Translations under genes and position numbers: made by a program
NCBI GenBank assembly: GCA_041651355.1
Contig: JBAZJK010000001.1
Location: 101,883 to 165,882 of the forward strand
DNA: 64,000 nt
Reading direction: 5' to 3'
Origin: Patescibacteria group bacterium
GTDB lineage: Bacteria; Patescibacteriota; Patescibacteriia; Patescibacteriales; UBA12465
In this document: one piece after another, positions 1 to 64,000 of the stretch
How the letters are laid out: every line of letters starts with the position of its first letter
How positions within the stretch are numbered: position 1 is the stretch's first letter
The notes under the pieces: model-generated
Database searches by the model: none
What the model was told of the DNA's origin: nothing
The model's input: the letters and a program-made list of their open reading frames with translations, nothing else

Positions 1-2
1 TA

Positions 3-182
3 GAGTGCGGCGTGGGCGAGGGCATATTTTTTGCCGGCAACAAACACGTGGCAATGAAGGTGGTGGCATCTTATTCAGAGGATCAGCTGATCACTTCTGA
101 TCCGCGTCAATTATTGGAAATCGAGGAGGCTAAGAAAGAATTCGAAGAGAGTCTCAAAAATAATCCTAATCCGGAAATCTAA
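3..182 (+). CDS. 3' end of a CDS truncated by the window edge, product unknown
   Basis: Frame 3 is open from the window edge to TAA at 180-182 (...EIEEAKKEFEESLKNNPNPEI*). No recognisable motif. Confidence 0.3.
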   Translation, partial: ECGVGEGIFFAGNKHVAMKVVASYSEDQLITSDPRQLLEIEEAKKEFEESLKNNPNPEI

Positions 183-203
183 ATCTTTTTAATCTTTAAT
201 CAT

Positions 204-815
204 ATGATTAACCGTAAGCGGGCTATTATCTTGGTGGTCGTTCTAGGACTCTTGATTATCGCCTTTATAATCTATTGGGTCTGGTTCCGTCGTCCGATTA
301 CTTTAGGGCCAAGCGTAGAAACCCCGGTCAGCCCCGGGTCTTTGCCGGTAGAGATAAGTACCAGTACGCCCGGTAGTAAGCCGCGCAACTATCAGAATTA
401 TGACATTTCTAAAGAGGCGCCTCATGAGATTAACGCTAATGATCTCGGCAAACTAGGCATGACTTTCGCTGAACGTTTCGGCTCCTTTTCGAAACAATCG
501 AACTATGGTAATATTGAGGACGCTAAATTATTCATGACCAGCGATCTCAGAGACTGGGCGGACACTTACTTAGATAAGCTTAAAGAGGAGAATAAGGATA
601 AGGACTATTACGATATCGTTACTAAAGCCACCTCTTTTGAGGTTAGTAGCTTTGATGCTAAAAGCGGCCAAGGAAGCATAGTAATCAAAACTTTGCGCAA
701 GGAAAGCACCGAAGCGGTTAACAACGGCAAAGAGTATCCGCAGTCGCTCACCCTAGACTTTAAAAAGGTGGGTGATTCTTGGTTGATAGATGCCGCTTAT
801 TGGGGAAAGAAGTAA
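204..815 (+). CDS. hypothetical N-terminally membrane-anchored protein
   Basis: 203-aa ATG ORF with an N-terminal TM helix (AIILVVVLGLLIIAFIIYWVWF). A hairpin terminator follows. Confidence 0.6.
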   Translation: MINRKRAIILVVVLGLLIIAFIIYWVWFRRPITLGPSVETPVSPGSLPVEISTSTPGSKPRNYQNYDISKEAPHEINANDLGKLGMTFAERFGSFSKQSNYGNIEDAKLFMTSDLRDWADTYLDKLKEENKDKDYYDIVTKATSFEVSSFDAKSGQGSIVIKTLRKESTEAVNNGKEYPQSLTLDFKKVGDSWLIDAAYWGKK

Positions 816-847
816 TATCAGGATTATATAATTTAAAATAGAAAAAA

Positions 848-872
848 GAAGCGGAGGCACGCTTCTTTTTCT
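848..872 (+). terminator. rho-independent terminator
   Basis: GAAGCG-gaggca-CGCTTC stem-loop followed by a T-run. Confidence 0.5.
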
Positions 873-882
873 CTCTAAATAT

Positions 883-2232
883 ATGGCTGACAAACTAAAA
901 ACCGTCTTTACTTGTTCCAACTGCGACGCCCAGTTTCCCAAATGGAGCGGTCGTTGTACTGAATGCGGATCTTGGGGGACTTTAGGCGAACAAGCCTTCG
1001 ACGGTCATGTCCAACAGAAAGAAATTATGAAAAAGATAGTTGGAGCTGAAGTTTTAGATTTGAATAAAATCCAGTCTTCCGGATTAGTGCGCCAGGCTTG
1101 CGGCTTAGCGGAAATCGACCGGGTACTAGGTGGCGGCTTAGTCTCCGGCTCCTTGCTTATTCTAGCTGGCGAGCCGGGTATCGGCAAATCAACTCTTGTC
1201 GCCCAGTTGGCTGACGCCTATTCTAAGGATCAAGAAGCCTTATATGTCAGTGGCGAAGAATCTGCCAGCCAGGTTAAATCCAGATTGGAGCGCTTGCATT
1301 GTGACCTGGGGAGGATTAAGTTCGTCAGTGAGACAAACGTAGAGAAAATCGTATCCACCGCCATCAAGTTATCACCCAAACTCCTCATCATCGATTCTAT
1401 CCAAACAATCTATTCCGCTTTGATTCCGGCGGAAGCGGGTAGCGTCAGCCAGATTAGAGCCGGAGCAGTTAAATTTCTAGAGTTAGCTAAGCAGAATGAT
1501 ATTTCGGTGATTCTGATCGGCCACATTACCAAGGATGGCCAGGTCGCCGGACCTAAATCTCTGGAGCATATAGTGGACACGGTTTTATACTTAGAGAACG
1601 AGGCTCAGAACAACTATTGCTTACTGCGAGCTAGCAAGAATCGTTTTGGTTCAGTTAATGAATTAGGGGTTTTAGAAATGACCGGGCAAGGATTCAAGGA
1701 AGTGAAGAATCCTAGCCTGGTCTTCATCGAGAGCGCCCCCTCCAATTTAGCCGGTTCAGTGATCGGTTGCGTCTTAGAAGGTACCAGACCATTTTTAGTC
1801 GAAGTCCAGGCCCTAGTCTCTAAGACCGTCTTCGGATACCCCCAGCGGAAATCTAGCGGTTTTGACCTTAATCGTTTGCAAGTCTTGAGTGCAGTCTTGT
1901 CTAAACGTACCAAGACCAATCTTACTGTCCAGGATATTATTTTAAATATCGTCGGCGGCCTCAAGATTAGCGATCCCGCCCTGGATTTGGCTGTGGCCGC
2001 GGCTATCATTTCCTCTCACTTTAATAAGAGTTTGGATCGACGGACAATAGTCTTGGGAGAAGTCGGTTTAGGCGGGGAAGTGAGAGCCGTCCATAAACTG
2101 GAACAACGCCTGGCCGAGGCGGAGAAGCTCGGGTTTACTGCGGCCATCATCCCTAATAGTGAAGTCAAGGCAAAAAAGATTAAGCTTTTGAAAATTAAAA
2201 GCCTGAGCGAATTAGAAGAGATAATCAAATGA
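883..2232 (+). CDS. radA: DNA repair protein RadA/Sms
   Basis: N-terminal zinc ribbon CSNC..CTEC, Walker A GEPGIGKST, KNRFG motif and a C-terminal Lon-like domain. 449 aa. Confidence 0.95.
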   Translation: MADKLKTVFTCSNCDAQFPKWSGRCTECGSWGTLGEQAFDGHVQQKEIMKKIVGAEVLDLNKIQSSGLVRQACGLAEIDRVLGGGLVSGSLLILAGEPGIGKSTLVAQLADAYSKDQEALYVSGEESASQVKSRLERLHCDLGRIKFVSETNVEKIVSTAIKLSPKLLIIDSIQTIYSALIPAEAGSVSQIRAGAVKFLELAKQNDISVILIGHITKDGQVAGPKSLEHIVDTVLYLENEAQNNYCLLRASKNRFGSVNELGVLEMTGQGFKEVKNPSLVFIESAPSNLAGSVIGCVLEGTRPFLVEVQALVSKTVFGYPQRKSSGFDLNRLQVLSAVLSKRTKTNLTVQDIILNIVGGLKISDPALDLAVAAAIISSHFNKSLDRRTIVLGEVGLGGEVRAVHKLEQRLAEAEKLGFTAAIIPNSEVKAKKIKLLKIKSLSELEEIIK

Positions 2233-2250
2233 TTTTTTAAATAAGAAAAA

Positions 2251-2280
2251 AGATCATCTCGCGGATGATCTTTCTTTACT
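2251..2280 (+). terminator. rho-independent terminator after radA
   Basis: AGATCATC-tcgcg-GATGATCT stem followed by a T-rich tract. Confidence 0.5.
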
Positions 2281-2302
2281 TTTGAAGCACTGCTGCCTAA
2301 TT

Positions 2303-2599
2303 TTAACGAGCGATTCTCATCGCGCTGTTCCGGCGACATTCCGGCTTGTCTTTGATCTTTGATTTCTTATCTCTGATTACAGCCAGTTTGAATGTTTTCT
2401 GGACCAGGTCCCGGTTTCCGTTCTTTACGATTATCTCTTTGTGGGAGACGAAAAATGGCTTTTGCGGCGTTTGCCGCGGGTTGGTTTCCCGGACTTCTAC
2501 GTTCATAAATTTGTGGCTTTTGGCCACAGAGATGTTGTTCAGGTTGACCAACACTTCTCTCCCGTCAATCAGTTCAGCGATGAATTCAGGTTTCGGCAT
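2303..2599 (-). CDS. hypothetical protein
   Basis: 98-aa ORF with plausible composition. It competes with two plus-strand ORFs (2346..2621, 2441..2650) that look less protein-like. Confidence 0.4.
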   Translation of the reverse strand: MPKPEFIAELIDGREVLVNLNNISVAKSHKFMNVEVRETNPRQTPQKPFFVSHKEIIVKNGNRDLVQKTFKLAVIRDKKSKIKDKPECRRNSAMRIAR

Positions 2600-2749
2600 G
2601 ACTTTCTTGTTTATGAGTTAAACTTAGGTGAATATTTAAAGGACTATTAAAATCATATGTTTATGTTATAATAGATAAATGATAATGTCAATATAGCCTA
2701 TCCTTATTTATTGAAAATTAGCTAATTTTTAATGAATAATATCTATATA

Positions 2750-2778
2750 TTGACAAAATTATTATAAAATGTTATAAT
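2750..2778 (+). promoter_or_regulatory. near-consensus sigma70-type promoter
   Basis: TTGACA (2750-2755), a 17-nt spacer, then TATAAT (2773-2778), about 110 nt upstream of the ORF at 2887. Confidence 0.55.
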
Positions 2779-2809
2779 TATCTTTGTTAGTTTTGATCTT
2801 TTCAATCCG

Positions 2810-2868
2810 TTTAATATTGATTTTGTATCTTATGAGCCCAACTCGTAATATGTAAAATCAATATTAAA
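2810..2868 (+). promoter_or_regulatory. long hairpin in the 5' leader of ORF 2887..3165
   Basis: A perfect 15-nt inverted repeat, TTTAATATTGATTTT (2810-2824) and AAAATCAATATTAAA (2854-2868). Further inner pairing joins ttatgag and ctcgtaa. Confidence 0.4.
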
Positions 2869-2886
2869 CACATAAAACAAGAAAAA

Positions 2887-3165
2887 ATGAAAGTAACAAA
2901 AGTTTTGCACCGTATCCTCATTGTGGCTGGTTTTATCTCATTAGCTTTGGCTACAATTTTTTTCTTTTGTGCTCTGATGAGCTTTTTTGCCGGTCAGCGG
3001 ACTGATTCCGTGGATATCTTAATCGACTGTTTAGTCGATCTCAGAATATCCGTTACAATGGCAATCCTAATCGCGATTTCCGCCCTTTCAACCTCTGAAA
3101 CCCTGGCTTTAGGCGAGGATTTAATGGATTGGATGGATAGAAATATCCGGAAAAAAGCAGTTTAG
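2887..3165 (+). CDS. small membrane protein, hypothetical
   Basis: 92-aa ORF with two or three hydrophobic helices, downstream of the consensus promoter. Confidence 0.5.
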   Translation: MKVTKVLHRILIVAGFISLALATIFFFCALMSFFAGQRTDSVDILIDCLVDLRISVTMAILIAISALSTSETLALGEDLMDWMDRNIRKKAV

Positions 3166-3192
3166 CAAAAGACAACACGATCTTTAAAAAAA

Positions 3193-3218
3193 GGCTTATC
3201 GTAAGATAAGTCCTTTTT
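3193..3218. terminator. bidirectional hairpin terminator between convergent genes
   Basis: An A-run, then GGCTTATC-gtaa-GATAAGTCC, then a T-run. It lies between ORF 2887..3165 (+) and recG (-). Confidence 0.5.
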
Positions 3219-5321
3219 TTATTCGAAATGGATTTCATTTTCCCATTGTCCTAGTTTTTCTTTCAGGAGAGGATAATCTTTTAATTCCGGATCTTCTTTA
3301 ACTATTTTTTCGGCTTCATCTTTAGCTTTCTTGATCAGCTCATAATCGAATAGGGTGGCAATTTTTATTTCCGGCCAGCCGCTTTGGTTGGCGCCATAGA
3401 TATCGCCCGCCCCCCTCAACTTGAGATCGATCTTAGCGAGGCTCAAGCCATCGCTGTATTTGGTGAGGGCTTCTAGACGCCTAAGACTTTTATCACTCAT
3501 TTCTTGTTCGTTGCTAGGGAAAAGGAGACAATATGATTGATGCGGCCCGCGTCCGACTCGGCCGCGGAATTGATGGAGCTGGGCTAAACCGAAGCGCTCC
3601 GCTCCTTCGATTATCATGACACTGGCATTTGGTACGTCGACACCCACTTCGATAACTGAAGTAGCGACCAGTATTTTAGTCTTCTTATCCAAGAAGTCTT
3701 GCATTACCTTGTCTTTCTCATCACTTTTGAGGCGTCCGTGCAGCAGGCCGACAGGGAGGTCAGGAAAAATTTCTTTATCCAGGCGTTCATGTTCAGCTTT
3801 GACTGATTTATAGCCGCTTTTATCGGATTCGTCGATCAGAGGACAGATGACAAATATCTGCCGGCCTTCAGAGATTTGCCGTCTGATAAATTCATAGCTT
3901 TTTATCCTTTCTTTTTCGCTAATTATTTTGGTAATTACCGTTTTTCTGCCAGCCGGCATTTGCTTGATTAAAGATAGGTCCAGATCCCCGTAGATCGCTA
4001 AAGCTAAAGAGCGGGGAATCGGGGTGGCGGTCATTGATAAGAAGTGAGGAATGAGATTTTTAGTGCCGGAAGAAACTATCTTATGCCGCTGGACTACGCC
4101 GAAACGATGCTGTTCATCGACTACGATCAGGCCTAATTGCCGGAAATCTAAACGATCTTGGATTAAGGCATGAGTGCCGATTATTATATCGGCATTGTCT
4201 AGGATTTCTTTGGTAATAGCAGTAGTTTTAGCCTGGCCTTTCAGGGATGGGTTTATATTGTCAGCCTGGTAGTTGATATTTTTTTGCCCCCTAGTTAATA
4301 GTCCGATTTTCACGTTAAAGCCGCCGAGGAGCCGGTTAAGGGAATTGAAATGTTGGCTAGCCAGGATTTCTGTGGGCGCCATAAGCACCCCCTGGTAGGC
4401 ATTTAAAGCGGTATTGAATAAAGCTAGGGCGGCTACTAGGGTTTTGCCACTTCCGACATCGCCTTCCAGCAGACGCGACATAGCTTGGCTTTTTTCAAGG
4501 TCATTGAGGATTTCCCAGGCGGCGCGCCTTTGGTCGTCGGTCAGTTTGAAGGGCAGGCTGGCCACAAATTTTTTAGTCGCCGTTTCTTGGAATTTGATAA
4601 GCGGCGCTTGTTTGGTCCGAAGCTGGTTTTTGGTCGATTCAGCTTTCAACTGGCGTAGGAATAAATCACCGAAATTAAGGCGCTGGGAAGCTGCCTGGGC
4701 TGCAGTCGGATCTTTGGGAAAATGCGCTTGAGCCAGGGCTTCGCCCAAGGTTAATAATTTTAGATTTTTTCTGACTCTTTCTGGTAGCCAGTCAGGAATG
4801 TACTTAGTTAAAGGCAAGGCTTGCTTGATTAGGAATCTTATTTGTTTTTGGCTGAGCCCGGCGCTCAGATGGTAGCGGGGAATGAGGCCTTTAGTATGTA
4901 TCAGGTCAGCAGAGTTTATTTTTTCGTATATCGGTGACACTAAGCTTAATTGGCCATAATTATCACTAACCTTTCCTGCTAAGGAAACCTGATCGCCTGC
5001 CTTAAGATTGCGAGCCAGGAAGGGTTGGTTAAACCAGATAACTTTAATGGTTTCGCTCTCATCGCTGACTAGAGCTTCGGTTAGGTATTTTCTTTGTCTG
5101 GCGCTCCGCTTATTTTGAATTAATTCAATGGTACCGATAATTGTGACAGTTTCCCCGGCTTTTAAATCTTTGATCAGCTTAGTCTCTCTAAGATCGTCAT
5201 AGCGGAAAGGCACATAAAAAAGCAGGTCTTGGGCTTGAGCCAGACCTAGCTTTTTTAAGTATTTAGCCGTAGTTTTACCAACTCGTGATAAGTCGGAAAT
5301 AGGGGAATTGAGCTGAAGCAT
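3219..5321 (-). CDS. recG: ATP-dependent DNA helicase RecG
   Basis: 700 aa with an N-terminal wedge/OB region, Walker A GDVGSGKT, the VVDEQHRFG motif and helicase C motifs (QLHQFRGRVGRG). Confidence 0.95.
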   Translation of the reverse strand: MLQLNSPISDLSRVGKTTAKYLKKLGLAQAQDLLFYVPFRYDDLRETKLIKDLKAGETVTIIGTIELIQNKRSARQRKYLTEALVSDESETIKVIWFNQPFLARNLKAGDQVSLAGKVSDNYGQLSLVSPIYEKINSADLIHTKGLIPRYHLSAGLSQKQIRFLIKQALPLTKYIPDWLPERVRKNLKLLTLGEALAQAHFPKDPTAAQAASQRLNFGDLFLRQLKAESTKNQLRTKQAPLIKFQETATKKFVASLPFKLTDDQRRAAWEILNDLEKSQAMSRLLEGDVGSGKTLVAALALFNTALNAYQGVLMAPTEILASQHFNSLNRLLGGFNVKIGLLTRGQKNINYQADNINPSLKGQAKTTAITKEILDNADIIIGTHALIQDRLDFRQLGLIVVDEQHRFGVVQRHKIVSSGTKNLIPHFLSMTATPIPRSLALAIYGDLDLSLIKQMPAGRKTVITKIISEKERIKSYEFIRRQISEGRQIFVICPLIDESDKSGYKSVKAEHERLDKEIFPDLPVGLLHGRLKSDEKDKVMQDFLDKKTKILVATSVIEVGVDVPNASVMIIEGAERFGLAQLHQFRGRVGRGPHQSYCLLFPSNEQEMSDKSLRRLEALTKYSDGLSLAKIDLKLRGAGDIYGANQSGWPEIKIATLFDYELIKKAKDEAEKIVKEDPELKDYPLLKEKLGQWENEIHFE

Positions 5322-5328
5322 AAAATTG

Positions 5329-5400
5329 TGCTTTCGGCAGGAATCGAACCTGCATTACAAGATCCGCAATCTTGCGTCCTATCCGTTGAACGACGAAAGC
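5329..5400 (-). tRNA. tRNA-Arg (anticodon GCG)
   Basis: 72-nt cloverleaf folded by hand. The acceptor is GCTTTCG/CGAAAGC, the anticodon arm is CAAGA-TTGCGGA-TCTTG and the T arm is GCAGG-TTCGATT-CCTGC. The discriminator is A and CCA is not encoded. Confidence 0.85.
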
Positions 5401-5420
5401 CTATCTAAAGCCTAATCTTA

Positions 5421-5948
5421 TTATAATTTAAATAGTTTCGTCAACTGTTCGGATAGGGGGACATCGGTTCGCTCTAAATCCTCGTCTAAGTATCTGAGTA
5501 AGAAGTTCCTGACCAGGATTGGGTTCATATGACGCAAGGGAATCGATAGACGGGGGCGGAAAGAATTTTTAAATTCAAAATAAAGGTTTTTGACGCTTTG
5601 CTTGGGCTTATATATGACGGCGAAGTGCTTGAAGCTGTCATAATCATAGAACTTGTTCCCGATTTTTATCCCTTCACTCTCCAGATATATATTAACCATC
5701 AGGGCTGGGCGACCATCATTGATTATGATTATTATAGAGGAGATTATTAGGATAAGGGCAAATAGGAAATTAGAGTTAGCCCCTAAAAATGTTAGCTTCC
5801 AGCCGGAAAAACTGAAAAAAGAGAAGAAGAGGCAGAGGAATAGGAATATGCCGGCGATTATATACCAACGGCGGCCTCTTTCAGGGCGTCGATATTCCGG
5901 CACCGGCCAGACTAATTTTTGGGGCATATTTTGCTTATCAATAGCCAT
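5421..5948 (-). CDS. hypothetical membrane protein
   Basis: 175-aa ORF with two central TM helices. An extended -10 (TGgTATAAT) lies upstream on the minus strand. Confidence 0.6.
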   Translation of the reverse strand: MAIDKQNMPQKLVWPVPEYRRPERGRRWYIIAGIFLFLCLFFSFFSFSGWKLTFLGANSNFLFALILIISSIIIIINDGRPALMVNIYLESEGIKIGNKFYDYDSFKHFAVIYKPKQSVKNLYFEFKNSFRPRLSIPLRHMNPILVRNFLLRYLDEDLERTDVPLSEQLTKLFKL

Positions 5949-5957
5949 ATTTTCAAA

Positions 5958-5986
5958 TTGACATTATTGCTTTTATTTTATATAGT
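5958..5986 (+). promoter_or_regulatory. sigma70-type promoter for tRNA-Ser(GCT)
   Basis: TTGACA (5958-5963), a 17-nt spacer, then TATAGT (5981-5986), about 30 nt upstream of the tRNA. Confidence 0.5.
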
Positions 5987-5988
5987 GA

Positions 5989-7698
5989 TTATACCACAAA
6001 AATCAGACGAGATAAATTGGAGAGGTGCCGGAGCGGTCGAACGGGGCACCCTGCTAAGGTGTTATCCTTGAAAGAGGATCGAGGGTTCGAATCCCTCCCT
6101 CTCCGCAGAACGGGACGAAGCGAGTCTAAAAACTCATTTCGTCCTTTTTTTATCGGCATTTTTGAAAGTTCGAACGTAGCAATTTTGGCGTTTAGGAGTT
6201 CTCGATTTTTTTCTATCGGCAATAGCCATTTGAACGCTAATATTTCAAGTTTTTTGTCTTCAAGAAAAAAGTTCGAACCGAGCGAAGACAATATCTCTCT
6301 TTTCTTCTCGGATTCGCCATTCACGAATTGATTAAGGCCATGACAGGCCAGTTCGAAGGTTTGTTTAGTCAGCTTTAAAACCTTTTCTTCTCTGATCTCG
6401 TCATAGCCGTCTAAATCGTCCAATTTGGCCATTTCGCGGGTCAGTTCGTTCTTAGCTTCCAAATATTCATCGTCGCTTAACAAGTCCCGACATTTCATTT
6501 TAGTGAGGCTTTTTAGTTCCTCTTTGAGCTTTTCCATAGACTTGCCCGTATTGGCCTTTATAGCCTCGTCTTTGGCCGTTTCTTCCTGTTTCAGCTCATC
6601 TATAATCTCCAGCCCCAAGTCCAAAAAGGCGGGGTTAAGCTCATATTTTTGCAGTTCGGCGATTATTTGTTTGTCCATAGCTTCACGGTCGACGGAAGAC
6701 TGTCCGCAAGAATAATCGCGACGTCTGTGGGCGCAATAGTAATAGGCATAAACCTTGTTTTGACCGGTTTGTTTATTAAATTTTGTCTTGAAATCGGCCG
6801 TTATCAAACAGCCGCACTCTTTGCATTTTATCAATCCCCGATAAGGGAAATCTTTTTCTTGCCGGCGCGGTTTTCCGTCTCGGCCCATTATGGTTTGAAT
6901 TTGGTCGTATTGGGAAATTGTTATTAAACGTTTGTGCTTGCCTTTGGTTTCCTGTCCGCCGTAATTGATTATTCCGGCGTAAAACGGATTGGTAAAAATT
7001 CTGTAAATCGCACTACGCGACAATTCTTTGCCGCCGAGACTGCGAATTTTTCTTGTCTTGTATCCCCATTCGCCGTTCATCTTTTCCAAAATTTCGGGAA
7101 CACTATAATTGCCGGTCAACATCAAATCGAAAGCCCGGCGCAATAACGGGAAACGTTCCGGGTCAGGGACGATAATGCTGAAATTACTGTTTTCGTCTTG
7201 TCTGTTTAGATAACCTTCGGGCGCTTTGTTCGGTAGCCAACCCATGGAAAACTTTTTTTCCAAACCGCGGCGGACATCTTTTCCAAGTTTCGACGAAAAA
7301 TATTGTGATTGGCTAAGCGCCAATTGCAACATCATTATGCCTTCGGGGGAATTGTCGAAATTATAGGAACCGAATTTCAAATCTTTGATGACGCCCGTGC
7401 GAACCAAGTATGAAATCGTCGAAGCGTCTATCTCGTTGCGGCTTAATCTGTCCGGATGCCAGGCAATAATTCCTTCCGCTTCGCCCTTTCGGATGCGCTT
7501 TATCATCTCGGCAAAAACGGGGCGATTGTACGGCGAAAAAGCGCTGTGCTTTTCTTCCAAAATTTCCACTATTTCCAAACCGTTGAAGAATTCCCGAACT
7601 TTGTCCTTTTGGCTTTCAATGGACAAGGCCTGACGTTCTTCGCCCTCGGTGGATTTTCGGACATAAGCGAAATATTTAATTTTAGTCGCCGTTGTCAT
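5989..7698 (-). CDS. large serine recombinase (integrase). The 3' end runs antisense through tRNA-Ser(GCT).
   Basis: Resolvase-type N-terminus YVRKSTEGEERQALSIESQ (catalytic Ser region), a recombinase domain, a zinc ribbon CKECGC...CAHRRRDYSC and a coiled-coil. The last roughly 55 aa are encoded opposite the tRNA, its terminator and its promoter. Confidence 0.9.
   Translation of the reverse strand: MTTATKIKYFAYVRKSTEGEERQALSIESQKDKVREFFNGLEIVEILEEKHSAFSPYNRPVFAEMIKRIRKGEAEGIIAWHPDRLSRNEIDASTISYLVRTGVIKDLKFGSYNFDNSPEGIMMLQLALSQSQYFSSKLGKDVRRGLEKKFSMGWLPNKAPEGYLNRQDENSNFSIIVPDPERFPLLRRAFDLMLTGNYSVPEILEKMNGEWGYKTRKIRSLGGKELSRSAIYRIFTNPFYAGIINYGGQETKGKHKRLITISQYDQIQTIMGRDGKPRRQEKDFPYRGLIKCKECGCLITADFKTKFNKQTGQNKVYAYYYCAHRRRDYSCGQSSVDREAMDKQIIAELQKYELNPAFLDLGLEIIDELKQEETAKDEAIKANTGKSMEKLKEELKSLTKMKCRDLLSDDEYLEAKNELTREMAKLDDLDGYDEIREEKVLKLTKQTFELACHGLNQFVNGESEKKREILSSLGSNFFLEDKKLEILAFKWLLPIEKNRELLNAKIATFELSKMPIKKGRNEFLDSLRPVLRRGRDSNPRSSFKDNTLAGCPVRPLRHLSNLSRLIFVV
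6019..6105 (+). tRNA. tRNA-Ser (anticodon GCT)
   Basis: 87 nt with acceptor GGAGAGG/CCTCTCC, anticodon loop CTGCTAA, a long variable arm, T loop GGTTCGAATCC and discriminator G. Confidence 0.9.
6113..6151 (+). terminator. rho-independent terminator of tRNA-Ser(GCT)
   Basis: GGACGAA...TTCGTCC stem with inner gagt/actc pairing, followed by T7. Confidence 0.6.
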
Positions 7699-7912
7699 AT
7701 TTGTTTCTTTTTACCAAATCATAATTCCAAAAAATATCGGTCAAATCATCCCGGATTTCTTTCAAGACTCTCGCCTTATCTTCCCGGTCCAAGTGTTCGT
7801 CGGGAAGTTCAAAATCCAGCCGGATCTCGTTGAGAACCTCGGCCATATTTAAAAGAGTCTTGTCCTCCAAAACTTTCTTTTGTTCTTCGGTTGTTGTTTT
7901 AGTTTTTGGCAT
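7682..7912 (-). CDS. small acidic hypothetical protein, a possible recombination directionality factor (speculative)
   Basis: 76-aa ORF that overlaps the recombinase start by 17 nt, implying translational coupling. Confidence 0.45.
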   Translation of the reverse strand: MPKTKTTTEEQKKVLEDKTLLNMAEVLNEIRLDFELPDEHLDREDKARVLKEIRDDLTDIFWNYDLVKRNKYDNGD

Positions 7913-7932
7913 AACAAAAAGGGGCGGTCCTG

Positions 7933-8037
7933 GAGACCCAACTAAATATCGCCAAAGGCAATACTCGTCGGCAGAACCGTCCCTTTTTGGGGGCGAGTAT
8001 AAAAAATCCCTTGGCGGATGTTATTTAGTTGGGTCTC
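7933..8037. repeat. 105-nt imperfect hairpin (long inverted repeat)
   Basis: The outer arms GAGACCCAACTAAATA (7933-7948) and TATTTAGTTGGGTCTC (8022-8037) are perfectly complementary. Inner pairings continue: atcgccaaagg/cccttggcggat, tactcg/cgagta and cgtccc/ggggcg. Confidence 0.6.
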
Positions 8038-8068
8038 AATGTTAATGATACCATAGTCGGGCGATTTT

Positions 8069-8254
8069 TCAAGCCCTAAAATAAAGCTCTTTAAGTCGCT
8101 TCTTTTCGGTCGCGCTTATCGGGATATAAGTCGCTTTGACCAAAATGACAAGCTTGAGGCATTGCTCGAAGGTTTCTTCGTCGCTTATTTCTTCTTTAAA
8201 CGTTTCTCTATATAAATTTTTAAACTTTTCAACGTGGCTCGGTTTGATGTTCAT
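8069..8254 (-). CDS. hypothetical small protein
   Basis: 61-aa ORF directly downstream of Rep on the same strand. Confidence 0.4.
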   Translation of the reverse strand: MNIKPSHVEKFKNLYRETFKEEISDEETFEQCLKLVILVKATYIPISATEKKRLKELYFRA

Positions 8255-8267
8255 AATCGAACTGCGT

Positions 8268-15848: not shown

Positions 15849-16925
15849 ATGGATAAGAAAAAACAAAAAACATTAAAAGGTGTCTCGCTTTTTTCTAGCG
15901 CTGGAATAGGTGAGGCTTTTTTTGATAAAATTGGTATCAAAATTGTTGTGGCAAATGAACTCATTGCCGAAAGGGCAAAATTGTATTCGAGTTTGTACAA
16001 AGACTCAAATATGATTATTGGCGATATTACTGATAAAAAAATTTTTAATAAAATTGTTAAGGAATCTGGTAAAATAGACTTTTTAATAGCAACTCCTCCT
16101 TGTCAGGGTGTTAGTATTGCTGGCAAAAACCGAACCATGAAGCAAATGTTAAATGATGAACGAAATCATTTAATTTTTAAAACTATTGATTTAATAAATA
16201 TTAAAAAACCAAAATTTGTTCTTATAGAAAATGTGCCAAACTTTTTGAAACTCAAATTGCCTTATGAAGGAAAATTATGCACACTTTTGGAAATTCTTTC
16301 TGCCCTTTATGGATCAGAATATAAAATTGAGGCAAAAGTTTTAGATGCATCAGAATTTGGAGTTCCTCAAAAAAGAAATAGGGCTTTAATTAAAATGTAT
16401 AAAAAGGGGCTGATATGGAAATGGCCGGCTAAATCAAAAGTAGTGTCCGTTAAAGACGCTATAGCTTTTTTACCTAGTCTTAATCCTGGACAAAAATCTG
16501 ACATACCTTGGCATTTTGCGAGAAGGCACTCGCCTCAACATATTTTATGCATGAAAAATACTCCGACCGGTTGTTCTGCTTTTCAGAATAAAATTCATTT
16601 CCCTAAAAAAAGTAGCGGGGAGCGAGTTAAAGGCTATATGACAACTTATAGACGTATAAAATGGAATGAGCCGGCACCAACGATTACAATGAGAAATGAC
16701 GCCATTAGTTCCCAATTAAACGTCCATCCTGGAAGAAAATTAAAAGACGGTACCTATTCAGACCCTCGTGTTCTTACTCCCTTAGAGCTAATGCTTTTAA
16801 GCTCTTTTCCGGTAAAAGATAAAAAAATTCCAGAAAATACCCCAGAAATATTAATTAGAAAATGTATTGGAGAAGGTGTTCCGCCGCTATTACTAAAAAA
16901 AGTGTTATTAGGAATTGAAATATGA
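15849..16925 (+). CDS. DNA (cytosine-5)-methyltransferase
   Basis: Motif I LFSSAGIGE, motif IV PPCQGVS, motif VI LIENVPNF, motif VIII QKRNR and motif X GEGVPP. Confidence 0.9.
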   Translation: MDKKKQKTLKGVSLFSSAGIGEAFFDKIGIKIVVANELIAERAKLYSSLYKDSNMIIGDITDKKIFNKIVKESGKIDFLIATPPCQGVSIAGKNRTMKQMLNDERNHLIFKTIDLINIKKPKFVLIENVPNFLKLKLPYEGKLCTLLEILSALYGSEYKIEAKVLDASEFGVPQKRNRALIKMYKKGLIWKWPAKSKVVSVKDAIAFLPSLNPGQKSDIPWHFARRHSPQHILCMKNTPTGCSAFQNKIHFPKKSSGERVKGYMTTYRRIKWNEPAPTITMRNDAISSQLNVHPGRKLKDGTYSDPRVLTPLELMLLSSFPVKDKKIPENTPEILIRKCIGEGVPPLLLKKVLLGIEI

Positions 16926-18370
16926 CACTAAGAATTGATAGACCAAAATGGATATTGTATAGACACATCAACGATTTTAAATTGCTGTATACTGTTGCTG
17001 AATTTTTGAAATCTTTTTCAAAAAATGCAATCAGTAAAGAAGAAAAGGCTCGCCTTAATTTAAAATTAAAGGAAGTAAATCTTTACAACGAGAGGAATCA
17101 TAATATGCCGTTGGATGCGATTAATCATAAAATTAATCAGCTGTCATATTATATGTTTGGTTATCAGGCCGATATTGACGGTGAAGATAGATTTTTGTTT
17201 AGTCCCTTGGGGAATCTTTTTTTAAGACATGTAGACGACCCGTTGAAAATAAAAAAAATTTTTTTGGCCATGCTTTGGGCCGTACAATTTCCACATCCGC
17301 ACAGTGGCACCCACTCTTCTTTTCAGTTATATCCCTTTAGACTACTATTTAAGCTATTAACAGATGAAAGGTTGGGAAAGAAGTTGTATGCTTTTGAAGT
17401 TGCTTTTTTACTGGTTTTTGTAAAAGAAATAGATAAAAAATCATACGAAAGTTTAGTAAATGAAATATTAGAACTGCGAACGCTAAGTGATGAAGAAATA
17501 GCTGAAAAGTTTCAGAATGATCGGCATGCCTATGTAAATTCTGCTTATGAATGGGACTATTACGTTAGTGCTTTATTTAATTCAGCCGGAGTAATTGATA
17601 AAAAGAAAGGAGAGGTTATTTGTAAATTACAGCATGGCGGTACTAAAACTTTTCGAAAAGTGACTAGGAATGAGGTAAATATATCAAGCGATGTTTATGA
17701 ATTGGTCATAAACTTAGAAAAAAAGGATTCATTTTTAGAAAAACCTTTAAGTCTGAATGACCCCGAACGCCTTAAAATTGATGTAGTTAAAGAAATTTAT
17801 AGTTATTATCCAACGGCATTATTAATAGCAATTGGTGAAAAAGAGGATGAATTAAAATTAAAATTACTTGACTTGCCAAGATTAATCGACCAGTACGCTG
17901 AAAACGGAGAGAAGGGAGAAGCTTATCTATTCGAAGATGTTTTAACAGATGGCTTTAACATGTTTTACAATGTTGAGGCGAAAAAGATTGGAGGAGCTGG
18001 AAATACTGATTTAGAATGTTTATATTTAAGCAAAAAGAAAAAATTTGCCGTTGACGCAAAATCAACTAAAAACAAATTGTCTGGAATTAACTCCGGACGT
18101 CTCGCTGGCCACAGGGAAAAAATAGGTGGTGAATATACTATCGTCATCACTCCTAGATATGTCCCCGCCGTCTTACAGGATATTCAATCTTGTCCGATAG
18201 TTATAATACGTGCTAACACTTTTTCAGAATTTTTGTATAACTGTATTGATAACAATGTAAGAGAAATAGACTACGAAGATTTTGATAATATCATTACTCA
18301 TAACTTAGGAAGAGATGTGAGTAGAGATATATCAAATTTAACTATTGAAAAATTTGCGACTAAAAGTTAA
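16922..18370 (+). CDS. putative type II restriction endonuclease, family not recognised
   Basis: 482 aa, ATGA-coupled to the upstream MTase and sandwiched between two MTases. The C-terminus has a PD-(D/E)xK-like element (GNTDLECLYL...FAVDAKSTK). Confidence 0.55.
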   Translation: MTLRIDRPKWILYRHINDFKLLYTVAEFLKSFSKNAISKEEKARLNLKLKEVNLYNERNHNMPLDAINHKINQLSYYMFGYQADIDGEDRFLFSPLGNLFLRHVDDPLKIKKIFLAMLWAVQFPHPHSGTHSSFQLYPFRLLFKLLTDERLGKKLYAFEVAFLLVFVKEIDKKSYESLVNEILELRTLSDEEIAEKFQNDRHAYVNSAYEWDYYVSALFNSAGVIDKKKGEVICKLQHGGTKTFRKVTRNEVNISSDVYELVINLEKKDSFLEKPLSLNDPERLKIDVVKEIYSYYPTALLIAIGEKEDELKLKLLDLPRLIDQYAENGEKGEAYLFEDVLTDGFNMFYNVEAKKIGGAGNTDLECLYLSKKKKFAVDAKSTKNKLSGINSGRLAGHREKIGGEYTIVITPRYVPAVLQDIQSCPIVIIRANTFSEFLYNCIDNNVREIDYEDFDNIITHNLGRDVSRDISNLTIEKFATKS

Positions 18371-18376
18371 CCGATT

Positions 18377-19039
18377 ATGATTATATTGAGCAACGAGGAT
18401 AACATGAAACTAATGTCTAGATATGAAGATAATCATTTTGATTTGGCTATTGTTGATCCGCCATATGGAATATTAAACAAAACAAAAAGAGGCGGAGACA
18501 ATAAATTCAATATGGCCGAGTATAGTAAGTGGGATGTGAAACCTAATGATAAATATTTTAACGAACTTTTTAGAGTGTCAAAAAATCAGATTATTTGGGG
18601 CGGCAATTATTTTGGTCAAATTTGGACAAGATGTAAATATAATAGGTGCTTTATAATTTGGGATAAAAATCAGCCTGAAAGCTTAAATAATTTTTCAATG
18701 GCTGAAATGGCTTGGACATCATTAGACCTTCCGTCTAAAATATTTCGTTATAGTGTTCGAAAAAATAGAAACAAGATTCACCCGACTCAAAAGCCTATTG
18801 AGTTATATGAATGGATTTTAAAGCTGTTTGCTAAAAAAGGAGATAAAATTTTAGACACGCATCTAGGCAGTGGGACCATTGCCGTGGCGTGCGATAAAAT
18901 GGGGTTTGACCTCACTGCTTGTGAGATAAGTAAGAGTTATTTTGAAAAAGCTATCAATAATATTAAAGAGCATAACCCTAATATAAAAATTGAAAAAATC
19001 AAGAAGATAGATTCAAACATCACCATAATGAGCAGGTAA
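18377..19039 (+). CDS. beta-class N6-adenine/N4-cytosine DNA methyltransferase
   Basis: Motif IV IVDPPYG sits near the N-terminus and the AdoMet motif DTHLGSGT near the C-terminus, which is the beta-class order. 220 aa. Confidence 0.85.
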   Translation: MIILSNEDNMKLMSRYEDNHFDLAIVDPPYGILNKTKRGGDNKFNMAEYSKWDVKPNDKYFNELFRVSKNQIIWGGNYFGQIWTRCKYNRCFIIWDKNQPESLNNFSMAEMAWTSLDLPSKIFRYSVRKNRNKIHPTQKPIELYEWILKLFAKKGDKILDTHLGSGTIAVACDKMGFDLTACEISKSYFEKAINNIKEHNPNIKIEKIKKIDSNITIMSR

Positions 19040-19088
19040 TTCTATTTGGCGTGAATTATTAAAATAATGAATTAATAAGCATCAAAGA

Positions 19089-20138
19089 ATGAAGATTATA
19101 AAAAAAGCCGAAAACGGGGTAGAATATTTATTCGGTTTATTAAAACAAAAATCCCAGACCATCACAAGAGCGGTGTTATGGAAAATTCCACATAAATCGG
19201 ATGTCAATGATTTGCGATTAAAGATTGGTAGATATAAAAAAATTGGTTTTGAGCCGGAAACTCTAGAATGTAGCTCGCCGAAAAGCGAGCTTACTTTAGA
19301 CAATGAAGAATTCAAAGAACTCCTTGTTTTTTTATCTGAAAATTATCAGCCTTTCTGCGATGGTGCTAAAAAATATATACCAATTGAAAATGGTTTTGAC
19401 CCAAAAGATTTAGAACATATTAAAGCTATATTTAAAAACCCCGATAAAGAAAAACTTCTCAATTTTATCGCAGAAAATAATATATTGCCTGAAGATTTAA
19501 TACATGGTTTACAACATCAGACAAGAAAAAAAGCCATCGCAGAATTTGAAAAAATGTTAAGTGATGATTTGAGTGAAAAAGTGTGGCAAGATTGGTTTAA
19601 AGATAATAGCTGGGTTTTGGGGACTGATTTTGTTAAAATTTTAGATGAGCGGCATATTGACACGAGTAATATCTCAGATTATTTAATGCAAGCCTATGAT
19701 GGCTTTTTGGATATTATAGAAATAAAAAAGCCTGAAACAAATCTAAAATTTTGGTCTACTTCAAAAGACCATGATAATTATATTCCGTCATCTGACCTCA
19801 CCAAAGCTATTACTCAAGCGACTAAATATATATACGAGGTAGAGCGAGAATCTAATAGCCTAAAATTTACTGAAAGAGTAGGAATAAAGACGATTAAACC
19901 GAGATGTGTTTTAATTTTTGGTAGGTCTAGTGATTGGGATAATGAACAAAAGGAGGCGTATAGGATTTTAAACTCTAATTATCATAATTTAACGATTTTG
20001 ACTTATGACCATGTTTTAGACAGGGCAAAAAGAATATTAGATTATAAACCGGATGCGCCTGAGAATCCTCAAATTATTGGGGAATTACCAGAAGAATTAT
20101 TTGAAGAGGAAGTAGATGCAAGAAATATTCCATTTTAA
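19089..20138 (+). CDS. Shedu-like (SduA/DUF4263-type) PD-(D/E)xK nuclease candidate
   Basis: EKVWQDWFKDNSWVLGTDF, then DGFLDIIEIKKP (D..E.K core), then CVLIFGRS and LTILTYDHVL. This matches the remembered DUF4263 layout. 349 aa. Confidence 0.55.
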   Translation: MKIIKKAENGVEYLFGLLKQKSQTITRAVLWKIPHKSDVNDLRLKIGRYKKIGFEPETLECSSPKSELTLDNEEFKELLVFLSENYQPFCDGAKKYIPIENGFDPKDLEHIKAIFKNPDKEKLLNFIAENNILPEDLIHGLQHQTRKKAIAEFEKMLSDDLSEKVWQDWFKDNSWVLGTDFVKILDERHIDTSNISDYLMQAYDGFLDIIEIKKPETNLKFWSTSKDHDNYIPSSDLTKAITQATKYIYEVERESNSLKFTERVGIKTIKPRCVLIFGRSSDWDNEQKEAYRILNSNYHNLTILTYDHVLDRAKRILDYKPDAPENPQIIGELPEELFEEEVDARNIPF

Positions 20139-20140
20139 AT

Positions 20141-20611
20141 ATGAATGACATCCTATTTTCTAAAAATTTGATTAAAGGAAAAATTGCTCAGATTATTTTT
20201 GAACAAATGTTTCGAGAGCAAGGGGAATATACCGTTATTCCATTCGGTTATGAAAATATCCTTCCCGAAATATTTCCACAGCGCAATAATTTTGAAGGAG
20301 CGCAAAGAGCAATCGATAATATCAGGCATGCACCGGACTATACTTTAATCTCGGCAAAAAAGGAAAAGGTCTATTTAGTGGAGGTTAAATACAGAAAAGA
20401 GTTAAATATCGATGAAATAAAGACTATCGCCGCCAAGCAAATTCAAAGATGGAATCCATCATGTATTTTTGTAGCAACTCAAAATGGCTTTTATTTCGAT
20501 TTATGCTCCTCTATTCTGAAAAAGGACACAATTCAAAAATTATCAGATAAAATGATCTCTAAGGAAATACAAGATAAATACAAAATTTTATTGTGTGAAT
20601 TTGAGCGCTAG
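20141..20611 (+). CDS. small PD-(D/E)xK-like protein, hypothetical
   Basis: 156 aa containing FGYE...PDYTLIS...VYLVEVKYRK, a D-x(n)-E-x-K pattern. Its start lies 3 nt after the Shedu-like stop. Confidence 0.4.
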   Translation: MNDILFSKNLIKGKIAQIIFEQMFREQGEYTVIPFGYENILPEIFPQRNNFEGAQRAIDNIRHAPDYTLISAKKEKVYLVEVKYRKELNIDEIKTIAAKQIQRWNPSCIFVATQNGFYFDLCSSILKKDTIQKLSDKMISKEIQDKYKILLCEFER

Positions 20612-20639
20612 TTAATATTAGCCATTTTATTACAAAAAA

Positions 20640-20667
20640 GTTCGAATAGCGTCCCTAACACCCCGCA
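20640..20667 (+). repeat. degenerate tRNA-Ser(GCT) 3'-end-like repeat (copy A)
   Basis: gttcgaa+tagcg+tccctaacaccccgca compared with the tRNA 3' end gttcgaa+tccctccctctccgca. It has a 5-nt insertion, and 12 of the last 16 nt are identical. Confidence 0.45.
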
Positions 20668-20765
20668 AAAATACAAACTTTGGAACGGATTGAGCCTTAT
20701 AAACATTAAAGAAAATTATAAAAATAAAAACATTCTTTCTCAATCCTGGGACTAGCAAAAAATCT

Positions 20766-21434
20766 ATGATTAACCAAAGTTACGGTTTTGAAAAACCTAA
20801 TAAGATAGAGGTTGAAAAAGAACCGGCAATTAAACTCATTGGTTCCAGTCAGGCGCCAGAAAAATATAAAAAGAATCCTTTTTATAATAGTTATCATTGG
20901 GGTATGGCTGACTGGGAAGATAAAGAGTTGTACCTACCTGATAATTCCGACGAGGCGATATCTTTTTCTATTGCCTCGCATGAATTAGGCCATTTGGTAA
21001 ATAAAGGCAGAATACAGCCAGACCGAGAAAATTTTCAGAGTACTTATCAAGAAGAACTAAGAGCCTGGGGGATCGGATGGAGTTATCTAAAACAGCATCT
21101 CACTGACTATTATAATGATCCTAAATCCATTGAAGATTTAAAGGGTATTGAAGAAAAAGTTAAGGACAAAATGATGGATATTACCCTTTTGACTGAACCA
21201 TTCTATAAAAATCCAGAAAAAAAGGGCGTTGAGCAGCAAAGAGACTCTTTTTTACAAACTGAGCAAGGTAAACATATTAAAGCAGAAATTGATAGTCTGA
21301 AAGGATTTATTGAAGAAACGCTTGCTAGTTTAGGTAAAGAATCATTTTTGAAGAAAACCGATTGGAGCCGTTTCTCTAATGTTATTAAAAAAGTCTTAAT
21401 TGATATAGAAAAAGATAATCAGGCTAATGATTAG
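20766..21434 (+). CDS. HExxH zinc-metallopeptidase-like protein
   Basis: 222 aa with the motif SIASHELGHLV. It lies between repeat copies A and B. Confidence 0.5.
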   Translation: MINQSYGFEKPNKIEVEKEPAIKLIGSSQAPEKYKKNPFYNSYHWGMADWEDKELYLPDNSDEAISFSIASHELGHLVNKGRIQPDRENFQSTYQEELRAWGIGWSYLKQHLTDYYNDPKSIEDLKGIEEKVKDKMMDITLLTEPFYKNPEKKGVEQQRDSFLQTEQGKHIKAEIDSLKGFIEETLASLGKESFLKKTDWSRFSNVIKKVLIDIEKDNQAND

Positions 21435-21457
21435 TAAGGACTGTTTTTAATAAAACC

Positions 21458-21486
21458 GTTCCAACTGCGTCCCACCCCCTCCGCGT
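21458..21486 (+). repeat. degenerate tRNA-Ser(TGA) 3'-end-like repeat (copy B)
   Basis: gttccaa+ctgcg+tcccaccccctccgcgt compared with the tRNA-Ser(TGA) 3' end gttcgaa+tcccaccctctccgcgt. 16 of the last 17 nt are identical, and the 5-nt insertion sits in the same position as in copy A. Confidence 0.55.
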
Positions 21487-21594
21487 CCAAAGAAAAATAA
21501 GGCAGAAGCCTTGTTTTTTATTACCAAAGAAAATGTTTTTTATTTTCGTATTAAAATATATAAGCATTTAGGGCTTATTTTAAATAAATAAAAT

Positions 21595-22176
21595 ATGAAA
21601 AAGGTCTTTTTTGTTTCCTTGCTTTTATTAGCGTTTGCTTTTTTAACTTCGGCTTGTAGCCGACCAGCCACATTAAACTCTCCAGTCAGTCAAAATAATA
21701 AGCAATCAGACCCGCGTCGTCCAGATTTTGGCCAACCAGAAAGAGAGCCTGATATTCGGGGTTTAGTCAAATCAATCAGTGGCAATGAGGTTACGATTTT
21801 AAAAGTTGATTTACGTGGCGGTTTCAGGCCAGGCACTTCTACCTCAGACAGATCAACATCTTCTCCATCAGCTTCACTTGTTCCGTCCAGCCAGGAGCCA
21901 CGGGGAGGATTTGAGTTTAGGAATAACCGTAACCAAAGCAATGGTAACCAGAGGACAGACATGTTAGCTAAAATGAAAGAAATGAGCACAGGCGAGGAAA
22001 AGATAACTATTCCGGTGGGTATCAGGATGTTAAAGCCAGAGTCTGGTTCAATTGGTAAAGAGAGGAAGATGGTGGAGGCGTCTTTAAGCGATATTAGTGC
22101 TGATAAGGTAATCACTGTATGGTTTAACGAAGGTTTTAGCGACAGTAAAATCGCCGAGTTCGTTTTAATTAATTAA
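21595..22176 (+). CDS. lipoprotein, hypothetical
   Basis: Lipobox-like signal LLAFAFLTSAC, followed by a low-complexity Ser/Pro/Arg region. 193 aa. Confidence 0.6.
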   Translation: MKKVFFVSLLLLAFAFLTSACSRPATLNSPVSQNNKQSDPRRPDFGQPEREPDIRGLVKSISGNEVTILKVDLRGGFRPGTSTSDRSTSSPSASLVPSSQEPRGGFEFRNNRNQSNGNQRTDMLAKMKEMSTGEEKITIPVGIRMLKPESGSIGKERKMVEASLSDISADKVITVWFNEGFSDSKIAEFVLIN

Positions 22177-22180
22177 ATTT

Positions 22181-24043
22181 ATGACTTCATCAATTTTAGA
22201 AGAAAGTCAAAAAGCCAAGCGGAGTGGCTGGAAGAAAATAATCAGTAATAGATTTTTTATTAGCGGCTTATTATTACTTGTAGTCGGTCTATCCTCATAT
22301 TTTTATTATTCTAGCCAACGCCAGGCAAACAGTATGGTAGCTAGCCAGCAGCGAGCCGTTGTTAAACGTGAGGATTTAAAGATAGCGATTGAAGCCAGTG
22401 GTAAAGTGGTGGCTCGTGATGGCGTGGAATTATCTTTTCCGGTAAGTGGCAACCTGGAAGTAAGCGAGGTTTATGTCAAAGAGGGAGATAAGGTGAAAAA
22501 GGGCGATAAAATCGCCTCAGTTAAGACTGAAAGTCTAGAATTCGAATTACGCAACGCTTATGCCAGTTATCAATCAGCCCTAGCAAATTTTAATTCCAAG
22601 AAAGCCGCTCCTACTCAGAGCGAGGTTGATAAAGCTAAGGCCGCTATTGACCAAGCTAAGATATCTTTGGACCAGGCAAAAATTAGTTTGGAGAAAACAA
22701 GGTCAAGTGTTAACCAACAGATTGCCAACGCAGAGATGGGTTTAGAAACAGCTAGTAATAATCTTAAAATTTTTCAAGATACTGGTGATAGCGAAATTAT
22801 TCGTGACGCTTATACCAGTTTACTCTCGACTATCAAAGCTGTTAATCTAACAGCTCACCGTGTTCTTAATGATTCTGACGCGGTTTTAGGTATTGATAAT
22901 ACAGCCATCAATGATAGCTTTGAATCGGTCTTAGGGGCTAAAAATACTTCTTCTTTAAGTAGTGCTCGCAGCAGTTACCAGCGAGCGAAATCTTTACAGC
23001 TATCACTTGATAATTCAGTGGCTAGCTTGATTAACTCTAATTATAGCGCCTTGGACGCCGCGGCCGCCAAGGCCGAAGAAGCCCTGGTTGCCCTGCAGAA
23101 TCATCTTTTTGATATGCAAAACTTGTTAGATGCGACTATTACTTTTGTGGATTTTTCCCAATCAGAATTAGATGGGTTCAAGGCGACCCTCAGTTCTAAT
23201 CGTTCCAGCATTAACTCTTCTATTACTAACTTAAGCACCGCGCAGCAAGCTGTTCGTAATGCTAAGAGCAACCTTAATGCTTATCAGATCGCTTATAATA
23301 AAGCTCTTAATGATTTAAGTACTACCAAGAGCCAGGGAGAAAACGATCTGAGCACCGCCAACGCTTCAGTTAATTCCCGACAGATATCTTTAAAGCAGGC
23401 CCAGATTGATTATAACGACCTGATAGCGCCAGTCTCAGAAACTGACTTAGCTTCAGCTCGTGCTCAATTAGCTTCGGCCGCTATCAGTGTTGACCGAGCC
23501 AAATATAATATGGAACAGGCGACCATGATTTCTCCGATCGACGGTGTCGTTTCCATGTTAAATTATAAGCAGGGCGATACTATCTTAAGTGATGGCGCTA
23601 AGTCGATGGCAACTATAATCAATAACGATACTTTATTTATTGAAGCTAACATCGAAGAATCAGATATTAGCAAGTTGCAGGTCGGTCAGAAAGCAATAGT
23701 TACTTTTGAGGCTGTCGATGGTCTGGAATTGGTCGGCGAATTGAGCTTTATTTCTCTGACCTCGGAAACCAATTCTAATGGTATAGTCACTTATTTAGTT
23801 CGTGTATTACTCAGCCAACCCGGAGAGAAGATTAGGGAGGGGATGACAGCGGCGGTTGAATTTATTACCGCTGGCAAAGAAAACGTGTTAACTATACCAG
23901 TTTCCGCCGTCAGAAATATCAGTGGCCAGCCTTCAGTCGAAACTGCTGACGGCAGGGTTGTTAACGTCACCACCGGTTTTACCGATGGCAAAAAGGTTGA
24001 GATTACGAGTGGGTTGGAAGAGGGTGTAGCTATTGTCTATTAA
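22181..24043 (+). CDS. HlyD/MacA-family efflux adaptor (membrane fusion protein) with very long coiled-coil
   Basis: N-terminal TM helix and a biotinyl-lipoyl-like segment (VKEGDKVKKGDKIA), then about 300 aa of coiled-coil and a beta-barrel C-terminus. It sits upstream of MacB-type ABC genes. Confidence 0.8.
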   Translation: MTSSILEESQKAKRSGWKKIISNRFFISGLLLLVVGLSSYFYYSSQRQANSMVASQQRAVVKREDLKIAIEASGKVVARDGVELSFPVSGNLEVSEVYVKEGDKVKKGDKIASVKTESLEFELRNAYASYQSALANFNSKKAAPTQSEVDKAKAAIDQAKISLDQAKISLEKTRSSVNQQIANAEMGLETASNNLKIFQDTGDSEIIRDAYTSLLSTIKAVNLTAHRVLNDSDAVLGIDNTAINDSFESVLGAKNTSSLSSARSSYQRAKSLQLSLDNSVASLINSNYSALDAAAAKAEEALVALQNHLFDMQNLLDATITFVDFSQSELDGFKATLSSNRSSINSSITNLSTAQQAVRNAKSNLNAYQIAYNKALNDLSTTKSQGENDLSTANASVNSRQISLKQAQIDYNDLIAPVSETDLASARAQLASAAISVDRAKYNMEQATMISPIDGVVSMLNYKQGDTILSDGAKSMATIINNDTLFIEANIEESDISKLQVGQKAIVTFEAVDGLELVGELSFISLTSETNSNGIVTYLVRVLLSQPGEKIREGMTAAVEFITAGKENVLTIPVSAVRNISGQPSVETADGRVVNVTTGFTDGKKVEITSGLEEGVAIVY

Positions 24044-24052
24044 TAATTATGT

Positions 24053-24763
24053 ATGAGGGATAATTTAGCAATAAAATTAGAGTCAGCCTATAAGTCTTAT
24101 TATTTATCTAATGGAGAAGAGGTCCCAGTACTTAAAGGTATAAATTTAGAAGTAGAAAGGGGCGAATTCGTTGTTATTATGGGCGAATCGGGTTGCGGGA
24201 AGACCACCCTGCTTAATATTATTGGCTGTCTTCATCCTCTGACCCGCGGTCGTTATTTTTTAAATGGAGAAGATATTGGTGCCGTGAAAGACGATTTTAC
24301 TTTAGCTTTTATCCGTAACAGAAGAATGGGTTTTGTTTTCCAACAATTCAATCTTTTTAGTCGTTTTTCTGCTATTAAAAATGTCGCTTTACCAGCTTTA
24401 TATGCTGGTCAGCCAGCTGATAAGAGAATTAATAAGGCACGCCAGCTCCTGCAGTCAGTCGGGATGGGTAAAAAGTTGGGTTATAAGCCCACTGAATTAT
24501 CCGGGGGGCAGCAGCAACGAATTGCAATCTGCCGCGCTTTAGTCAATGATCCAGAAATAATCTTAGCGGACGAACCTACCGGGGCCCTGGATTCTAAATC
24601 GGGCTTAGAAGTAATGGATATTTTTAGAGACCTTAAAAGGCAAGGTCGCACGTTGGTCATGGTTACGCATACCTCCGCTGTAGCCAGATACGCCGATCGA
24701 ATAATATATTTGCGTGATGGCCAAGTTCTCAGCGCTGATTATACATTAAAAGGAGATTATTAA
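24053..24763 (+). CDS. ABC transporter ATP-binding protein (MacB/LolD-type)
   Basis: Walker A GESGCGKTT, signature LSGGQQQR and Walker B IILADEPT. Confidence 0.9.
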   Translation: MRDNLAIKLESAYKSYYLSNGEEVPVLKGINLEVERGEFVVIMGESGCGKTTLLNIIGCLHPLTRGRYFLNGEDIGAVKDDFTLAFIRNRRMGFVFQQFNLFSRFSAIKNVALPALYAGQPADKRINKARQLLQSVGMGKKLGYKPTELSGGQQQRIAICRALVNDPEIILADEPTGALDSKSGLEVMDIFRDLKRQGRTLVMVTHTSAVARYADRIIYLRDGQVLSADYTLKGDY

Positions 24764-24764
24764 T

Positions 24765-25961
24765 ATGAAATGGGAGATTGTCAAAATGGCTGCTGAGTCT
24801 CTGTTGGCCAAAAAAACGAGAACCCTTTTATCGATGTTGGGTATTATTATCGGCGTAGCTACCGTTATCGCTGTTTTCGCTGTTGGCCGCGGCGCTCAAG
24901 AATCAGTGAATTCGCAATTTCGTAATTTGAGTGCGAATTCAATTTTGATTATGCCTAATCGTGGCCGGGGTTTTACGAGCAGTTCTAAGTTAAAGACTGC
25001 TGATGCGGAATTACTTCTTGGCGCCGCTCACATTTCTTCAGCCGCTGGCGCTATTATGGGAAACCTAGGTGTTTCCTATGGTTCGGTGGATAAAAATTAT
25101 AGCGTGGTCGGCGTTGATCAAAATTTTACTAAAATATTTAATCTAAATATCGACTCTGGCCGGACAATTTCTGAAGAAGATATTCAGAATCGTAGCCTGG
25201 TGGCCGTAATCGGCAGTACGGTGGCTAGCGATCTGTTTGTTAGCGATAATAACTTTACGGGCAAGGAAATAACTATTGCCGGTAAGAAGGTAGAAATAAT
25301 CGGAGTCTTGAAAAAAATAGGCTCAAGAGTGGGGATGATTTCAGTTGATGAAGCGATAATCTTGCCCAGCGCTACCGCCGAGAAAAGTTTTTTAGGCGAT
25401 CGGGGCCAGGTGATAATTAGTGCCCAGGTTGATAATCTTAGTAATACTGGGTTAGCCACTTCTAGTATTACTAGCTTATTAAGGACCGAACATAAACTTA
25501 AGATTAGCCAAGAAGATGATTTCCGCATCATGGATGCGGGTAGTATGGTGGCTGCGGCCCAGGCGACCGCTAAGACCATGACAACCTTATTAACAGCGAT
25601 TGCGGCTATTACACTTTTAGTGTCTGGAATTGGAATCATGAATGTGATGTTTGTAACCGTTGCCGAAAGAACTAAGGAGATCGGTATCGCTAAAGCTATT
25701 GGCGGCCAGCGTTCGGATATTTTGAGTCAATTTCTTTTAGAGTCGGTTATTCTGTCAACGATTGGCGGCATTGTCGGGATGATTATCGGCCAGGCGGCGA
25801 TTCCGATAATATCATATTTCAATTGGATTGCCGTGGCATCTTCTTGGACTGGGCCTGTCATCGGTTTTTCCTTTTCAGTCGTAGTTGGCGTTTTTTTTGG
25901 ATTTTATCCAGCCTGGCAAGCTAGCCGCTTAGATCCGGTTGATGCTTTAAGAAATGAGTAA
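24765..25961 (+). CDS. ABC transporter permease (MacB/FtsX-type)
   Basis: 398 aa with an N-terminal TM helix, a large extracytoplasmic domain and a C-terminal FtsX-like 3-TM bundle (AERTKEIGIAKAIG). Confidence 0.85.
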   Translation: MKWEIVKMAAESLLAKKTRTLLSMLGIIIGVATVIAVFAVGRGAQESVNSQFRNLSANSILIMPNRGRGFTSSSKLKTADAELLLGAAHISSAAGAIMGNLGVSYGSVDKNYSVVGVDQNFTKIFNLNIDSGRTISEEDIQNRSLVAVIGSTVASDLFVSDNNFTGKEITIAGKKVEIIGVLKKIGSRVGMISVDEAIILPSATAEKSFLGDRGQVIISAQVDNLSNTGLATSSITSLLRTEHKLKISQEDDFRIMDAGSMVAAAQATAKTMTTLLTAIAAITLLVSGIGIMNVMFVTVAERTKEIGIAKAIGGQRSDILSQFLLESVILSTIGGIVGMIIGQAAIPIISYFNWIAVASSWTGPVIGFSFSVVVGVFFGFYPAWQASRLDPVDALRNE

Positions 25962-25972
25962 TATTAAACTAT

Positions 25973-26215
25973 ATGGATAAAAATTATGTTTCTTTTAGAC
26001 AGTTAGTTAAAAAAAATTATCGCTATTGGTTGGTGAATCTAGTATTAGTGTCCGTTGTTTGGCTAGGAGTGAGGTGGCTTGTATATCGCCCCTCCACCGC
26101 TGTTACATACACTAAAAAATCGGCCGCTATCCAACTAACCGGCAATTCTATGCCTACCCCGCCAGCTGATGGCGGAGGTGGGCCGCCGATGGTTAATAAT
26201 AGTTCGAATAAGTGA
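25973..26215 (+). CDS. small membrane protein, hypothetical
   Basis: 80-aa ORF with one TM helix. The hairpin terminator AACCAGGA-atca-TCCTGGTT plus a T-run follows. Confidence 0.4.
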   Translation: MDKNYVSFRQLVKKNYRYWLVNLVLVSVVWLGVRWLVYRPSTAVTYTKKSAAIQLTGNSMPTPPADGGGGPPMVNNSSNK

Positions 26216-26297
26216 CCTAGATTAACCAGGAATCATCCTGGTTTTTTGGAAAGTTGATTTTTTTAAAGAAATAAGTAAAAATAAAGAAGTTAGTTGA

Positions 26298-26384
26298 GGA
26301 GAGGTGCCAGAGCGGTCGAATGGAACAGTCTTGAAAACTGTCGTTGGTGAAAGCCAACCGTGGGTTCGAATCCCACCCTCTCCG
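26298..26384 (+). tRNA. tRNA-Ser (anticodon TGA)
   Basis: 87 nt with acceptor GGAGAGG/CCTCTCC, anticodon arm ACAGT-CTTGAAA-ACTGT, a long variable arm and T loop GGTTCGAATCC. Confidence 0.9.
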
Positions 26385-26415
26385 CGTGTTATCAATATTA
26401 TTATTTTTCGAGCAG

Positions 26416-26464
26416 TTGGCTAAGGCTTCAAAGATTTCTTTGAAATCAACCTTAGCCAATTTTG
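26416..26464 (+). terminator. hairpin terminator after tRNA-Ser(TGA)
   Basis: TTGGCTAAGG...CCTTAGCCAA 10-bp stem with inner ttcaaag/ctttgaa pairing, followed by TTTT. Confidence 0.55.
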
Positions 26465-26516
26465 TTATATAAAAAATCGTTTGCTAACGCGTTTGGGCGC
26501 ATTTAAGCTTATCCCC

Positions 26517-26545
26517 TTGACAATGATGTTATATTTTTCTAACAT
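26517..26545 (+). promoter_or_regulatory. promoter with overlapping palindromic operator candidate
   Basis: TTGACA at 26517-26522. The palindrome ATGTTA-N8-TAACAT at 26526-26545 lies upstream of the membrane-protein/HTH pair. Confidence 0.35.
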
Positions 26546-26573
26546 TAAGATGCTTAGAAATAACTAAAATAAT

Positions 26574-26972
26574 ATGACCTTAAAAACATATAATAGAATA
26601 CGGCTCCTAATCGTTGTCATTACCGCTTTTATATTCAGCCAATCTTTGGTGATCCGCAATTTTTTCATTCCGATCGTAGTTTTGGGGCTATCATCTCTTA
26701 TACTTTTCTATCTCAGGAAAAAAGTGACCGAGCTGATAGCGGACGAGAGGGATTACCAAATCGGTGGCAAAGCGGCTTTGCTCGCAATCCAGTTAACTTC
26801 ATGGATCGGGGTGATAGTCATGTTCGTTTTCTATGCTCTGGGCGATAGGAATCCTATTTATCAACCTATAGCTATGACATTAGCTTTCTCAATTTGTATT
26901 TTGATGCTTACTTATTCAATCATTTTCCAATATTATAATAAGCGCAGCCCTAAAGATGAAAAACGAGATTAA
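26574..26972 (+). CDS. multi-TM membrane protein (DUF2178-like partner of a small HTH regulator)
   Basis: 132 aa with 4 TM helices. Its 3' end overlaps the HTH gene by 17 nt. Confidence 0.55.
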
Positions 26973-27147
26973 AAGATTTAGAACTGAGCTGGGGATTACT
27001 CAAGAGGAGTTGGCGGAGAAGGTCGGAGTAAGGCGGGAGACCATCGTTTTCTTAGAACAAGGTAAATATAATCCTTCTCTTAAACTGGCTCTGAGTATAG
27101 CTAGGGAATTGAAAATGCCGATTGAAAAGTTATTTTCTTTATCATAA
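26956..27147 (+). CDS. XRE/Cro-family helix-turn-helix transcriptional regulator
   Basis: 63 aa. [38 protein letters not shown] is a classic HTH_3 pattern. Confidence 0.8.
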
Positions 27148-27156
27148 GCGGGCGGT

Positions 27157-28101
27157 ATGGCTATAAAAAACAAAATCTTATATTGGAGCCTGAAAATCCT
27201 CATGATCTTGTTGGGGATATTCTTTATTATATTCGGCGGCTATGATGACAGCCCTGGCCTCCAAGGCATCGGTCTTATTATCATTATTTCTACTATGATT
27301 ATTATGATCCGAGGCAAGAAGAATAAAACAATAATAATTGCCATTATCAGCTTCGCTTTAGGAGCGCTAATTTATAATTATTCTAAAGTAATCTTTCAAG
27401 AGGGTAATCCTTGGCCACAAATTAAAGGGATTTCTCAGTTAACTTTTGGAAATCAAGGCCTTGTGAAGTTGGATGTTGAAGAAAATAAATATATCACTAA
27501 AAGTGATAATTTGGAGATAATAAAATCTTTCATGAAAGAAAGGGGTTATGAGTTTAGGGAGCAGTTGGGGTCTGCTTATCTTTTTAAATCGCCCTCAGGA
27601 TCAAGCGCAATCGCTGTTTATAGACATTACAGCTGTTACTATTCACTCTGGACAATTAATGAAAACATTAATGATAATAAGAATGACCTTTGGCGGACTG
27701 CAACTACAGATAGTGGAGAAACCTTTCAGTACCCTAAAGAGCTATTAACAAAGTATATTAGCATTGTAAACTGGCCACCGCTTGTAAAAATAGTAACCGG
27801 AAGTTTTTCTTGTGTGACCACGCCTCAGGAAGCCAGTAGTATATCGGACATAACTTCTCAGAGACTGGTTGATGACAGAAGTTACTGCGTGAATGTGAAA
27901 CATGAAGGCGCGGCCGGTAGCGTATATTCATCCTATATCTATATTACTGCTAAGGATAATAAGTTGGTTGAAGTTAGTTTTACTTTGCGCTATCCTAATT
28001 GCAGCAATTATAATGAAGAAGAAAGCAAGGCCTGTGTTAGTGAAAGGGAAGCTTTTGACATCGATGCCACGGTTGATGAAATAGTCCAGACGATTAAATA
28101 A
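27157..28101 (+). CDS. hypothetical membrane-anchored protein
   Basis: 314 aa with 3 N-terminal TM helices followed by a Cys-containing extracytoplasmic domain. Confidence 0.55.
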   Translation: MAIKNKILYWSLKILMILLGIFFIIFGGYDDSPGLQGIGLIIIISTMIIMIRGKKNKTIIIAIISFALGALIYNYSKVIFQEGNPWPQIKGISQLTFGNQGLVKLDVEENKYITKSDNLEIIKSFMKERGYEFREQLGSAYLFKSPSGSSAIAVYRHYSCYYSLWTINENINDNKNDLWRTATTDSGETFQYPKELLTKYISIVNWPPLVKIVTGSFSCVTTPQEASSISDITSQRLVDDRSYCVNVKHEGAAGSVYSSYIYITAKDNKLVEVSFTLRYPNCSNYNEEESKACVSEREAFDIDATVDEIVQTIK

Positions 28102-28109
28102 TAATATTT

Positions 28110-28580
28110 ATGACTTCATACAAACATACGCAAATCGGATATCTGATGATTGTCGTTACCTTGGCTGTATTGGTATTTTTTTCCTGGGCCCAGATTACGG
28201 CCAGGATGGAAGCGCCTTCAATTGATTCTGGCGCCAATTTTCTGTTTACAGTCGTGATGGCGTTTATTATATTGATCCTGGCTTCGTTTACAACACTGAC
28301 AAGTTCCGTTAATGGAGATAGGCTTCAGGTTAAATTCGGCCCTGGAATCTTTAGGAAAAAATTTCTACTGAGCGAAATAGCATCGATAAAAAAGGTAAAG
28401 AATCGCTGGTATTATGGATGGGGTATAAAAGTTTGGTTTTGGCCTTATATGTGGATTTATAATATCTCGGGTTTTGATGCGGTGGAAATAGTTATGAGAA
28501 ATGGAAAGATTTATCGTATAGGAACAGACGCCCCCAACGAACTAGAGGCCGCGATCAAACGCAATCTGAATATCTTATAA
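28110..28580 (+). CDS. hypothetical membrane protein
   Basis: 156 aa with two TM helices followed by a small soluble domain. Confidence 0.55.
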   Translation: MTSYKHTQIGYLMIVVTLAVLVFFSWAQITARMEAPSIDSGANFLFTVVMAFIILILASFTTLTSSVNGDRLQVKFGPGIFRKKFLLSEIASIKKVKNRWYYGWGIKVWFWPYMWIYNISGFDAVEIVMRNGKIYRIGTDAPNELEAAIKRNLNIL

Positions 28581-28614
28581 TCAAATTATAGTATGATCTT
28601 TTAAAACAATCATC

Positions 28615-28914
28615 ATGAATAGTAAAGAATCCTCTTGTTTAAGGCATCCTCGCCATGTTATCGGTTATCGTGGTTCCAAAAAGAGATTAGCCCATAATGT
28701 CGGCCGGATGACCTATGACGAAGTAGCTGATTTTGTCGGAGAATTAGCGATTGATATTAAGCATCAGGCCGATGATGACCGACTTTTAAGGCGTAGAAAT
28801 AAATTGGCTGGTGAATTGGAAGAAGCGGTCAGATATCTAGCTCTAGCTCAAGCTAAACTGCAATCCGCTTGGAAAATTTGTGAACCCTTCATGAAGTCAT
28901 CCAACCCTTCCTAG
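28615..28914 (+). CDS. hypothetical protein
   Basis: 99-aa ORF that is basic and helical, with no motif recognised. Confidence 0.4.
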   Translation: MNSKESSCLRHPRHVIGYRGSKKRLAHNVGRMTYDEVADFVGELAIDIKHQADDDRLLRRRNKLAGELEEAVRYLALAQAKLQSAWKICEPFMKSSNPS

Positions 28915-29058
28915 AAAGGTTTAATTTGGAAACCCCTGCCTTATCAGTGAATTTTAAATGGCTCTAATCAGAGTCATTTTTTAATATTGGACTTGAATTT
29001 TATTGTTTTTTATAATAAGCTAAATATTACACATTTTTTCATTAAAAAAGGAGGACCC

Positions 29059-29322
29059 ATGCCTAATCTGCAAAAAGGCGCCAAAGTGCATCTTATTGAA
29101 GCCGGGGAGAAGATCGATGAAGCTATAATCTGTTACGCGGGCAACTCAAACAGCTCTTTGACGGAAGAGATTAAAATTGAAAGTCTCCGGCTTTTTCCAG
29201 GGAAAAAGTTCGATTTCGCTTTTATCGATGGCGGCTGGCGTATGTTATTTTGTGACCCGATGACCCGTGATCGCTGCTATAGCCAGAATGCCCCGGTTTA
29301 CCGGATAGAGCCAGCTTCCTGA
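29059..29322 (+). CDS. hypothetical protein
   Basis: The track ORF starts at TTG 28987. The ATG at 29059 is preceded by AAAGGAGG, which gives an 87-aa product. A hairpin terminator follows (accagttg...caactggt plus a T-run). Confidence 0.45.
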   Translation: MPNLQKGAKVHLIEAGEKIDEAIICYAGNSNSSLTEEIKIESLRLFPGKKFDFAFIDGGWRMLFCDPMTRDRCYSQNAPVYRIEPAS

Positions 29323-29435
29323 CAAGCCAATTCTACCAGTTGCTCTAAACAACTGGTTTTTTTATTTTATGACAGTCTTTTTGTTTTACATCCAACCCCG
29401 ATTTGCGCTATAATTATACTAGATAAATTTTCCCT

Positions 29436-30101
29436 ATGAATCGGAAACTACTTTTACTCATCATCCTCATAGTTCTTTCATTTATAGTCTTTCCCGCCAA
29501 GGCTCACCGTTTGCGCCTGGTCTATAGCCAGGATTTAAATCCGGACTCACCCTTTTTGATCGCTGAACCGCAGATTGCCCAGAATTTCTATGGGGAATTG
29601 AAATCAAGTCCAGATTACTACCAGATCAATCTAGCCGAGCCGCTTAATCTCCATTTCAGCCTTTTGTCACCGGCTAATCGAGAGGAGCGCCAAGACTTTG
29701 CGGCTGAGATAATTTCTAACAATTATGACAGTCCGGAGCTAAGCCTTTTTTCTTTAGCTAGCGAAGACCCTCTTTGGGATGTATATTTTGAAAAGTTTGC
29801 TGGTGACAAATATTATCAAGGACCGGAAGCAAGCGTCGACCTGGAGCCTGGTAGCTATTTTCTCAAGGTCTATAGCCCGGATAACAAGGGTAAATATACC
29901 TTGATGCTCGGTCAAGAGGAATCTTTCTCTAGCCAAGATATTATTGATAGCTTGGAAAAACTACCGGTTTTAAAGAAGGAGTTTTTTGCCGCTCCGCCAA
30001 TCGCTGCTTATTTTAACCTTATCGGCTTGTTCGCTTCTCTAGTCATAGCCAGCGCCATCGTCTTCGCTTTCTGGCTGGCTAGCATTTTCTTCAGGAAATA
30101 A
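29436..30101 (+). CDS. secreted protein with C-terminal TM anchor, hypothetical
   Basis: 221 aa with a signal peptide ...FPAKA|HR and a C-terminal hydrophobic helix. Confidence 0.55.
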   Translation: MNRKLLLLIILIVLSFIVFPAKAHRLRLVYSQDLNPDSPFLIAEPQIAQNFYGELKSSPDYYQINLAEPLNLHFSLLSPANREERQDFAAEIISNNYDSPELSLFSLASEDPLWDVYFEKFAGDKYYQGPEASVDLEPGSYFLKVYSPDNKGKYTLMLGQEESFSSQDIIDSLEKLPVLKKEFFAAPPIAAYFNLIGLFASLVIASAIVFAFWLASIFFRK

Positions 30102-30124
30102 ATATCTATAATAATCTAAAATAT

Positions 30125-30994
30125 ATGTCATTTTTTCAATTTAAATCCCAGTTACCCCTAAGCAAGCAGTTAGGCCGCGCTTTTCTGTTGCTATCGGTAA
30201 TCTTGGCACTTTTCATCCTTCTTCTGGCCGCCAATTTCATCAAGCCTTCTAGCAAAGGAGGGCAGGAGGGAAAAGCGAATAAAACCGTCTTTGTTGCTTC
30301 CGGCCATCCGGAGTTGGCTCCGATCGTTTTTCGGAGCGGGTCTGAGGGCTTAGCCGGTGTCGGCGTCGACATCACTAAAAAGATCTTTGATGATTTGAAA
30401 TCACCACTAGAGTTCAAATACATGGGTAATTGGGAGGAGGTTCTGACTAAAGCCAAGACTGGAGAAGTAGACGTAATCGTCGGTATCGACCAGAGTAAAG
30501 ACGCAATGGAGTATTTATCCTTTACTTCCATCCCCTATGCTGAAGTTCCGGTTTCTTTATTTGTCGCTAAAAACAAGAAGAGTAATTATAGGGGTTGGGA
30601 TAGTCTTGCTGGCAAGAAAGGAGTGGCCCTTATCGGAAATAGTTTTGGCCCAGAATTCGATGACTTGATTAAATCTAATAAAATAGATATCAAAAGAGCC
30701 AGTACCTCTAGAGAGGCCTTAAAGCTGGTTGCTGATGGCCAAGCCGATTATTTTATCAATTCCTTGTATGCCGGCCAGAAGACTCTAGCCGGGGACACAT
30801 CTTTAGCCGAGAAGATAAAAATTATTCCGGAGAACTTAACTACGCAAAAGATATATATCGCTATTTCTAACCAGTCTCCTTACGCCGATAAGCTAGCTGA
30901 AGTTTCTAAAGCTCTTTACGAGCAGAAGACCGAAGTTAATTACCTGATGAATAAGTATACTTATTATTACCTCAAGAATGATGAAGCTAAATAA
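30125..30994 (+). CDS. family-3 solute-binding-protein-like protein (amino-acid ABC type fold), membrane anchored
   Basis: 289 aa with an N-terminal TM helix. SBP_bac_3-like segments are LAPIVFRS...GVGVDITKKIF and VDVIVGI. Confidence 0.6.
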   Translation: MSFFQFKSQLPLSKQLGRAFLLLSVILALFILLLAANFIKPSSKGGQEGKANKTVFVASGHPELAPIVFRSGSEGLAGVGVDITKKIFDDLKSPLEFKYMGNWEEVLTKAKTGEVDVIVGIDQSKDAMEYLSFTSIPYAEVPVSLFVAKNKKSNYRGWDSLAGKKGVALIGNSFGPEFDDLIKSNKIDIKRASTSREALKLVADGQADYFINSLYAGQKTLAGDTSLAEKIKIIPENLTTQKIYIAISNQSPYADKLAEVSKALYEQKTEVNYLMNKYTYYYLKNDEAK

Positions 30995-31652
30995 ACTAGC
31001 CGTCTTAATTTCCATAATTTCGTTTGTCTTAGCACCGACTGTTTTGGCAGCCGGTGTTTTCGCAGTCAGTTCCGTTCCTTTTACATCCCAGGCGCCCTTA
31101 GCTGAATGGCGCGACCAAAGACAGCAAGATGGTTGCGAGGAGGCGGTGTCTTTAATGGCGATGTGGCTGGTTAAAAGCCAGGCCGCGCCAACTAAAGCTG
31201 AAGCCAAAAAGCAACTTTTAGCCATTTCCGACTTTGAGAAGAAAAAATATGGCGAATATCGTGATGTCGCCTTGTCGGATATGATCACCTGGATCTTTAA
31301 AGATTATTTCAAATACGAAAAGGTCCGTCTGGTCAAAGACCTTAAGCTTTCCGATCTTAAATCAGAACTGGCAGCCGGACACGTCTTACTTCTGCCCATG
31401 AACGGCCAGCGTTTGAAGAATCCGTATTTTACCGCTCCGGGTCCGGAAAGGCACATGATCCTTGTCTATGGCTATGATCCGGCCAAGAAGGAATTTATCA
31501 CTAACGATCCTGGCACGCGGCGCGGCGCCGCCTATCGTTATCCGGAAAAAATCTTATTCGATGCCATCAGGGCCTATCCGACCGGTTATCATAAAGCCAT
31601 CAAGAAGCTGGAGAAGGCAATGATCGTGGTTGAACTGGCCAAAGATAAATAG
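30978..31652 (+). CDS. C39-like (papain-fold) peptidase domain protein
   Basis: Signal peptide followed by VPFTSQAPLAEWRDQRQQDGCEEAVSLMA, resembling Peptidase_C39_2 (sQ....w....gC). 224 aa. Confidence 0.6.
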   Translation: MMKLNKLAVLISIISFVLAPTVLAAGVFAVSSVPFTSQAPLAEWRDQRQQDGCEEAVSLMAMWLVKSQAAPTKAEAKKQLLAISDFEKKKYGEYRDVALSDMITWIFKDYFKYEKVRLVKDLKLSDLKSELAAGHVLLLPMNGQRLKNPYFTAPGPERHMILVYGYDPAKKEFITNDPGTRRGAAYRYPEKILFDAIRAYPTGYHKAIKKLEKAMIVVELAKDK

Positions 31653-31740
31653 CCTTTGCTTTTTATAAAATTTGTGTTAAATTATTTTTTCAACTTAGAA
31701 TCTCTTAAATCGATCTTTTTATAAACCAAAACATGTAGCC

Positions 31741-32220
31741 ATGCAAGTAATGATTCCTTTTGACGGCCAGCCCGAGATTTTGGATTTGATTCCAACTTCT
31801 CCTGGCAATTTTGCAATCAACAGCGCCCGCGTTAAGCCGGACAAGACCTTCAAATTCCCAGAGTTAAGGGAATTACTCCATCCTAACGAATTCGTCTTCT
31901 ATTTTCCTGATTCTTTAGTTTGTGAAGATTTTGAGCCTGATCCCAAGTCTGGCGGTATACAAGCTGAGTTACTGCCTAATTTTCCCATGGACTTAACGCC
32001 GGAGGATGTAAGCGAACGTGAAGACTTGGAATTTGAAGATGACGTATTTCCAAACCATCCTTATCTGATTTTGATCGATGTTATTCCTGATCGCCCTAAT
32101 CCTACGCGCCTGACCATCCCCCTGGAATTATTAAGTCTGTCCCGCGGCCAGAAAATCAAGCTGTGTTATTGGCCTGGCTTGCCTCCACAAGTGGCTGACA
32201 AGATTCCCGTGGTTGACTAA
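31741..32220 (+). CDS. hypothetical acidic protein
   Basis: 159-aa ORF with no motif recognised. Confidence 0.45.
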   Translation: MQVMIPFDGQPEILDLIPTSPGNFAINSARVKPDKTFKFPELRELLHPNEFVFYFPDSLVCEDFEPDPKSGGIQAELLPNFPMDLTPEDVSEREDLEFEDDVFPNHPYLILIDVIPDRPNPTRLTIPLELLSLSRGQKIKLCYWPGLPPQVADKIPVVD

Positions 32221-32286
32221 GCCCGTTCTTTAGAACAAAAGAGCGCTCCCAAAGAGCACTCTTTTTTATTTAGTCTGATTTCTTTA

Positions 32287-32811
32287 TTATTCCAGGCAAC
32301 AGTTAATGGCCCGGCGCACCAGATCGCCCAATTTACCGGTTAGCCCCCTCTTTTTATCTTCTTTAGAAATCGCGTCCGCATCGATCTTTTTCAGGTCGCC
32401 GCTGTTAATCATTTTCATGTTCAGGCCCCAGAAGAGGGAGTATAGATCATATGATTTCTGGAACAGGTCCTGGGCTTCTTCTTTCTTGCCTTGGCCCTGG
32501 GCTTTAGTGCCCACTTCCATTAAGCGATAGGAGGCGGCTAAGAGATGCTTGGAAATGCACCAGACTTCACCTTCATATTCCTTGATCAGGCGCTTAAGCA
32601 GGTCTTTGCGCATAGATCGGACTTCGTTGAGCAGGTCGTAATATTCGTTTTTGCCGGTCTTGGCACCGGTGAAGAAGAAATGTTCTTCGATGCTGACCAG
32701 ATTCATAATAGCGATGCTCAAATCCTGATCGGATGACAGGTCTAAAGGGTTGTCTTTTTTGCTTTGGTCAGCCTTGGCGACGAACTCTTGGAGTTTGAGG
32801 ATGTCTGACAT
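32287..32811 (-). CDS. hypothetical protein
   Basis: 174-aa helical ORF, co-directional with the two downstream-facing membrane/redox genes. Confidence 0.5.
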   Translation of the reverse strand: MSDILKLQEFVAKADQSKKDNPLDLSSDQDLSIAIMNLVSIEEHFFFTGAKTGKNEYYDLLNEVRSMRKDLLKRLIKEYEGEVWCISKHLLAASYRLMEVGTKAQGQGKKEEAQDLFQKSYDLYSLFWGLNMKMINSGDLKKIDADAISKEDKKRGLTGKLGDLVRRAINCCLE

Positions 32812-32815
32812 ATTG

Positions 32816-33337
32816 TTAGGCGGTTAGAAAATAAAAGATAAAGCTGAAGATAAGCAGGGAAGCGATGGGCATGGCCACCTTCTGAAAGGGGAAATAAGCC
32901 TTGCCCTGGTTTCTTTTTTTGAGATATTCGTAGCTGAAATTACTAAAGACGAAGAGCAAACTGCCGACAATGATACCCAGAATAAGTTTATCTATGCCAA
33001 ATAATTTTTGGCTGGCCTGTCCGATTAGGTTTTGTGACCAGAGCGGCCAGATCGTTAGGGCATAATAGAGGATGAAGATACTGATATCGCGTAGATAAGT
33101 ATTACCCCAGGTCCAACGTTTGCTTTGGAAATAATTAATCGTCCATAGGCTTAAGGCGACTAGCAGGCCGCCAATCCAGAGTCCGGCAATCGAATTATCA
33201 ATGCCTAGATATTCCGATAGCCCTAATCCAGCTCCGACCGCGACTACGCAGACCGGGCAGATGGCGGCCGCTGGCCGCCCCAGGGATAAGAATATAAAGG
33301 AAAAGATAAGCCCAAAAGGTAGATATTTTTTAAGCAT
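32816..33337 (-). CDS. polytopic membrane protein with a CPVC motif
   Basis: 173 aa with about 5 TM helices. Its only two cysteines form CPVC at the start of TM1. Confidence 0.55.
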   Translation of the reverse strand: MLKKYLPFGLIFSFIFLSLGRPAAAICPVCVVAVGAGLGLSEYLGIDNSIAGLWIGGLLVALSLWTINYFQSKRWTWGNTYLRDISIFILYYALTIWPLWSQNLIGQASQKLFGIDKLILGIIVGSLLFVFSNFSYEYLKKRNQGKAYFPFQKVAMPIASLLIFSFIFYFLTA

Positions 33338-33339
33338 AA

Positions 33340-33687
33340 TTATTTGATTTTTTCTTGGAAGAAATTAATGATATCCGTATCACCGCTCAGGCAATTTTTG
33401 CCGTCAAAAAGGAAGGGCACGCCCAAGCCGACACTGGTATCAAGGCCGCAGCTTTTAGCTTTAGCGGCCATCAGGTTAGCGTTGCTAGGATTTTCTGAGA
33501 CTTCCAGTTCTCGGAATTTTACTTTTTTATCGACTTGGTTAGCTACGATAAAATCCTTAACGTTCTGGCAATGGACGCAGGTGTTGCTGTAGAAGAGAAT
33601 TATCTTCGGCCTCTGGGCCACCAGTAGGGCGACGACAAAGATAAAAATGATAGCGATAATTACCGCCAAGATATTTTTAAGTTTCAT
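33340..33687 (-). CDS. membrane-anchored thioredoxin/glutaredoxin-fold protein
   Basis: N-terminal TM helix and the CxxC motif YSNTCVHCQNVKDFI. 115 aa. Confidence 0.7.
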   Translation of the reverse strand: MKLKNILAVIIAIIFIFVVALLVAQRPKIILFYSNTCVHCQNVKDFIVANQVDKKVKFRELEVSENPSNANLMAAKAKSCGLDTSVGLGVPFLFDGKNCLSGDTDIINFFQEKIK

Positions 33688-33754
33688 ATTTTTATTTAAA
33701 GGCTAGTGGAGATATTTTAACACACTTGGCTTTAAGTGTGAATATTCTCGCCGT

Positions 33755-35569
33755 TTACTTCTTTTCCTTTATCTCCGCTAGCAGCCTCTTGATAAATTCA
33801 GCCTTGTCTAAGCTCTCGGTTTCTTGCTGGCCGCGCGCTCTCACCTGGAGCTGGGGCGAAGCGACTTCCTGGTCTCCGATAACCAGCATATAAGGGTCTT
33901 TCTCCTGGCTAGCTTTCCTGATCTTATTACCCACTGTCTCGTTGTTGCGGTCGATTTCCACCCTGAGGCCATATTGTTTAAGCTCCGCCGCTAATTCTTG
34001 GCAGTAGCTGATATGGGTTTCGCCGACTGGTATCAGCTTGATCTGGGTCGGTGATAGCCACAGAGGGAAGGCGCCGGCATAGTGCTCGATTAATAAGCCG
34101 ATAAACCTTTCGAATGATCCGAAAAGGGCGCGGTGCAGCATATAAGGGGCTTCATCTTGCCCTTGGTTATTGGTGAATTGCATGTCAAAGCGTTCGGGCA
34201 GGTTGAAATCGAATTGCAGGGTTGAACATTGCCATTCGCGTCCCAGGGCGTCTTTTACCTTGAAGTCCAGCTTCGGCCCGTAGAAGACTGCGCCGCCGAT
34301 GTCTTTAGAATAATTTAATTTCTTGTCTTGGGCGACTTTTTCTAAGACTTGTTCCGTAAAAGACCAGCCGGCTTCGCTTCCTGCATATTTAGTGTTTTGG
34401 GGATCACGGACAGACAAGTAAACTTTGGCATCTTCTAGTTTGAAGCCGAAGGATTTATAAATAAAGAGGATGAAATCGACGACCCGTTTTAACTCTTCTT
34501 CTACCTGGTCGGCTCGACAGATGATATGGGCATCATCCTGGGTGAAGCCGCGTACCCTAGTCAGTCCGCTTAGTTCGCCTTTTTTTTCAAAGCGATATAC
34601 GGTGCCGCACTCCGCCCAACGCATCGGGAAATCCCGATATGAATGCAGGGAGTGTTTGTAGATCCTGACGTGGAAGGGACAATTCATGGGCTTGAGCAGA
34701 TAATTTTCTGATTCTTTAACCTTTTCCTGGTTTTGGTTATCGCTCAGGCTTTGGCCGACCTCCAGGGGCGGGAACATGCTGTCGTTATAGAAGCCCCAAT
34801 GTCCGGACGTCTCCCATAGGTTCTTATGGCCGATATGAGGAGTGCGGACTAATTGATAGCCGGCCTCTTCGTGAGCCTCATACCAGAAGTCTTCGATTAT
34901 CCGCCATAATTTAGCTCCTTTGGGGTGCCAGAGAGGCAAGCCCAAGCCGACCATTTCATCAATATGGAATAGGTCTAATTCCTTGCCTAAGCGCCGGTGG
35001 TCTCTTTTTTCTGCTTCTAAAAGCAGTCTTAAATATTCATCTAACTCTTCCTTGCTATCAAAAGCTAAGCCATAGATACGGGTTAGCATCTTATTTTTTT
35101 CATCTCCACGCCAGTAGGCACCGGCTAGCTTGTGTAGTTTAAAGCTGCCAGCCTTGATGTCTTTGGTGGAATCGACATGGGGACCGCGACACAGGTCTTC
35201 GAATTTGCCTAAAGCGTAGAAGCTGACGCTCTTTTCGCCCTGATCCTTCAGGTCGCTGATCAGCTCCCGTTTATAGATATCATCTTTGGGGGTATGGGTA
35301 AGGGCTTGGTCGATAGCCTCTTCTCGCCGGCTGAAAGCTAGATCCTGCTTAGCCAAGTGCTGCATTTTCTTTTCTATTGCCTTCAGCTCAGCTTCGCCTA
35401 TCTTGATATCACCAAAGTCGATGTCATAATAGAAGCCATTATCGATCGCTGGACCGATAGCTAATTTAGCTTCAGGGTAGAGCTCGCTGACCGCATAAGC
35501 TAGGATATGGGCTAGCGAATGCCGTTTGGTCATCAGGTCGAACTCCTGGTTTTTTTTGTCTTTACTCAT
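33755..35569 (-). CDS. thrS: threonine--tRNA ligase (no N-terminal TGS domain)
   Basis: It starts directly at the editing-domain HSLAHILAYAV...AIGPAIDNGFYYD. Class II core motifs and a C-terminal anticodon-binding domain are present. 604 aa. Confidence 0.95.
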   Translation of the reverse strand: MSKDKKNQEFDLMTKRHSLAHILAYAVSELYPEAKLAIGPAIDNGFYYDIDFGDIKIGEAELKAIEKKMQHLAKQDLAFSRREEAIDQALTHTPKDDIYKRELISDLKDQGEKSVSFYALGKFEDLCRGPHVDSTKDIKAGSFKLHKLAGAYWRGDEKNKMLTRIYGLAFDSKEELDEYLRLLLEAEKRDHRRLGKELDLFHIDEMVGLGLPLWHPKGAKLWRIIEDFWYEAHEEAGYQLVRTPHIGHKNLWETSGHWGFYNDSMFPPLEVGQSLSDNQNQEKVKESENYLLKPMNCPFHVRIYKHSLHSYRDFPMRWAECGTVYRFEKKGELSGLTRVRGFTQDDAHIICRADQVEEELKRVVDFILFIYKSFGFKLEDAKVYLSVRDPQNTKYAGSEAGWSFTEQVLEKVAQDKKLNYSKDIGGAVFYGPKLDFKVKDALGREWQCSTLQFDFNLPERFDMQFTNNQGQDEAPYMLHRALFGSFERFIGLLIEHYAGAFPLWLSPTQIKLIPVGETHISYCQELAAELKQYGLRVEIDRNNETVGNKIRKASQEKDPYMLVIGDQEVASPQLQVRARGQQETESLDKAEFIKRLLAEIKEKK

Positions 35570-35591
35570 ATGTTTGTTGTTTTATAGATTT

Positions 35592-35790
35592 AAAAAAATC
35601 TCGTTCTGGTAATTCAAATAAACTTTAAATTACTAGAACGAGATTCCCATCCCGCGGTTCCATCTAGTTTTTTAGCTGTTGAAGCTAAACGCTTGATTGA
35701 TTGTTCCTTAAATTGGGGCCTAGGCCTTAGCGAGCGCTAACTCAGCTTGGTGGGCTGAGCAATCTTTAAGTATTGTTATTATAGAGCTTT
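35592..35790 (-). promoter_or_regulatory. T-box leader (Thr) with terminator/antiterminator upstream of thrS
   Basis: On the minus strand there is a TATAAT -10 (35778-35783) and a T-box sequence AGATGGAACCGCGGGA (35651-35665). The antiterminator has helix A1 CTAGA/TCTAG, bulge TGGAACCG and helix A2 CGGGA/TCTCG. A competing 19-bp terminator hairpin plus T7 lies at 35592-35645. An ACC codon sits in a 7-nt loop CCACCAA (35749-35751). Confidence 0.6.
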
Positions 35791-35809
35791 ATTAGCCGGC
35801 TGTAAAGAC

Positions 35810-36574
35810 TTAGCCTTTGGCTAGGGCGAGACCCCAGACTTTAAGCGCTCCCGCTCTTTTTAAGGTTTTAGCGGCTTCTTCCAGGGTGGTGCCGGTCGTA
35901 GCAATGTCGTCGAGCAATAAGACTCCTAGTCCTGTCAGGCTTTTCCCCTTCCAGACGAAACTAGCTTCTAGATTGTCGAAGCGGCGGCTAGCCTGCAGAC
36001 TTGATTGGGCTGGCGTGTGGCGGATTTTTTTTAAAGCATCGCTATAATTAAGACCAGGCATGTCTTTAAGTAGGGCGGAGGCTATTAATTCGCTCTGATT
36101 ATAGCCGCGGTAGGCGCGGCGCTTAGCGCTGATTGGAATCGGGATCAAGAGAGGTTGGCTAGCGAGGAAATTTTTTAGAGGATTATGCCGTATAGCCCGG
36201 GGGATCACTTTTTCCAGGAATTCAGGCCAGTCTCCTTCGTTATGAGAAAGGGCAGCCACCAGGAAGGCGCCCAGCGGTTCAGCTAAAGATTTCAGCCCAG
36301 AAAATTTAAATTTTTTAATCAGCTCGGCGAGGAGTGGATCTTGATAATTACCTGCTATAAAAGCGCCGTCTAGAGCGTGATGTTTTTGGCAGTCTGGGCA
36401 GCTTTGGCCAGCCGGACTGGTCCTATTACAAAACAAGCAGCTTTGTCGGCCTAGGAAATTAAGCTTCATCAGGCAATCCTGACACAAGTAATGTTTAGCC
36501 CGGCCGCAGGCCAGGCATTCGATCGGAAACAGAAAGTCTAGGATCGAGCGGCGGATTTTAGATAATAAGTCCAT
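35810..36574 (-). CDS. comF: ComF-family protein (double zinc ribbon plus phosphoribosyltransferase domain)
   Basis: N-terminal CLACG...CQDC and CLFC..CPDC, plus the PRTase motif VLLLDDIATTGTTL. Confidence 0.8.
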   Translation of the reverse strand: MDLLSKIRRSILDFLFPIECLACGRAKHYLCQDCLMKLNFLGRQSCLFCNRTSPAGQSCPDCQKHHALDGAFIAGNYQDPLLAELIKKFKFSGLKSLAEPLGAFLVAALSHNEGDWPEFLEKVIPRAIRHNPLKNFLASQPLLIPIPISAKRRAYRGYNQSELIASALLKDMPGLNYSDALKKIRHTPAQSSLQASRRFDNLEASFVWKGKSLTGLGVLLLDDIATTGTTLEEAAKTLKRAGALKVWGLALAKG

Positions 36575-36653
36575 AAAATAAAAAGCCCGGTCATTATAGC
36601 ACCCGGGCTTTTAGAGGAAGTAAAAGTAATGATGAATTTTATCTAAAACGATC

Positions 36654-37892
36654 TTAAGGCAGGTCGATCTTATATAATTTTTGGCTTTGTTTGTCGGTAA
36701 AGTAGAGGTTTTTCTGATTGTTTGAGACCATTATTTGGGAGATGTTATATGAAGATTCGGGCACGGCGATCAATTTCTTTTGTCCGGTTTTGAGGTCGAT
36801 TACATAGAGATCGTCTTTAGTGCTATCAGCTAACTCTGGAAATAAGCCCGCACCTTGGGGTAGATTTTCTGGAACAGCGCAGTAAACCTTGTCATTGCCG
36901 GCAAAGGTGCATTTATTCGCCCAAGTATTAAGTCCGAGGTCGGTACGGCCGGAGCCGATAGCTTCGCCCTGGGCATTAACCAGCCACAAGCTTGGGTTCA
37001 TGTCGTCGCGGCTGCTGTAAACGCTGTAGAGGAGCCGATCACCCTGGGGCGACCAGCTTGATTTGAAACCACGACCTTCAATGATGGTCGATTTGAAATT
37101 TTCTCCGTTTAAGCCGACGAAAAATACTTCTTGACGATCGAAATCCAGACCACGAGTGAACATAGCGACACTTTGGCCGTTAGGGGACCAGGAAGGATAT
37201 ACTTTATCGGCGTTATTGCCGATTTCTTCGAGGGCCTGAGCCTTGGTCCCATCGCTGTCTGAAATTACCAAAAAGCGATTTTCTACATCTAGACCGAGAC
37301 TTTTGGAACTGAGACGCTGGCTATCGGGTGAAAAAGAGAAATCTTGCCAGTGCTTAGGTATCGTGACCTGCCTTTTTTGGTCGAAATCATAAAAGATTTT
37401 GGAATTATCAGGGTATTCTAGGATGGCTTTATTCTTATCAGGTGCCCAGGTGACTTTCTGGACATTGTGGAAGACTTTATCGCTGATGGCGACGGCCCGT
37501 CCCTGGCTATCGATGCGATAGAATTTACCGTCGTTCGGGTTGTAATATTGGACGGCTTGGCCGTCGCTCGCCAGGGTGGGAGCTAGGGTTGGGCTATCAT
37601 TTAGCGCCCTGGTTTTGGTTAATCCGCCGACCGCGATATTATCTAAACCCTCGTTTGTCGGTATATTAGCCCCAGGCTGCAGGGAGCCGCCGGAGCCAGG
37701 AGTGATGACATTAGTATCGCCTTCACCCGCGACCGGAAAGTTTCCTGGGCTAGTAGTTGCAGTTTGGTTGATAGCTAACTGGGGAGCCCTGGAGCTAAAA
37801 AAAGTCCGCCACAGCAGCCAGGCTAAGAAGATAACCAGGCCCAAAAAAAACAGAATCAGGAAAAGTTTTTTGAAGCGGGCGAAAAAATTCAT
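36654..37892 (-). CDS. TolB-like beta-propeller (PD40/WD40-like repeats) protein, membrane anchored
   Basis: N-terminal TM helix and repeated SWSPNGQSVAM / SWSPQGDRLLY / FSPDSQRL motifs. Confidence 0.7.
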   Translation of the reverse strand: MNFFARFKKLFLILFFLGLVIFLAWLLWRTFFSSRAPQLAINQTATTSPGNFPVAGEGDTNVITPGSGGSLQPGANIPTNEGLDNIAVGGLTKTRALNDSPTLAPTLASDGQAVQYYNPNDGKFYRIDSQGRAVAISDKVFHNVQKVTWAPDKNKAILEYPDNSKIFYDFDQKRQVTIPKHWQDFSFSPDSQRLSSKSLGLDVENRFLVISDSDGTKAQALEEIGNNADKVYPSWSPNGQSVAMFTRGLDFDRQEVFFVGLNGENFKSTIIEGRGFKSSWSPQGDRLLYSVYSSRDDMNPSLWLVNAQGEAIGSGRTDLGLNTWANKCTFAGNDKVYCAVPENLPQGAGLFPELADSTKDDLYVIDLKTGQKKLIAVPESSYNISQIMVSNNQKNLYFTDKQSQKLYKIDLP

Positions 37893-38028
37893 AGAAGATT
37901 TTTTTATTTTTTATTCCTATGCTATAATTAGGTCAGGATTGTTGTTTATTAGGAAGCCTTATAGTATAATTATTATATAATATAAAAAGCGATCTGACAA
38001 TTTTATTCAATTAGTCTTCTTTTAGTAT

Positions 38029-39078
38029 ATGGGCTTATTTTCTGGAGCTAAGGACAATTTTTTTCTCGGCATCGATATCGGGGATTCTTCGATTAAGATG
38101 GTTGAATTAAGGCGCAAGGGCAAGAAGATATTTTTAAATAACTACGCCTTTTCAGAAAACATTGGGGATGTGAAGTTTACTCGGATTGATGATGTCGATT
38201 ACCTGGCGAGCGCTATTACCAAGATTCGGGAGAAAGCCGGGATTACCAGCCATCGAGCCGTGGCCTCTTTGCCGACCTTTTCCGTCTTTTCCTCGATTAT
38301 CAATCTGTCGGGGGTAGAGAAGAAGAATCTGGCCTCGGCCGTAGTTGAAGAAGCGAAAAAAGTAATCCCTCTGCCTTTAGAGGATATGATTTTGGATTGG
38401 AAGATAATTCCCGAAGAAAGCGGCCAAGGAGACAAAAAGAACGTGCGGGTGTTTCTCACCGGTTCGCCTAAGAAATTGGTAAAGAAATATGTCGATATCT
38501 TTAAGAAAGCCAAATTGGAATTAGTCAGTATTGAAACCGAAACCTTTTCGGTCGTCCGTTCACTTTTAGGCAGCGACAAGACTCCGGTCATGATCGTAGA
38601 AATCGGAGCTAACAGCACCGACCTGTCCATCGTTAGGGAGAGTATCCCGATCTTGAATCGGAGCTTGGAAGTTTCCGGCAATACCATCACCGAGCTCCTG
38701 AGCCAGAATCTAGGCATGAGTTTCGCTCAGGCCGAGCAATTTAAATTCGACCTCAGTTTTTCTTTAAATGATGATAGCCGTGAAGCTCTGCCCCAACTGA
38801 TCTTGCAGAGCTTGCAACCGATAGTTAATGAGATGGAATATATGCTAGATTTTTTTCAATCTCAGAATTCCGGTCGGGTAGAGAAGATTATCCTATCGGG
38901 CGGCGGGTCTCTGCTTCTTAATCTAGCCGATTTCTTCGCCCAGAAACTTAATACTAAGGTAATCATCGGTGATCCCTGGAACCGCGTCAGCTATCCGGCC
39001 GATCTGAAGCCAGTCGTCTTGGAAATCGGACCGAAACTAGCTGTGGCCATCGGCTTGGCCCTCAGGGAAATAGAATAG
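38029..39078 (+). CDS. pilM: type IV pilus assembly protein PilM (actin-like ATPase fold)
   Basis: LGIDIGDSSIKMVEL N-terminus and the C-terminal ILSGGGSLL motif. 349 aa. Confidence 0.85.
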   Translation: MGLFSGAKDNFFLGIDIGDSSIKMVELRRKGKKIFLNNYAFSENIGDVKFTRIDDVDYLASAITKIREKAGITSHRAVASLPTFSVFSSIINLSGVEKKNLASAVVEEAKKVIPLPLEDMILDWKIIPEESGQGDKKNVRVFLTGSPKKLVKKYVDIFKKAKLELVSIETETFSVVRSLLGSDKTPVMIVEIGANSTDLSIVRESIPILNRSLEVSGNTITELLSQNLGMSFAQAEQFKFDLSFSLNDDSREALPQLILQSLQPIVNEMEYMLDFFQSQNSGRVEKIILSGGGSLLLNLADFFAQKLNTKVIIGDPWNRVSYPADLKPVVLEIGPKLAVAIGLALREIE

Positions 39079-39101
39079 TTAAGGGTAAATTTATATAAAA
39101 C

Positions 39102-39773
39102 ATGTTTAGCTTCAAGAAAGCTACTAGCAAAATTGACCTCTTGAAAGGTAATCCGGCCAGTTATGCCCATAAGACTGGCAATGTCTGGGAAAATCCTAAG
39201 GTTTTAGAGGTTAATTTGATCAAAGAAAGCGCTAATGTCGAATTTGATTGGAAGCGCAATTTTTCGCGTTTAGGCATATCTGCTCTCATCGCTCTCTTTT
39301 TTATTGTCGAGATATATTTCAGCTTAAGCTGGTGGGAAAAGGAGGAGAATAAAAGGGCTGATGCTTTAGCCGCTGATTTGCAGCAAGTTAATCAGGATAT
39401 AAAACTAGTCAAAACCCAAGCCGATGAATTCTTGACTTTCAAAGACAAACTGACCGCCTTGAAGCCTCTCTTAGACAACCATATCTATTGGACGAATTTC
39501 TTCAGCTGGCTCGAGCGGCATACCTTGAACTCGGTTACTTTCGGAGGCTTTTCCGGCAATACCAGCGGTGTCTATTCTTTGCAGGCAGAAACCAAAAACT
39601 TCAGTGATATCAGCTATCAAGTCAAGGCTTTTTTAGATGCGCCCGAAACCCTGGAAGCCGAGGTCTTGAGCGGACAATCCAGCCAGAGCAAGGATAAAGA
39701 CGGCCGGGTAAAGTCTGGAGCAGTTACTTTTGGCATCGATTTCAAAATCAAGCCGGAAATATTCAAAAAATAA
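39102..39773 (+). CDS. pilN: PilN-like pilus assembly protein
   Basis: Bitopic, with a TM helix at about residues 55-78, a coiled-coil and then an alpha/beta domain. It lies between pilM and the pilO-like gene. Confidence 0.6.
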   Translation: MFSFKKATSKIDLLKGNPASYAHKTGNVWENPKVLEVNLIKESANVEFDWKRNFSRLGISALIALFFIVEIYFSLSWWEKEENKRADALAADLQQVNQDIKLVKTQADEFLTFKDKLTALKPLLDNHIYWTNFFSWLERHTLNSVTFGGFSGNTSGVYSLQAETKNFSDISYQVKAFLDAPETLEAEVLSGQSSQSKDKDGRVKSGAVTFGIDFKIKPEIFKK

Positions 39774-39775
39774 TT

Positions 39776-40399
39776 ATGCGTACTGAGGTTACAAAAACCA
39801 GTCCCTTGATGCAAGTCGTGAACGAACATTTCGACTCTTTATTGATAATGCTTATCATCGTCGTTTTTGTGGCTTCCTATTTTCTCCTGATCAAGCCTAA
39901 GTATGATAATACTATAATCGCTATCAAGGATAATATCAGCCAGCAGGAGAAGCTCTATAGCGAGCAGAAAAGCCGCTTGGAGAGTTTAAAGACCGCGGCG
40001 GCTCTTTATGAGGATATTAAAGATAAGCAATTAGGCGATGTCCGCAAGGTTAACGCCGTCTTGCCGAACGAATACGTGAAAGAGCGCTTATTCGGGGAAA
40101 TGGAAGAAATAATCAATAAGAGCGGTTTTATGCTGGCCTCGGTTAATATCAGCAGTGAAGTAGCGGCGAAAGACGCTGGCCCTGGTAGCAGTCCAGCCAG
40201 CCAGGTTTTACCTAAAGGTGTGGGGCGGCTGTCAGTTTCTGTTTCTATCGGAGCCATCGATTACGCCGGTCTTAAGAATCTGCTCTTCACTTTAGAGAAT
40301 AATAATCGCTTATTGGACGTAGAGAATGTTTCTTTTGATCTGGGAGCCAAGACCGCCAACCTGGAAATGTATACCTATTATTTCAAGCCTAGTCTATGA
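39776..40399 (+). CDS. pilO: PilO-like pilus assembly protein
   Basis: Bitopic protein with a coiled-coil. Assigned from its position after pilN and a 4-nt overlap with the next ORF. Confidence 0.55.
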   Translation: MRTEVTKTSPLMQVVNEHFDSLLIMLIIVVFVASYFLLIKPKYDNTIIAIKDNISQQEKLYSEQKSRLESLKTAAALYEDIKDKQLGDVRKVNAVLPNEYVKERLFGEMEEIINKSGFMLASVNISSEVAAKDAGPGSSPASQVLPKGVGRLSVSVSIGAIDYAGLKNLLFTLENNNRLLDVENVSFDLGAKTANLEMYTYYFKPSL

Positions 40400-40821
40400 A
40401 CCAGCGCAAGCCGATAATCTTATACATCTTTTTAGGCCTGATAATCTTAGGCGGCGTTTTGTTGTTTTTCTTGCGTTCCTGGGCCTTCGATCTGATTAGC
40501 AATAGCAGCCTGCGGGGATTAAACGATATTTTAAATACCCCGGTCCGGACGAACGCTCAACAGGCTCTTGATCTAAGCTTGTTGCAAGATAAGCGTTTTA
40601 TGAATTTGAAGAACCAAGTGGTTAATTTTGATTATGATAATTTCGGCCAGGTAGGAAGCGCTAATGACGTTATCGTTACCGATTTGGAACAGCCTAGGCC
40701 TGAAGAAATAGCCAGCACGACCGCCGGGGAAGAGGTCGCTTCCAGTTCTAAGCCTGCTCAGACGGTTAAGATCAGGGTCGACATCGGCAATAATAATCTA
40801 TTCTTGAAAAAAACTAAGTAA
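40396..40821 (+). CDS. bitopic hypothetical protein in the pilus operon
   Basis: 141 aa with an N-terminal TM helix, translationally coupled to the pilO-like gene. Confidence 0.5.
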   Translation: MNQRKPIILYIFLGLIILGGVLLFFLRSWAFDLISNSSLRGLNDILNTPVRTNAQQALDLSLLQDKRFMNLKNQVVNFDYDNFGQVGSANDVIVTDLEQPRPEEIASTTAGEEVASSSKPAQTVKIRVDIGNNNLFLKKTK

Positions 40822-40828
40822 AAATGAC

Positions 40829-42583
40829 ATGGACAAGAGGGAACAGCTCTTAAATTTATTAGTCCAGAAACAGATAATTAATCTGATCCAAGCCGGAGAT
40901 ATCATGAAAAGCGTCCAGGCCAACAAGAAGGACCTGGCTGATTTTTTAATAGAAGAGAAGATAATAGATGAAGAGCAATTGACCCAGGTGAAAGCGGAAA
41001 TGTATAATCTCCCTTATTTTTTAGTCCAAGACGAATCTATCCCAGAAGGCATCCTTAATTTTTTACCGGAAGAAATCGCTAGGAATTATAACATCATCTG
41101 TTTAGCTAAGGATAAGAAGCTAGTTAAGATCGGCTTGGTCGATCCCGATCCTCGGGCCATGGAAGCCGTCAACTTCCTAGCTAGCGATGAAAAGCTGAAG
41201 GTGGAATACTGCCTGATTTCCCGGACCAGCTGGGATAAGGTTTTTAAGCAATATCAGAAGATAGAAGAAGAAATTTCTTCCGCTTTGGAACTTAAGGCTA
41301 AGGAAGAAGGGGATGAATTAGTCCAAGTCAAGACCGAGTCTGAGAGTTTGGGTGACGATGATATTAACAGTGCGCCGGTTTCCCGTATCGTTTCTGTGGT
41401 TATCCGCCATGCTGTCGAGGCTCGGGCGAGCGATATCCACATTGAACCTTTCGGGAACGAAAGCCGCGTCCGCTATCGTATCGACGGTATTTTGCATACC
41501 TCCTTAACTCTGCCCAAGAGCATCCATAACGCTATTATCGCTCGCGTCAAGGTTTTGGCTAAATTGAAATTAGATGAAACCCGGGTGCCTCAGGATGGCC
41601 GCATCCGGCTGCTGATTAATAATCGGGAAATCGATTTTCGTATTTCTACCCTGCCTTTAGCCAGCCAAGAAAAAGTGGTGATGAGAATCTTGGATACGGT
41701 GAAGGGCGCTCCAACCTTGGAAGATTTGGGTTTTAATAAGATCGCCTTAAATTCGATTCTAGAGGGAATCAAAAAAACCAATGGCATTTTCCTGGTTACT
41801 GGTCCGACCGGTTCAGGTAAGACTACTACTTTATACGCCCTCATGAATATCTTGAATAAGGAAGGGGTAAATATCTCCACCTTGGAAGACCCAGTCGAAT
41901 ACGAACTTAAAGGCGTTAACCAGTCCCAAATCAGGCCTAAGATAGGTTTCAGTTTTGCTAATGGCTTGCGCTCTCTTTTGCGCCAAGATCCCAATATCAT
42001 CATGGTGGGAGAAATCCGCGATGAAGAGACCGCCGAATTATCTATTCACGCTTCTTTAACTGGTCACTTAGTCTTATCCACCTTGCATACCAATGATGCT
42101 ATCGGTTCTATCTTCCGTCTATTAGATATGAAAATCGAGCACTTCCTATTGGCTTCCACCTTAAAGACCGTCGTCGCCCAACGTCTAGCTCGCCGCCTCT
42201 GTCCGAATTGCCGCCAGGCTTTCAAGCCTGAAGCCGAGATGTTGGATATCATTATTAAAGAATTTGGCGATTTACCGGAAAATCTAATTAAAGCTGAATA
42301 TCCAGAATTCACTACCTTGGATGCTCTGCGGAACGTTTCTTTCTATAAGGAGGTCGGTTGCAGTCATTGTGAAAACACGGGCTTTTCTGGTAGAATTGCG
42401 ATTGCCGAAGTTATCGCTATTAATGAAACTTTGAAAGAGATGATTAATAATAATGATAAGAATCTTAATATTGGGGCGGTTAAGAAGAGTCAGGATTTTA
42501 TTTCTATCAAACAGGATGGATTCTTTAAAGTTATTCAAGGAGTCACCACTATGGCTGAGGTCTTAAGAGTAATCGAGAGTTAA
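40829..42583 (+). CDS. pilB: type IV pilus assembly ATPase PilB (GspE family)
   Basis: GSPII_E N-terminal domain, Walker A GPTGSGKTT, Asp/His boxes and a tetracysteine CPNC...CSHC. Confidence 0.92.
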   Translation: MDKREQLLNLLVQKQIINLIQAGDIMKSVQANKKDLADFLIEEKIIDEEQLTQVKAEMYNLPYFLVQDESIPEGILNFLPEEIARNYNIICLAKDKKLVKIGLVDPDPRAMEAVNFLASDEKLKVEYCLISRTSWDKVFKQYQKIEEEISSALELKAKEEGDELVQVKTESESLGDDDINSAPVSRIVSVVIRHAVEARASDIHIEPFGNESRVRYRIDGILHTSLTLPKSIHNAIIARVKVLAKLKLDETRVPQDGRIRLLINNREIDFRISTLPLASQEKVVMRILDTVKGAPTLEDLGFNKIALNSILEGIKKTNGIFLVTGPTGSGKTTTLYALMNILNKEGVNISTLEDPVEYELKGVNQSQIRPKIGFSFANGLRSLLRQDPNIIMVGEIRDEETAELSIHASLTGHLVLSTLHTNDAIGSIFRLLDMKIEHFLLASTLKTVVAQRLARRLCPNCRQAFKPEAEMLDIIIKEFGDLPENLIKAEYPEFTTLDALRNVSFYKEVGCSHCENTGFSGRIAIAEVIAINETLKEMINNNDKNLNIGAVKKSQDFISIKQDGFFKVIQGVTTMAEVLRVIES

Positions 42584-42603
42584 TTTAGCTTAGTTTTCAT
42601 CAT

Positions 42604-43809
42604 ATGCCAATCTATCAATATAAAGCTGAAGCCAAGAACGGAAAAATCCGGACAGGCAAGATTGTTGGTCTCAACGAGAAAGAGGTCGAATTTAAACTAC
42701 GTAAACAGGAGCTAAACTTAATCAGCTTGATCGAAGCTAGCCAGTCGCCCATGGTAAAGTTGTCTCTGCTAATCCAGAGGGTGAAGCCTAAGGATTTAGT
42801 TATTTTTTCTCGGCAATTTTCCGTGATGATCAGCGCTAATATGCCGGTCGTAGAATCGCTAATGATCTTAGTGGACCAGACTAATAATTTCCCTTTGAAG
42901 AGCATTATCGCCGACATCGCTCTTGATGTTGATAGCGGCTCGCTCTTATCTGATGCTTTTGCTAAGCGGCCGAAGATCTTTTCTGAATTCTTCGTCAATA
43001 TTATCAAATCTGGAGAAACTTCAGGTAAATTAGATGAAGTCTTGAATTATTTGGCCGATGAGATGGAAAAGAACTATGATATGGTTTCCAAGATCAGGGG
43101 CGCCATGATTTATCCGCTTTTTATTATCTGCGGTTTGATCGGAGTCGGCATCATCTTGATGATTTATGTTATTCCTAACCTAACCGCGATTCTGACTGAA
43201 ACTGATATTGCTTTGCCCTGGTCAACGCGGGCGGTCATCGGTTTGTCTAATTTTTTGCGTCATTTCTCTTGGCTGGTTGTCCTCATCGTCGCCGGTTTTA
43301 TATTTTTGATGCGTTTGTATCTGAAGACTACCGGTGGTCGTCGGAATTTTGATCTTTTAAAAATCAAGCTGCCGATTTTTGGCAAGCTGTTCAAGTATAT
43401 TTATCTGATGCGCTTCACCCGCTCGCTCAGCACCTTGCTCAAAGGCGGCGTAACGATTACTAAGAGTTTGGAGATTACGGCTGATGTCGTCCGAAATGAG
43501 ATCTATCGGGAACTCATCATGCAGACTTTGCAATCGATCAAAGACGGTAACCCCTTGGCCACCGTCTTCGATTCCAGCGATTATGTACCGAAGATGGTGC
43601 CACAGATGATTTCGGTCGGTGAACGCAGCGGTAAGATGGAAGTAGTCTTGGATAAGATTTCTGATTTCTATACGCGCGAATCCACTAATATGTTAAATAG
43701 CTTGAGCACGATCATGGAGCCCTTGATCATGGTGATTATGGGTATCGGTGTGGCCATCATGGTCGCGGCCGTCTTGTTGCCGATGTATAATCTCGGACAA
43801 CAGTTCTAA
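42604..43809 (+). CDS. pilC: type IV pilus platform protein PilC (GspF family)
   Basis: 401 aa with two T2SSF repeats and 3 TM segments. Confidence 0.9.
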   Translation: MPIYQYKAEAKNGKIRTGKIVGLNEKEVEFKLRKQELNLISLIEASQSPMVKLSLLIQRVKPKDLVIFSRQFSVMISANMPVVESLMILVDQTNNFPLKSIIADIALDVDSGSLLSDAFAKRPKIFSEFFVNIIKSGETSGKLDEVLNYLADEMEKNYDMVSKIRGAMIYPLFIICGLIGVGIILMIYVIPNLTAILTETDIALPWSTRAVIGLSNFLRHFSWLVVLIVAGFIFLMRLYLKTTGGRRNFDLLKIKLPIFGKLFKYIYLMRFTRSLSTLLKGGVTITKSLEITADVVRNEIYRELIMQTLQSIKDGNPLATVFDSSDYVPKMVPQMISVGERSGKMEVVLDKISDFYTRESTNMLNSLSTIMEPLIMVIMGIGVAIMVAAVLLPMYNLGQQF

Positions 43810-43851
43810 TTTTCTGGTTTTTCTTGTGTTGTGGATAAAATTGTTGTATAA

Positions 43852-43886
43852 TTAGATTAGCCAAATTTAGATTAGCCAAATTAGAT
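43852..43886 (+). repeat. 15-nt tandem repeat (about 2.4 copies) upstream of the first pilin gene
   Basis: TTAGATTAGCCAAAT twice, followed by a partial TTAGAT, about 90 nt upstream of ATG 43972. Confidence 0.6.
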
Positions 43887-43971
43887 ATAATTAAAATATT
43901 TAAAAATTTATTATTAATCTTTCTTTTTTGTTAATTGTTAAATAATAAGAAAGAATTTCGTTTAAATTAAT

Positions 43972-44400
43972 ATGGCAAAAAACAAACAGGGCTTCACCTT
44001 AATCGAATTGTTGGTAGTTATCGCCATCATCGGCTTGCTATCAACCTTATCGATCGTGGCTCTAAACAACGCCAGGGCTCGTTCCCGCGACGCTCGACGC
44101 GTGTCCGATGTCAAGCAAGTCCAAACTGCCCTAGAACTATATTATAACGATAACGGTTCTTATCCTGGTGGTAATGTTTTTGCTTCCTCAAGTATTACTA
44201 ATGGTACAGTCACCTATATGAATACTATCCCGACCCCGCCAACCCCAGCTGACGCCACTGCTTGTTCTGGGACCACTGCTTATACTTATGCGCAGACCAG
44301 CAGCGGCCAATCTTATACGATTACCTATTGTATCGGACAGGCGATTACTGGCGGTCCAGTAGCTGGTTTGAATGTAGCCACTCCGGCTGGCATTAAATAA
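43972..44400 (+). CDS. type IV pilin, paralogue 1
   Basis: Prepilin leader MAKNKQG|FTLIELLVVIAIIGLL with Glu+5, a C-terminal Cys pair (ACSG...YC) and the ATPAGIK end. Confidence 0.85.
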   Translation: MAKNKQGFTLIELLVVIAIIGLLSTLSIVALNNARARSRDARRVSDVKQVQTALELYYNDNGSYPGGNVFASSSITNGTVTYMNTIPTPPTPADATACSGTTAYTYAQTSSGQSYTITYCIGQAITGGPVAGLNVATPAGIK

Positions 44401-44429
44401 GCGATATTTTACTTAAATAATAAATTTTT

Positions 44430-44873
44430 ATGGCAAAAAACAAACAGGGCTTCACCTTAATCGAATTGTTGGTAGTTATCGCCATCATCGGCTTGCTATC
44501 AACCTTATCGATTGTGGCTCTAAACAACGCCAGGGCTCGTTCCCGCGACGCTCGCCGCGTGTCCGATGTCAAGCAGATGCAGACTGCTCTGGAGCTATAT
44601 TATAACGATGTGGGCAGTTATCCGCCCTCAGCTTCAGTAACAGCTGGCGGTACGATTGCTAATGGATCTACCGTTTATATGCAGATCGTTCCCACTGCAC
44701 CGACTCCTAATGATGGCTCTTGTACGGCTGGTACTAACACCTACACTTATACTCAGAGAACGGTTACTACTACCGGCGATTCTTATACGATCAGCTATTG
44801 CGTCGGTCAAACTATTACTAACGGTCCGACCGGCGGTTCCTTAACTAGCGCTACTCCGGCTGGTATTAAATAA
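44430..44873 (+). CDS. type IV pilin, paralogue 2
   Basis: The first roughly 146 nt differ from paralogue 1 at only 2 positions. The variable globular domain is followed by the conserved ATPAGIK end. Confidence 0.85.
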   Translation: MAKNKQGFTLIELLVVIAIIGLLSTLSIVALNNARARSRDARRVSDVKQMQTALELYYNDVGSYPPSASVTAGGTIANGSTVYMQIVPTAPTPNDGSCTAGTNTYTYTQRTVTTTGDSYTISYCVGQTITNGPTGGSLTSATPAGIK

Positions 44874-44903
44874 GATAATTTTCGTTTTTTATTCTTTAAG
44901 CTT

Positions 44904-45332
44904 ATGACTAAGCAGGGGCAGGGTTTCACTTTGATCGAGCTTTTAGTGGTCATCGCCATCATCGGTTTACTTTCTACTTTATCAGTTGTTTCCTTGAATA
45001 ATGCCCGTTCCCGGGCACGTGATGCTCGCCGTGTTTCTGATATCAAACAGATGCAGACTGCTTTGGAATTGTATTATAATGATGTGGGCACCTATCCGGG
45101 TGGAGACCCGATTGCTTCGACAACGATTGCTAATGGCACGACCGTTTATATGAAGACTGTCCCGACTCCGCCGACGCCGGCTGACGTAACTGCTTGTTCC
45201 GGAACGACTGCTTATACCTACGCCCAAACTCTTAGCGGCCAATCATATACTTTAAAATATTGCGTCGGCCAAGCTATCAGCGGCGGTCCGGCGGCTGGTT
45301 TAAACACGGCTACCCCGGCTGGCATAAAATAA
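44904..45332 (+). CDS. type IV pilin, paralogue 3
   Basis: Leader MTKQGQG|FTLIELLVVIAIIGLL. Its globular domain is close to that of paralogue 1, but the 5' end has diverged at many synonymous sites. Confidence 0.85.
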   Translation: MTKQGQGFTLIELLVVIAIIGLLSTLSVVSLNNARSRARDARRVSDIKQMQTALELYYNDVGTYPGGDPIASTTIANGTTVYMKTVPTPPTPADVTACSGTTAYTYAQTLSGQSYTLKYCVGQAISGGPAAGLNTATPAGIK

Positions 45333-45346
45333 ATAGATAGAGATAT

Positions 45347-45376
45347 AAAAAAATCGCCCGAAAGGCGATTTTTTTG
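45347..45376 (+). terminator. rho-independent terminator after the pilin array
   Basis: An A-run, then ATCGCC-cgaaa-GGCGAT, then T7. Confidence 0.6.
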
Positions 45377-45407
45377 TGGCTAATTTTAGGTATGCTATAA
45401 TGGTTTT

Positions 45408-46394
45408 ATGGCTTTACAGAAATTAAAATCGGCCTCTGAATTAACTAAGCTAATCTTGGATAACCCTGATTTTTATCAGAATCAAGGCGTCTTTTTGCAA
45501 GGCGGAGAGTGGCAGAAAGTTTGGCGGCAAGAAGCCAAGGATTTCGTTAGTTATGCTTATTATAAAGACGGCCGTTGCCTAGGTTTGTTATCCGCCTCTT
45601 TGCATAGAACAAAATTGGGAATTTCTTATTTATACTCCCCCAAAGGCCCCCTTTTCTGTGGCCATCAGGCGGAAGCTAAAGAATTTTTAGAAGAGATAAT
45701 TCAAGAGACTAGGCGGCTTGGCGTTCATTTCTGGCGTTTTGAACCAAGTTCAGATTTATTCAATAATTGGTTCAATCAATCCAAGAAGATCATCTTTAAT
45801 AAAATTAAGGACATCCAGCCGTCTCAGACAATACAATTAGATTTAGCTAAATCCGAGACAGAACTGCTTTCAGCTATGCACCCTAAAACCAGATATAATA
45901 TCCGCTTAGCTGAGAAGAAAGATTTAGAATTTTCTCAAGGCGGGGCCGAAGACTTTGAGGATTTCTGGTCTTTAATGTCTACTACTTCCGAGCGCGACGC
46001 CTTCCGTTTACACAGTCGGGATCATTACCAGGTCCTTTTAGATCAAAGCGATTTTATCAGGTTGTTTTTGGTCCGCTATCAGGGGCGGGCGGTTGCTGCT
46101 GGTCTTTTTTCCTTCTTTGCCGACACGGTTACTTATCTCCACGGAGCCTCAGCCAACGCCGATCGAAATCTGATGGCTCCATATTTGTTGCAATGGGAAC
46201 TTATCAGGCAGGCAAAGGCGGAGGGTTATAAGCATTATGATTTCTATGGCATCGACGCTCAACGTTGGCCGGGGGTCACTCGTTTCAAAAGCGGCTTCGG
46301 GGGCAAAGTGCTATCTTGTCCGGGGAGCTATGATTTGGTTTTAAGACCTCTGGCCTATAGGCTGTATTCATTTCTTAAAAGTTTGAAATCTTAA
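45408..46394 (+). CDS. FemAB-family peptidoglycan interpeptide-bridge aminoacyltransferase
   Basis: 328 aa with MHPKTRYNIRLAEKK and a GNAT-like duplicated fold pattern typical of FemX/FemAB. Confidence 0.75.
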   Translation: MALQKLKSASELTKLILDNPDFYQNQGVFLQGGEWQKVWRQEAKDFVSYAYYKDGRCLGLLSASLHRTKLGISYLYSPKGPLFCGHQAEAKEFLEEIIQETRRLGVHFWRFEPSSDLFNNWFNQSKKIIFNKIKDIQPSQTIQLDLAKSETELLSAMHPKTRYNIRLAEKKDLEFSQGGAEDFEDFWSLMSTTSERDAFRLHSRDHYQVLLDQSDFIRLFLVRYQGRAVAAGLFSFFADTVTYLHGASANADRNLMAPYLLQWELIRQAKAEGYKHYDFYGIDAQRWPGVTRFKSGFGGKVLSCPGSYDLVLRPLAYRLYSFLKSLKS

Positions 46395-46399
46395 AATAT

Positions 46400-46870
46400 A
46401 TGACCGAAATCATCAATTTTACTAAGAATAAGCTGCAACAGAAAAAGATAGCGGCGGCTGTCGATCTTTTTTTATTTTCCTATCGCAAGGCAGATTTTTT
46501 GGTGTCGGTAGTCTTGGTAGGGGATCGCCGGATGCAGAGTTTGAACCGTAAATACCGGGGCCAGAATAAAAGCACGGATGTCCTGTCCTTCCGCCAGGAG
46601 GAATACATGGGTAATATCTTGGGGGAGATATTTATCAATTTACAGGAAGCGGCTCGGGTCAGGAAATTCCAGGGATTATTAGAAGAACTAAAATGTAAAG
46701 ATATTAATTTCCGCCATACCAAAGATTTCATTTTTTATTTCCTTTTGACTCACGGCTTGCTGCATCTTATCGGTTATAATGACGATAGCCCCAAGGAACG
46801 CCAGCTCATGTTAGACTTGGGGAAAAAATTCATGCATAAATTGGCGGGATGTGGTATAATTAAACTATGA
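46400..46870 (+). CDS. ybeY: rRNA maturation endoribonuclease YbeY
   Basis: Zn-binding signature HGLLHLIGYNDD. 156 aa. Confidence 0.8.
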   Translation: MTEIINFTKNKLQQKKIAAAVDLFLFSYRKADFLVSVVLVGDRRMQSLNRKYRGQNKSTDVLSFRQEEYMGNILGEIFINLQEAARVRKFQGLLEELKCKDINFRHTKDFIFYFLLTHGLLHLIGYNDDSPKERQLMLDLGKKFMHKLAGCGIIKL

Positions 46871-49800
46871 GAAAAAAGCCATCTATGGCTAGGATTAAAA
46901 TATCCCATCAACTAAAAAAACACTTACACAAATCAACTCATCACCACCTCTTGAGGGAGTTTTTGATTATCCTGATTTTGACCTTGTTGGCTACTTCTGG
47001 CTGGTTGCCGATTACTTTTTTAGAAACAAAAGATGGCCAGGCTTTAAACCAGGTAAATAATTGGGCTTTCACCGGAGCATCGACTGGCTGGACTGCAGGT
47101 AATGGTACAGGAACCAATACTTGTGGCGATGATAATTCAGCCACAACTTATGCTTTTGCTACTTTTGCTTATTACGCTAATGATTTCCGGGCCGTTACTG
47201 GCACCACCGTTGGTCGCGACTATCGTGGCCATATCAGACAGACCTTTGTGGCCCCTGGGTCAGGCGATGTTAAAGTCAAAGGACGTTTTAAATATACGAC
47301 GAGCGCGACTTCGTGGACCAGTGCTAGCGGCTGGGCTCGTTTAGATATCTATGATGCTGCCAACTCTACTTTTATAGGTTCTCTAGGTTGTGTCACCTTC
47401 AGCTCTTCACTCACTAACCAATATTCTGCCTATGCTAGCGATGTGACTTTAACTGGTGGCACTACGTATACTGTCAGAGTGACGATGAAGGCGACACGTG
47501 GCTCCTTGTCTAACGTGACCGTTAGAGTAGATGAAGTTGTCGTTAATGCCGCCCCTGTCGGTGTAACAGCTAGTGCGCCAGCTGATACGACTAATGCAGC
47601 TTTAGATTGGACAGCTAGTACTGGCGGCAGCAGTTCCAATGCTTTGCATGGCACGACTCCCTATAAAGTTTATCGCAACACGGCTTCTCCGGTTACGACC
47701 AGTAATTTTTTAGCAAATTCGACCACTGATTCCTATACTGACTCCAGCACTAGTCCTAGGGTGACTTATTATTACGCCGTTACTAACTATGACACCGGTT
47801 CATATGAATCACCCCTATCAGCCGAGGTGTCTGTAAAGACCCGGCCGGCTACTCCGGGGGCTATCAGTTTTTCAAGTGTTACTTCTAATTCAATGCGGGT
47901 TAGCTGGTCGGCTCCTTCAGCCGGAGCTGATAGCTATAAGGTGGAAAGGTGTGAAGGAACCGGCTGCAGTAGTTACGGGGAAATTGCCACCGGCGTTACA
48001 AATACTTATTACGATGACTCTGGTTTGAGTAGCGGCACGGTTTATCGTTATCGTATCAGGGCAACAGATAGCGTTAGCGGTGATGGCGCTTATAATACTC
48101 CAGCCGAGCAAGCGACAACCGCGGCCGCTCCGACAGCGACCACCCAGACTGCCTCCAGTATTAATTACAACGCTGCCACCGGTAACGGCACGGTCACGGC
48201 CACTGGCGGAGAAAATCCTACTCGTTATATCCAATGGGGCACGACTGTCTCATACGGTAGTTCTTGCAGTGCCGGAAGCGGCGGTACCGGCGCTTATAGT
48301 TGCGCTATCAGCAGTTTAAGTCCTAATACTCTCTACCATGTCCGCGCCTATGCCACTAACAGCGGCGGCACGGGTTATGGCAATGATTCAACTTTTACAA
48401 CTTTACCTGGTACCACTAGTTTGCCAGGGACTCCTATTTCTAACGTTGGCGCAACCGCTATGCGCTTTACTTGGACCGCCCCTTCAGGTGGAGCTGATAG
48501 CTATAAAGTGGAAAGATGCCAGGGGACGAGCTGTAGTGATTTTTCTCAGATTGCGTCCGGCGTTACCAATACCTATTATGATGATTCTAGTCTAACTGGT
48601 AATACTATTTATCGCTATCGAGCTCGGGCAACGAATACGACCGGCGATGGCGCCTATTCCAATGCCACTAGCGATCAGCTAACCTACCCGGACGTTCCAA
48701 CTAGCATTACTTTCTCTGATGTCACTACCAGTTCAATGCGTGTTAATTGGTCGGCTCCTGCCGGCGGAGCGGCGAGTTATAAAGTGGAAAGATGTCAGGG
48801 AACAGGGTGCAGTGATTTTTCCCAGATTGCCACTGGTGTTACAAATACTTATTACGATGACTCTGGCTTAAGTGCCGATACGGTGTACCGTTATCGCATG
48901 AAAGGCACTAATTCGGTGGGTGACGGTTCTTATGCTACCGCTGCCGAAAGATTAACTAGCGGTTCTGGTGGAGTCACTTCAGAAAACAATATCCGGGGCA
49001 ATGCTTATAATGCCACCTATGGCAAGATCTCTTTTAACTGTCTTGATGATGGCACCGGCGGCCATTTTCCCTATACCTTTCCTTTTCCTTTCTCCACTGA
49101 ACCCTGTAATCCAAATACTCACGGAGTCAATTTAGATGAAAGCAATAATTTTGCCGGCGAGGCTTGGAATGCGACTTTAGGCTTGATTACTTTTAATGCC
49201 ACGACTACGCCGCCTGATAATTATGCTTTTAATACTAATTGTCCGAATACTTGTAATTTGGCCAATAATTGTTGGGCTTGCTATAACGAAAATGACCAAA
49301 AGATGTATGGTTGGGCCAGGGTGATTAATGGTGGGCAATGGATACAATTCAATAGCAGTCTGGCGCCTCAGTCCAGTATGAATAATTATCTTTCCCCGAA
49401 TCCCGGCATCTTTAGCGGTTATGCTTCCAGCTCCTTCGGCTCTATCAGCTTGAATTGTATCAACGATAATTCTTGTTTAAGCGATGATTATAAAGTCTAT
49501 CGCTGGCCGATAGAGATTAGACAATTAAGTGCGCCTAATTGGGCTTTCTCTGAGGCTTGTTCCAGCGGTGCCCGGCAAGCGGTGCTCAAATGGTATGTAA
49601 ATAGCGGCTCGCAAAGCGCTTATCAGGTAATTATCAATAATGCTAATAACACGACTAGTCCGATCTATGATTCCGGCAAGACAAGCGGTTCGGCTAAGCA
49701 GTTTATCTGCGATGGCGGCGCCTGTTCCTTGGATTATGACGAACACTATTATTTCTGGTTGCGCCTCTGGGACGAAAGCTACACAGCTACGCCGACTCCT

Positions 49801-50253
49801 TGGCGGCAATTCAATACTAGTGCTGGCGATGTTTTGACTGATAATGTAGCCGCAAACAGCAGTAGCCAGAACCCAACCCTAACCTTTACGACCTATAAGC
49901 ATGAATTCCCGATGCCTTATTTCTCTTGGAGTCCTTTTGATGTGATCGTCGGCAGTACCACTAGTTTCACTAATTCTTCCCAGTATTATAACAGCACTTA
50001 TCCTAACTATAATCCTCAGGTCTGTTCCGCCGGCACCTGCTATTACCTTTGGACAACGACCGACACCGGAGCGATGATTGCTAGTAACACGGCGGCGACT
50101 ACCAGTATTGTATTCACCAAAGCCACTGGCACCAGGGTATACTTAAAGACGACTGATGCGGATAATTATTTCTGCAGTACCTCCACCCTGTTGAACGTTA
50201 ACTTCTTGTTACCGACCTGGAAGGAAGTCAAGGCGACCTCGACCGGTAATTAA
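46867..50253 (+). CDS. giant membrane-anchored surface protein with FN3 repeats
   Basis: 1128 aa with an N-terminal TM helix. Three or more FN3 modules share (A/G)(D/A)SYKVERCxGTxCSxFxQIAxGVTNTYYDDSxLxxxTxYRYR. The C-terminal half has repeated G.A.N...G.I.FN motifs. Confidence 0.8.
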   Translation: MRKKPSMARIKISHQLKKHLHKSTHHHLLREFLIILILTLLATSGWLPITFLETKDGQALNQVNNWAFTGASTGWTAGNGTGTNTCGDDNSATTYAFATFAYYANDFRAVTGTTVGRDYRGHIRQTFVAPGSGDVKVKGRFKYTTSATSWTSASGWARLDIYDAANSTFIGSLGCVTFSSSLTNQYSAYASDVTLTGGTTYTVRVTMKATRGSLSNVTVRVDEVVVNAAPVGVTASAPADTTNAALDWTASTGGSSSNALHGTTPYKVYRNTASPVTTSNFLANSTTDSYTDSSTSPRVTYYYAVTNYDTGSYESPLSAEVSVKTRPATPGAISFSSVTSNSMRVSWSAPSAGADSYKVERCEGTGCSSYGEIATGVTNTYYDDSGLSSGTVYRYRIRATDSVSGDGAYNTPAEQATTAAAPTATTQTASSINYNAATGNGTVTATGGENPTRYIQWGTTVSYGSSCSAGSGGTGAYSCAISSLSPNTLYHVRAYATNSGGTGYGNDSTFTTLPGTTSLPGTPISNVGATAMRFTWTAPSGGADSYKVERCQGTSCSDFSQIASGVTNTYYDDSSLTGNTIYRYRARATNTTGDGAYSNATSDQLTYPDVPTSITFSDVTTSSMRVNWSAPAGGAASYKVERCQGTGCSDFSQIATGVTNTYYDDSGLSADTVYRYRMKGTNSVGDGSYATAAERLTSGSGGVTSENNIRGNAYNATYGKISFNCLDDGTGGHFPYTFPFPFSTEPCNPNTHGVNLDESNNFAGEAWNATLGLITFNATTTPPDNYAFNTNCPNTCNLANNCWACYNENDQKMYGWARVINGGQWIQFNSSLAPQSSMNNYLSPNPGIFSGYASSSFGSISLNCINDNSCLSDDYKVYRWPIEIRQLSAPNWAFSEACSSGARQAVLKWYVNSGSQSAYQVIINNANNTTSPIYDSGKTSGSAKQFICDGGACSLDYDEHYYFWLRLWDESYTATPTPWRQFNTSAGDVLTDNVAANSSSQNPTLTFTTYKHEFPMPYFSWSPFDVIVGSTTSFTNSSQYYNSTYPNYNPQVCSAGTCYYLWTTTDTGAMIASNTAATTSIVFTKATGTRVYLKTTDADNYFCSTSTLLNVNFLLPTWKEVKATSTGN

Positions 50254-50272
50254 TTATTTAATCGGATCATTA

Positions 50273-50881
50273 ATGTTTCCAAGAGTCTCTAAATATTGTC
50301 GCCTCTTCTTGGCGACATCTTTAAAAGTAAATTCCAAGCCGCGTCGTCTGCCCGGCTTTTCTTTGCCGGAAGTAATTGTCAGCTTATCGATTATCGTCAT
50401 GATTACGGCGATATTTCTCAGTAATTATCGCGATGCAGAGAAGAGAAGCGATTTAAGCATGAGCGCCCAGAATCTCGTGAGTGATATTCATTTAACCCAG
50501 AGTTATGCCTTGGGCTTGGCTGAGTATGCCGGTGAAGTGCCCAGCGGCGGCTGGGGGCTACACTTTGACAGTGCGACCTCGAGTGCTGATCGTTATATTA
50601 TTTTTGCCGATACTAACGCTAACCAGCGCTATGACGTGGGCGAAGAGGACCCAAACAGCGGCGGTCGGACAATCTATTTTTCTAAAACTACCAGAATCAA
50701 GGGTTTTACTGGAGTAACCAGCCCCTTAGATATTACTTTTTTGCCACCCGACCCCATCACTACCATCTATGGCGGGAGCGGGACTTCGACCGTGGTTGAT
50801 ATCATTCTGACAGAAATAGTTAATAATACGGAAAAATCTGTCCAGGTGAACTTTTTAGGTTTAGCCGAAGCTTTAGATTAG
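50273..50881 (+). CDS. minor (pseudo)pilin
   Basis: Prepilin-type motif LPG|FSLPEVIVSLSIIVMITAIFL. The leader as drawn is unusually long, so the true start may be downstream or non-ATG. Confidence 0.65.
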   Translation: MFPRVSKYCRLFLATSLKVNSKPRRLPGFSLPEVIVSLSIIVMITAIFLSNYRDAEKRSDLSMSAQNLVSDIHLTQSYALGLAEYAGEVPSGGWGLHFDSATSSADRYIIFADTNANQRYDVGEEDPNSGGRTIYFSKTTRIKGFTGVTSPLDITFLPPDPITTIYGGSGTSTVVDIILTEIVNNTEKSVQVNFLGLAEALD

Positions 50882-50887
50882 ATATTT

Positions 50888-51409
50888 ATGAAGCGCTTAC
50901 TTTCCAAATTCCCAATATCCAAGCCCGGCTTTTCTCTCTTAGAGGTAATTACCGTCTTGTTCATTATTTCCATCGGCATGATCGGGACCATGTCTCTTAT
51001 CGTCCAGAATATTCAGACAGAACAGGCTAATCGCGGCAATCTTATTGCTTGCCAATTAGCTCAAGAGGGCTTGGAGCTTATCAGGAAGACCCGGGATAAT
51101 AATTGGCTAGTGCCTCAGGATTGGCTGACTGATTTAAGCGACGGGACTTATAAGATGGATTATTCGATGGCCACCCCCACGTCGATTACAACGATTGATG
51201 AAGGCGTTTTGTTACTAGAAAATGGCTTTTATCGCCATTATGCGCCGGCCGAAGGCGAGAACGTCAATCTCGAGACTGATTTTTACCGGGTTTTGACCCT
51301 GCAATCTTTAAGTGAAGTCAGCGAACAAGTCCAGTCGGCCGTTACTTGGTCTAATCGGGGCCGCGAATATAATTGTACTTTAATGACTATCCTATATGAT
51401 TGGCGTTAG
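50888..51409 (+). CDS. minor (pseudo)pilin
   Basis: KPG|FSLLEVITVLFIISIGMIG prepilin N-terminus. Confidence 0.7.
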   Translation: MKRLLSKFPISKPGFSLLEVITVLFIISIGMIGTMSLIVQNIQTEQANRGNLIACQLAQEGLELIRKTRDNNWLVPQDWLTDLSDGTYKMDYSMATPTSITTIDEGVLLLENGFYRHYAPAEGENVNLETDFYRVLTLQSLSEVSEQVQSAVTWSNRGREYNCTLMTILYDWR

Positions 51410-51971
51410 TTTTTTTAAAAAAGCAGAAAATAAGTCCGGATTTACTTTGGTCGAAGTTCTAGTGGCCACCACGATTTTTGTCGTCATTATGCTGTCGGCT
51501 ACCAGCATCTTTAAATATGCTTTAGAGGGTCAGAAGAAGAGCTTGATGTCGCAGAACGTCCAAGAAAGCTTGCGTTACTTTTTGGAGGTTATCGGCAAGG
51601 AAATCAGGATGGCTCAGCGCGATAACGGGGTTTGTACGAGTACGCCCGATACCCAGATATTTGCTTCCAGCACTAATGCTTTCGGTGATGTCTTGGAGTT
51701 TAAAAATTACCATGGCCAGTGCGTCCGTTATTATTTGTTTGGCGCTGGAGATTTCACTCGTTTTACCGTCAAGCGCGATACCGCCATCGAGTTTATCTCT
51801 CCCTTGTCAGTTGATGTTTCGGATTTGAGGTTTTTGGTCGAGGAAGAGGAGGGCAAGCAAGCGTTCGTGACGGTCAGCTTCAAGGGTGAGGCAGTGACTC
51901 CGTCTGGGGGTAGGGCAGAGGCGATCAATGTCCAAACCTCCATTGTTTCCCGCTATTACCCCCTAGATTAA
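51396..51971 (+). CDS. minor (pseudo)pilin
   Basis: NKSG|FTLVEVLVATTIFVVIM prepilin N-terminus. It overlaps the previous gene by 14 nt. Confidence 0.7.
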   Translation: MIGVSFFKKAENKSGFTLVEVLVATTIFVVIMLSATSIFKYALEGQKKSLMSQNVQESLRYFLEVIGKEIRMAQRDNGVCTSTPDTQIFASSTNAFGDVLEFKNYHGQCVRYYLFGAGDFTRFTVKRDTAIEFISPLSVDVSDLRFLVEEEEGKQAFVTVSFKGEAVTPSGGRAEAINVQTSIVSRYYPLD

Positions 51972-51975
51972 GTTT

Positions 51976-52353
51976 ATGTGGCAGAATCTGAAAAAATTCG
52001 TTGATTTCAATCATCCGGGCAGCGCCTTGCTTTTGTCTCTCTTTATATTGACCAGTATCGTCGTGGTTGCTTTCTCCGGGGCAAGCGGGGTCTTGTCTAA
52101 CGTCAAGATCAGCGGGGCTGTTACCCGGTCTTTTCGTGCCTATTTCGCGGCTGAGGCCGGAGCTGAGAGGCTTTTGTTCGAGGTGCGCCATAACGAGTAT
52201 GATTTGGGGGTTTATTCTGGGAACAACATCTTCTCTGACACCTTAAGTAATGCCGCTACTTATCGGGTAGATTATAAATCTTTTGCCCCGACTATTTTTT
52301 CTTCGGTTGGATCTTTCGACAAGGTAAGGCGGAGCGTGGAAATAAGCTTCTAA
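51976..52353 (+). CDS. PilX-like minor pilin candidate (no Glu+5)
   Basis: 125 aa with an N-terminal hydrophobic helix GSALLLSLFILTSIVVVAF. It is the last gene of the minor-pilin set. Confidence 0.5.
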   Translation: MWQNLKKFVDFNHPGSALLLSLFILTSIVVVAFSGASGVLSNVKISGAVTRSFRAYFAAEAGAERLLFEVRHNEYDLGVYSGNNIFSDTLSNAATYRVDYKSFAPTIFSSVGSFDKVRRSVEISF

Positions 52354-52449
52354 GGCCTTCCCATATATTTGAAAAATTGGTATAATTAAAATATCAAGAG
52401 CAAGTCAAGTTTTATTAAATTTTTTTAATTAGCAGACTTGCCCAAGCCT

Positions 52450-55400
52450 ATGAAAACATGGCTCAAAAATATCCCCTCTTTAAAGCTAATAAGCCTAGTC
52501 GGTTTTTTTATTTTTGCTTTTGCATTGATATCAGCTGATTCGGCCCAAGCCCTATCCGGGGATTACAATAAAGCGACTAATGGGATTTTAGCTAACACGG
52601 ATTGGAACAACCTGCCTAACGATTTTTTACCTTTAAGTGGCGGTTGGTTGAGCGGCAATCTAGCTATCGGGACTAGCAGCACTTCTACTTATGCCCTAAA
52701 CGTTAACGGCACTATCAATGCCACCACCTTTATCGGCAGTCTGACTGGTTCGGTTAGCGCGGCCAATGTCTCTAACGGAGCTTTTGGTTCTAACGTTGGT
52801 GGCGGTCTTTATAGCTTCCCGTCTAACGTCGGGATCGGGACGACGAATCCGGGGTACGCTTTAGAAGTAAACGGGGTTATTTATACTTCCGGATCAAATT
52901 ATGTTTCCGGCAACTCTATTATTGGTCGTTCTAGCGTACAATCTCCTCTATTTTTTAACACAACGGACGCTAATACTATTATTACTACTAGAACAGCGAC
53001 AAAAGATATAGTGTTGAATTTAAATCAGGGCGCAGGAACGGAAATCATGAGACTTACTTCGAGTGGCAACGTCGGAGTCGGCGTAACCAATCCAAGCTAT
53101 AAGTTGCAAGTATCACAGTCTACAGACACTTCTTTGTATGTGGAAAGGACCGGCGCTAATGCTTCTGCCGGGATTGTCAAGGCAGGGGACGGTCTAGTAA
53201 CCATCGGGGCAAATACTTTTGATCCTTTGCAATTGGTGGTCAATGCTAATCCGGTCATGTATTTAACGACTGGAGCTAACGTCGGCATCGGTACCACCTC
53301 TCCAGCTTATAAATTAGATGTTTCTGGTGGCCAAATTAATTCTTCTGGCGGCCTATGTATCGCTGGCGATTGTAAGACCGCCTGGTCACAGGTTAGCGGT
53401 ATTAGTTATTGGACACTTAATGGTTCTACTTTATACGCCTCTAATACCGCTTGGAATATTGGGATCGGGACGACCAGCCCAACTTATAAACTGTCTATCG
53501 GCACCGATGGTAGCTTCAATAAAAATCAGGGATTATTTTTTGATAATTCGGTTGGCATTTATCGTATTGCGAGCACTCAATTAGGGATTGGTAACGGAAC
53601 TGGTGATGTTATCATTGAGGCTGGCGGCGTACTCAGAACAGCAAATAACTATCGTTTAACTGCAAGCAATGCAGCGGCGGCGCCAACTTATACTTTTAAC
53701 ACAGATGTAGATACGGGTATTTTTAATCCAGCAGCTAATTCTATTGCCATTTCCGCTAGCGGGACCGAAGCGATGCGGATTATTGCTGGTGGTAATGTCG
53801 GCATCGGCACCACTAATCCATTAGCTAATCTTGAGATTTTGGCCTCTTCTTCAGCCAGGGTAAACCTGAAAGGACTTGATTCTGGCAAAAATGCCGGCAT
53901 CTATTTAGGCATGTCGTCCAGGGAGTGGAAGATGGAGCAGTTGGCTTACAATACTTATGGCAATAATCTCTATGATTTTGAAATAAAATATGTCGGCACG
54001 CAATATGGCGGTAATTTGTTATTTAATCCGGCCGGCAATGTCGGCATCGGGACAACCAACCCAACCTCTGCTCGTTTAGTCGTGACGGGAGACTCTACCT
54101 ATAATATTGATGCTGGGAGCATGAAAATCGCCAACGTGGCTCCAGGATCAACGTCTACTGATGCAGTGAATAGGAATCAATTGGATTCAGCAATAGCTGG
54201 TATTTCATATTGGGATGTTAATGGGTCAAATATTTATGCTTCTAACACTTCTTGGAATGTCGGTATCGGTACCACCTCTCCAGCTTATAAATTAGATGTT
54301 TCTGGTGGCCAAATTAATTCTTCTGGCGGCCTATGTATCGCTGGCGATTGTAAGACCGCCTGGTCACAGGTTAGTGGAACTAGTTATTGGGGTCTAAATG
54401 GAAGCAATTTATATGCTTCTTCAACGGCTTATAATGTCGGAATCGGGACGACTAACCCGAATCATAAATTGGAAGTAAATGTTACTTCTGTAAATGATAA
54501 TAATTTTCTTTCTTTAATAAATAATGCCGGTTGGACTTCAGGTAAATATAACAACGTAGTCTGGAGAGATTCTACAAATATAACAGGTGCGCTCGGTTTA
54601 GTATATAATTCAGGTTCTGCCACCGTAGATTTTACTGTTAATTCCTTGTATAACGGTGCCTATAAAACCACCGCCTATGTCCCCTTTATAATCAAGGGTA
54701 GTGGCAACGTCGGCATCGGCACCACCACTCCAAATTCGCCTTTGCATGTTGTAGGAGCAGCTGGTTCTTTCGGACAACTTAACATTGATTCTACCTCTAC
54801 CGCTAACCAGTCTAATTTCGCTATTTCTAAGGGTGGTTTGAGATATTGGGCGATTTATACGCCTGGTGAAAATTCAGATTTTAGGTTCTACGCTGATCCG
54901 GCTAGAAGCGGCGGCGTGGGCGATATTATGACTTTGGCTAACACGGGCAAGGTGGCGATTGGGACTACAACTATGACCTCAGCTCAGTTATCTGTTAATT
55001 ACGTTGGTGGTTCCGGCGCTTCAATTGATGCTGGTAATTCAAGGGTGCAAAATTTATCTACCGCTACTGATCCTAAAGATGCTATATCATATGGCCAGGC
55101 TACATCTACTATGTGGGGCATATTAGCCTCTCCGATGATAGCAAATTTTGATTTAAATAATCATGATATCATTAATGTCAATAAGTTGACTGTTAACACT
55201 ATCGATCCTTTGTATAATATCCGAGGGACAAAATACTCTACTTACGCCGCCTCTATCGCTGGCGGGGTCAAGGAAGAATATGTGGGCAATCTCAGGATAG
55301 ACACCTATCATGCTGGTTTTGGCTATGAAAAAGTTTTAGATTTTTCAAAGATTGAAGCTGGTGATGACCTCTGGGTCTGGCGTAATGTGGTAGATTTTGG

Positions 55401-55602
55401 TCCTGATAACGTCCAGGTTTTCATTACTCCGTTTGGTAGTTTCGCTCAGACATATTATTTAGTGAAAGATAATAAGATAGTCTTCCGGAGCGATAAGCCG
55501 GTTTCAGTTTCATATCGCTTGATTGGTAAGCGTTTTGACTGGAAGTCTTGGCCGACCAAAGCTCTTAATCAGACAGAGAGGGCTGGTTTAGTGATCGATT
55601 AA
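52450..55602 (+). CDS. giant secreted fibre-like repeat protein
   Basis: The track ORF starts at TTG 52438. ATG 52450 gives MKTWLKN... with a signal peptide ...DSAQA. There are about 10 copies of the N(V/I)GIGTT.P...L.V motif. Confidence 0.8.
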   Translation: MKTWLKNIPSLKLISLVGFFIFAFALISADSAQALSGDYNKATNGILANTDWNNLPNDFLPLSGGWLSGNLAIGTSSTSTYALNVNGTINATTFIGSLTGSVSAANVSNGAFGSNVGGGLYSFPSNVGIGTTNPGYALEVNGVIYTSGSNYVSGNSIIGRSSVQSPLFFNTTDANTIITTRTATKDIVLNLNQGAGTEIMRLTSSGNVGVGVTNPSYKLQVSQSTDTSLYVERTGANASAGIVKAGDGLVTIGANTFDPLQLVVNANPVMYLTTGANVGIGTTSPAYKLDVSGGQINSSGGLCIAGDCKTAWSQVSGISYWTLNGSTLYASNTAWNIGIGTTSPTYKLSIGTDGSFNKNQGLFFDNSVGIYRIASTQLGIGNGTGDVIIEAGGVLRTANNYRLTASNAAAAPTYTFNTDVDTGIFNPAANSIAISASGTEAMRIIAGGNVGIGTTNPLANLEILASSSARVNLKGLDSGKNAGIYLGMSSREWKMEQLAYNTYGNNLYDFEIKYVGTQYGGNLLFNPAGNVGIGTTNPTSARLVVTGDSTYNIDAGSMKIANVAPGSTSTDAVNRNQLDSAIAGISYWDVNGSNIYASNTSWNVGIGTTSPAYKLDVSGGQINSSGGLCIAGDCKTAWSQVSGTSYWGLNGSNLYASSTAYNVGIGTTNPNHKLEVNVTSVNDNNFLSLINNAGWTSGKYNNVVWRDSTNITGALGLVYNSGSATVDFTVNSLYNGAYKTTAYVPFIIKGSGNVGIGTTTPNSPLHVVGAAGSFGQLNIDSTSTANQSNFAISKGGLRYWAIYTPGENSDFRFYADPARSGGVGDIMTLANTGKVAIGTTTMTSAQLSVNYVGGSGASIDAGNSRVQNLSTATDPKDAISYGQATSTMWGILASPMIANFDLNNHDIINVNKLTVNTIDPLYNIRGTKYSTYAASIAGGVKEEYVGNLRIDTYHAGFGYEKVLDFSKIEAGDDLWVWRNVVDFGPDNVQVFITPFGSFAQTYYLVKDNKIVFRSDKPVSVSYRLIGKRFDWKSWPTKALNQTERAGLVID
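53287..53396 (+). repeat. 110-bp perfect direct repeat, copy 1 (inside the fibre-like gene)
   Basis: atcggtaccacctctccagc...cctggtcacaggttag is identical to 54265-54374. It encodes IGTTSPAYKLDVSGGQINSSGGLCIAGDCKTAWSQVS. Confidence 0.9.
54265..54374 (+). repeat. 110-bp perfect direct repeat, copy 2
   Basis: Identical to 53287-53396, offset by 978 bp (in frame, 326 codons). Confidence 0.9.
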
Positions 55603-55670
55603 ATATTAAATTTATATAAATAAAAGGAGGTTTAAGCTCTAATAAATTAGCCCTTAGACCGAATAATACT

Positions 55671-56324
55671 ATGGATAAATTCACAACTGAGCCAAATTCC
55701 AAAAAAATTTGGATCTTATTGGGCCTAGTAGTGGTTATAATCATCATTACTGTAATCGCGGCTATGCCTAAGCAAAAAAAAGAGGCAACAACTCCTGCTC
55801 CTAAGCCAGCGGCCACCTCTATCAATGATACTGCGGCTAAGAGCCAGGTGGAAATTGCTCAGGAAAGCGTTGCAGCCTTGAAGGACGCCGCTCAAGTAGT
55901 GCCAAACAGTATTAATTTAGTCACTAAGGATAATAAAGTGGTTAACCTTCAGGGTGAGGTGGTTAGGACTGATCTGCCTTTAACCTCTCCGCAAGCTCCG
56001 CAACAGACCGGCCCTCTTAATAAAGAAGAATTGTCCGCCAAAGTCATTAAACTTGATATGAGTTTAGAGAAGGGAATCAGTCCGGCAGAATTCACGGTTT
56101 CTAAGGGAGCACCGATTTCCATTGCTGTCAGCTCAATTGACCAGTGGACTCATATTTTCCGCTTTGAGGATAAATCCTTATCTTCTGTGGCCATCGGAGT
56201 TTCTACTGGAGAAACCAGAGCCATGACTTTCAATGCTCCGACTAAGGCAGGGGAATATAAGTTCTATTGCGATTTACCTAGCCATGCTAGCCGAGGCGAA
56301 GTTGGTAAAATGATCGTCAAATAA
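55671..56324 (+). CDS. membrane-anchored cupredoxin-fold protein
   Basis: N-terminal TM helix. The C-terminal domain has WTHIFRFED and GEYKFYCDLPSHASRGEVGKMIV, a Cupredoxin_1-like His...Cys..His...Met arrangement with altered spacing. Confidence 0.6.
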   Translation: MDKFTTEPNSKKIWILLGLVVVIIIITVIAAMPKQKKEATTPAPKPAATSINDTAAKSQVEIAQESVAALKDAAQVVPNSINLVTKDNKVVNLQGEVVRTDLPLTSPQAPQQTGPLNKEELSAKVIKLDMSLEKGISPAEFTVSKGAPISIAVSSIDQWTHIFRFEDKSLSSVAIGVSTGETRAMTFNAPTKAGEYKFYCDLPSHASRGEVGKMIVK

Positions 56325-56334
56325 ATTTTATAAT

Positions 56335-58500
56335 ATGAAAAATCCTAATAAAAAAATCTTAATTTCCCTGTCTATTGCTTGTCTTTTAGGATTATTCGCC
56401 TACCTCTCGCCCACCCTGGCTAAGGTCATAAACTTTGGTACTGGTAGTGATACTTCCTACTTTCCCGGTAATATTGGCGTGGGCGCAACCACTACTGATA
56501 AATTAAACGTTAGCGGTACTTTAAGAGTCACTGGGACAACCACCTTAGCCGCCTATACTGGCCAAGGCAACCAGTGCCTTTATGTGGATAACGGCGGTAT
56601 CGTCAGGATGCTGGGCAGCCAATGCGGTTCAGCAACCGGCGGCGATAATCTAGGTAATCATACCGCAACCCAAAACCTTAATTTAGCAGCTAACGCTTTA
56701 GTAGGTAACGGCGGCAGTACTGGTATTACGATTTCTAGCGGTGGAGCGGTAAGCGTTGCTAATGGTCTGACTTTGACTTCTGGAACTCTATCTTTGCCTA
56801 ATAACGCAGTCACTGATGCTATGGTCTCTGACACTCTAACTGCTTCTAACCTAGTATCCGGTAGTGCAGTCGTTTCGGATGCGGAGGTGGATAATAATAT
56901 AACCGTTACTAGCGGCACGATTGGCAGTAATAACGTTTCTTCCGCTTCTACTTGGACAACTTTAGGCACGTTGACGATTGGTGATAATGGTGATGCAGTT
57001 TTGATGTCAGCCACTAATTGGGATGTTGATTCTTCTGGCAATATCTTTGCTAATGGTGGATTTTCCACGTATGACACAACAGTGACTGATAACTATATCG
57101 AAGCCGGAGGCTTTTGTATGGGCAATGGCACCAACTGCATTACCTCTTGGACTAATGCTGGCGGCAACGTTAACGCTTCTTCGCCGACCGCTAATTATGT
57201 CACTAAATTTTCTGACAGCGATACGATTGCTAATTCACAGATTTTTGATAATGGTTCTGGAGTTGGCATCGGCACCACCACTGTTTCCTCGGCTCGCTTA
57301 GTGGTTGATAGCGCCTCAACATATAGCATTGATGCTGGGGGTAAGCCAATGATTAATGTAGGTATATCCGCTGATCCCACCGCTTCTGTTAATAGGAATT
57401 ATGTAGATTCAGCTATAGCCGGTATTAGTGGCGGCGGTGGTTACTGGATGACGACTGGTAGTGCTATCTATGCTACAAGTACCATGACCAGTGTCGGTGT
57501 TGGTACAACCTCTCCAACCGCTCCTTTTGAGGTCTATGGCGGTTTCTATATGGGTGGCGGTAGTGGCGATGTTGATAATAATGGATATGTTAATTCCATC
57601 GACGCCTTGATCGCTGCTCAATTTGCTCATAATTTAACTAGCTTAACTCCTTTGCAACAGGCCATGGCTGATGTCGATGGTGACGGCATGGTAACTGATT
57701 TTGATGCTAAGAACATCATGAAAAGGTTTGTAAATATTTATAGTAGTCGTAATCAGATGAATACAGAAAGTCGGAGACTCAAAGCTCTCGGGCTTAATTT
57801 TGACGGTAGCGGACAAGTAATGATTGGTTATAGCGATTATTCTAATGAGGTGTATATGCGCGATCGTTTTACCGTTTTTGGCACATCTTTAATGGACACA
57901 ACAGCGACCAGCACCTTTAATCCCTCTAATAGCACCTCAAGTGCCTTGATGCTCACCGGCCCTTATGGCGGAGGCTTGATATTCAAAGACACCGCTTATG
58001 GTGGCCTTTGGATGTCTGATAGCGGCCAGACTTTGAATTTTGCCTCTAATGGCAGTGGTAGCGGTTTCGGTAGCACTTACGGCCAAATGGTTTTAAAGAA
58101 TGGTAACGTCGGCATTAGCACTACTAATCCAACCAGGCCATTGCATGTTGTCGGTAACGTCCAGGTAGATTCTGGTTCCGTAACCGCTGATGCTTTCTAC
58201 TATAATTCTGACCGGACTTTGAAGAAGGATATTAAGCCGATATATGGAGCTTTAGCTAAAGTTTTGAACTTACAGGGTGTCTCCTTTAAATGGCGCGATA
58301 GCGGGGAAGCCAACTATGGCTTTATCGCTCAAGATGTAGAAAAAGTGTTACCAGAGTTAGTGGAAACCGGAGTCGATGGCAAGAAATCTGTCGCCTATGG
58401 TAATTTCACTGCCATATTAGTAGAAGCTCTTAAAACTCAGCAAAAGGAAATTGATTCTCTACAGGCTAGGGTTAAGTCCTTGGAAAGCAGCCTAAAATAG
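56335..58500 (+). CDS. secreted fibre-like protein with dockerin-like repeats and C-terminal S74 intramolecular-chaperone domain
   Basis: Signal peptide and GIGTT-type motifs. A dockerin-like pair is present (GDVDNNGYVNSIDALIAAQ and ADVDGDGMVTDFDAKNIMKRF). The C-terminus SDRTLKKDIKPI...GFIAQDVEKVLPELV...VAYGNFTAILVEALK matches the Peptidase_S74 pattern. Confidence 0.8.
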   Translation: MKNPNKKILISLSIACLLGLFAYLSPTLAKVINFGTGSDTSYFPGNIGVGATTTDKLNVSGTLRVTGTTTLAAYTGQGNQCLYVDNGGIVRMLGSQCGSATGGDNLGNHTATQNLNLAANALVGNGGSTGITISSGGAVSVANGLTLTSGTLSLPNNAVTDAMVSDTLTASNLVSGSAVVSDAEVDNNITVTSGTIGSNNVSSASTWTTLGTLTIGDNGDAVLMSATNWDVDSSGNIFANGGFSTYDTTVTDNYIEAGGFCMGNGTNCITSWTNAGGNVNASSPTANYVTKFSDSDTIANSQIFDNGSGVGIGTTTVSSARLVVDSASTYSIDAGGKPMINVGISADPTASVNRNYVDSAIAGISGGGGYWMTTGSAIYATSTMTSVGVGTTSPTAPFEVYGGFYMGGGSGDVDNNGYVNSIDALIAAQFAHNLTSLTPLQQAMADVDGDGMVTDFDAKNIMKRFVNIYSSRNQMNTESRRLKALGLNFDGSGQVMIGYSDYSNEVYMRDRFTVFGTSLMDTTATSTFNPSNSTSSALMLTGPYGGGLIFKDTAYGGLWMSDSGQTLNFASNGSGSGFGSTYGQMVLKNGNVGISTTNPTRPLHVVGNVQVDSGSVTADAFYYNSDRTLKKDIKPIYGALAKVLNLQGVSFKWRDSGEANYGFIAQDVEKVLPELVETGVDGKKSVAYGNFTAILVEALKTQQKEIDSLQARVKSLESSLK

Positions 58501-58527
58501 TTATCAGTTTGAATTAATCTATCTCTT

Positions 58528-59133
58528 ATGAAGACTAATCGGCCAATTTTTAATCAAAAGATGTTTCTGGCGATGGGAGTAGTTTTAGCTGTCTTCCTAA
58601 TTATTTTAGTGATCGTCGACATTTCTCGCCGGAGCGGGAAGGAAGCCGCCAAAAAAGTCTATCCAGAGACCACTGATAAGTCGACGGAGCTCGTTATTCC
58701 GGTTGGCCGGACCGAAACCGAACCCAGCCCATTCAGGGCAGAGGTGCCAGCCAATACGGTCGTGCCCGAGATGGATTCTGACCCCAAGAAGATAACGGAC
58801 AAAGAAATCGTGGTTCCGACTTATGTGGCGCCCGCCGCTCCAGGGATTGAAAGCAAGTTCCGGATTTTTGATATCAAGGGGGAGGATAACGCATATAACC
58901 CCAGCAAGATCATTGCCAGAGTCGGGGATACTGTTCATGTTAATTTTACCGCCGTTGATAAGGATTATGATATAATCTTTCCTGACTATAGCATGTCACA
59001 GCAAGCTAAGATGGGCCAGACCAAAGTTTTAGAGTTCCAGGCCTTGCAAGAAGGTGATTTCTTATACTATTGCCAAGCTTGCGGCGGACCTAATAGTACG
59101 GCTGTCGGCCATATAATCATCGTTAATAAATAG
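58528..59133 (+). CDS. membrane-anchored degenerate cupredoxin-fold protein
   Basis: N-terminal TM helix. The C-terminal domain resembles that of 55671..56324 (GDTVHVNFTAVDKDYDIIF, GDFLYYCQACGGPNSTAVGHIIIV) but lacks canonical copper-ligand spacing. Confidence 0.55.
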   Translation: MKTNRPIFNQKMFLAMGVVLAVFLIILVIVDISRRSGKEAAKKVYPETTDKSTELVIPVGRTETEPSPFRAEVPANTVVPEMDSDPKKITDKEIVVPTYVAPAAPGIESKFRIFDIKGEDNAYNPSKIIARVGDTVHVNFTAVDKDYDIIFPDYSMSQQAKMGQTKVLEFQALQEGDFLYYCQACGGPNSTAVGHIIIVNK

Positions 59134-59155
59134 TCTTGATAATTAGATTTTTTAT

Positions 59156-60631
59156 ATGTTAAAAAAATCTACCATACCAATCAGCTTGATGTTGCTCAGT
59201 TTAGTGGTCTTTTCGATAGTCTCCATTAAGACCGCTTTGGCGGCCGGTTACGTCAATGTCACCAATGGCTATCAGATTCTGGTTAATCAGGGGATAGTAA
59301 ATTTAACCGCCCAGACCCGGAGCATTAATATCGACACTTCGAAGGTGACGACATCATTTTTTATCCCTACTAAGACTGTGGGCGAAGTAGATTCATATCT
59401 AGCTAGCCCTTTGCATACAGCCGTGCAGCAAGGGGGTGACACTACTCCGCCGACTTTCACCTTGGTTAGCCTAACCCCGACCCAGAACTATACTTATGCT
59501 AGTTTTTCTATTAATGAAAACGGGTATTATAAGTTTGCTCAAAGTACAAGCGGTTATCCTTCCGAGCCTGGCACGGCTTGGATGCCAATGACCGCTAATT
59601 CAAATTATCTTGTAAATATCGGCGGGCAGTATAACACCTTCTATTACTACCGTATATTCTATAAGGATGCGGCTGATAATTCTGGCGTTTATAGTGGTAC
59701 ACTGACCACGGCTTCTGACACTCAAGCCCCTAGTATAAGCATTTCTTACGGTCCGGCCCTGTCAAGTACGAATCCACCAGCCTATGAAATAAACTTTTAT
59801 ATGAATGAAAACGGCCAATACGGTTTTGCTTATAGTCCGAGTTCTTATCCAGATCCGGCCACTAACCAATCCGCAACTGCTTACCAGGTCTATAATCATC
59901 TAATTGGTGATCAGGCTAATACGGGTTATTATTATACAATAAAAGCTAAAGATGCTGCTGGTAATACTAGCACTCACCAGAATTATGTTGTAACAACTAG
60001 CGATACAACTGGACCAGTGTTATCTGAAATCACTGATTCTCCTGGGCATGATCCAGCGACCTTAATTAGTTTTATCTCTGATGAAGCCGGAGAATACCAG
60101 ATATTATATGCAGCCACTGAAGAAGATCTAATGAATATGGATGAACCAGTATCTTGGGAGACAATGTCTGCGGGCAATAATGGTAAAGAAATCGGTGATG
60201 AAACAGTGAATACTAATTTCTACTATATAATTTATGCTCGTGACACCTTGTTTAATACCAGTAACTCAGGGGTACTAACGGTAGGAAGTCCTGGTAGTGA
60301 TGATGGTAATCCTGATATTTCTATTGTCGGCCAAAGGCCTAGCGCCACTCCGCCAGCCATGGAGATACTGATTCAAAACGATGGCGCCGACGAAACTTTT
60401 TATCAACTTTTCTGGTCAATCGATCGTGAGTATATTAATACCTTGAAAGATATTGAACCAGCTAAAAATGGACAAGCCTTAGGTGCTCCTGGTAGATCTA
60501 TTACCGAATTGGTCGGTGACACCCCCTATACCCATTATTTCTATAGGATATTCACTCAGAATCCGCATAGACCGGAGACCATTAATTCTACTAATAGTTT
60601 AGAATTGGACACTGAAGGAGGCGCGGATTGA
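59156..60631 (+). CDS. secreted protein with four Ig-like repeats
   Basis: Signal peptide ...KTALA|AG. Four modules of about 95 aa each begin with D(T)T.P and contain a Y(Y)Y.I.A.D.AGN-type motif. Confidence 0.75.
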   Translation: MLKKSTIPISLMLLSLVVFSIVSIKTALAAGYVNVTNGYQILVNQGIVNLTAQTRSINIDTSKVTTSFFIPTKTVGEVDSYLASPLHTAVQQGGDTTPPTFTLVSLTPTQNYTYASFSINENGYYKFAQSTSGYPSEPGTAWMPMTANSNYLVNIGGQYNTFYYYRIFYKDAADNSGVYSGTLTTASDTQAPSISISYGPALSSTNPPAYEINFYMNENGQYGFAYSPSSYPDPATNQSATAYQVYNHLIGDQANTGYYYTIKAKDAAGNTSTHQNYVVTTSDTTGPVLSEITDSPGHDPATLISFISDEAGEYQILYAATEEDLMNMDEPVSWETMSAGNNGKEIGDETVNTNFYYIIYARDTLFNTSNSGVLTVGSPGSDDGNPDISIVGQRPSATPPAMEILIQNDGADETFYQLFWSIDREYINTLKDIEPAKNGQALGAPGRSITELVGDTPYTHYFYRIFTQNPHRPETINSTNSLELDTEGGAD

Positions 60632-60716
60632 ATGTAGATCTAGTTGGTTTGCTAGGGTTTAGTTTTTATTGTATACTAAGAGTTGATTATTAATTGCATT
60701 TAATTATTTTATTACT

Positions 60717-60923
60717 ATGAAAAAAGAAATATCCTTGATCCCCTTAATTCTTTCCTTGTTCGTCGTTATCCTCGTCGTCTTATGCGTCTATTTCGGTTGG
60801 CAGGTTAAGCGCCAAGAAACTAGGATCAATAAGTTACAGGCGACCGTAGTGGATAACAACAACAAAGTCAACGCTATCGTCTCTTTCATCAACTCCAGCC
60901 TGGCAAGCACTCAGAAGAAGTAA
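60717..60923 (+). CDS. small bitopic protein, paralogue 1
   Basis: 68 aa with an N-terminal TM helix followed by INKLQATVVDNNNKVNAIVSFINSS. Confidence 0.5.
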   Translation: MKKEISLIPLILSLFVVILVVLCVYFGWQVKRQETRINKLQATVVDNNNKVNAIVSFINSSLASTQKK

Positions 60924-60964
60924 TAAAAATTAAAATATAATAGCTTATGCGAACAGAAAAAAAT

Positions 60965-61213
60965 ATGAAAAAAGAACTAATCTTTCCTTTGGTCATCGGT
61001 TTAATTCTCGGCGTCCTAGTAATGCTCTTCTGGCAATTCAATTCCAAGCTTAACAACCAGAGGGCGATTTTGATTCAATTAGAACAAGCAGTTAGCACTA
61101 ACACCAAGACCATTGGTGATGTCGTCAATTTTATCAACACGGCTGCTAATCCTCAGGGGGCTAACAATGCTAATCCCAGCCAAAGCACGCCGCCAGCCGA
61201 GACTCAAGAATAG
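60965..61213 (+). CDS. small bitopic protein, paralogue 2
   Basis: The start was moved to the second ATG (MKKELIFPL...) by analogy with paralogue 1. The LIQLEQAVSTNTKTIGDVVNFINTA segment is homologous to it. Confidence 0.5.
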   Translation: MKKELIFPLVIGLILGVLVMLFWQFNSKLNNQRAILIQLEQAVSTNTKTIGDVVNFINTAANPQGANNANPSQSTPPAETQE

Positions 61214-61288
61214 CAAAATATCCTTAATTTTAAGCAAAAAACCGCCTTATCTTGGGTGGTTTTTTGAAAAAAAAGATGTTATAATTAA

Positions 61289-63424
<2,136 letters not shown>

Positions 63425-63454
63425 ACAAAAAATCTCCCGAGCGGGAGATCTTTG
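63425..63454. terminator. bidirectional hairpin terminator, repeat copy 1
   Basis: ACAAAAAATCTCCC-gagc-GGGAGATCTTTG. The identical 30-mer recurs at 63969-63998. Confidence 0.6.
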
Positions 63455-63536
63455 CGGTTTCACTATAGTAGTTGTATGAGCCGAACTTTAGCTTTTTCAA
63501 TATAGCAAATTTTATAGCTAAAGTCAATTAACTTTT

Positions 63537-63609
63537 TGGTGGACCCGCGGGGATTTGAACCCCGGAAACCGAAATGCTAAAGTTCAGTTCACTACCGATA
63601 GTCGGGCCC
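63537..63609 (-). tRNA. non-canonical tRNA-like gene (Ala-type acceptor, encoded CCA, aberrant D and anticodon arms)
   Basis: Hand fold gives acceptor GGGCCCG/CGGGTCC with G3:U70, T arm CGGGG-TTCAAAT-CCCCG and A73 plus CCA. The D arm is only ACTA-TCGG-TAGT. The anticodon arm is a 7-bp stem AACTGAA/TTCGGTT with a 9-nt loop CTTTAGCAT. Confidence 0.5.
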
Positions 63610-63680
63610 ACGAAAAAATATCATAGCATAGAGCCCTTCAGGGAAAATCAAAGGAAAAATAAATTTTTGTTAAATCATAT

Positions 63681-63968
63681 ATGTCTCTTAAACTTGCCGA
63701 AGTAAAACATATTGCCGACTTATCTCGTTTGGAGCTGAGCCCAGCCGAACTTAAGACCTATGGAGCTCAACTATCATCCGTTTTAGATTATATTGATAAG
63801 TTAAAAGAGGTAAAAACTATGCCTCATGATTTTTTAAGCCCAGATTCCGACCTGAATAATATCTGGCGTTTGGACGAGGTGAGGGCTTGGGATAAAAATG
63901 AAGTCGAAGCCGCCTTAAAGCAAGGCGATTTAGAGGGGCGTCTGATTAGGGTGAAGAAAGTTTTATAG
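63681..63968 (+). CDS. gatC: Asp/Glu-tRNA amidotransferase subunit C
   Basis: 95 aa. VKHIADLSRLELSPAELKTYGAQLSSVLDYIDKLKEV is a typical GatC sequence. Confidence 0.85.
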   Translation: MSLKLAEVKHIADLSRLELSPAELKTYGAQLSSVLDYIDKLKEVKTMPHDFLSPDSDLNNIWRLDEVRAWDKNEVEAALKQGDLEGRLIRVKKVL

Positions 63969-63998
63969 ACAAAAAATCTCCCGAGCGGGAGATCTTTG
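63969..63998. terminator. bidirectional hairpin terminator, repeat copy 2
   Basis: The same 30-mer as at 63425-63454. Confidence 0.6.
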
Positions 63999-64000
63999 TA

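Follow-up and report, generated by a model that had tools for sequence, protein, structure and literature searches.

A canonical single-gene Shedu nuclease at the end of an R-M cassette in a Patescibacteria genome, with a probably independent PD-(D/E)xK-like neighbour

In the window, by which we mean the whole 64,000-nucleotide stretch of Patescibacteria DNA that was analysed, the 349-aa gene is, as judged from its sequence and predicted structure, an ordinary and canonical single-gene Shedu anti-phage nuclease that is already recognised in the databases. The 156-aa protein encoded immediately downstream is very likely an independent neighbour rather than a Shedu subunit, with SduA standing as a single gene at an R-M cassette and the tight packing of the two genes explained by the swapping of cargo. 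The features to which we refer below are collected in Table 1.

Table 1. Features of the sduA locus, with positions in the window
Feature	Position	Strand	Basis and remarks
Inovirus-like backbone	5989..13343	-	PF00239, PF07508, PF13408; PF23343 E=1.2e-20; PF05707 E=4e-9
tRNA-Ser(GCT), putative integration site, attL side	6019..6106	+	ARAGORN; abuts the serine-recombinase gene
LexA-like repressor (HTH + S24 peptidase)	15081..15704	-	PF00717 E=8e-28; PF01726 E=6e-15; divergent from the operon
Candidate operon promoter TTTACA-17-TATAAT	15785..15813	+	Best sigma-70-like match, 11/12 consensus positions, 36 nt ahead of the M.C5 gene
C5 cytosine DNA methyltransferase (M.C5), first gene of the operon	15849..16925	+	PF00145 E=4e-55; PADLOC MTase_II PDLC03384 E=5e-137
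Type II restriction endonuclease (REase), 482 aa	16922..18370	+	PADLOC REase_II PDLC03533 E=6e-176
Small N4/N6 DNA methyltransferase (MTase), 220 aa	18377..19039	+	PF01555 E=3.9e-20; PADLOC MTase_II PDLC03386 E=4.5e-85
sduA, single-gene Shedu nuclease, 349 aa	19089..20138	+	PADLOC, Pfam, phmmer, Foldseek, homologue alignment
SSB-Ct-like SduA tail, aa 320-349, PDAPENPQIIGELPEELFEEEVDARNIPF	20046..20135	+	Acidic, variable, disordered linker, then N-I-P-F-COOH
PD-(D/E)xK nuclease-like protein, 156 aa	20141..20611	+	Stand-alone; unnamed Patescibacteria family; in this lineage the conserved gene on the right side of the variable slot for defence cargo
222-aa protein with HExxH motif (SHELGH)	20766..21434	+	Weak IrrE/ImmA-like match, PF06114 E=0.064, below cut-off
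Putative attR core CCCACCCCCTCCGC	21471..21484	+	Located where GC is back at host level; matches the tRNA-Ser 3' end in 12/14 positions

The earlier note had assigned the 349-aa protein to DUF4263/SduA, and this assignment is upheld far beyond chance by both of the searches that it proposed: the PADLOC SduA model PDLC00385 gives E=1.7e-141 (with aa 14-318 aligned to positions 8-315 of a profile of 319) and Pfam PF14082 gives 95.9 bits against a cut-off of 27 (E=3.7e-27; aa 161-309 on profile positions 2-158 of 159). The NCBI annotation reads 'Shedu immune nuclease family protein', and phmmer aligns the protein to B. cereus SduA (8TI8) with E=2.8e-12. The protein is laid out as an N-terminal beta-domain (aa ~1-70), a helical linker, the DUF4263/PD-(D/E)xK nuclease domain and a disordered C-terminal tail. 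Residues E163, D197, E211, K213 and Q243 are invariant across 42 homologues and align to E204, D249, E264, K266 and Q295 of 8TI8, with PD-(D/E)xK motifs I-IV complete. The peptides quoted earlier from the two proteins (WQDWFKDNSWVLG, DGFLDIIEIKKP, IFGRS, TILTYDHVL, PDYTLIS and VYLVEVKYRK) are all present in the translations, but the D..EIK core read from them holds only in part: EIK is indeed motif III (E211-I-K213), while based on the 8TI8 alignment the aspartate of motif II is D197 in NISDYLM and not the D of DGFLD. The structure prediction that had likewise been proposed gives for SduA an AF2 model with pLDDT 71, the significant Foldseek matches of which are 8TI8 and 8TI9 only (E=1.8e-10 to 3e-7). 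It is also noted that no conserved downstream partner gene of SduA is present among 80 SduA loci, as is the case for a single-gene system. By homology to the enzymes of B. cereus and E. coli, SduA would be an autoinhibited homotetramer, foreign DNA features, e.g., free ends, would switch on the PD-(D/E)xK sites formed by the five residues given above, and the nuclease would back up the neighbouring R-M system.

We now consider whether the two genes are partners, for which the earlier note had left open either a two-gene form of Shedu or a mini-nuclease independent of it. Both open reading frames lie where the note had placed them. Its statement of tight packing is right, although the spacer is 2 nt (TAA, 'AT', ATG) and not 3 nt. 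With the 2-nt gap, the common strand, the matching GC (0.319 for sduA and 0.325 for the 156-aa gene) and no predicted terminator in between, the two genes fit true operon partners, and thus a strain-specific functional coupling may exist; the 156-aa gene is probably co-transcribed with sduA. The same features, together with the existence of two-component Shedu systems, e.g., KELAB, would also be expected if the 156-aa protein were an obligate or accessory subunit of SduA, e.g., a second nuclease or a regulator, by analogy with the two-component KELShedu, which we regard nevertheless as highly improbable. None of the 80 loci of the 156-aa family has an SduA within 10 kb (best tblastn E=0.83, with the positive control working), and by tblastn and the family HMM none of the 80 SduA loci (48-94% identity) has a member of the 156-aa family. 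The two-gene alternative thus fails on the refuting condition that the earlier note had itself set, since in other genomes members of the 156-aa family are not linked to DUF4263 genes. Moreover, in locus L086 a near-identical cassette (93-95% nucleotide identity for the R-M trio and 87% for sduA) is followed by an unrelated gene, with no 156-aa gene, and across the loci the genes downstream of SduA are heterogeneous.

The alternative of an independent nuclease is, by contrast, supported by what lies ahead of the 156-aa gene elsewhere. Copies that are 77-96% identical in close relatives follow at least eight unrelated defence cargos, which include a HinP1I R-M system, an HpaII R-M system with Vsr, two cassettes of M.C5, HNH and GmrSD, a BpuJI-like R-M system with an SMC-like ATPase, Mrr/NYN/DUF4145, SLFN-AlbA/RNase H and UDG, and behind at least eight unrelated genes the packing is equally close (1-27 nt). 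We propose that the cargo cassettes would be swapped by recombination up to the start codon of the 156-aa gene, and the 2-nt spacing to sduA would then be a by-product of this recombination. It follows that 2-nt packing can occur without partnership, and in compact CPR genomes with cassette swapping guilt-by-adjacency calls should be made with care.

The analogy to KELShedu (KELA and KELB) deserves to be discussed separately, since there too a DUF4263 nuclease has a small same-strand gene only 2-3 bp away. In that system KELA is a 110-aa dsDNA-binding protein that is encoded upstream and needed for defence (PMC12577705), and for this reason the present architecture is unlike it: here the small gene lies downstream, has the PD-(D/E)xK fold and co-occurs with SduA in no other genome examined, while the gene upstream of sduA encodes the N4/N6 MTase and not a small dsDNA-binding partner. 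The analogy is thus rejected on gene order, on fold and on the absent co-occurrence.

Upstream of sduA, the M.C5, Type II REase and N4/N6 MTase genes form with it an operon-like cassette of four same-strand genes, with sduA as the last. The REase gene overlaps the M.C5 gene by 4 nt, and the 482-aa REase has no match in Pfam. The promoter of Table 1 is a candidate only, because promoter-like sites in total are no more numerous than in shuffled sequence. The intergenic region 15705-15848 is 93% identical in L086, with the adjoining LexA-like gene at 77%. Such a neighbourhood is recurrent. Among the 56 SduA loci that have a close same-strand upstream gene, this gene belongs to an R-M system in at least 26: Type III Mod with a Res-like helicase in 17 (with matches of the Res-like helicases that cover the helicase region only), a small N4/N6 MTase of the same cluster as that adjoining sduA here in 5, HsdS in 2 and HsdR in 2. 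The recurrent context of SduA is therefore the 3' end of R-M operons, and this is already published, with 602 of 5,499 Shedu genes (11%) lying inside R-M systems (Gu et al., bioRxiv 10.1101/2023.08.10.552793).

From this recurrence it could be argued that SduA is the restriction component paired with the upstream small N4/N6 MTase, making up a second R-M-like pair rather than a free-standing abortive or end-sensing Shedu; the recurrent MTase cluster and the Type III Mod and Res-like genes just described speak for such a pair, as does the proposal that MTase-fused Shedu may be equivalents of Type II R-M systems (Gu et al., bioRxiv 10.1101/2023.08.10.552793). We consider this pairing unlikely, however, as the cassette already has a complete REase, and as SduA is preceded elsewhere by HTH genes, by HsdS or HsdR, by peptidases or by unknowns. 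Moreover, sduA is not strictly co-inherited with the R-M trio, because its divergence from the L086 copy differs from that of the trio (87% versus 93-95% identity). A single-gene Shedu at the end of an R-M cassette thus remains the preferred reading.

Concerning the 156-aa protein itself, the D-x(n)-EVK pattern that had been pointed out earlier is real. In 29 members of the family, with identities as low as 46%, P65, D66, E81 and K83 do not vary, and in the AF2 model (pLDDT 84, pTM 0.80) P65-D66 directly precede the strand 67-71 and E81 and K83 lie within the strand 77-84, which gives the catalytic signature on beta2/beta3. The top Foldseek matches in PDB and BFVD are all PD-(D/E)xK enzymes, Hjc, RecU, PA-N and DREN being included, with probability 0.9-1.0, the matches themselves being weak (TM 0.35-0.5, E~1e-3 to 1e-5). 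By sequence and profile searches against PDB, PHROGs, PADLOC and NCBIfam nothing above threshold is obtained for the protein, and no family member exceeds any Pfam, NCBIfam, PADLOC or PHROG threshold: PF08722 (TnsA_N) gives 18.5 bits against a cut-off of 26.5, with 26 of 29 members matching, all sub-threshold, and TIGR00252 gives 14 bits against 69. The family comprises 261 clusters at E<=1e-10, nearly all of 150-170 aa; its members are stand-alone proteins of ~155 aa found mainly in Patescibacteria, and in an exhaustive profile search no domain fusion hinting at the function was found. On the basis of fold and context, the protein is probably a Mg2+-dependent DNA endonuclease using D66, E81 and K83. 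In CPR the family is found behind a variety of defence and mobile-element operons with no fixed partner, and it could represent a defence nuclease of these bacteria that acts as a single gene and has so far escaped recognition. An SMC/AAA_15 ATPase was also considered as the true partner, an idea that came from locus L085 and a recurrent upstream gene of 750-900 aa, and was rejected because the large proteins encoded upstream are of many kinds (HsdR, Type III-like Res, AAA_13, DinG-like helicase, GmrSD, SMC-like ATPases and P-type ATPase). An uncharacterised stand-alone PD-(D/E)xK family that recurs at the tail of diverse Patescibacteria defence operons is worth following up.

The setting of the two genes is most likely, from sequence features of the window, an inovirus-like element of ~15 kb integrated at tRNA-Ser, inside which the block with the R-M system and Shedu lies. 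The backbone has genes for a large serine recombinase (5989-7698), a G2P-type rolling-circle Rep (8268-9017), a Zot/pI-like ATPase (9917-10771), two further proteins of 91 and 605 aa and putative coat proteins of small size, and this inovirus-like module is common to the window, L166 and L173. The genes at 5989-7698 and 8268-9017 had been taken as host core genes syntenic with locus L003, which is rejected since Pfam shows them to be the recombinase and Rep; for the same reason the reading of the 156-aa gene as part of a chromosomal flank is weakened, and a position in or near a mobile element is favoured. The locus is a defence cargo region of the Patescibacteria genome, in which the R-M and sduA cassette lies between the LexA-like repressor gene and the 156-aa gene. 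The LexA-like cluster, which forms part of the conserved border on the left of the cargo slot, is common to the window, L085, L086, L087 and L166; for L173, a LexA-like gene of 207 aa is present at the equivalent position in the database gene calls, where our own ORF calling gives an overlapping ORF. On the right, the gene of the 222-aa protein, which has no homologue in related loci, is the last low-GC gene of the block (GC 0.344). Positions 21446-21484 are 90% identical to positions 314-352 of L003, which continues into the tRNA-downstream flank, and we regard 21471..21484 with moderate confidence as the putative attR core; by chance, ~0.2 such matches would occur in the window. The boundaries of the element are based on this 12/14 match and one 39-nt homology; no long direct repeats were found flanking the element, only the short core resembling the tRNA 3' end. 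The 156-aa gene is here apparently carried by an integrated element that resembles a filamentous phage and has R-M and Shedu genes as cargo.

This setting bears on a further explanation, namely that the 156-aa protein is a housekeeping DNA-repair enzyme of CPR, such as a Holliday-junction resolvase or a YraN-like nuclease, that merely flanks an insertion hotspot for defence genes and mobile elements. It would account for the wide occurrence of the stand-alone family in Patescibacteria, for the presence of the resolvases Hjc and RecU among the best fold matches, and for some neighbours such as FtsX, P-type ATPase and Mur ligase. There is, however, no conserved synteny, the biggest neighbour cluster (8 of 77 loci) being mobile-element recombinases; ~20% of the immediate (+-1) neighbours are of defence or mobile-element types; one Adlerbacteria contig has two family copies (L030 and L059); and both flanks vary among the 77-96% identical copies. 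In addition, the GC of the 156-aa gene is that of the foreign block and not that of the host (0.42-0.44), and the gene probably lies within the integrated element. We therefore give the housekeeping role a low probability.

We turn to the C-terminal tail of SduA. The SSB C-terminal tip (SSB-Ct, ...D-D-D-I-P-F-COOH) is the docking peptide for SSB-interacting proteins. Among the 120 nearest clusters of SduA homologues, 89 end with -PF and 75 with [DENS][ILMV]PF, so that ~75% of the subfamily has a disordered acidic tail and a C-terminal [D/N/E]-[I/L]-P-F, which is NIPF in the window and DDDIPF in distant members; the same motif ends 4 of 1289 background ORFs, one of them a true CPR SSB, which shows that the scan recovers it. 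The linkers are 9-33 aa long and variable in sequence (31% D+E, 5% K+R), residues 322-349 of the window SduA have pLDDT 34-41 in the AF2 model, and in the monomer model the tail is docked nowhere. Of 20 tail-less variants, 19 are genuine truncations. As a separate observation, the 469-aa protein of locus L035, for which no identity was found, likewise ends with EDLPF. No published description of an SSB-tip motif in Shedu was found in the Shedu papers searched, and the tail is apparently previously undescribed.

It is possible, though we hold it only tentatively, that the acidic linker and tip mimic the C-terminal tip of SSB in function. If this is true, the Shedu tetramer would display four SSB-like docking peptides, and the tails could recruit Shedu, at ssDNA and DNA ends, to SSB-interacting enzymes (RecQ, RecJ, ExoI, PriA, chi) or to phage proteins that hijack SSB. 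The tail may alternatively be a DNA-mimicking autoinhibitory element that is folded back and displaced upon infection. In either role a host-independent motif would tie the activation or targeting of Shedu to the SSB interactome, which would fit a nuclease moving between phyla. The conservation of the tail in roughly three of four members of this widely transferred SduA subfamily gives a cheaply testable hypothesis on Shedu targeting, and bears on the question of what determines this targeting and the discrimination between self and non-self beyond the N-terminal domain.

Finally, we compare the locus with the known systems. With SduA of B. cereus (8TI8/8TI9) and E. coli (8PS4), the window SduA shares the four-motif C-terminal nuclease domain, the N-terminal domain, the helical linker and the organisation as a single gene with no conserved partner in a defence island, and its predicted fold matches 8TI8. 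It differs from the B. cereus protein in that the identity is ~24% only, in the nuclease domain, and in that the small beta-rich N-terminal domain is different; the ~30-aa disordered acidic tail ending with IPF is absent from the B. cereus and E. coli proteins of known structure, the alignments of which extend to within ~5-7 residues of the C-terminus. As in the R-M operons containing Shedu (Gu et al.), sduA comes last in an M-R-M operon, and the R-M association in this subfamily looks much stronger than the 11% for Shedu overall. The 156-aa protein is similar to archaeal Hjc, RecU/PrfA, the TnsA N-terminal domain (PF08722) and YraN/UPF0102 in size, in the alpha-beta-beta-beta-alpha-beta core and in the D...ExK signature, and it has in addition conserved elements of its own, namely a helix at the N-terminus that contains K12-G13 and one at the C-terminus that contains Q144/Y147. 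The tail resembles SSB-Ct in its extreme C-terminal position, the invariant P-F, the I/L at -3, the acidic residue or Asn at -4 and -5 and the preceding variable disordered acidic linker, and the Shedu homotetramer, as reported, resembles SSB also in oligomeric state; unlike in SSB, the tail is attached to a nuclease and not to an OB-fold ssDNA-binding domain, and its binding of SSB partners is putative.

The two genes, sduA (349 aa) and the 156-aa gene, lie exactly where the earlier note had placed them, and all the peptides quoted from them are present in the translations. Their adjacency is also borne out, with the spacer being 2 nt (stop TAA at 20136-20138, then AT, then ATG) rather than the 3 nt that had been given. 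The cassette genes (GC 0.32-0.33), the 156-aa gene (0.325) and the next gene (0.344) form a low-GC block between flanks of 0.42-0.44. Because no convincing terminator is present between sduA and the 156-aa gene, it is plausible that the two are co-transcribed from the promoter-like site upstream of the cassette (see the table).

Features of the window and, in the last seven lines, genes preceding close relatives of the 156-aa gene in the fetched comparison loci
Feature	Position	Strand	Remark
Large serine recombinase	5989-7698	-	left of cassette; inovirus-like backbone
tRNA-Ser(GCT)	6019-6106		adjoins recombinase gene
G2P-type rolling-circle Rep	8268-9017		left of cassette; inovirus-like backbone
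97-aa ORF	9562-9855		in putative element
Zot/pI-like ATPase	9917-10771		left of cassette; inovirus-like backbone
Promoter-like site	15785-15813	+	upstream of cassette
C5 MTase	15849-16925	+	R-M trio
Type II REase	16922-18370	+	R-M trio
Small N4/N6 MTase	18377-19039	+	R-M trio
sduA	19089-20138	+	last gene of cassette
SSB-Ct-like tail of SduA	20046-20135		aa 320-349; disordered acidic linker + [D/N/E]-[I/L]-P-F-COOH
156-aa gene	20141-20611	+
222-aa ORF	20766-21434		low GC
att-like core	21471-21484		12/14 match to tRNA-Ser 3' end, exactly where GC regains host level
L081			HinP1I R-M + three unknown genes
L173			HpaII R-M, Vsr + three unknown genes as in L081
L166			two M.C5 genes, HNH, GmrSD_N
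L085			BpuJI-like R-M + SMC/AAA_15 ATPase
L171			Mrr, NYN, DUF4145
L169			SLFN-AlbA, RNase H
L084			UDG

The observation that the 349-aa protein is a Shedu nuclease is confirmed; the assignment is correct and already known from Pfam, PADLOC and the NCBI name. The protein matches PF14082 (SduA_C) with 95.9 bits versus a cut-off of 27, PDLC00385 of PADLOC covers its full length (E=1.7e-141), an identical protein bears the NCBI name 'Shedu immune nuclease family protein', and phmmer relates it to the solved Shedu proteins of B. cereus (8TI8, E=2.8e-12) and E. coli (8PS4, E=4.7e-9). The catalytic residues of B. cereus SduA, E204/D249/E264/K266/Q295 (Gu et al., bioRxiv 10.1101/2023.08.10.552793), correspond through the phmmer alignment to E163, D197, E211, K213 and Q243, all five of which are invariant across 42 SduA homologues. 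Based on this mapping, the motif-II aspartate is D197 and not, as had been proposed, the one within 'DGFLD'. In its AF2 model (pLDDT 71) a small N-terminal beta-domain and a helical linker precede the nuclease domain, with 8TI8 and 8TI9 being the only significant PDB matches (E=1.8e-10). Relatives of 62-75% identity in Flavobacteriaceae, Omnitrophota, Ignavibacteria and several CPR lineages point to horizontal spread of SduA.

The suggestion that the two genes make up a two-gene variant of Shedu is refuted by the criterion that the earlier note itself had set, missing linkage in other genomes. In 80 loci from different CPR species that encode the 156-aa family (10-kb flanks), tblastn with the window SduA, which scored 689 bits on the window itself as positive control, found no SduA (best E=0.83). 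The immediate neighbours there are highly variable, and when the genes within four positions on either side are clustered, the largest cluster reaches at most 8 of 77 loci. In the reverse direction, neither tblastn nor a family-derived HMM detected a member in any of 80 metagenomic loci encoding SduA of 48-94% identity; the same-strand genes downstream of SduA are split among many small clusters (Abi_C, Fic, PDDEXK_1, R.EcoO109I, MFS and unknowns). What stands is the alternative that the 156-aa protein is an independent mini-nuclease.

An 881-kb contig of a Patescibacteria MAG encodes a protein 100% identical to the 156-aa protein. A word-based search gave 512 clusters of homologues and an exhaustive profile search 790 at E<=1e-3 (261 at E<=1e-10), nearly all stand-alone proteins of 150-170 aa, with the members coming mainly from Patescibacteria MAGs. 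P65, D66, E81 and K83 are invariant in the family, as are K12, G13, W104, Q144 and Y147, and in the confident AF2 model (pLDDT 84, pTM 0.80) D66 opens one strand while E81 and K83 lie within the following one. The Foldseek matches of this model in PDB and BFVD are distant (TM 0.35-0.5) and exclusively PD-(D/E)xK enzymes, namely Hjc, RecU/PrfA, cap-snatching PA-N and the SPARDA DREN domain. Against PADLOC, PHROGs, NCBIfam and PDB sequences no match above threshold was obtained, and 26 of 29 members share an identical sub-threshold match to TnsA-like_N. The protein is thus predicted to have a PD-(D/E)xK fold, and it lies outside any named family.

About one fifth of the 132 immediate neighbours of the family in 69 CPR loci carry defence or mobile-element domains (SMC_N/AAA_15/AAA_21, Fic, ResIII/DEAD, D12 and N6_N4 MTases, GIY-YIG), with PADLOC matches to mad3, AriA/GajA/PtuA-type ATPases, OLD and SoFic. 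As the large genes upstream are heterogeneous, the family has no fixed partner. The main rival reading is a housekeeping resolvase-like role, and the other immediate neighbours are housekeeping genes or unknowns; a single-copy housekeeping role is argued against by an Adlerbacteria contig (CAVVLG010000003.1) that bears two family copies about 220 kb apart (L030, L059). The best reading is that the 156-aa protein is a putative stand-alone nuclease travelling with defence and mobile DNA.

The close packing in the window can be seen in relatives as well, where copies of the 156-aa gene of 77-96% identity lie 1-33 nt behind quite different genes (see the table). Nucleotide homology of the window with these relatives starts 4-17 nt 5' of the start codon and stops just past the stop. 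In a pan-locus map, the left border (90 aa, 265 aa, LexA-like) is conserved in six loci (window, L085, L086, L087, L166, L173) and the 156-aa gene forms the right border in four (window, L085, L166, L173), with variable cargo between. SduA is present in three of the six and is followed by the 156-aa gene in the window only. L086 has the same cassette, 76-77% identical to the window in the left border, 93-95% in the R-M trio and promoter region, 87% in sduA and 75% in the sduA tail, with no counterpart of the 156-aa gene; the gene after its sduA is a homologue of the L003 gene downstream of the 156-aa gene. From the varied cargo and the L086 cassette it is concluded that the 2-nt spacing arose when cassettes were exchanged and does not reflect a partnership. 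Separately, in two different backgrounds (L081 7301-9996, L173 5270-7948) the 156-aa gene directly follows a conserved three-gene block (a Lactamase_B-like protein of ~370 aa and proteins of 219-229 aa and 294 aa), which may be an uncharacterised defence module.

Left of the cassette, besides the backbone genes, a series of small (coat-sized) ORFs and one 605-aa g3p-sized protein stand in inovirus-like order. The att-like match lies within a 39-nt stretch that shares 90% identity with the att-like region next to the recombinase in L003. This suggests a putative integrated inovirus-like element of ~15.4 kb at tRNA-Ser(GCT), about 6.1-21.5 kb (~6019-21484), in which we have moderate confidence, since the core match by itself would be expected to arise about 0.2 times at random. 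Its cargo, preceded by the LexA-like repressor, would be the R-M trio, sduA, the 156-aa gene and the 222-aa gene, making it a filamentous-phage-like carrier of R-M and Shedu in a CPR genome. Note that the longest ORF call of the recombinase (569 aa, versus 471 aa for the L003 homologue) overlaps the entire tRNA gene at its 3' end (5989-6106), so that either the recombinase ends inside the tRNA/att region or the ORF is over-extended. The 222-aa ORF, in the same block as the LexA-like repressor, may encode a protease of the ImmA type, given its HExxH motif (SHELGH) and weak IrrE/ImmA-like match; the related loci yielded no homologues. The 97-aa ORF has a borderline match to the N-terminal domain of ArdC, an anti-restriction factor (E=2e-4, 22.0 bits versus a cut-off of 22.6).

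SduA ends in PDAPENPQIIGELPEELFEEEVDARNIPF, a tail resembling the C-terminal tip of SSB. The ending -P-F occurs in 89 of the 120 nearest homologue clusters and [DENS][ILMV]PF in 75, and the tail is seen in ~75% of this subfamily, including the C-termini of homologues P0122-P0240 and the SduA ORFs in L086-L165. Ile occupies position -3 in 75% of tails, with D/N/E at -4 in 89% and E/D at -5 in 66%; the 9-33 residues before the tip are variable and acidic (31% D+E, 5% K+R), and the low pLDDT of the tail (34-41) predicts disorder. Soil members at ~50% identity end literally in DDDIPF, the hexapeptide of the E. coli SSB tip to which SSB-interacting proteins dock (PMC5872125). In the same scan only 4 of 1,289 background ORFs have such an ending, one being a genuine CPR SSB (IDDLPF; E=5e-39 to solved SSBs), and 19 of 20 tail-less SduA variants are true truncations. 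A 469-aa protein of L035 (5049-6458) with weak coiled-coil/TPR-like matches ends in ...SEDLPF, perhaps a further case of the motif outside SSB. The SduA tail could be a putative docking peptide for SSB partners or act in cis. By alignment, it is absent from the SduA structures of B. cereus and E. coli. Both Shedu preprints are silent on SSB and on a C-terminal tail, and within the literature searched the papers combining 'Shedu' and 'SSB' do not describe it. This tail and the uncharacterised, defence-island-associated PD-(D/E)xK family add some interest beyond the known Shedu finding.

Of 56 loci with a close same-strand gene upstream of SduA, 17 have a ResIII-type helicase of 745-784 aa in that place, 1-4 nt from SduA (L091, L098, L092, L103, L108-L110, L118, L127, L128 and L148 among such loci); the helicase in turn follows a Type III Mod and an unannotated small ORF of ~68 aa. 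Since these Res-like proteins match Type III Res profiles in the helicase region only, SduA might be the nuclease supplier of a split Type III-like system. In 5 of the 56 the upstream gene encodes a small N4/N6 MTase that clusters with the one in the window, and in other loci it encodes HsdS or HsdR. Embedding in R-M systems is already published, with 602 of 5,499 Shedu genes contained in them (Gu et al., bioRxiv 10.1101/2023.08.10.552793). In the two-component KELShedu, a 110-aa dsDNA-binding protein is encoded upstream of the nuclease gene (PMC12577705), whereas in the window the 156-aa gene lies downstream, so the architecture differs.

Follow-up and report, generated by a model that had tools for sequence, protein, structure and literature searches.

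T-boxes are the textbook case of an RNA reading another RNA, and the leader described here raises the question of whether one of them can terminate transcription in response to a tRNA with hardly any of the parts usually needed to hold that tRNA. To capture tRNA quickly, transcriptional T-boxes generally need the elbow platform that a long Stem I provides; a short Stem I hardly binds tRNA unless Stem II is present, and works only with the Stem II clamp and in translational control (PMC7583486). Nearly all T-boxes have a K-turn, and the same paper asks whether any T-box works without one. According to the TBDB paper (PMC7778990), Stem I is longer in transcriptional than in translational T-boxes; the class with truncated Stem I was sought there only in Actinobacteria or among matches to the Rfam model. 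The leader in question belongs to the threonyl-tRNA synthetase gene thrS of an ultra-small Patescibacteria/CPR bacterium and lies on the minus strand (35806..35592) of a stretch of 64,000 nucleotides, hereafter the window. Judging from sequence comparison, it is probably a functional, strongly reduced T-box which couples thrS transcription to the charging of tRNA-Thr(GGU). A reduced T-box with a branched Stem I region had been suggested in a preliminary description of the window, and this suggestion is borne out by the identity of the gene as that of ThrRS, the behavior of the leader toward the Rfam T-box model RF00230, the covariation of two helices, P0 and P1, and an invariant ACCA in the loop of P1.

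The leader spans about 200 nt on the minus strand, between a comF-like gene and thrS, in the following setting:

35810..36574: comF-like gene, the upstream neighbor, with double zinc ribbon and phosphoribosyltransferase domains
35778..35806, minus strand: sigma-70-type promoter with -35 TTTACA (35806-35801), a 17-nt spacer and -10 TATAAT (35783-35778), 11 of 12 positions matching
33755..35569, minus strand: thrS, encoding a threonyl-tRNA synthetase of 604 aa with the Pfam domains tRNA_SAD, tRNA-synt_2b (class II core) and HGTP_anticodon

The -10 hexamer TATAAT noted earlier was thus located at 35783-35778 on the minus strand, and the expected transcription start, at about 35771, falls at the 5' edge of P0, the helix that closes the 5' domain. 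The Pfam domains of ThrRS confirm the earlier assignment of the downstream gene as thrS, and its product is 100% identical to a Patescibacteria MAG protein that bears the name threonine--tRNA ligase. The U tract at the end of the leader lies 22 nt before the thrS ATG (35569), and no Shine-Dalgarno-like or purine-rich ribosome-binding site was seen between the two, so that the expression platform is a transcription terminator and not a Shine-Dalgarno sequestrator. Compared with shuffled versions, the leader folds with z = -4.8, and none of 200 shuffles folded as well.

The 3' half of the leader, the discriminator domain, is conventional. The T-box core CUAGAUGGAACCGCGGGA was found on the minus strand as described before, and the following elements surround it:

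35690..35706, minus strand: A-rich linker GAACAAUCAAUCAAGCG, ending in the purine-rich AAGCG before Stem III
35671..35689, minus strand: Stem III, with strands UUUAGCU and AGCUAAA around the loop UCAAC, then AAA; aligned to Stem III of RF00230, folds predicted
35633..35667, minus strand: antiterminator, from the RF00230 alignment and the minimum free energy (MFE) structure of the truncated RNA
35592..35645, minus strand: intrinsic terminator, made up of a 49-nt hairpin (35645-35597, -23 kcal/mol) and U7 (35598-35592)

The flanks of Stem III in T-boxes are a 5' purine string RRRNG and a 3' AA (motif quoted in PMC7778990); here, Stem III is preceded by the purine string AAGCG and followed by AAA. 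In the antiterminator, helix A1 is formed by CUAGA and UCUAG (35667-35663 with 35637-35633), followed by the T-box bulge UGGAACC of 7 nt (35662-35656) and helix A2, GCGGGA/UCUCGU (35655-35638), with the loop UGGGAA between its strands. Helices and bulge had all been recognized before; on our reading the bulge is better taken as the canonical 7 nt, and A2 as 6 bp closed by a G-U pair. The antiterminator is the MFE structure of an RNA that ends after A1. In the complete leader, the 3' strands of A2 and A1 become the 5' arm of the terminator hairpin, and because these strands are re-used, terminator and antiterminator exclude each other. The mutually exclusive terminator with its U7 thus stands as previously proposed, and only its length of 19 bp has to be revised, since the stem comprises about 21 pairs (11 plus 10, with one mismatch).

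The UGGA of the bulge would pair with the tRNA 3' sequence UCCA and predicts a tRNA with the discriminator U73. It occurs in every thrS T-box core listed in our data set, reduced or canonical, other phyla included. No tRNA-Thr gene was found in the window or in any of the 173 loci searched for one. Apart from the core of the thrS leader, the 64-kb window holds no other T-box core.

At gathering thresholds, Rfam returned three tRNAs for the window and no T-box match. In a permissive search, RF00230 matched 35779..35631 with 31.4 bits (local E = 2.7e-5), compared with a gathering score of 93. This alignment follows Stem III and the antiterminator at every base, but collapses Stem I, where 88 model positions are deleted and 3 nt stand in their place, and leaves the Stem II and IIA/B positions without meaningful filling. 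The covariance search called for in the preliminary description therefore gave a sub-threshold match, and no normal Stem I with another specifier emerged from it; likewise, the earlier statement that the upstream part is not the usual long Stem I agrees with a model that aligns the discriminator and cannot place Stem I. Other weak permissive Rfam matches (miRNA families, Srn266) were discarded as artifacts of the long terminator palindrome.

In place of a long Stem I, the first 64 nt form a closed, cloverleaf-like junction, the 5' domain:

35765..35770, minus strand: P0 5' strand CUUAAA of the closing helix, pairing with 35707-35712
35760..35764, minus strand: J5' junction strand GAUUG, always directly between P0 and P1
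35741..35759, minus strand: P1, the putative specifier hairpin, with the stem CUCAGC/GCUGAG and the 7-nt loop CCACCAA (35753-35747)
35749..35751, minus strand: putative specifier ACC, a Thr codon, followed by a conserved A at 35748
35727..35740, minus strand: P2, a variable hairpin with strands UUAGC and GCUAA around the loop GCUC
35717..35726, minus strand: P3, a small hairpin GGC-CUAG-GCC abutting J3'
35713..35716, minus strand: J3' junction strand CCAA, of which C, A and A are invariant in alignment A2 of 20 leaders
35707..35712, minus strand: P0 3' strand UUUAAG

The P1 loop is unpaired in both the MFE and the centroid fold, and the threonine codon had indeed been pointed out in this apical loop of the first hairpin.

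Is this 5' domain more than a fold of one sequence? Relatives of the ThrRS were sought in GTDB genomes and JGI metagenomes and then by a protein search, from which eleven loci were fetched. In these genomes and metagenomes, the nearest ThrRS genes all belong to Patescibacteria (CPR); the protein search added many more at 68-92% identity. Twenty-one distinct leaders share one plan (the window, L161, L001 [= L173], L002, L009, L010, L013, L014, L019, L039, L082, L084, L086, L092, L164 [= L165], L166, L167, L168, L169, L170 and L172), and the ThrRS proteins of the leader-bearing relatives are 49-92% identical to that of the window. The common plan consists of P0, GAUUG, P1 with stem strands of 6 nt and a loop of 7 nt, one or two hairpins, CUAA or CCAA, and, immediately adjoining it, the 3' strand of P0. 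Some related thrS genes, for example that of L171, have no leader altogether, and in the distant relative L120 the discriminator seems to follow the promoter directly, with no Stem I.

A MAFFT alignment of whole 5' domains (A1) was replaced by an anchor-based alignment of 20 leaders (A2), since variable inserts misaligned the 3' strand. In alignment A2, the site of J3' was taken as the best-pairing of one to four CYAA candidates. Across the 12 pairs of P0 and P1, 89% of the cells were paired, compared with 54% after shuffling, and none of 500 shuffles reached 89%; sliding the 3' partner by 1-3 columns reduced pairing to 18-42%. The paired fraction was 96% for P1 and 82% for P0, and each of the 12 pairs showed changes on both sides. 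Since J3' had been picked as the best of several candidates, we checked these values independently by a covariance-model alignment (A5), in which 23 matches were 92% paired, compared with 53% shuffled and 23-43% slid. The model used, R1, was built from the 5' domains alone of 12 leaders. Searched against the window and 0.97 Mb of loci, it matched only upstream of thrS or of thrS operons, and its matches included eight sequences outside the seed, among them the newly found leader L039.

AUUG is invariant in alignment A2, and the first G of GAUUG is replaced by A in L161 (AAUUG) only; J3' reads CUAA in 17 of the 20 leaders and CCAA in the window, L167 and L168. The loop of P1 occurs as CCACCAA, CUACCAA, UUACCAG, UUACCAA or CCACCAC, with the consensus YYACCAN; its first two positions are pyrimidines, the second being U in 14 of 20. 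ACCA is present in all 20 aligned leaders as well as in L039, and ACC and CCA are the only invariant triplets of this loop. A hairpin in the place of P2 is present in the relatives, and neither sequence nor length of P2 and P3 is conserved; the insert of L161 differs from the window at P3 in the loop only. Between P1 and CUAA, 13 of the 20 leaders carry two abutting hairpins. Typically, then, P1, P2 and P3 follow one another without linkers in a four-way, cloverleaf-like junction. Both the CUUAAA/UUUAAG helix enclosing three hairpins, which recurs with covariation in 20 other genomes, and the conservation of ACC in related thrS leaders, two points that the preliminary description had asked to have tested, were thus recovered, the former through compensatory changes in P0 and P1.

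The discriminator is preserved in the same leaders. Among 3' domains, helix A1 covaries (CUAGA/UCUAG, CUGGG/CCCAG, CCGGG/CCCGG and UCAGG/CCUGA); the RNAalifold analysis from which this was read recovered A1 alone and wrongly paired the UGG of the bulge, and it was used for A1 covariation only. A terminator hairpin overlapping the antiterminator and followed by U5-7 was found in 18 of 20 leaders, in 17 of them a strong one of -23 to -40 kcal/mol; in the two remaining leaders the hairpin is there but its U tract is interrupted. Eleven relatives matched RF00230, with scores of 28-49 bits, which places the whole family below the Rfam threshold.

One might suppose that an ordinary long Stem I was overlooked farther upstream, in the terminal part of the comF-like gene. 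This is the generic expectation for transcriptional T-boxes, and we know of nothing else in its favor here. A search of 501 nt with RF00230 gave no Stem I, and a near-consensus promoter stands between the upstream gene and P0. Such a promoter, scoring 9-12 out of 12, is present in 17 of the 20 leaders, where its -10 element ends 10-21 nt before GAUUG and leaves no room for a long Stem I. The upstream neighbor moreover varies among the relatives (comF-like genes, a glycosyltransferase and others), and the 5' domain stays the same. A hidden upstream Stem I is therefore extremely unlikely.

A different objection is that the leader is the relic of a T-box, in which only the discriminator works, responding to any uncharged tRNA ending in UCCA, or which has become a constitutive attenuator; on this view no codon is read, and the 5' junction is a leftover or a fold that serves general stability. 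A Stem I that RF00230 does not recognize would suit such a relic, as would the seemingly bare discriminator of L120 and the loss of the leader from related thrS genes such as that of L171. However, ACCA is invariant across 20 leaders whose ThrRS proteins are 49-92% identical to that of the window, and both helices are kept by compensatory changes. An invariant ACCA on a covarying scaffold bears the mark of selection acting both on what the loop reads and on how it is displayed, and we regard the relic as improbable.

We conclude that P1 is, as far as its sequence and conservation can tell, an ultrashort Stem I which carries the specifier in its terminal loop. This reading follows from ACC being a codon for threonine, from the purine next to it and from the gene being thrS: the putative specifier matches the amino acid of the regulated gene and is followed by A (ACC-A, ThrRS). 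A long Stem I would hold the specifier in an internal loop below an S-turn; here the putative specifier occupies a 7-nt terminal loop, and P1 ends in this loop in place of a distal Stem I platform of interdigitated T-loops. Judged from sequence and secondary structure, the leader contains no signature of a K-turn, an elbow platform or a Stem II S-turn/pseudoknot. We also considered whether GAUUG/CUAA itself might be a K-turn and discarded this reading: the three adjoining pairs of P0 are formed in 95-100% of the leaders, leaving no 3-nt bulge, and there is no tandem G-A. Pairing in cis of the loop CCA with the UGG of the bulge was likewise set aside, since it would amount to 3 bp only, A would face A at position four, and any specifier ACC-A could pair in this way. 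No T-box core was found near hisS (in L169) or aspS (in L171), where the same scaffold with other codons was sought; all leaders found stand before thrS, and all examples of the scaffold are Thr-specific.

In E. coli, the thrS operator mimics the anticodon arm of tRNA-Thr. By analogy, P1 could be a protein operator, bound by ThrRS itself, with the T-box part being secondary. The regulated gene is thrS here too, and in most relatives the P1 loop fits the pattern of an anticodon loop, Y-U-NNN-A-A. Yet the triplet displayed in this loop is the codon ACC and none of the threonine anticodons (GGU, UGU, CGU), i.e., it is the complement of what ThrRS would target, and a complete discriminator for sensing the tRNA 3' end is conserved alongside P1 together with the terminator. 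A ThrRS operator appears very unlikely for these reasons.

A less distant alternative leaves the function as it is and changes the fold. GAUUG might pair with CAAUC in the linker, either as a pseudoknot with P0 or as an alternative closing helix; it would then play the part of the Stem IIA/B pseudoknot, and there would be no motif of GAUUG with CUAA, either as an internal loop or as a junction. The linker at 35690..35706 carries two overlapping copies of CAAUC complementary to J5', and the MFE fold of the window closes the 5' domain by GAUUG:CAAUC instead of by P0, which consists of A-U pairs except for its outermost pair in the window. In the variant L162, GAUU and AAUC belong to one helix of 9 bp. 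Downstream of GAUUG, 12 of 20 leaders contain a complement of 4 nt or more, compared with 6.5 +/- 2.0 after shuffling, and about 1% of 1000 shuffles reach 12; the significance of this complement is uncertain. It is absent from the other 8 leaders, its position varies and is sometimes inside Stem III, and short matches come cheap in A/U-rich linkers. Covariation is uninformative on this point because GAUUG is invariant. The lack of any linker between P0 and GAUUG would in addition make an H-type pseudoknot sterically awkward. Taken together, we consider the GAUUG:CAAUC fold unlikely, albeit worth keeping in mind, and prefer the junction closed by P0.

With the junction closed by P0 and P1 as specifier hairpin, the leader might operate as follows. 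Transcription would start a few bases before P0, and the first 64 nt would fold into the closed, cloverleaf-like junction of P0, P1, P2 and P3. P1 would then show ACC-A in a 7-nt loop for which the family consensus, C-U-NNN-A-A, resembles a tRNA anticodon loop; in the window, the position equivalent to U33 is C and not U. Since the P1 loop is shaped like an anticodon loop in most members, we propose a loop-loop contact in which the anticodon loop of tRNA-Thr would pair with the loop of P1. tRNAs with complementary anticodons form unusually stable complexes. In such complexes, two 7-nt anticodon-type loops meet through complementary triplets, and here these would be ACC in P1 and GGU in tRNA-Thr. 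Kissing tRNAs would explain how three base pairs could yield a useful affinity with no further contacts; the analogy applies to the recognition step and not to the regulatory system. The loop-loop contact would thereby stand in for the usual readout, in which the specifier occupies an internal loop and is supported by a long Stem I, a K-turn and Stem II. The strands GAUUG and CUAA presumably resemble the UAA/GAN internal-loop motif. It is tempting to speculate that this junction takes the place and the architectural role of the K-turn, and it may determine how the specifier hairpin is angled relative to the strand toward the discriminator.

From the junction, the A-rich linker would lead to the discriminator with its purine string, Stem III, A1, the UGGAACC bulge and A2. 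When an uncharged tRNA is bound, its 3' end would pair with UGGA, the antiterminator would be held, and RNA polymerase would read into thrS; without a tRNA, or with a charged one, formation of the 21-bp terminator and its U7 would end transcription.

How does this leader compare with known T-boxes? With canonical transcriptional ones (RF00230; Bacillus subtilis tyrS, thrS, glyQS), it shares the 7-nt UGGN-ACC bulge between A1 and A2, the purine string, Stem III and the AA before A1, a competing intrinsic terminator with a U tract, a codon matching the synthetase and followed by a purine, and the placement in the leader of an aminoacyl-tRNA synthetase gene. Unlike them, it has no long Stem I, its putative specifier lies in a 7-nt terminal loop and not in an S-turn internal loop, and it is without K-turn, elbow-stacking distal bulge/loop, Stem II and IIA/B pseudoknot. 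From P0 to the end of A1 it measures 138 nt, roughly two thirds of the 219-position Rfam model. By its predicted mechanism and its discriminator the element is a T-box, but it departs from the curated family in Stem I, K-turn, platform and score.

The translational T-boxes of actinobacterial ileS genes, with an intermediate or "ultrashort" Stem I (Sherwood et al. 2015; 6UFG, 6UFM; summarized in PMC7583486), have in common with the thrS leader the truncated Stem I and the absence of an elbow platform, and tRNA identity is read essentially at the anticodon only (PMC7583486). However, they sequester the Shine-Dalgarno sequence, whereas the thrS leader has a terminator and no sequestered ribosome-binding site. 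They also keep the K-turn and the clamp of Stem II S-turn and IIA/B pseudoknot (PMC7583486), signatures of which are absent in the thrS leader; the latter has instead a closing helix, the GAUUG/CUAA junction and variable hairpins. A terminal-loop specifier on an ultrashort Stem I has so far been described for these translational ileS T-boxes, and here it appears to be combined with a terminator.

Closer at hand are thrS T-boxes with a short Stem I of K-turn type, which occur in the same phylum and upstream of the same gene (L003 of Moraniibacteriota, L015 and L093 of Wolfebacteria, L022 of Portnoybacteria, and L004). They, too, present ACCA in a terminal loop, of 7-9 nt on a 4-5-bp stem, and have the UGGA discriminator; the loop of L003 is CUACCAA. 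Unlike the leaders described here, they retain, immediately below the specifier hairpin, a K-turn-like GA-motif (GAUGAG.../...GGAGC) and are without P0, GAUUG, P2/P3 and the CUAA junction, and R1 matches their hairpin only. Short terminal-loop specifiers thus seem to be the rule for thrS in Patescibacteria, with the junction type as one of at least two solutions.

The glycine T-boxes of glyQS are naturally minimal as well, passing from Stem I through a linker to the discriminator with no Stem II (PMC7583486). In contrast to the thrS leader with its ACC codon and no platform, glyQS keeps a full-length Stem I, K-turn, specifier loop and platform. That glycine T-boxes have no Stem II has been attributed to the pairing of the GGC codon with the GCC anticodon of tRNA-Gly (PMC7583486).

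These comparisons raise the possibility, which we put forward tentatively and at slightly less than even chances, that Patescibacteria possess a minimal class of terminating T-boxes without K-turn, elbow platform and Stem II clamp. Such a class would make two contacts only with tRNA-Thr, one by loop-loop pairing at P1, held in the GAUUG/CUAA four-way junction, and one with the 3' end in the discriminator. If this reading is true, the leader would be the smallest natural tRNA-sensing attenuator and a counter-example to the rule that transcriptional T-boxes require a long Stem I. A literature search on T-boxes with CPR, Patescibacteria or metagenomes, incomplete in its coverage, found no relevant paper, and an earlier description is possible.

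A conserved, covarying family of about 140 nt that ends in a terminator, seemingly without K-turn, platform and Stem II clamp, makes the question of whether a T-box can do without a K-turn testable in a natural RNA, and it offers a compact scaffold for the engineering of tRNA sensors. For the genome-reduced CPR bacteria themselves, it means that they regulate thrS with a putative riboswitch that annotation based on Rfam has missed.

The A-rich linker between the 3' strand of P0, the closing helix of the 5' domain, and Stem III offers a possible second partner to the conserved junction strand GAUUG.

Window 35690-35706, minus strand: linker with two overlapping CAAUC copies (CAAUCAAUC)

Both copies are perfect complements of the invariant GAUUG, and in the minimum free energy fold of the window leader GAUUG pairs with linker CAAUC and the all-A-U P0 is not formed. 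Further downstream, weak Rfam matches to Srn266 and to microRNA precursors of plants and insects, found on both strands at 35595-35647, were rejected as separate features; they arise because the terminator hairpin is long and nearly perfect.

Among loci of related thrS genes (L-numbers; coordinates within each locus), two leaders depart in detail from the family to which the window belongs.

L162 (= L163) 9790-9900: variant leader of the window's family
L039 93-270: newly found member of this family

The variant leader, whose ThrRS is 78% identical to that of the window, has a 9-bp closing helix (GAUUAACGU/ACGUUAAUC) that includes GAUU; its specifier, UUACCAA, is located in a loop on a bulged stem, and the CUAA strand is absent from 9790-9900. 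In the L039 leader, the T-box bulge reads UGGAAAC, not UGGAACC, and P0 has a single bulged base.

Other Patescibacteria possess a second type of reduced thrS T-box.

L003 1340-1500, L004 1330-1490, L015 (= L093) 1220-1420 and L022 1290-1440: leaders of the second type

All of these comprise a K-turn-like GA-motif and a 4-5-bp stem with ACCA in a 7-9-nt terminal loop. In L003, L004, and L022, the segment preceding the 3' U run does not form a simple terminator after the antiterminator, and its sequence instead complements the 5' side of Stem III.

L120 (Ga0247841_10000908) 190-400: candidate T-box leader

Here, a perfect promoter (TTGACT-17-TATAAT) is followed after about 10 nt or less by AAGCG, and then by Stem III and an antiterminator (CUAGAUGGAACCGCG) that carries a large insertion. 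Next come a terminator and a U run. Neither Stem I nor an ACC hairpin was seen in 190-400, and this leader may be a discriminator-only T-box. Between it and thrS lies a 129-aa ORF.

L014 800-1500, L019 716-1500 and L170 8355-9111: additional ORF between reduced T-box leader and thrS
Window 35810-43809, L161-L169 and L173: conserved thrS neighborhood

The first three loci contain two-gene operons under a reduced T-box; the intervening ORF encodes a GNAT acetyltransferase (Pfam) in L170 and is unannotated in L014 and L019. Synteny is kept between the window and its close relatives, with type IV pilus assembly genes (PilM-like, T2SSE ATPase, T2SSF), a gene for a 410-420-aa protein, a comF-like gene, the T-box, and thrS in this order. 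No T-box-like leader was detected at several Patescibacteria thrS genes (L171, 9560-10001; L006, L007, L008, L011, L012, L081, and L083), one of which encodes a ThrRS 69% identical to that of the window. The distribution of the reduced thrS T-box in Patescibacteria is patchy.

Follow-up and report, generated by a model that had tools for sequence, protein, structure and literature searches.

The contig of a Patescibacteria group bacterium carries, in the 64-kb stretch analysed here (the window), an open reading frame in which a GIGTT-type motif recurs and two 110-bp tracts are identical to the last base. What kind of protein does this gene encode, and how did the two tracts come to be identical? 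We put at about 70% the probability that the locus as a whole is explained by a secreted mosaic surface fibre, related to the mosaic adhesive trimer (MAT) fibres of Bdellovibrio, in which the perfect repeat is a recent conversion tract, one product of a module recombination that pervades the family.

Architecture and homology of the protein

The gene (52450-55602, + strand; NCBI WC441_00775, “hypothetical protein”, Patescibacteria group bacterium) encodes 1050 amino acids from the ATG at 52450, which is the start chosen by NCBI, or 1054 from an in-frame TTG at 52438. The preliminary description called the protein giant, a label that we do not retain: it lies at the short end of a family whose members reach 3358 residues. 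More than 2878 word-sharing homologues, mostly from Patescibacteria, were found. At the N-terminus, a Sec signal peptide, MKTWLKNIPSLKLISLVGFFIFAFALISADSAQA / LSG (52450-52551, + strand), is predicted from inspection of the translation by eye; it has a basic n-region, a hydrophobic core and the sequence AQA/LSG. The region that follows (52552-52853, + strand) shares 84% amino acid identity with a syntenic ortholog and ends at the first GIGTT motif. N-termini vary between the Patescibacteria members of the family.

About ten copies of the motif had been described, and this count stands: the strict form N[VI]G[IV]G[TV] is found nine times, at 52825, 53068, 53278, 53455, 53794, 54037, 54256, 54433 and 54706, together with two degenerate versions at 52660 (LAIGTS) and 54952 (VAIGTT). 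A six-frame scan of the whole window found no strict copy outside the gene. Because the distance from motif to motif is uneven (59-113 aa), the motifs are recurrent yet not strictly periodic, and of the periodicity claimed earlier only the recurrence is kept.

Homology searches point consistently to fibres. A profile built from a family alignment of 43 sequences matched, in the PDB, five Bdellovibrio MAT fibres and nothing else (8OND, 1.9e-26; 8OML, 6e-15; 8OJN, 3e-10; 8ON4, 5e-9; 8OL4, 8e-9), entries that comprise the C-terminal parts of MATs only. With the single sequence as query, the sole match was 8OND (Bd2133; E 0.003), in which NVGIGTTSPAYKLDV is aligned with NVGIGATAPTAKLEV. PHROGs tail-fibre families were also matched (phrog_9942, 1e-26; phrog_18345, 3e-15), while NCBIfam gave no match for the fibre or its neighbours. 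In MATs, a capping-loop motif, V-G-G/N-pi-x-x-P-x-x-x-L, lies at module edges (PMC10769870), and the motif described here, (N)VGIGTTxPxxKLxV in its nine strict and two degenerate copies, aligns to that of Bd2133. On these matches, the protein is to be regarded as a predicted Sec-secreted, all-beta modular fibre, the shaft of which is homologous to Bdellovibrio MAT fibres and phage tail-fibre families. The shaft is a string of unlike beta-rich modules, each closed by a capping-loop motif.

It is thus homology, not fold prediction, that bears out the fibre-like nature proposed earlier. Structure prediction, which had been suggested as a check of the architecture, gave a confident model for the C-terminal domain and a poor one for the shaft as a monomer (mean pLDDT 52). 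Although MAT fibres fill the top 13 matches of a Foldseek search with this low-confidence full-length model, we give them little weight because the rmsd is large and the matches are partly sequence-driven. With the shaft modelled so poorly as a monomer, the argument for a beta-helix trimer is one of homology. The fibre is probably homotrimeric, tens of nanometres long and displayed on the cell surface.

The C-terminus is of a different kind. AlphaFold models the last ~130 residues as a compact beta-sandwich with a pLDDT of 94-97. This domain, of about 139 aa (KLTVNTIDPLY...WPT...; 55183-55599, + strand), belongs to no Pfam family, yet its profile retrieves at least 619 representative clusters (50% identity) at E<=1e-30, always in C-terminal position, and a fold search gave weak matches to phage tail-fibre tips. 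Pfam finds no S74 chaperone in the protein. MATs end either in an S74 chaperone or in a tip domain that folds by itself, and this fibre ends in the second way, with the beta-sandwich.

How close, then, is this fibre to the known systems? The MATs of Bdellovibrio bacteriovorus, e.g. Bd2133 (PDB 8OND), Bd3182 and Bd1334 (Caulton et al. 2024, PMC10769870), share with it a signal peptide, a length of about 1000 aa, the homologous beta-rich shaft, recurring capping-loop motifs, a mosaic architecture with swapped parts, and the presence within one genome of both S74 and non-S74 C-termini; the bearers of both live by attachment to other bacteria. There are differences as well. Patescibacteria are another phylum, and MATs are experimentally solved fibres whereas here trimer and display are predicted. 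What all Bdellovibrio MATs conserve is a beta-rich domain of about 130 aa at the N-terminus, and their tips vary, whereas here the C-terminal domain is the conserved end; the polarity of the fibre and the role of its tip may therefore differ from those of MATs.

Phage fibres and tailspikes with modular shafts (the T5 pb1 / K1F endosialidase S74 group, R-type pyocin, cyanophage), besides the PHROG matches, share with it the GIGTxxP-type motif, a YadA-stalk-like “DAVNxxQLD” segment, a tip-like C-terminal domain and evolution by module exchange. Unlike them, this protein is chromosomal, cellular and predicted to be Sec-secreted, it has no virion module, and this copy lacks S74. Some likeness to trimeric autotransporter adhesins (YadA/BadA/Vomp), which are repetitive fibres as well, is seen in one segment, ...TDAVNRNQLDSAIAG... 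(aa 563-599; 54124-54234, + strand), that matches YadA_stalk (PF05662) barely above cut-off (29.9 bits vs 28.4) and is a motif also found in phage fibres. Pfam finds no YadA_anchor beta-barrel, the C-terminus being a soluble-type beta-sandwich; the shaft is not a coiled coil, and Patescibacteria have no typical outer membrane. Trimeric autotransporter adhesins, too, vary in length as their stalk repeats recombine with one another.

Origin of the 110-bp repeat

The two tracts, copy A at 53287-53396 and copy B at 54265-54374 (both + strand), each encode IGTTSPAYKLDVSGGQINSSGGLCIAGDCKTAWSQVS. They form a direct repeat of exactly 110 nt, as had been reported, with an offset of 978 bp (326 codons), and neither end can be extended by a single base. 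Each lies in a copy of a 59-aa two-cysteine module that is followed by a GIGTT motif (aa 281-352, 53278-53493, for copy A; aa 607-678, 54256-54471, for copy B; both + strand), the two copies being 85.6% identical over 216 nt. On the 5’ side of the tract the likeness ends after 9 nt, and the sequences beyond belong to different module types; on the 3’ side it continues at ~70% to 53493 and 54471. The earlier statement that the flanks have diverged is thus accurate for the 5’ side and needs qualifying for the 3’ side. Nor is the 978-bp unit what was duplicated: the duplication comprises the 59-aa module only. A larger super-repeat of four modules (spacings 81/70/59/113 vs 81/73/59/91) was considered and dropped, because modules other than the two-cysteine module are not detectably similar in DNA and their nearest relatives differ.

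Synonymous sites bear on how the identity arose. The tract is edged on both sides by synonymous differences. Inside it, none of the 36 codons differs synonymously between the copies, as against 14 of the 27 codons for the same amino acid in the flanks (P about 4e-12), and a permutation test yields p <= 5e-6 for an identical run of 110 nt given 31 mismatches in 216 nt. As a control, copies of the module in a relative (P0006) are identical over 37 aa while 25 of their 67 synonymous codons differ. The tract is best read as a recent gene conversion inside this gene, in which two copies of the two-cysteine module took part, and the very recent conversion that had been proposed is upheld by the synonymous contrast and by this control. 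The signature of conversion is itself an observation, not a deduction.

Could the identity instead be maintained by selection on the sequence itself, whether through very strong purifying selection, a constraint on codons or an RNA element? The amino acids of the module, GGLCIAGDCKTAWSQV, are indeed nearly invariant across lineages (82 copies in total, in 42 of 120 homologues). A homologue search with the 68-aa module returned just five short fragments. Protein-identical copies elsewhere nevertheless vary synonymously, not only in P0006 but also in a second relative (L004), where they differ at many third positions, and the identity breaks off sharply at synonymous differences on either side. 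We consider such selection hardly credible.

An assembly artefact, in which truly different tracts were made identical or misjoined by the assembler, must also be weighed, since repeats are error-prone in short-read metagenome assembly. Two assembly records, an NCBI MAG contig of 881,714 bp and the ENA MEGAHIT contig k141_956022, contain the identical fibre sequence and agree over 7153 bp, though both may derive from the same reads. The name k141 implies a final k-mer longer than the repeat (110 bp), and the latter is therefore bridged by single k-mers; both copies have unique, in-frame flanks; and independent assemblies of relatives contain comparable perfect repeats. Mis-assembly of the repeat is unlikely, and we rate its chances as very small.

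Module exchange across the family

The probable conversion is one of several kinds of rearrangement at this locus and in its relatives. Compared with the syntenic locus L001 (~80% nucleotide identity), the central 1.85 kb is swapped, with all break points at DNA that codes for GIGTT: the alignment with the ortholog halts at the first GIGTT motif and restarts at the motif at aa 754. The variable cassette region so delimited (52854-54700, + strand) cannot be aligned with L001 except for one module (54034-54275). Module by module, the nearest relative changes, seven different ones being found across the fibre. Exact internal amino acid repeats of >=30 aa are present in 50 of 120 homologues, and among 43 sampled relatives seven carry perfect in-frame DNA repeats of >=100 bp; in the same 43-gene sample, all ten perfect repeats of >=50 bp are in frame. 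Longer perfect DNA repeats (359, 158 and 239 bp in L007-L009) and, in L003, 870 bp (290 codons) duplicated in tandem by unequal crossover with a hybrid junction repeat come from relatives chosen for their long protein repeats, the 43-gene sample being the unbiased one.

The 110-bp tract is of a kind common in the family and would be one instance of recombination that runs through the whole family. Modules would be swapped, made alike, duplicated or deleted without breaking the frame, their junctions lying in or close to GIGTT-coding DNA, and the length and composition of the fibre would change accordingly over evolutionary time. Concerted evolution in the repeats of surface proteins such as streptococcal alpha C/Rib offers a parallel, with sharply bounded identical tracts amid diverged repeats and in-frame changes in copy number; unlike those uniform tandem arrays, the copies here are dispersed, one module recurring among unlike modules, and no silent cassettes that might act as donors were identified.

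Does the repeat serve as a programmed switch? Following the preliminary description, which saw in it an in-frame deletion/duplication switch of 326 codons, the tracts might be maintained for RecA-mediated toggling between a short and a long fibre, in the style of a contingency locus. RecA recombination usually needs less homology than the 110 bp available here, the offset is divisible by three, and relatives provide both the ten perfect repeats in frame and, in L003, a completed tandem duplication. Offsets in frame are, however, to be expected without a switch, as products that shift the frame would be lost. No more than about one relative in six has such a repeat, at varying positions and in varying modules, which fits sporadic conversion and not a conserved device, and the neighbourhood contains neither a recombinase nor an invertase gene. 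An allele lacking the 978-bp unit, or with the unit doubled, was not found either: the two assembly records are identical, and an exact 50-mer of the tract had no matches in metagenome_contigs or genome_contigs, searches that did not return the source genome itself. We thus judge a programmed switch to be unlikely. The arithmetic of the earlier proposal holds and events of this type do occur in relatives; nothing, however, marks the repeat as a regulated switch as opposed to the usual turnover by recombination. If the repeat is a recent conversion tract, as we favour, its two copies could now drive a deletion or duplication of 326 codons, but as an accident of homology and not as a dedicated switch. 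On this reading the 110-bp repeat is an ordinary conversion tract whose chief use is as a time-stamp of an ongoing process.

Genomic neighbourhood and a possible role in host recognition

The fibre gene lies directly 3’ of four minor-pilin-like genes (202, 173, 191 and 125 aa; 50273-52353, + strand), three of which have an N_methyl motif and the last of which is PilX_N-like; PilM, PilB and PilC are encoded at 38029-43809. Downstream are a gene for a TM-anchored cupredoxin whose ligand set is His/Cys/His/Met (55671-56324, + strand; Pfam Cupredoxin_1, 1.7e-9), a second fibre paralogue, shorter at 721 aa, which carries both a dockerin and a Peptidase_S74 intramolecular chaperone (56335-58500, + strand), and, 3’ of the latter, a second cupredoxin-like gene (58528-59133, + strand). 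Further neighbours are YbeY, FemAB, LigA, ThrRS and RecG. A cupredoxin follows the fibre gene in 53 of 74 genomes, compared with 13/53 and 5/38 at control positions. Like the homology, the cassette swap in the ortholog, the module architecture and the repeats across the family, this pairing is a matter of observation. Minor pilins lie upstream of the fibre in three lineages, and the order of pilins then fibre is repeated in L001, L004 and L006. As with PilY1/PilC-like proteins, a non-pilin is here encoded together with minor pilins; Pfam finds no PilY1/Neisseria_PilC domain (C-terminal beta-propeller) in the fibre. The linkage to minor pilins and cupredoxin has not been reported for MATs, and in our literature searches no paper connected fibres of Patescibacteria with the MAT family or with cupredoxins.

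This setting also bears on whether the protein might be a viral receptor-binding protein, the tail fibre of a prophage or tailocin integrated in the chromosome. The PHROG tail-fibre matches, the S74 chaperone of the adjoining paralogue and the resemblance of the C-terminal domain to phage fibre tips would all suit such an origin. Genes for capsid, terminase, tail tube, baseplate and integrase are nonetheless all absent nearby, and the flanks consist of pilus and housekeeping genes: pilins, cupredoxins, LigA, YbeY and PilBCM, in conserved chromosomal synteny, take the place of a phage structural module. The predicted Sec signal peptide and the pilin-fibre-cupredoxin order, which is kept in distant Patescibacteria, likewise speak against a phage, and we find this origin scarcely plausible. 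The fibre gene is cellular, residing in a bacterial chromosome, and is not viral.

To our knowledge, little is known beyond type IV pili of how ultrasmall episymbiotic Patescibacteria recognise and hold their host cells. The cellular fibre proposed here would be expressed alongside the type IV minor pilins and its membrane-anchored cupredoxin partner, and would probably help the episymbiont to attach to its host, host-cell adhesion being its probable function. Given the very large size of the family, its homology to the fibres by which Bdellovibrio recognises prey and phages bind receptors, the swapping and conversion of its cassettes and the pairing with cupredoxin, the family is a concrete, testable candidate for a determinant of host specificity, and it provides a natural example of modular fibre engineering. 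More tentatively, and at present as a possibility we do not favour, these genes could be part of a widespread, undescribed host-recognition apparatus of Patescibacteria, in which phage-like mosaic fibres are each encoded with a membrane-anchored blue-copper (cupredoxin) partner, often behind type IV minor pilins, and in which host range is re-tuned as modules are exchanged in frame and converted at GIGTT boundaries. Within such an apparatus, the fibres may be anchored or matured via the cupredoxin, or may be presented by the pilus.

Finally, the 96-bp gap 5’ of the fibre gene contains a promoter-like site, TTCCCA-17-TATAAT with a TG extension (52358-52386, + strand), which, as a match to consensus only, has the best score between 44 and 61.5 kb of the window.

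Identity of the fibre protein

The fibre gene (52450-55602, + strand) encodes 1050 aa, with an in-frame TTG at 52438, and its product is identical to WC441_00775, annotated at NCBI as a ‘hypothetical protein’ and encoded on an 881,714-bp contig of a MAG from a Patescibacteria group bacterium. Most likely, it is a secreted adhesive fibre resembling the mosaic adhesive trimers (MATs) of Bdellovibrio, with modules that recombine in frame. Residues 1-34 form a predicted Sec signal peptide, as judged by eye from the translation, and, among promoter-like sequences of the region, the highest-ranking one (a consensus match only) falls in the gap immediately 5’ of the gene. The preliminary description counted about ten periodic GIGTT motifs. 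Their recurrence was confirmed: the fibre ORF contains 9 copies of the strict motif N[VI]G[IV]G[TV], which is absent elsewhere in all six frames of the 64-kb window, and two degenerate copies, LAIGTS and VAIGTT, bring the total to 11. Strict periodicity was not, successive motifs being 59-113 aa apart.

Pfam returned only a marginal YadA_stalk (aa 563-599), NCBIfam gave no match to the protein, and PHROGs matched tail-fibre families (1e-26 and 3e-15). When all PDB sequences were searched with the single protein, it matched only 8OND, the Bdellovibrio bacteriovorus fibre Bd2133, where NVGIGTTSPAYKLDV of the fibre is set against NVGIGATAPTAKLEV of Bd2133. A 43-member family profile retrieved five Bdellovibrio MAT fibres only (8OND 1.9e-26, 8OML 6e-15, 8OJN 3e-10, 8ON4 5e-9 and 8OL4 8e-9). 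MATs, about 1000 aa in length, form fibres on the cell surface in which three chains intertwine as a beta-helix; their helix edges are marked by a recurring capping-loop motif, V-G-G/N-pi-x-x-P-x-x-x-L, and their C-terminal ends carry an S74 chaperone or other tip domains (Caulton et al. 2024, PMC10769870). The GIGTT motif corresponds to this MAT capping loop. The shaft resembles those of MATs and phage fibres; the fibre fold is predicted from homology, and the protein is presumably a trimer. In a full-length AlphaFold monomer model the shaft is poor (mean pLDDT 52), as expected for an obligate intertwined trimer; Foldseek with that full-length model nevertheless ranked MAT fibres as its top 13 matches, which weakly suggests a fibre fold. 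Cultivated Patescibacteria have an episymbiotic lifestyle. Taken with the homology to Bdellovibrio prey-recognition fibres and with the evidence that Saccharibacteria require pili plus additional close-range adhesins (PMC12206443), this lifestyle suggests by analogy an adhesive function.

The last ~139 aa (KLTVNTIDPLY … WPT…; 55183-55599, + strand, aa ~916-1054) form a beta-sandwich domain that is kept in many homologues despite very different lengths and shafts, with invariant residues including K-L-x-V-x-T-x-D-P-x-Y. Its model, computed from a 26-sequence alignment, is a compact beta-sandwich (pLDDT 94-97). The domain has no Pfam family, NCBIfam match or PDB sequence relative. Foldseek found nothing in the PDB better than E 0.06, the best matches being the pyocin R2 and cyanophage Pam1 fibre tips, and 13 matches at E <= 1e-3 among predicted phage tail-fibre C-termini. 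A search of 1.84 billion representative proteins with the domain profile retrieved at least 619 clusters (E <= 1e-30). The proteins range from 177 to 3358 aa, and in every case the domain forms their extreme C-terminus; in species-level genomes it occurs mostly in Patescibacteria lineages.

The 110-nt tract

Copies A (53287-53396) and B (54265-54374) of the tract, both on the + strand, are identical over exactly 110 nt, as previously described, and differ at the very next base beyond each end. They lie 978 nt, i.e. 326 codons, apart, each within a copy of a 59-aa two-cysteine module (53278-53493 and 54256-54471, coordinates that include the following GIGTT motif). On the 3’ side, the copies remain ~70% identical for ~100 nt (216 nt at 85.6% overall); on the 5’ side, similarity is gone after 9 nt. 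Given 31 mismatches in 216 nt, an identical run of 110 nt has p <= 5e-6 in a permutation test. No synonymous difference is found in the 36 whole codons of the tract, against 14 of 27 same-amino-acid codons in the aligned flanks (P about 4e-12). The protein sequence of the module (…GGLCIAGDCKTAWSQV…) is almost invariant family-wide (82 copies in 42/120 homologues), and pure selection might be invoked to keep the tract identical. This is contradicted by a synonymous-site control: in the homologue P0006, two module copies are identical over 37 aa, yet 25/67 same-amino-acid codons differ, so a conserved protein sequence is not enough to make the DNA identical. A sharp tract bounded by synonymous sites is therefore the signature of recent non-reciprocal exchange (gene conversion), and the tract is most likely a recent conversion patch between the two module copies. 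The very recent conversion put forward in the preliminary description is supported by the synonymous counts and the P0006 control.

A perfect repeat might also be produced by mis-assembly. This is unlikely because the ENA MEGAHIT contig k141_956022 agrees with the window sequence, identical over 7153 bp, and the repeat is shorter than the k-mer of that contig. As such, the perfect repeat is biologically unremarkable. Of the in-frame deletion/duplication switch proposed earlier, the whole-codon offset stands, and the tracts could plausibly mediate loss or doubling of the 326 codons. However, no variant allele was found in metagenome and genome contigs searched with an exact tract 50-mer or in two assembly records, and nothing suggests a dedicated switch.

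Exchange of modules among relatives

At the syntenic ortholog locus L001 (Logan SRR29243427), the genes follow one another as in the window, and nucleotide identity is about 80%. Its alignment covers the pilins and fibre residues 1-135, ends at 52853, just past the first GIGTT motif, and restarts at 54701, which is precisely where the GIGTT motif of aa 754 lies; within the gap it returns for one module only (54034-54275), with a GIGTT motif on each side. The central 1.85 kb has therefore been exchanged, and the junctions coincide with module boundaries. The L001 ortholog wholly lacks the two-cysteine module and, compared module by module, the nearest relatives of the fibre are seven different proteins. 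A second fibre paralogue (56335-58500, 721 aa) carries GIGT-type motifs, dockerin type I and a C-terminal Peptidase_S74 intramolecular chaperone; comparison with L001 shows a variable patch in this paralogue too (57884-58101), and here as well the patch ends at a GI(G/S)TT motif.

Exact internal protein repeats of >= 30 aa are present in 50/120 homologues. In an unbiased sample of 43 fibre ORFs selected by the C-terminal domain, perfect internal repeats reach >= 100 bp in 7 and >= 50 bp in 10, and all repeat offsets are multiples of three. Among loci with homologous fibres, L007, L008 and L009 hold perfect DNA repeats of 359, 158 and 239 bp with copies 924, 1902 and 2391 bp apart, respectively, and L004-L006 hold diverged repeats only. 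L003 (GCA_040757555.1 JBFLWN010000004.1, gene coordinates 624-2529) contains a perfect 870-bp (290-codon) tandem duplication, the middle repeat of which is a hybrid (nt 1-91 R2-like, nt 136-151 R1-like), as would be expected from unequal crossing-over between two diverged (82.5%-identical) module copies. The window tract is thus one instance of family-wide conversion, duplication and cassette exchange.

Genomic context and cupredoxin pairing

A prophage origin of the fibre gene is contradicted by its genomic context and by the predicted signal peptide. The window is ordinary bacterial chromosome (RecG, ThrRS, YbeY, FemAB, LigA, MacB/HlyD exporter), and no phage structural genes were found in it. 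The fibre gene ends a type IV pilus region ordered PilM, PilB, PilC, a 1128-aa fn3 protein and four pilin-like genes; the N-methylation motif is present in three of these, and the last is PilX_N-like. The 1128-aa protein (46867-50253) carries three fn3 domains and a Rha78A-like Ig domain, and its fn3 coding DNA is internally repeated, with cross-matches at 47862-48912 against L001.

Downstream follow a membrane-anchored Cupredoxin_1 gene (55671-56324), the second fibre and a second cupredoxin (58528-59133). This fibre-cupredoxin pair is the most interesting by-product of the analysis. In 53/74 species-level loci, a cupredoxin homologue is encoded on the strand of the fibre gene and no more than 1.2 kb downstream of it; control positions gave 13/53 and 5/38. 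The pair is also present in 8/9 loci inspected individually. Our literature search found no paper on a fibre-linked cupredoxin, nor one that connects the fibres of Patescibacteria with MATs or with cupredoxins; the conserved C-terminal domain, cupredoxin pairing and pilin linkage are not described. In the window and at L001, L003-L009 and L010-L089, the gene after the fibre typically encodes a small (170-245 aa) TM-anchored Cupredoxin_1 protein. The cupredoxins behind C-terminal-domain fibres have the motifs ..H(I/V)F.. and F.CDVPGH...GE.G.M.V in common, which supply the ligands of a type-1 copper site. After the pair, L003, L004, L005, L008 and L009 encode homologous proteins of ~500-550 aa (24-49% identity) with no Pfam match; the 491-aa window protein (59156-60631) matches only its L001 counterpart and falls outside that group.

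Elsewhere in the window, a low-GC islet (15849-20138; GC 0.32-0.35 versus about 0.44 elsewhere) encodes a C-5 cytosine methylase, an N6/N4 methylase and a Shedu SduA_C-domain protein, and is probably a small defence island. ARAGORN places a tRNA-Ser(GCT) (6019-6106, + strand) within a mechanical ORF of 569 aa that runs the other way (5989-7698, - strand); probably either the tRNA or the ORF is spurious, or the start assigned to the ORF is incorrect.

What the first reader, a model, noticed from the sequence alone, without database searches (positions are those of the whole stretch)
63455..63609. Non-canonical tRNA-like gene with Ala-type acceptor, encoded CCA, 9-nt anticodon loop, and a downstream element able to sequester its anticodon arm
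On the minus strand at 63609-63537 the acceptor stem is perfect with G3:U70, the alanine identity pair. The T arm is canonical, and A73 plus CCA are encoded. None of the three normal tRNAs here encodes CCA. The D arm, however, is a 4-bp/4-nt stub with no nt 8-9. The anticodon arm is a 7-bp stem with a 9-nt loop CUUUAGCAU, and the variable region is 2 nt. Possible triplets in Py-U-NNN-Pu context include UUA, which would read UAA. AGC (Ala) is possible only with an off-register loop.

In addition, the 10-mer GAACTTTAGC of the anticodon arm is exactly complementary to 63483-63492. That segment is also complementary (10/11) to a second copy at 63516-63526. The downstream segment can therefore pair either locally, forming a hairpin just 3' of the CCA, or with the anticodon arm, giving a switch-like arrangement.

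It could be a decaying pseudogene, a suppressor or frameshift-type tRNA, or a tRNA-mimic regulatory RNA.
Basis: seen in the sequence. Interest (0 to 1): 0.6.

Follow-up and report, generated by a model that had tools for sequence, protein, structure and literature searches.

The report
tRNA-like RNA with dedicated antisense partner
Many ultra-small (Patescibacteria/CPR) bacteria carry a two-gene RNA module: an alanine-tRNA look-alike followed by a short RNA that is complementary to the look-alike's lower half; no such pair turned up in Rfam 15 or in the paper library I searched.

Summary
On the minus strand at 63609-63540 lies a 70-nt cloverleaf with a perfect acceptor stem, G3:U70, A73 and a canonical T arm. 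It has a 4-bp/4-nt D stub and an 8-bp arm with a 9-nt loop. Its complementarity to 63477-63496 is real (18/20).

It is not a pseudogene, a tRNA or a tmRNA. ARAGORN and Rfam tRNA do not call it, and the tmRNA model matches only its two ends (26.7 bits, threshold 47). There is no tag ORF.

The downstream segment is the 5' end of a separate ~65-nt sRNA. That sRNA has a near-consensus promoter (63527-63499) and a terminator (63453-63427).

I found 49 such loci among the 120 loci a genome scan returned, plus relatives found through LigA. In all 46 complete modules analysed in detail the sRNA is complementary to the loop and 5' strand of the arm, to the D hairpin, and to the displaced 3' strand. Partners covary and paralogues are largely orthogonal. 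The cloverleaf's own stems also covary.

Best reading: a derived tRNA-Ala(GGC) paralogue that keeps the alanine-identity top half and is gated by a cognate antisense RNA. What the tRNA-like RNA does downstream is unknown. The encoded CCA is not conserved either.

The parts
63620..63628 (-). Extended -10 promoter element (TGcTATGAT) of the tRNA-like gene. There is no good -35.
   Evidence: Read from the sequence. In 46 modules a -10 box ends mostly 10-12 nt before G1. Mean match is 4.8/6 and TGn is present in 63%. The -35 averages only 2.6/6.
63610..63616 (-). Short 5' leader (UUUUCGU). U-1 pairs with A73, and further leader bases pair with the 3' trailer, extending the acceptor helix.
   Evidence: On alignment A1, columns 3-7 pair with columns 77-81. 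U-1:A73 is present in 47/47. The next four pairs covary (GC, CG, UA, AU types).
63540..63609 (-). tRNA-Ala-like cloverleaf RNA, G1 to A73. Sub-parts: acceptor 63609-63603 with 63547-63541 (G3:U70); D hairpin 63602-63591; arm 5' strand 63590-63583; 9-nt loop 63582-63574; arm 3' strand 63573-63565; T arm 63564-63548.
   Evidence: Covariance model R1 scores it 80.6 bits and it is the only such hit in the window. ARAGORN does not call it. Rfam tmRNA gives 26.7 bits against a threshold of 47, matching the ends only.
63533..63539 (-). 3' trailer. In this copy it begins CCA. It pairs with the leader.
   Evidence: CCA is not conserved in relatives.
63499..63527 (-). Promoter of the partner sRNA: TTGACT, 17 nt, TGcTATATT.
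   Evidence: All 46 complete modules have a promoter here matching at least 9 of 12 positions. The mean is 10.4/12, the -35 averages 5.2/6, and TGn is present in 85%. It sits at a fixed short distance from the start of complementarity and a variable distance (7-77 nt) from the tRNA-like gene.
63477..63496 (-). sRNA block 1, the predicted 5' end of the sRNA (start near 63492). It is complementary to the loop and 5' strand of the arm (63572-63591).
   Evidence: repeat I2, 20 nt. In a fixed-register test over 46 modules, A1 columns 30-41 are paired in 89-100% of modules against 47-88% after shuffling partners. Over the variable columns the total is 523/597, against a shuffled maximum of 387.
63462..63472 (-). 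sRNA block 2 (ACUACUAUAGU), complementary to the D hairpin region (63602-63591).
   Evidence: RNAduplex. Across the family, cognate pairing averages 0.86 of positions against 0.73 for non-cognate partners. In many modules the block includes the complement (CCA) of the D-loop GG.
63455..63461 (-). sRNA block 3 (GAAACCG), complementary to the 3' strand of the arm (CGGUUUC, 63571-63565) immediately before the T stem.
   Evidence: Read from the sequence. In most modules block 3 follows block 2 with a 0-1 nt gap and reads GAGAC, GAAAC or AAGAC.
63427..63453 (-). Intrinsic terminator of the module. It is a bidirectional hairpin that also ends the convergent ligA gene.
   Evidence: Every module ends in such a terminator. 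A 33-nt copy at 97% identity recurs at 63966-63998.
63966..63998 (-). Terminator of a second, paralogous module (copy B). The rest of copy B lies just beyond the window end, between gatC and gatA.
   Evidence: In L001 the tRNA-like gene of copy B is at 10389-10472 and scores 81.6 bits.

Best explanation
This is one member of a conserved two-gene RNA module of Patescibacteria.

Gene 1 makes a ~70-nt cloverleaf RNA whose acceptor stem and T arm are identical to tRNA-Ala(GGC) of other Patescibacteria; descent from that tRNA is inferred from this. It keeps the 'top half' that AlaRS, RNase P/Z, the CCA-adding enzyme and EF-Tu read in a real tRNA-Ala. That half comprises the 7-bp acceptor stem with G3:U70, A73, the T arm, and a GG-containing D loop. 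The lower half is remodelled into a perfect four-way junction, with a mini D hairpin and a long arm capped by a 9-nt U-turn-type loop (N-Y-U-U-R-R-C-A-N).

Gene 2 lies directly downstream on the same strand. It has its own, stronger promoter and shares the terminator. It makes a ~65-85-nt sRNA that is antisense to that lower half only.

Inferred mechanism:
1. The free 5' end of the sRNA docks on the loop, which acts as a toehold.
2. It zips down the 5' strand of the arm.
3. A second block opens the D hairpin, including the D-loop GG that should make the elbow contact with the T loop.
4. A third block captures the displaced 3' strand of the arm.

The product is a new four-way junction. The acceptor/T minihelix stays intact, but the L-shape and the anticodon-like loop are gone. 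The sRNA therefore acts as a cognate 'anti-tRNA' that switches the tRNA mimic off, or marks the long duplex for RNase III. Because its promoter is stronger, sequestered would be the default state.

Shown here: the anatomy, the conservation, the covariation within the cloverleaf and between the two RNAs, and the specificity of the pairs.

Inferred: transcription, processing, alanylation, the direction of control, and what the free tRNA-like RNA does.
For: Anatomy in the window.

Family size:
- 49 of the 120 loci returned by the genome scan hold the same architecture, scoring 61-94 bits with R1. Real tRNAs score 50 bits or less.
- Relatives found independently through LigA also carry it: L005, L007, L008, L013 and L135.

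Pairing between the two RNAs:
- In 46 of 46 complete modules the sRNA pairs with the cloverleaf body, at -21 to -49 kcal/mol.
- Cognate pairs average -36.0 kcal/mol, non-cognate -17.6 and shuffled -14.4. The cognate sRNA is the best partner for 40 of 46 cloverleaves.
- In the ungapped covariation test, 523 of 597 cells are paired, against a shuffled mean of 355 and maximum of 387.
- Among non-Watson-Crick cells, G.U outnumbers A.C 38 to 13. This indicates RNA-level pairing on this strand.
- Blocks 2 and 3 are contiguous in most sRNAs, which fits a junction with no unpaired bases.

The cloverleaf's own fold is also selected:
- 89.5% of cells are paired, against 78% after shuffling.
- The covariation score is 0.337, against 0.139 (0 of 500 shuffles reach it).
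- All 4 D-stem pairs and all 8 arm pairs show double changes.

Alanine identity:
- Two further copies in L021 have a different acceptor stem (GGGGGUG/CACCUCC) yet keep G3:U70 and A73.
- Acceptor stem and T arm are identical to about 45 true tRNA-Ala(GGC) genes of other Patescibacteria.

Promoters: the sRNA promoter matches 10.4 of 12 positions, the cloverleaf promoter 7.4 of 12.

Paralogues A and B of this genome are almost identical except in the arm and loop (18/26) and in the sRNA pairing part (26/46).

The complex is thermodynamically favoured in 46 of 46 modules, with a mean ddG of -15.9 kcal/mol.
Against: - No expression, end-mapping or aminoacylation data could be consulted. Promoters and terminators are consensus matches only.
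- The invariance of the acceptor stem and T arm in my large sample is partly ascertainment. The search pattern fixed the 3' strand. Independent support is limited to the loci found through LigA and the two L021 variants.
- The conserved leader-trailer helix and the usual absence of encoded CCA are also compatible with an RNA that is never matured to a chargeable 3' end.
- With the acceptor stem closed, a 25-30-bp intermolecular duplex is a pseudoknot topology that needs strand threading. RNAcofold cannot model it and kept the acceptor stem in 0 of 46 complexes.
- The cloverleaf gene has no terminator of its own. Every cloverleaf transcript should therefore carry the sRNA sequence in cis, which blurs who regulates whom.
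- Nothing here says what the free tRNA-like RNA does.
- D-arm pairing is only moderately specific (0.86 cognate against 0.73 non-cognate).
Confidence: 0.5

Rival explanations
1. RNA-only toxin-antitoxin or addiction-like pair. The stable tRNA mimic is harmful when free. It could titrate AlaRS, EF-Tu or RNase P, jam the ribosomal A site, or insert alanine at the codons its loop can read. The unstable, strongly transcribed antisense RNA is the antidote.
For: - The antisense promoter is stronger than the cloverleaf promoter.
- Genomes carry several paralogous modules, and their specificities are mostly orthogonal.
- After duplication, divergence is concentrated in the specificity region. That is the pattern seen in paralogous antisense-controlled toxin families (established knowledge of type I systems).
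- A tRNA fold would be expected to make a long-lived RNA.
Against: - Modules sit at conserved chromosomal positions, for example ligA-gatC-gatA. None was found on viral contigs.
- No toxicity data exist.
- RNA toxins are rare.
- The structural deviations (long arm, 9-nt loop, no nt 8-9, no variable loop) argue against ribosomal decoding.
Confidence: 0.2
2. Obligate two-piece RNA. The cloverleaf:sRNA four-way-junction complex is itself the functional molecule. It could be an alanine-accepting minihelix on a long helical handle, used as an Ala donor outside the ribosome or as a stripped-down tmRNA-like rescue factor.
For: - The two genes are always adjacent and are probably co-transcribed.
- The complex leaves exactly the acceptor/T minihelix free.
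- The only Rfam similarity is to the tRNA-like domain of tmRNA.
- A tmRNA reduced to its tRNA-like domain is known from jakobid mitochondria (own knowledge).
Against: - The cloverleaf's own D stem and arm covary, so the free fold is also selected.
- There is no stop codon in any frame between block 3 and the end of the terminator (63461-63427). The only upstream ORF is not conserved in L005. There is therefore no message domain.
- The tmRNA-specific D-loop consensus and the pseudoknots are absent.
- Several modules per genome would be odd for a rescue RNA.
Confidence: 0.12
3. A decoding tRNA: a suppressor, frameshifting or deliberately mistranslating tRNA-Ala whose anticodon is masked by the downstream RNA.
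For: - It has the AlaRS identity set and a canonical T arm.
- The loop contains a U-U-R-R-C-A core. This resembles the A-U-G-G-C-A-U anticodon loop of tRNA-Ala(GGC) with transitions at positions 34 and 35.
Against: - The triplet is not conserved even between close orthologues (AGC, GAC, AAC). It changes together with the sRNA.
- The loop is 9 nt and the arm is 8-9 bp.
- There are no nucleotides 8-9 or 26 and no variable loop.
- ARAGORN rejects 46 of 47.
- UUA, which would read UAA, is not a recurring loop triplet.
Confidence: 0.08
4. No RNA function. The element is a decaying tRNA-Ala pseudogene plus a chance or DNA-level inverted repeat, for example a terminator or insulator cassette between convergent genes.
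For: - In the window alone the fold is not exceptional (z = -2.07).
- Modules are usually convergent with the downstream gene and share a bidirectional terminator.
Against: - 49 loci share the architecture.
- There are compensatory changes in three intramolecular helices and in the intermolecular helix.
- There is a G.U over A.C bias.
- Two conserved promoters sit at fixed register.
- Pairs are specific for their cognate partner.
Confidence: 0.02

Closest known systems
tRNA-Ala(GGC) of Patescibacteria
   Same: The acceptor stem (GGGCCCG/CGGGUCC, G3:U70), A73 and the whole T arm are identical. The loop core UURRCA resembles the AUGGCAU anticodon loop. It is probably the ancestor.
   Different: - No nucleotides 8-9 or 26 and no variable loop.
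- The D arm is reduced to 3-4 bp with a 4-nt loop.
- The arm is 8-9 bp with a 9-nt loop.
- The loop triplet is not conserved.
- It has a dedicated antisense partner.
- tRNA finders do not call it.
tRNA-like domain of tmRNA (Rfam RF00023), including the domain-only tmRNA of jakobid mitochondria (own knowledge)
   Same: - G3:U70 alanine acceptor stem and T arm.
- The helix replacing the anticodon stem abuts the T stem with no variable loop.
- GG lies a few bases after the acceptor stem.
- It is the only Rfam family with a meaningful match.
   Different: - The score is 26.7 against a threshold of 47, and 304 internal model positions are deleted.
- The conserved GGAUUCGAC / GGAC elements are lacking.
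- There are no pseudoknots.
- There is no tag reading frame in either RNA.
- There are several copies per genome.
Antisense RNA systems that start from a U-turn (YUNR) loop: CopA/CopT, RNAI/RNAII, RNA-OUT/RNA-IN, Sok/hok (own knowledge of these systems)
   Same: A structured RNA presents a YUNR-type loop (U-U-R-R). A partner pairs with it by its free 5' end, as RNA-IN does with RNA-OUT. Paralogues diverge to private specificities. A four-way-junction type complex is predicted.
   Different: - Neither partner is an mRNA, a primer or a replication control RNA.
- The two genes are in tandem on one strand rather than overlapping.
- The target is a tRNA mimic.
- The antisense has three ordered blocks that also capture the displaced strand.
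sRNA sponges and RNA-RNA toxin-antitoxin pairs: the 3'ETS-leuZ sponge, and type VIII systems such as SdsR/RyeA and CreT/CreA (own knowledge)
   Same: Two non-coding RNAs whose main known partner is each other. One of the pair is linked to tRNA biology.
   Different: - The 3'ETS is a by-product of a real tRNA operon and sponges sRNAs that have mRNA targets.
- Here the pair is exclusive and co-evolving.
- One member is a complete tRNA-like fold carrying aminoacylation identity elements.
tRNA-like processing signals fused to small RNAs: MALAT1-mascRNA and MHV68 tRNA-miRNA genes (own knowledge)
   Same: A tRNA-like cloverleaf sits directly upstream of another small RNA on one transcript. This arrangement is suited to RNase P/Z cleavage. 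Rfam gives a weak mascRNA hit of 20.6 bits.
   Different: - Those are eukaryotic or viral.
- Their downstream RNA is not antisense to the tRNA-like part.
- Their downstream RNA has no promoter of its own.

Membership tests
tRNA (Rfam RF00005 / ARAGORN) | Called by standard tRNA finders at their thresholds | tested here: not met
   ARAGORN finds 3 tRNAs in the window and none here. Rfam at gathering thresholds finds none here. In E-value mode any tRNA match scored below the 26.7-bit tmRNA match of the same clan, so below the tRNA threshold of 29. ARAGORN of 47 family members, with the wrong ends and as Pro.
tRNA (Rfam RF00005 / ARAGORN) | 7-bp acceptor stem, discriminator base, and a 5-bp T stem with a 7-nt T loop UUCRANY | tested here: met
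tRNA (Rfam RF00005 / ARAGORN) | Nucleotides 8-9 and 26, a D loop of 7-11 nt, a 5-bp anticodon stem with a 7-nt loop, and a variable region of at least 4 nt | tested here: not met
   The junction has no linker nucleotides. The D loop is 4 nt, the arm is 8 bp and the loop is 9 nt. One nucleotide or none precedes the T stem.
tRNA (Rfam RF00005 / ARAGORN) | An anticodon conserved among orthologues | tested here: not met
   The triplet reads AGC, GAC, AAC, GGU, GUC or AUC, and it covaries with the sRNA.
tmRNA (RF00023 / RF04321) | A tRNA-like domain with a G3:U70 acceptor stem and a T arm | tested here: met
tmRNA (RF00023 / RF04321) | The family score threshold (47 bits) | tested here: not met
   26.7 bits for tmRNA and 16 bits for tmRNA_permuted. 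ARAGORN finds no tmRNA here.
tmRNA (RF00023 / RF04321) | An mRNA-like domain with a resume codon and an in-frame stop, flanked by pseudoknots | tested here: not met
   The interior is a 25-nt hairpin. In the partner sRNA no stop codon occurs in any frame from 63461 to 63427. The single upstream frame (GCU...UAG) is not kept in L005.
tmRNA (RF00023 / RF04321) | Works with SmpB; one gene per genome | not testable with these tools
   No smpB or patescibacterial tmRNA lies in the roughly 1 Mb fetched. At least 2-4 modules per genome were seen.
Trans-acting antisense RNA / target pair | Extended complementarity between two separately transcribed RNAs, kept by compensatory change | tested here: met
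Trans-acting antisense RNA / target pair | Each RNA has its own promoter and terminator, and both RNAs are detected in cells | tested here: inconclusive
   Consensus promoters and terminators are present in all modules. No transcript data were available.
Type I toxin-antitoxin | The target RNA encodes a small toxic peptide | tested here: not met
   Neither RNA has a conserved ORF.
Bacterial Y RNA (YrlA) | A tRNA-like module whose closing helix extends into a Ro-binding stem, with the gene next to rsr | tested here: not met
   The leader-trailer helix is only about 5 bp. No protein gene is shared by the neighbourhoods of the different module classes. Rfam gives no Y RNA hit at E up to 10.

The most novel reading that the evidence does not exclude
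These modules are RNA-only toxin-antitoxin-like switches built on tRNA mimicry. The effector is a stable RNA that accepts alanine and mimics tRNA. When released from its cognate, constitutively over-produced 'anti-tRNA', it would act on the translation apparatus, either by blocking it or by miscoding. That would give genome-reduced Patescibacteria a protein-free way to throttle growth, or to enforce maintenance of the locus. The mechanism would be a natural toehold-mediated strand-displacement reaction.
Probability: 0.2. Interest if true: 0.9.

Novelty: categorically new. Interest (0 to 1): 0.8.

Why it matters
Patescibacteria make up a large share of bacterial diversity, and very little is known about how they regulate anything. 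This module is a conserved, multi-copy, protein-free pair of RNAs. The individual parts are familiar: a tRNA-Ala top half, a U-turn loop, and an antisense sRNA. I could not find their combination in Rfam 15 or in the literature library.

If the cloverleaf is charged with alanine, it would be a third kind of alanine-accepting RNA beside tRNA-Ala and tmRNA. It would also show how a dispensable isoacceptor can be turned into a new device.

The three-block antisense design reads like an engineered strand-displacement circuit: a toehold on the loop, invasion of two hairpins, then capture of the displaced strand. It offers dozens of naturally orthogonal RNA pairs.

The finding also flags a blind spot. 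Standard tRNA, tmRNA and Rfam annotation all pass over these genes.

Tried and rejected
1. tmRNA reading. I looked for a tag ORF in the sRNA. The window copy has no stop codon between block 3 and the terminator end. The only frame that ends in UAG is not conserved in L005. Rejected.

2. It is real in the window. However, the upstream arm is the -35 box and spacer of the sRNA promoter. It stays TTGACTTTAGC in L005 while the sRNA changes to GUCAAAGU, and it does not match in copy B. Rejected as a conserved structure.

3. A conserved protein partner. I clustered the ORFs within 3 kb of 47 modules and found only orthologous neighbourhoods (ligA/gatC/gatA, an HU-like gene and others). Nothing is shared by all classes.

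4. A phage origin. The same 24-mer in IMG/VR gave 13 hits, none of them a module.

5. SmpB and tmRNA in the organism. tblastn with E. coli and B. subtilis SmpB, and ARAGORN -m, over about 1 Mb of fetched DNA found nothing from Patescibacteria. This is uninformative, because the rest of the genome could not be read. Literature searches gave only a remark that smpB is highly expressed in ultra-small groundwater prokaryotes.

6. An unbiased sample through LigA in metagenomes gave only 14 loci, of which one (85% identity) has modules. Synteny next to ligA is therefore limited to a subclade.

7. A gapped per-column pairing count was too permissive: non-cognate pairing reached 60-90%. I replaced it with the ungapped fixed-register test.

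8. RNAcofold cannot hold the acceptor stem together with the intermolecular helices, because that is a pseudoknot. Its complex structures are therefore not the proposed junction.
Full report
**What is in the window**

The window comes from a Patescibacteria (CPR) genome close to Falkowbacteria. Its LigA is 100% identical to a protein from an 882-kb MAG contig named 'Patescibacteria group bacterium', and the next relatives are Falkowbacteria. The finding lies between two genes on the plus strand: ligA (61304-63424) and gatC (63681-63968). Everything of interest is on the minus strand.

From 63609 to 63537 the minus strand reads GGGCCCG ACUAUCGGUAGU GAACUGAA CUUUAGCAU UUCGGUUU C CGGGG UUCAAAU CCCCG CGGGUCC A CCA. 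It has these features:
- a perfect acceptor stem with G3:U70, then A73 and CCA
- a canonical T arm
- a 4-bp/4-nt D hairpin with no nucleotides 8-9
- an 8-bp arm with a 9-nt loop

The minimum-free-energy fold is this cloverleaf at -28 kcal/mol. With z = -2.07, the single sequence is not decisive.

ARAGORN and Rfam at gathering thresholds see only the three ordinary tRNAs of the window. None of those three encodes CCA. In E-value mode the best Rfam match is tmRNA at 26.7 bits (threshold 47). Only the two ends of that model align and 304 internal positions are deleted.

**The downstream segment is a separate gene**

Nine bases after the CCA lies a near-consensus promoter: TTGACT, 17 nt, then TGcTATATT (63527-63499). 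At 63453-63428 lies a strong intrinsic terminator followed by a T run to 63427.

The complementarity is longer than the 10-mer. Positions 63477-63496 pair with 63572-63591 at 18 of 20 positions, one of them a G.U (one search scores the repeat 85% complementary). That covers the loop and the whole 5' strand of the arm.

Two further blocks follow in the sRNA. ACUACUAUAGU (63472-63462) is complementary to the D hairpin. GAAACCG (63461-63455) is complementary to CGGUUUC, the 3' strand of the arm just before the T stem.

**Relatives**

LigA relatives at 83-85% identity (L005, L007, L135) carry the same arrangement after ligA. The window genome has a second copy (B) between gatC and gatA, just past the window end. 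A 70% relative (L008) has only copy B. A 62% relative (L013) has one copy after ligA. A 63% relative (L011) has none.

In every case the loop and arm differ, and the sRNA differs in the complementary way:

| Copy | Loop and arm | sRNA |
|---|---|---|
| window A | ACUUUAGC | GCUAAAGU |
| L005 | ACUUUGAC | GUCAAAGU |
| copy B | CCAAAACUUAAC | GUUAAGUUUUGG |
| L013 | GAGACUGAAAUUGACACUC | GAGUGUCAAUUUCGGUCUC |

The promoter copy of GACUUUAGC stays unchanged. CCA is not conserved either: relatives read ACCC, ACCG or ACAA.

**The family**

I scanned species-representative genomes for the 24-mer GGGGTTCRANYCCCCGCGGGTCCA. They fall into three groups:
- ordinary tRNA-Ala(GGC) genes of other Patescibacteria, with the same acceptor stem and T arm (about 45)
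- unrelated archaeal and actinobacterial tRNAs, and one tmRNA
- 49 loci with the module

A covariance model built on 47 cloverleaves (R1) scores these 49 loci at 61-94 bits. Real tRNAs reach 50 bits at most. Two of the 49 (L115 and L123) are an atypical variant with no antisense partner, described under peripheral observations.

The named hosts are Falkowbacteria, Magasanikbacteria, Brennerbacteria, Yanofskybacteria and Spechtbacteria, plus many unnamed Patescibacteria.

Several genomes have two to four modules. One 6.4-kb contig (L021) has three in tandem. None was found on viral contigs. No protein gene is shared by the neighbourhoods. One orthologous class sits in ligA-gatC-gatA and another sits convergent with an HU-like gene. 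The downstream neighbour is usually convergent and shares the terminator.

**Evidence that both the fold and the pairing are selected**

On the 47-sequence alignment the cloverleaf is paired in 89.5% of cells, against 78% after shuffling. The covariation score is 0.337 against 0.139 (0 of 500 shuffles reach it). Slid controls reach 0.145 at most. All 4 D-stem pairs and all 8 arm pairs show double changes.

A helix between the 5' leader and the 3' trailer also covaries. U-1:A73 is present in 47 of 47, followed by pairs of GC, CG, UA and AU types. The -10 box ends mostly 10-12 nt before G1, so the leader is only about 4-6 nt long and is almost fully paired.

For the intermolecular pairing:
- RNAduplex gives -21 to -49 kcal/mol in 46 of 46 complete modules.
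- Cognate pairs average -36.0 kcal/mol, non-cognate pairs -17.6, and shuffled sRNAs -14.4. The cognate is the best partner for 40 of 46 cloverleaves, and paralogues within a genome are mostly orthogonal.
- In an ungapped register anchored on the loop hexamer, the twelve positions of loop and inner arm are paired in 89-100% of modules, against 47-88% when partners are shuffled. Over the variable columns the total is 523 of 597, against a shuffled mean of 355 and maximum of 387.
- Non-Watson-Crick cells are G.U three times more often than A.C (38 against 13). That is the signature of RNA pairing on this strand rather than a DNA inverted repeat.
- Blocks 2 and 3 are contiguous, with a 0-1 nt gap, in most sRNAs.

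Together with the absence of linker nucleotides in the cloverleaf, this predicts a perfect four-way junction in the complex: the acceptor stem, the D region paired with block 2 and running on into arm and loop paired with block 1, block 3 paired with the arm's 3' strand, and the T stem.

The complex is favoured over the separate folds in 46 of 46 cases, with a mean ddG of -15.9 kcal/mol. This holds even though the program has to sacrifice the acceptor stem, because the real topology is a pseudoknot.

**Alanine identity and origin**

The acceptor stem and T arm are invariant in my sample, but the search pattern fixed the 3' strand. That invariance is therefore largely ascertainment.

Independent support comes from two sources. 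First, the loci found through LigA (L005, L008, L013, L135; L007 is cut off inside the T arm) share the same stem apart from one C71U change in a copy of L135. Second, two extra copies in L021 were found by the model and not by the pattern. Their acceptor stem is different (GGGGGUG/CACCUCC) and their T loop is UGCAAAU or UGCAACU. They still have G3:U70, A73, the leader-trailer helix, and their own promoter and complementary sRNA.

The loop consensus N-Y-U-U-R-R-C-A-N looks like the A-U-G-G-C-A-U anticodon loop of tRNA-Ala(GGC), with transitions at positions 34 and 35 and a wider loop. The simplest origin is a duplicated or redundant tRNA-Ala(GGC) gene. In the truncated scan no assembly yielded both a module and a tRNA-Ala(GGC) with these arms. 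This is suggestive only.

**How it most likely works**

The conserved U-U-R-R core is a YUNR-type U-turn motif. In known antisense systems such loops nucleate fast pairing, and here the partner is the free 5' end of the sRNA. From that toehold the sRNA can displace the 3' strand of the arm. Block 2 then opens the D hairpin, including the GG that should contact the T loop. Block 3 captures the displaced strand.

The acceptor/T minihelix survives, but the elbow and the anticodon-like loop do not. Anything that needs an L-shaped tRNA would be blocked, and a 25-30-bp duplex suitable for RNase III would be created.

The sRNA promoter is much closer to consensus than the cloverleaf promoter: 10.4 against 7.4 of 12, with the -35 at 5.2 against 2.6 of 6. 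The cloverleaf gene has no terminator of its own, so the sequestered state should be the default.

Paralogues A and B of this genome are identical in the acceptor stem and D arm, and differ by one base in the T arm. Their promoters and terminators are about 85% identical. They differ mainly in the arm and loop (18/26) and in the pairing part of the sRNA (26/46). This is the pattern expected if cross-talk between modules is selected against.

**What remains open**

I could not test any of the following:
- transcription
- processing
- CCA addition or alanylation
- whether the genome also has a canonical ssrA/smpB pair

A paper notes that smpB is highly expressed in ultra-small groundwater prokaryotes (PMC9938205). 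Ordinary trans-translation probably exists in the phylum.

The biological role of the free cloverleaf is unknown. The rivals I keep are an RNA-only toxin-antitoxin-like pair, an obligate two-piece RNA, and, with low weight, a decoding tRNA. A pseudogene or chance repeat is excluded by the comparative data.

**Comparison with known systems**

- It is not a tRNA. It fails the finders, the core architecture and anticodon conservation.
- It is not a tmRNA. It is sub-threshold and has no message domain, no pseudoknots and none of the tmRNA-specific D-loop consensus.
- It is not a type I toxin-antitoxin system, because there is no peptide.
- It is not a Y RNA, because there is no Ro-type stem or rsr neighbour.

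It works like a trans-antisense pair with loop-initiated pairing, but the target is a tRNA mimic rather than an mRNA or primer. Rfam 15 has no family for either RNA. Full-text searches for tRNA-like RNAs in Patescibacteria/CPR returned nothing relevant.

I therefore rate the module as a kind of system not yet described. The caveat is that its parts are individually familiar and its function has not been shown.

**Peripheral observations**

L115 and L123 (Peribacteria and Gracilibacteria) hold a related cloverleaf with encoded CCA and its own terminator. They have no antisense partner. Instead a same-sense 15-nt repeat of the arm lies about 60 nt downstream.

Short-read contigs of relatives tend to break inside or beside the cloverleaf. 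This fits its being a repeat within those genomes.

Noticed in passing
window 63966-63998 and beyond the window end (L001 10290-10480): A second, paralogous module (copy B) lies between gatC and gatA, splitting the gatCA pair. Only its terminator, a 33-nt copy 97% identical to the one at 63422-63454, falls inside the window.
   Followed up: yes
L021 2726-2808, 3241-3321 and 5931-6012 (minus strand): Three modules lie in tandem within 3.3 kb. Two have a different acceptor stem (GGGGGUG/CACCUCC, still G3:U70 and A73), an unusual T loop (UGCAAAU or UGCAACU, G instead of U at position 55) and no GG in the D region. This may be a co-varying change of the elbow contact.
   Followed up: partly
L115 5071-5155 (minus strand) and L123 2747-2831 (plus strand): MAGs labelled Peribacteria and Gracilibacteria have a related cloverleaf (64-66 bits with R1) with encoded CCA and its own terminator directly after it. 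No antisense partner was seen. Instead a same-sense repeat of the arm (CAUCGCUAGGAUCGUC) lies about 60 nt downstream. It could be a different sub-type or an integration scar.
   Followed up: partly
Genome-contig loci L015-L134: In the truncated scan no assembly gave both a module and an ordinary tRNA-Ala(GGC) with the same acceptor and T arms. Assemblies with modules gave up to four hits, all of them modules. This hints that the module replaced that isoacceptor in these lineages.
   Followed up: partly
window 63633-63642, and the same site in copy B, L005 and L135: A perfect palindrome CCCTGAAGGG (CCCTAAAGGG in L005) sits just upstream of the -10 box of the cloverleaf promoter in this subclade. 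It could be an operator or a small hairpin. It is not seen in other module classes.
   Followed up: no
L005/L006, L007 and L010 contig ends; L003: Short-read contigs of close relatives end inside or within about 50 nt of the cloverleaf gene. This is consistent with the conserved 3' half being a repeat within each genome. The sRNA on the L005 contig matches the copy-B cloverleaf of L135 better than its own, so L005 may be a chimeric join.
   Followed up: partly
window 56335-60631: Upstream of ligA lie large secreted proteins (721 aa with dockerin and Peptidase_S74 hits; 491 aa with no hits) and cupredoxin-like proteins. Two small paralogous membrane proteins (68 and 88 aa) are conserved next to ligA in relatives.
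   Followed up: no
L032, L041, L063, L064 and L073, about 100 nt downstream of the module: One module class is followed by a second conserved terminator-like hairpin (AAAACCACCnnGGATTCCGTnnnGGTGGTTTT) and a convergent HU-like DNA-binding protein gene.
   Followed up: no
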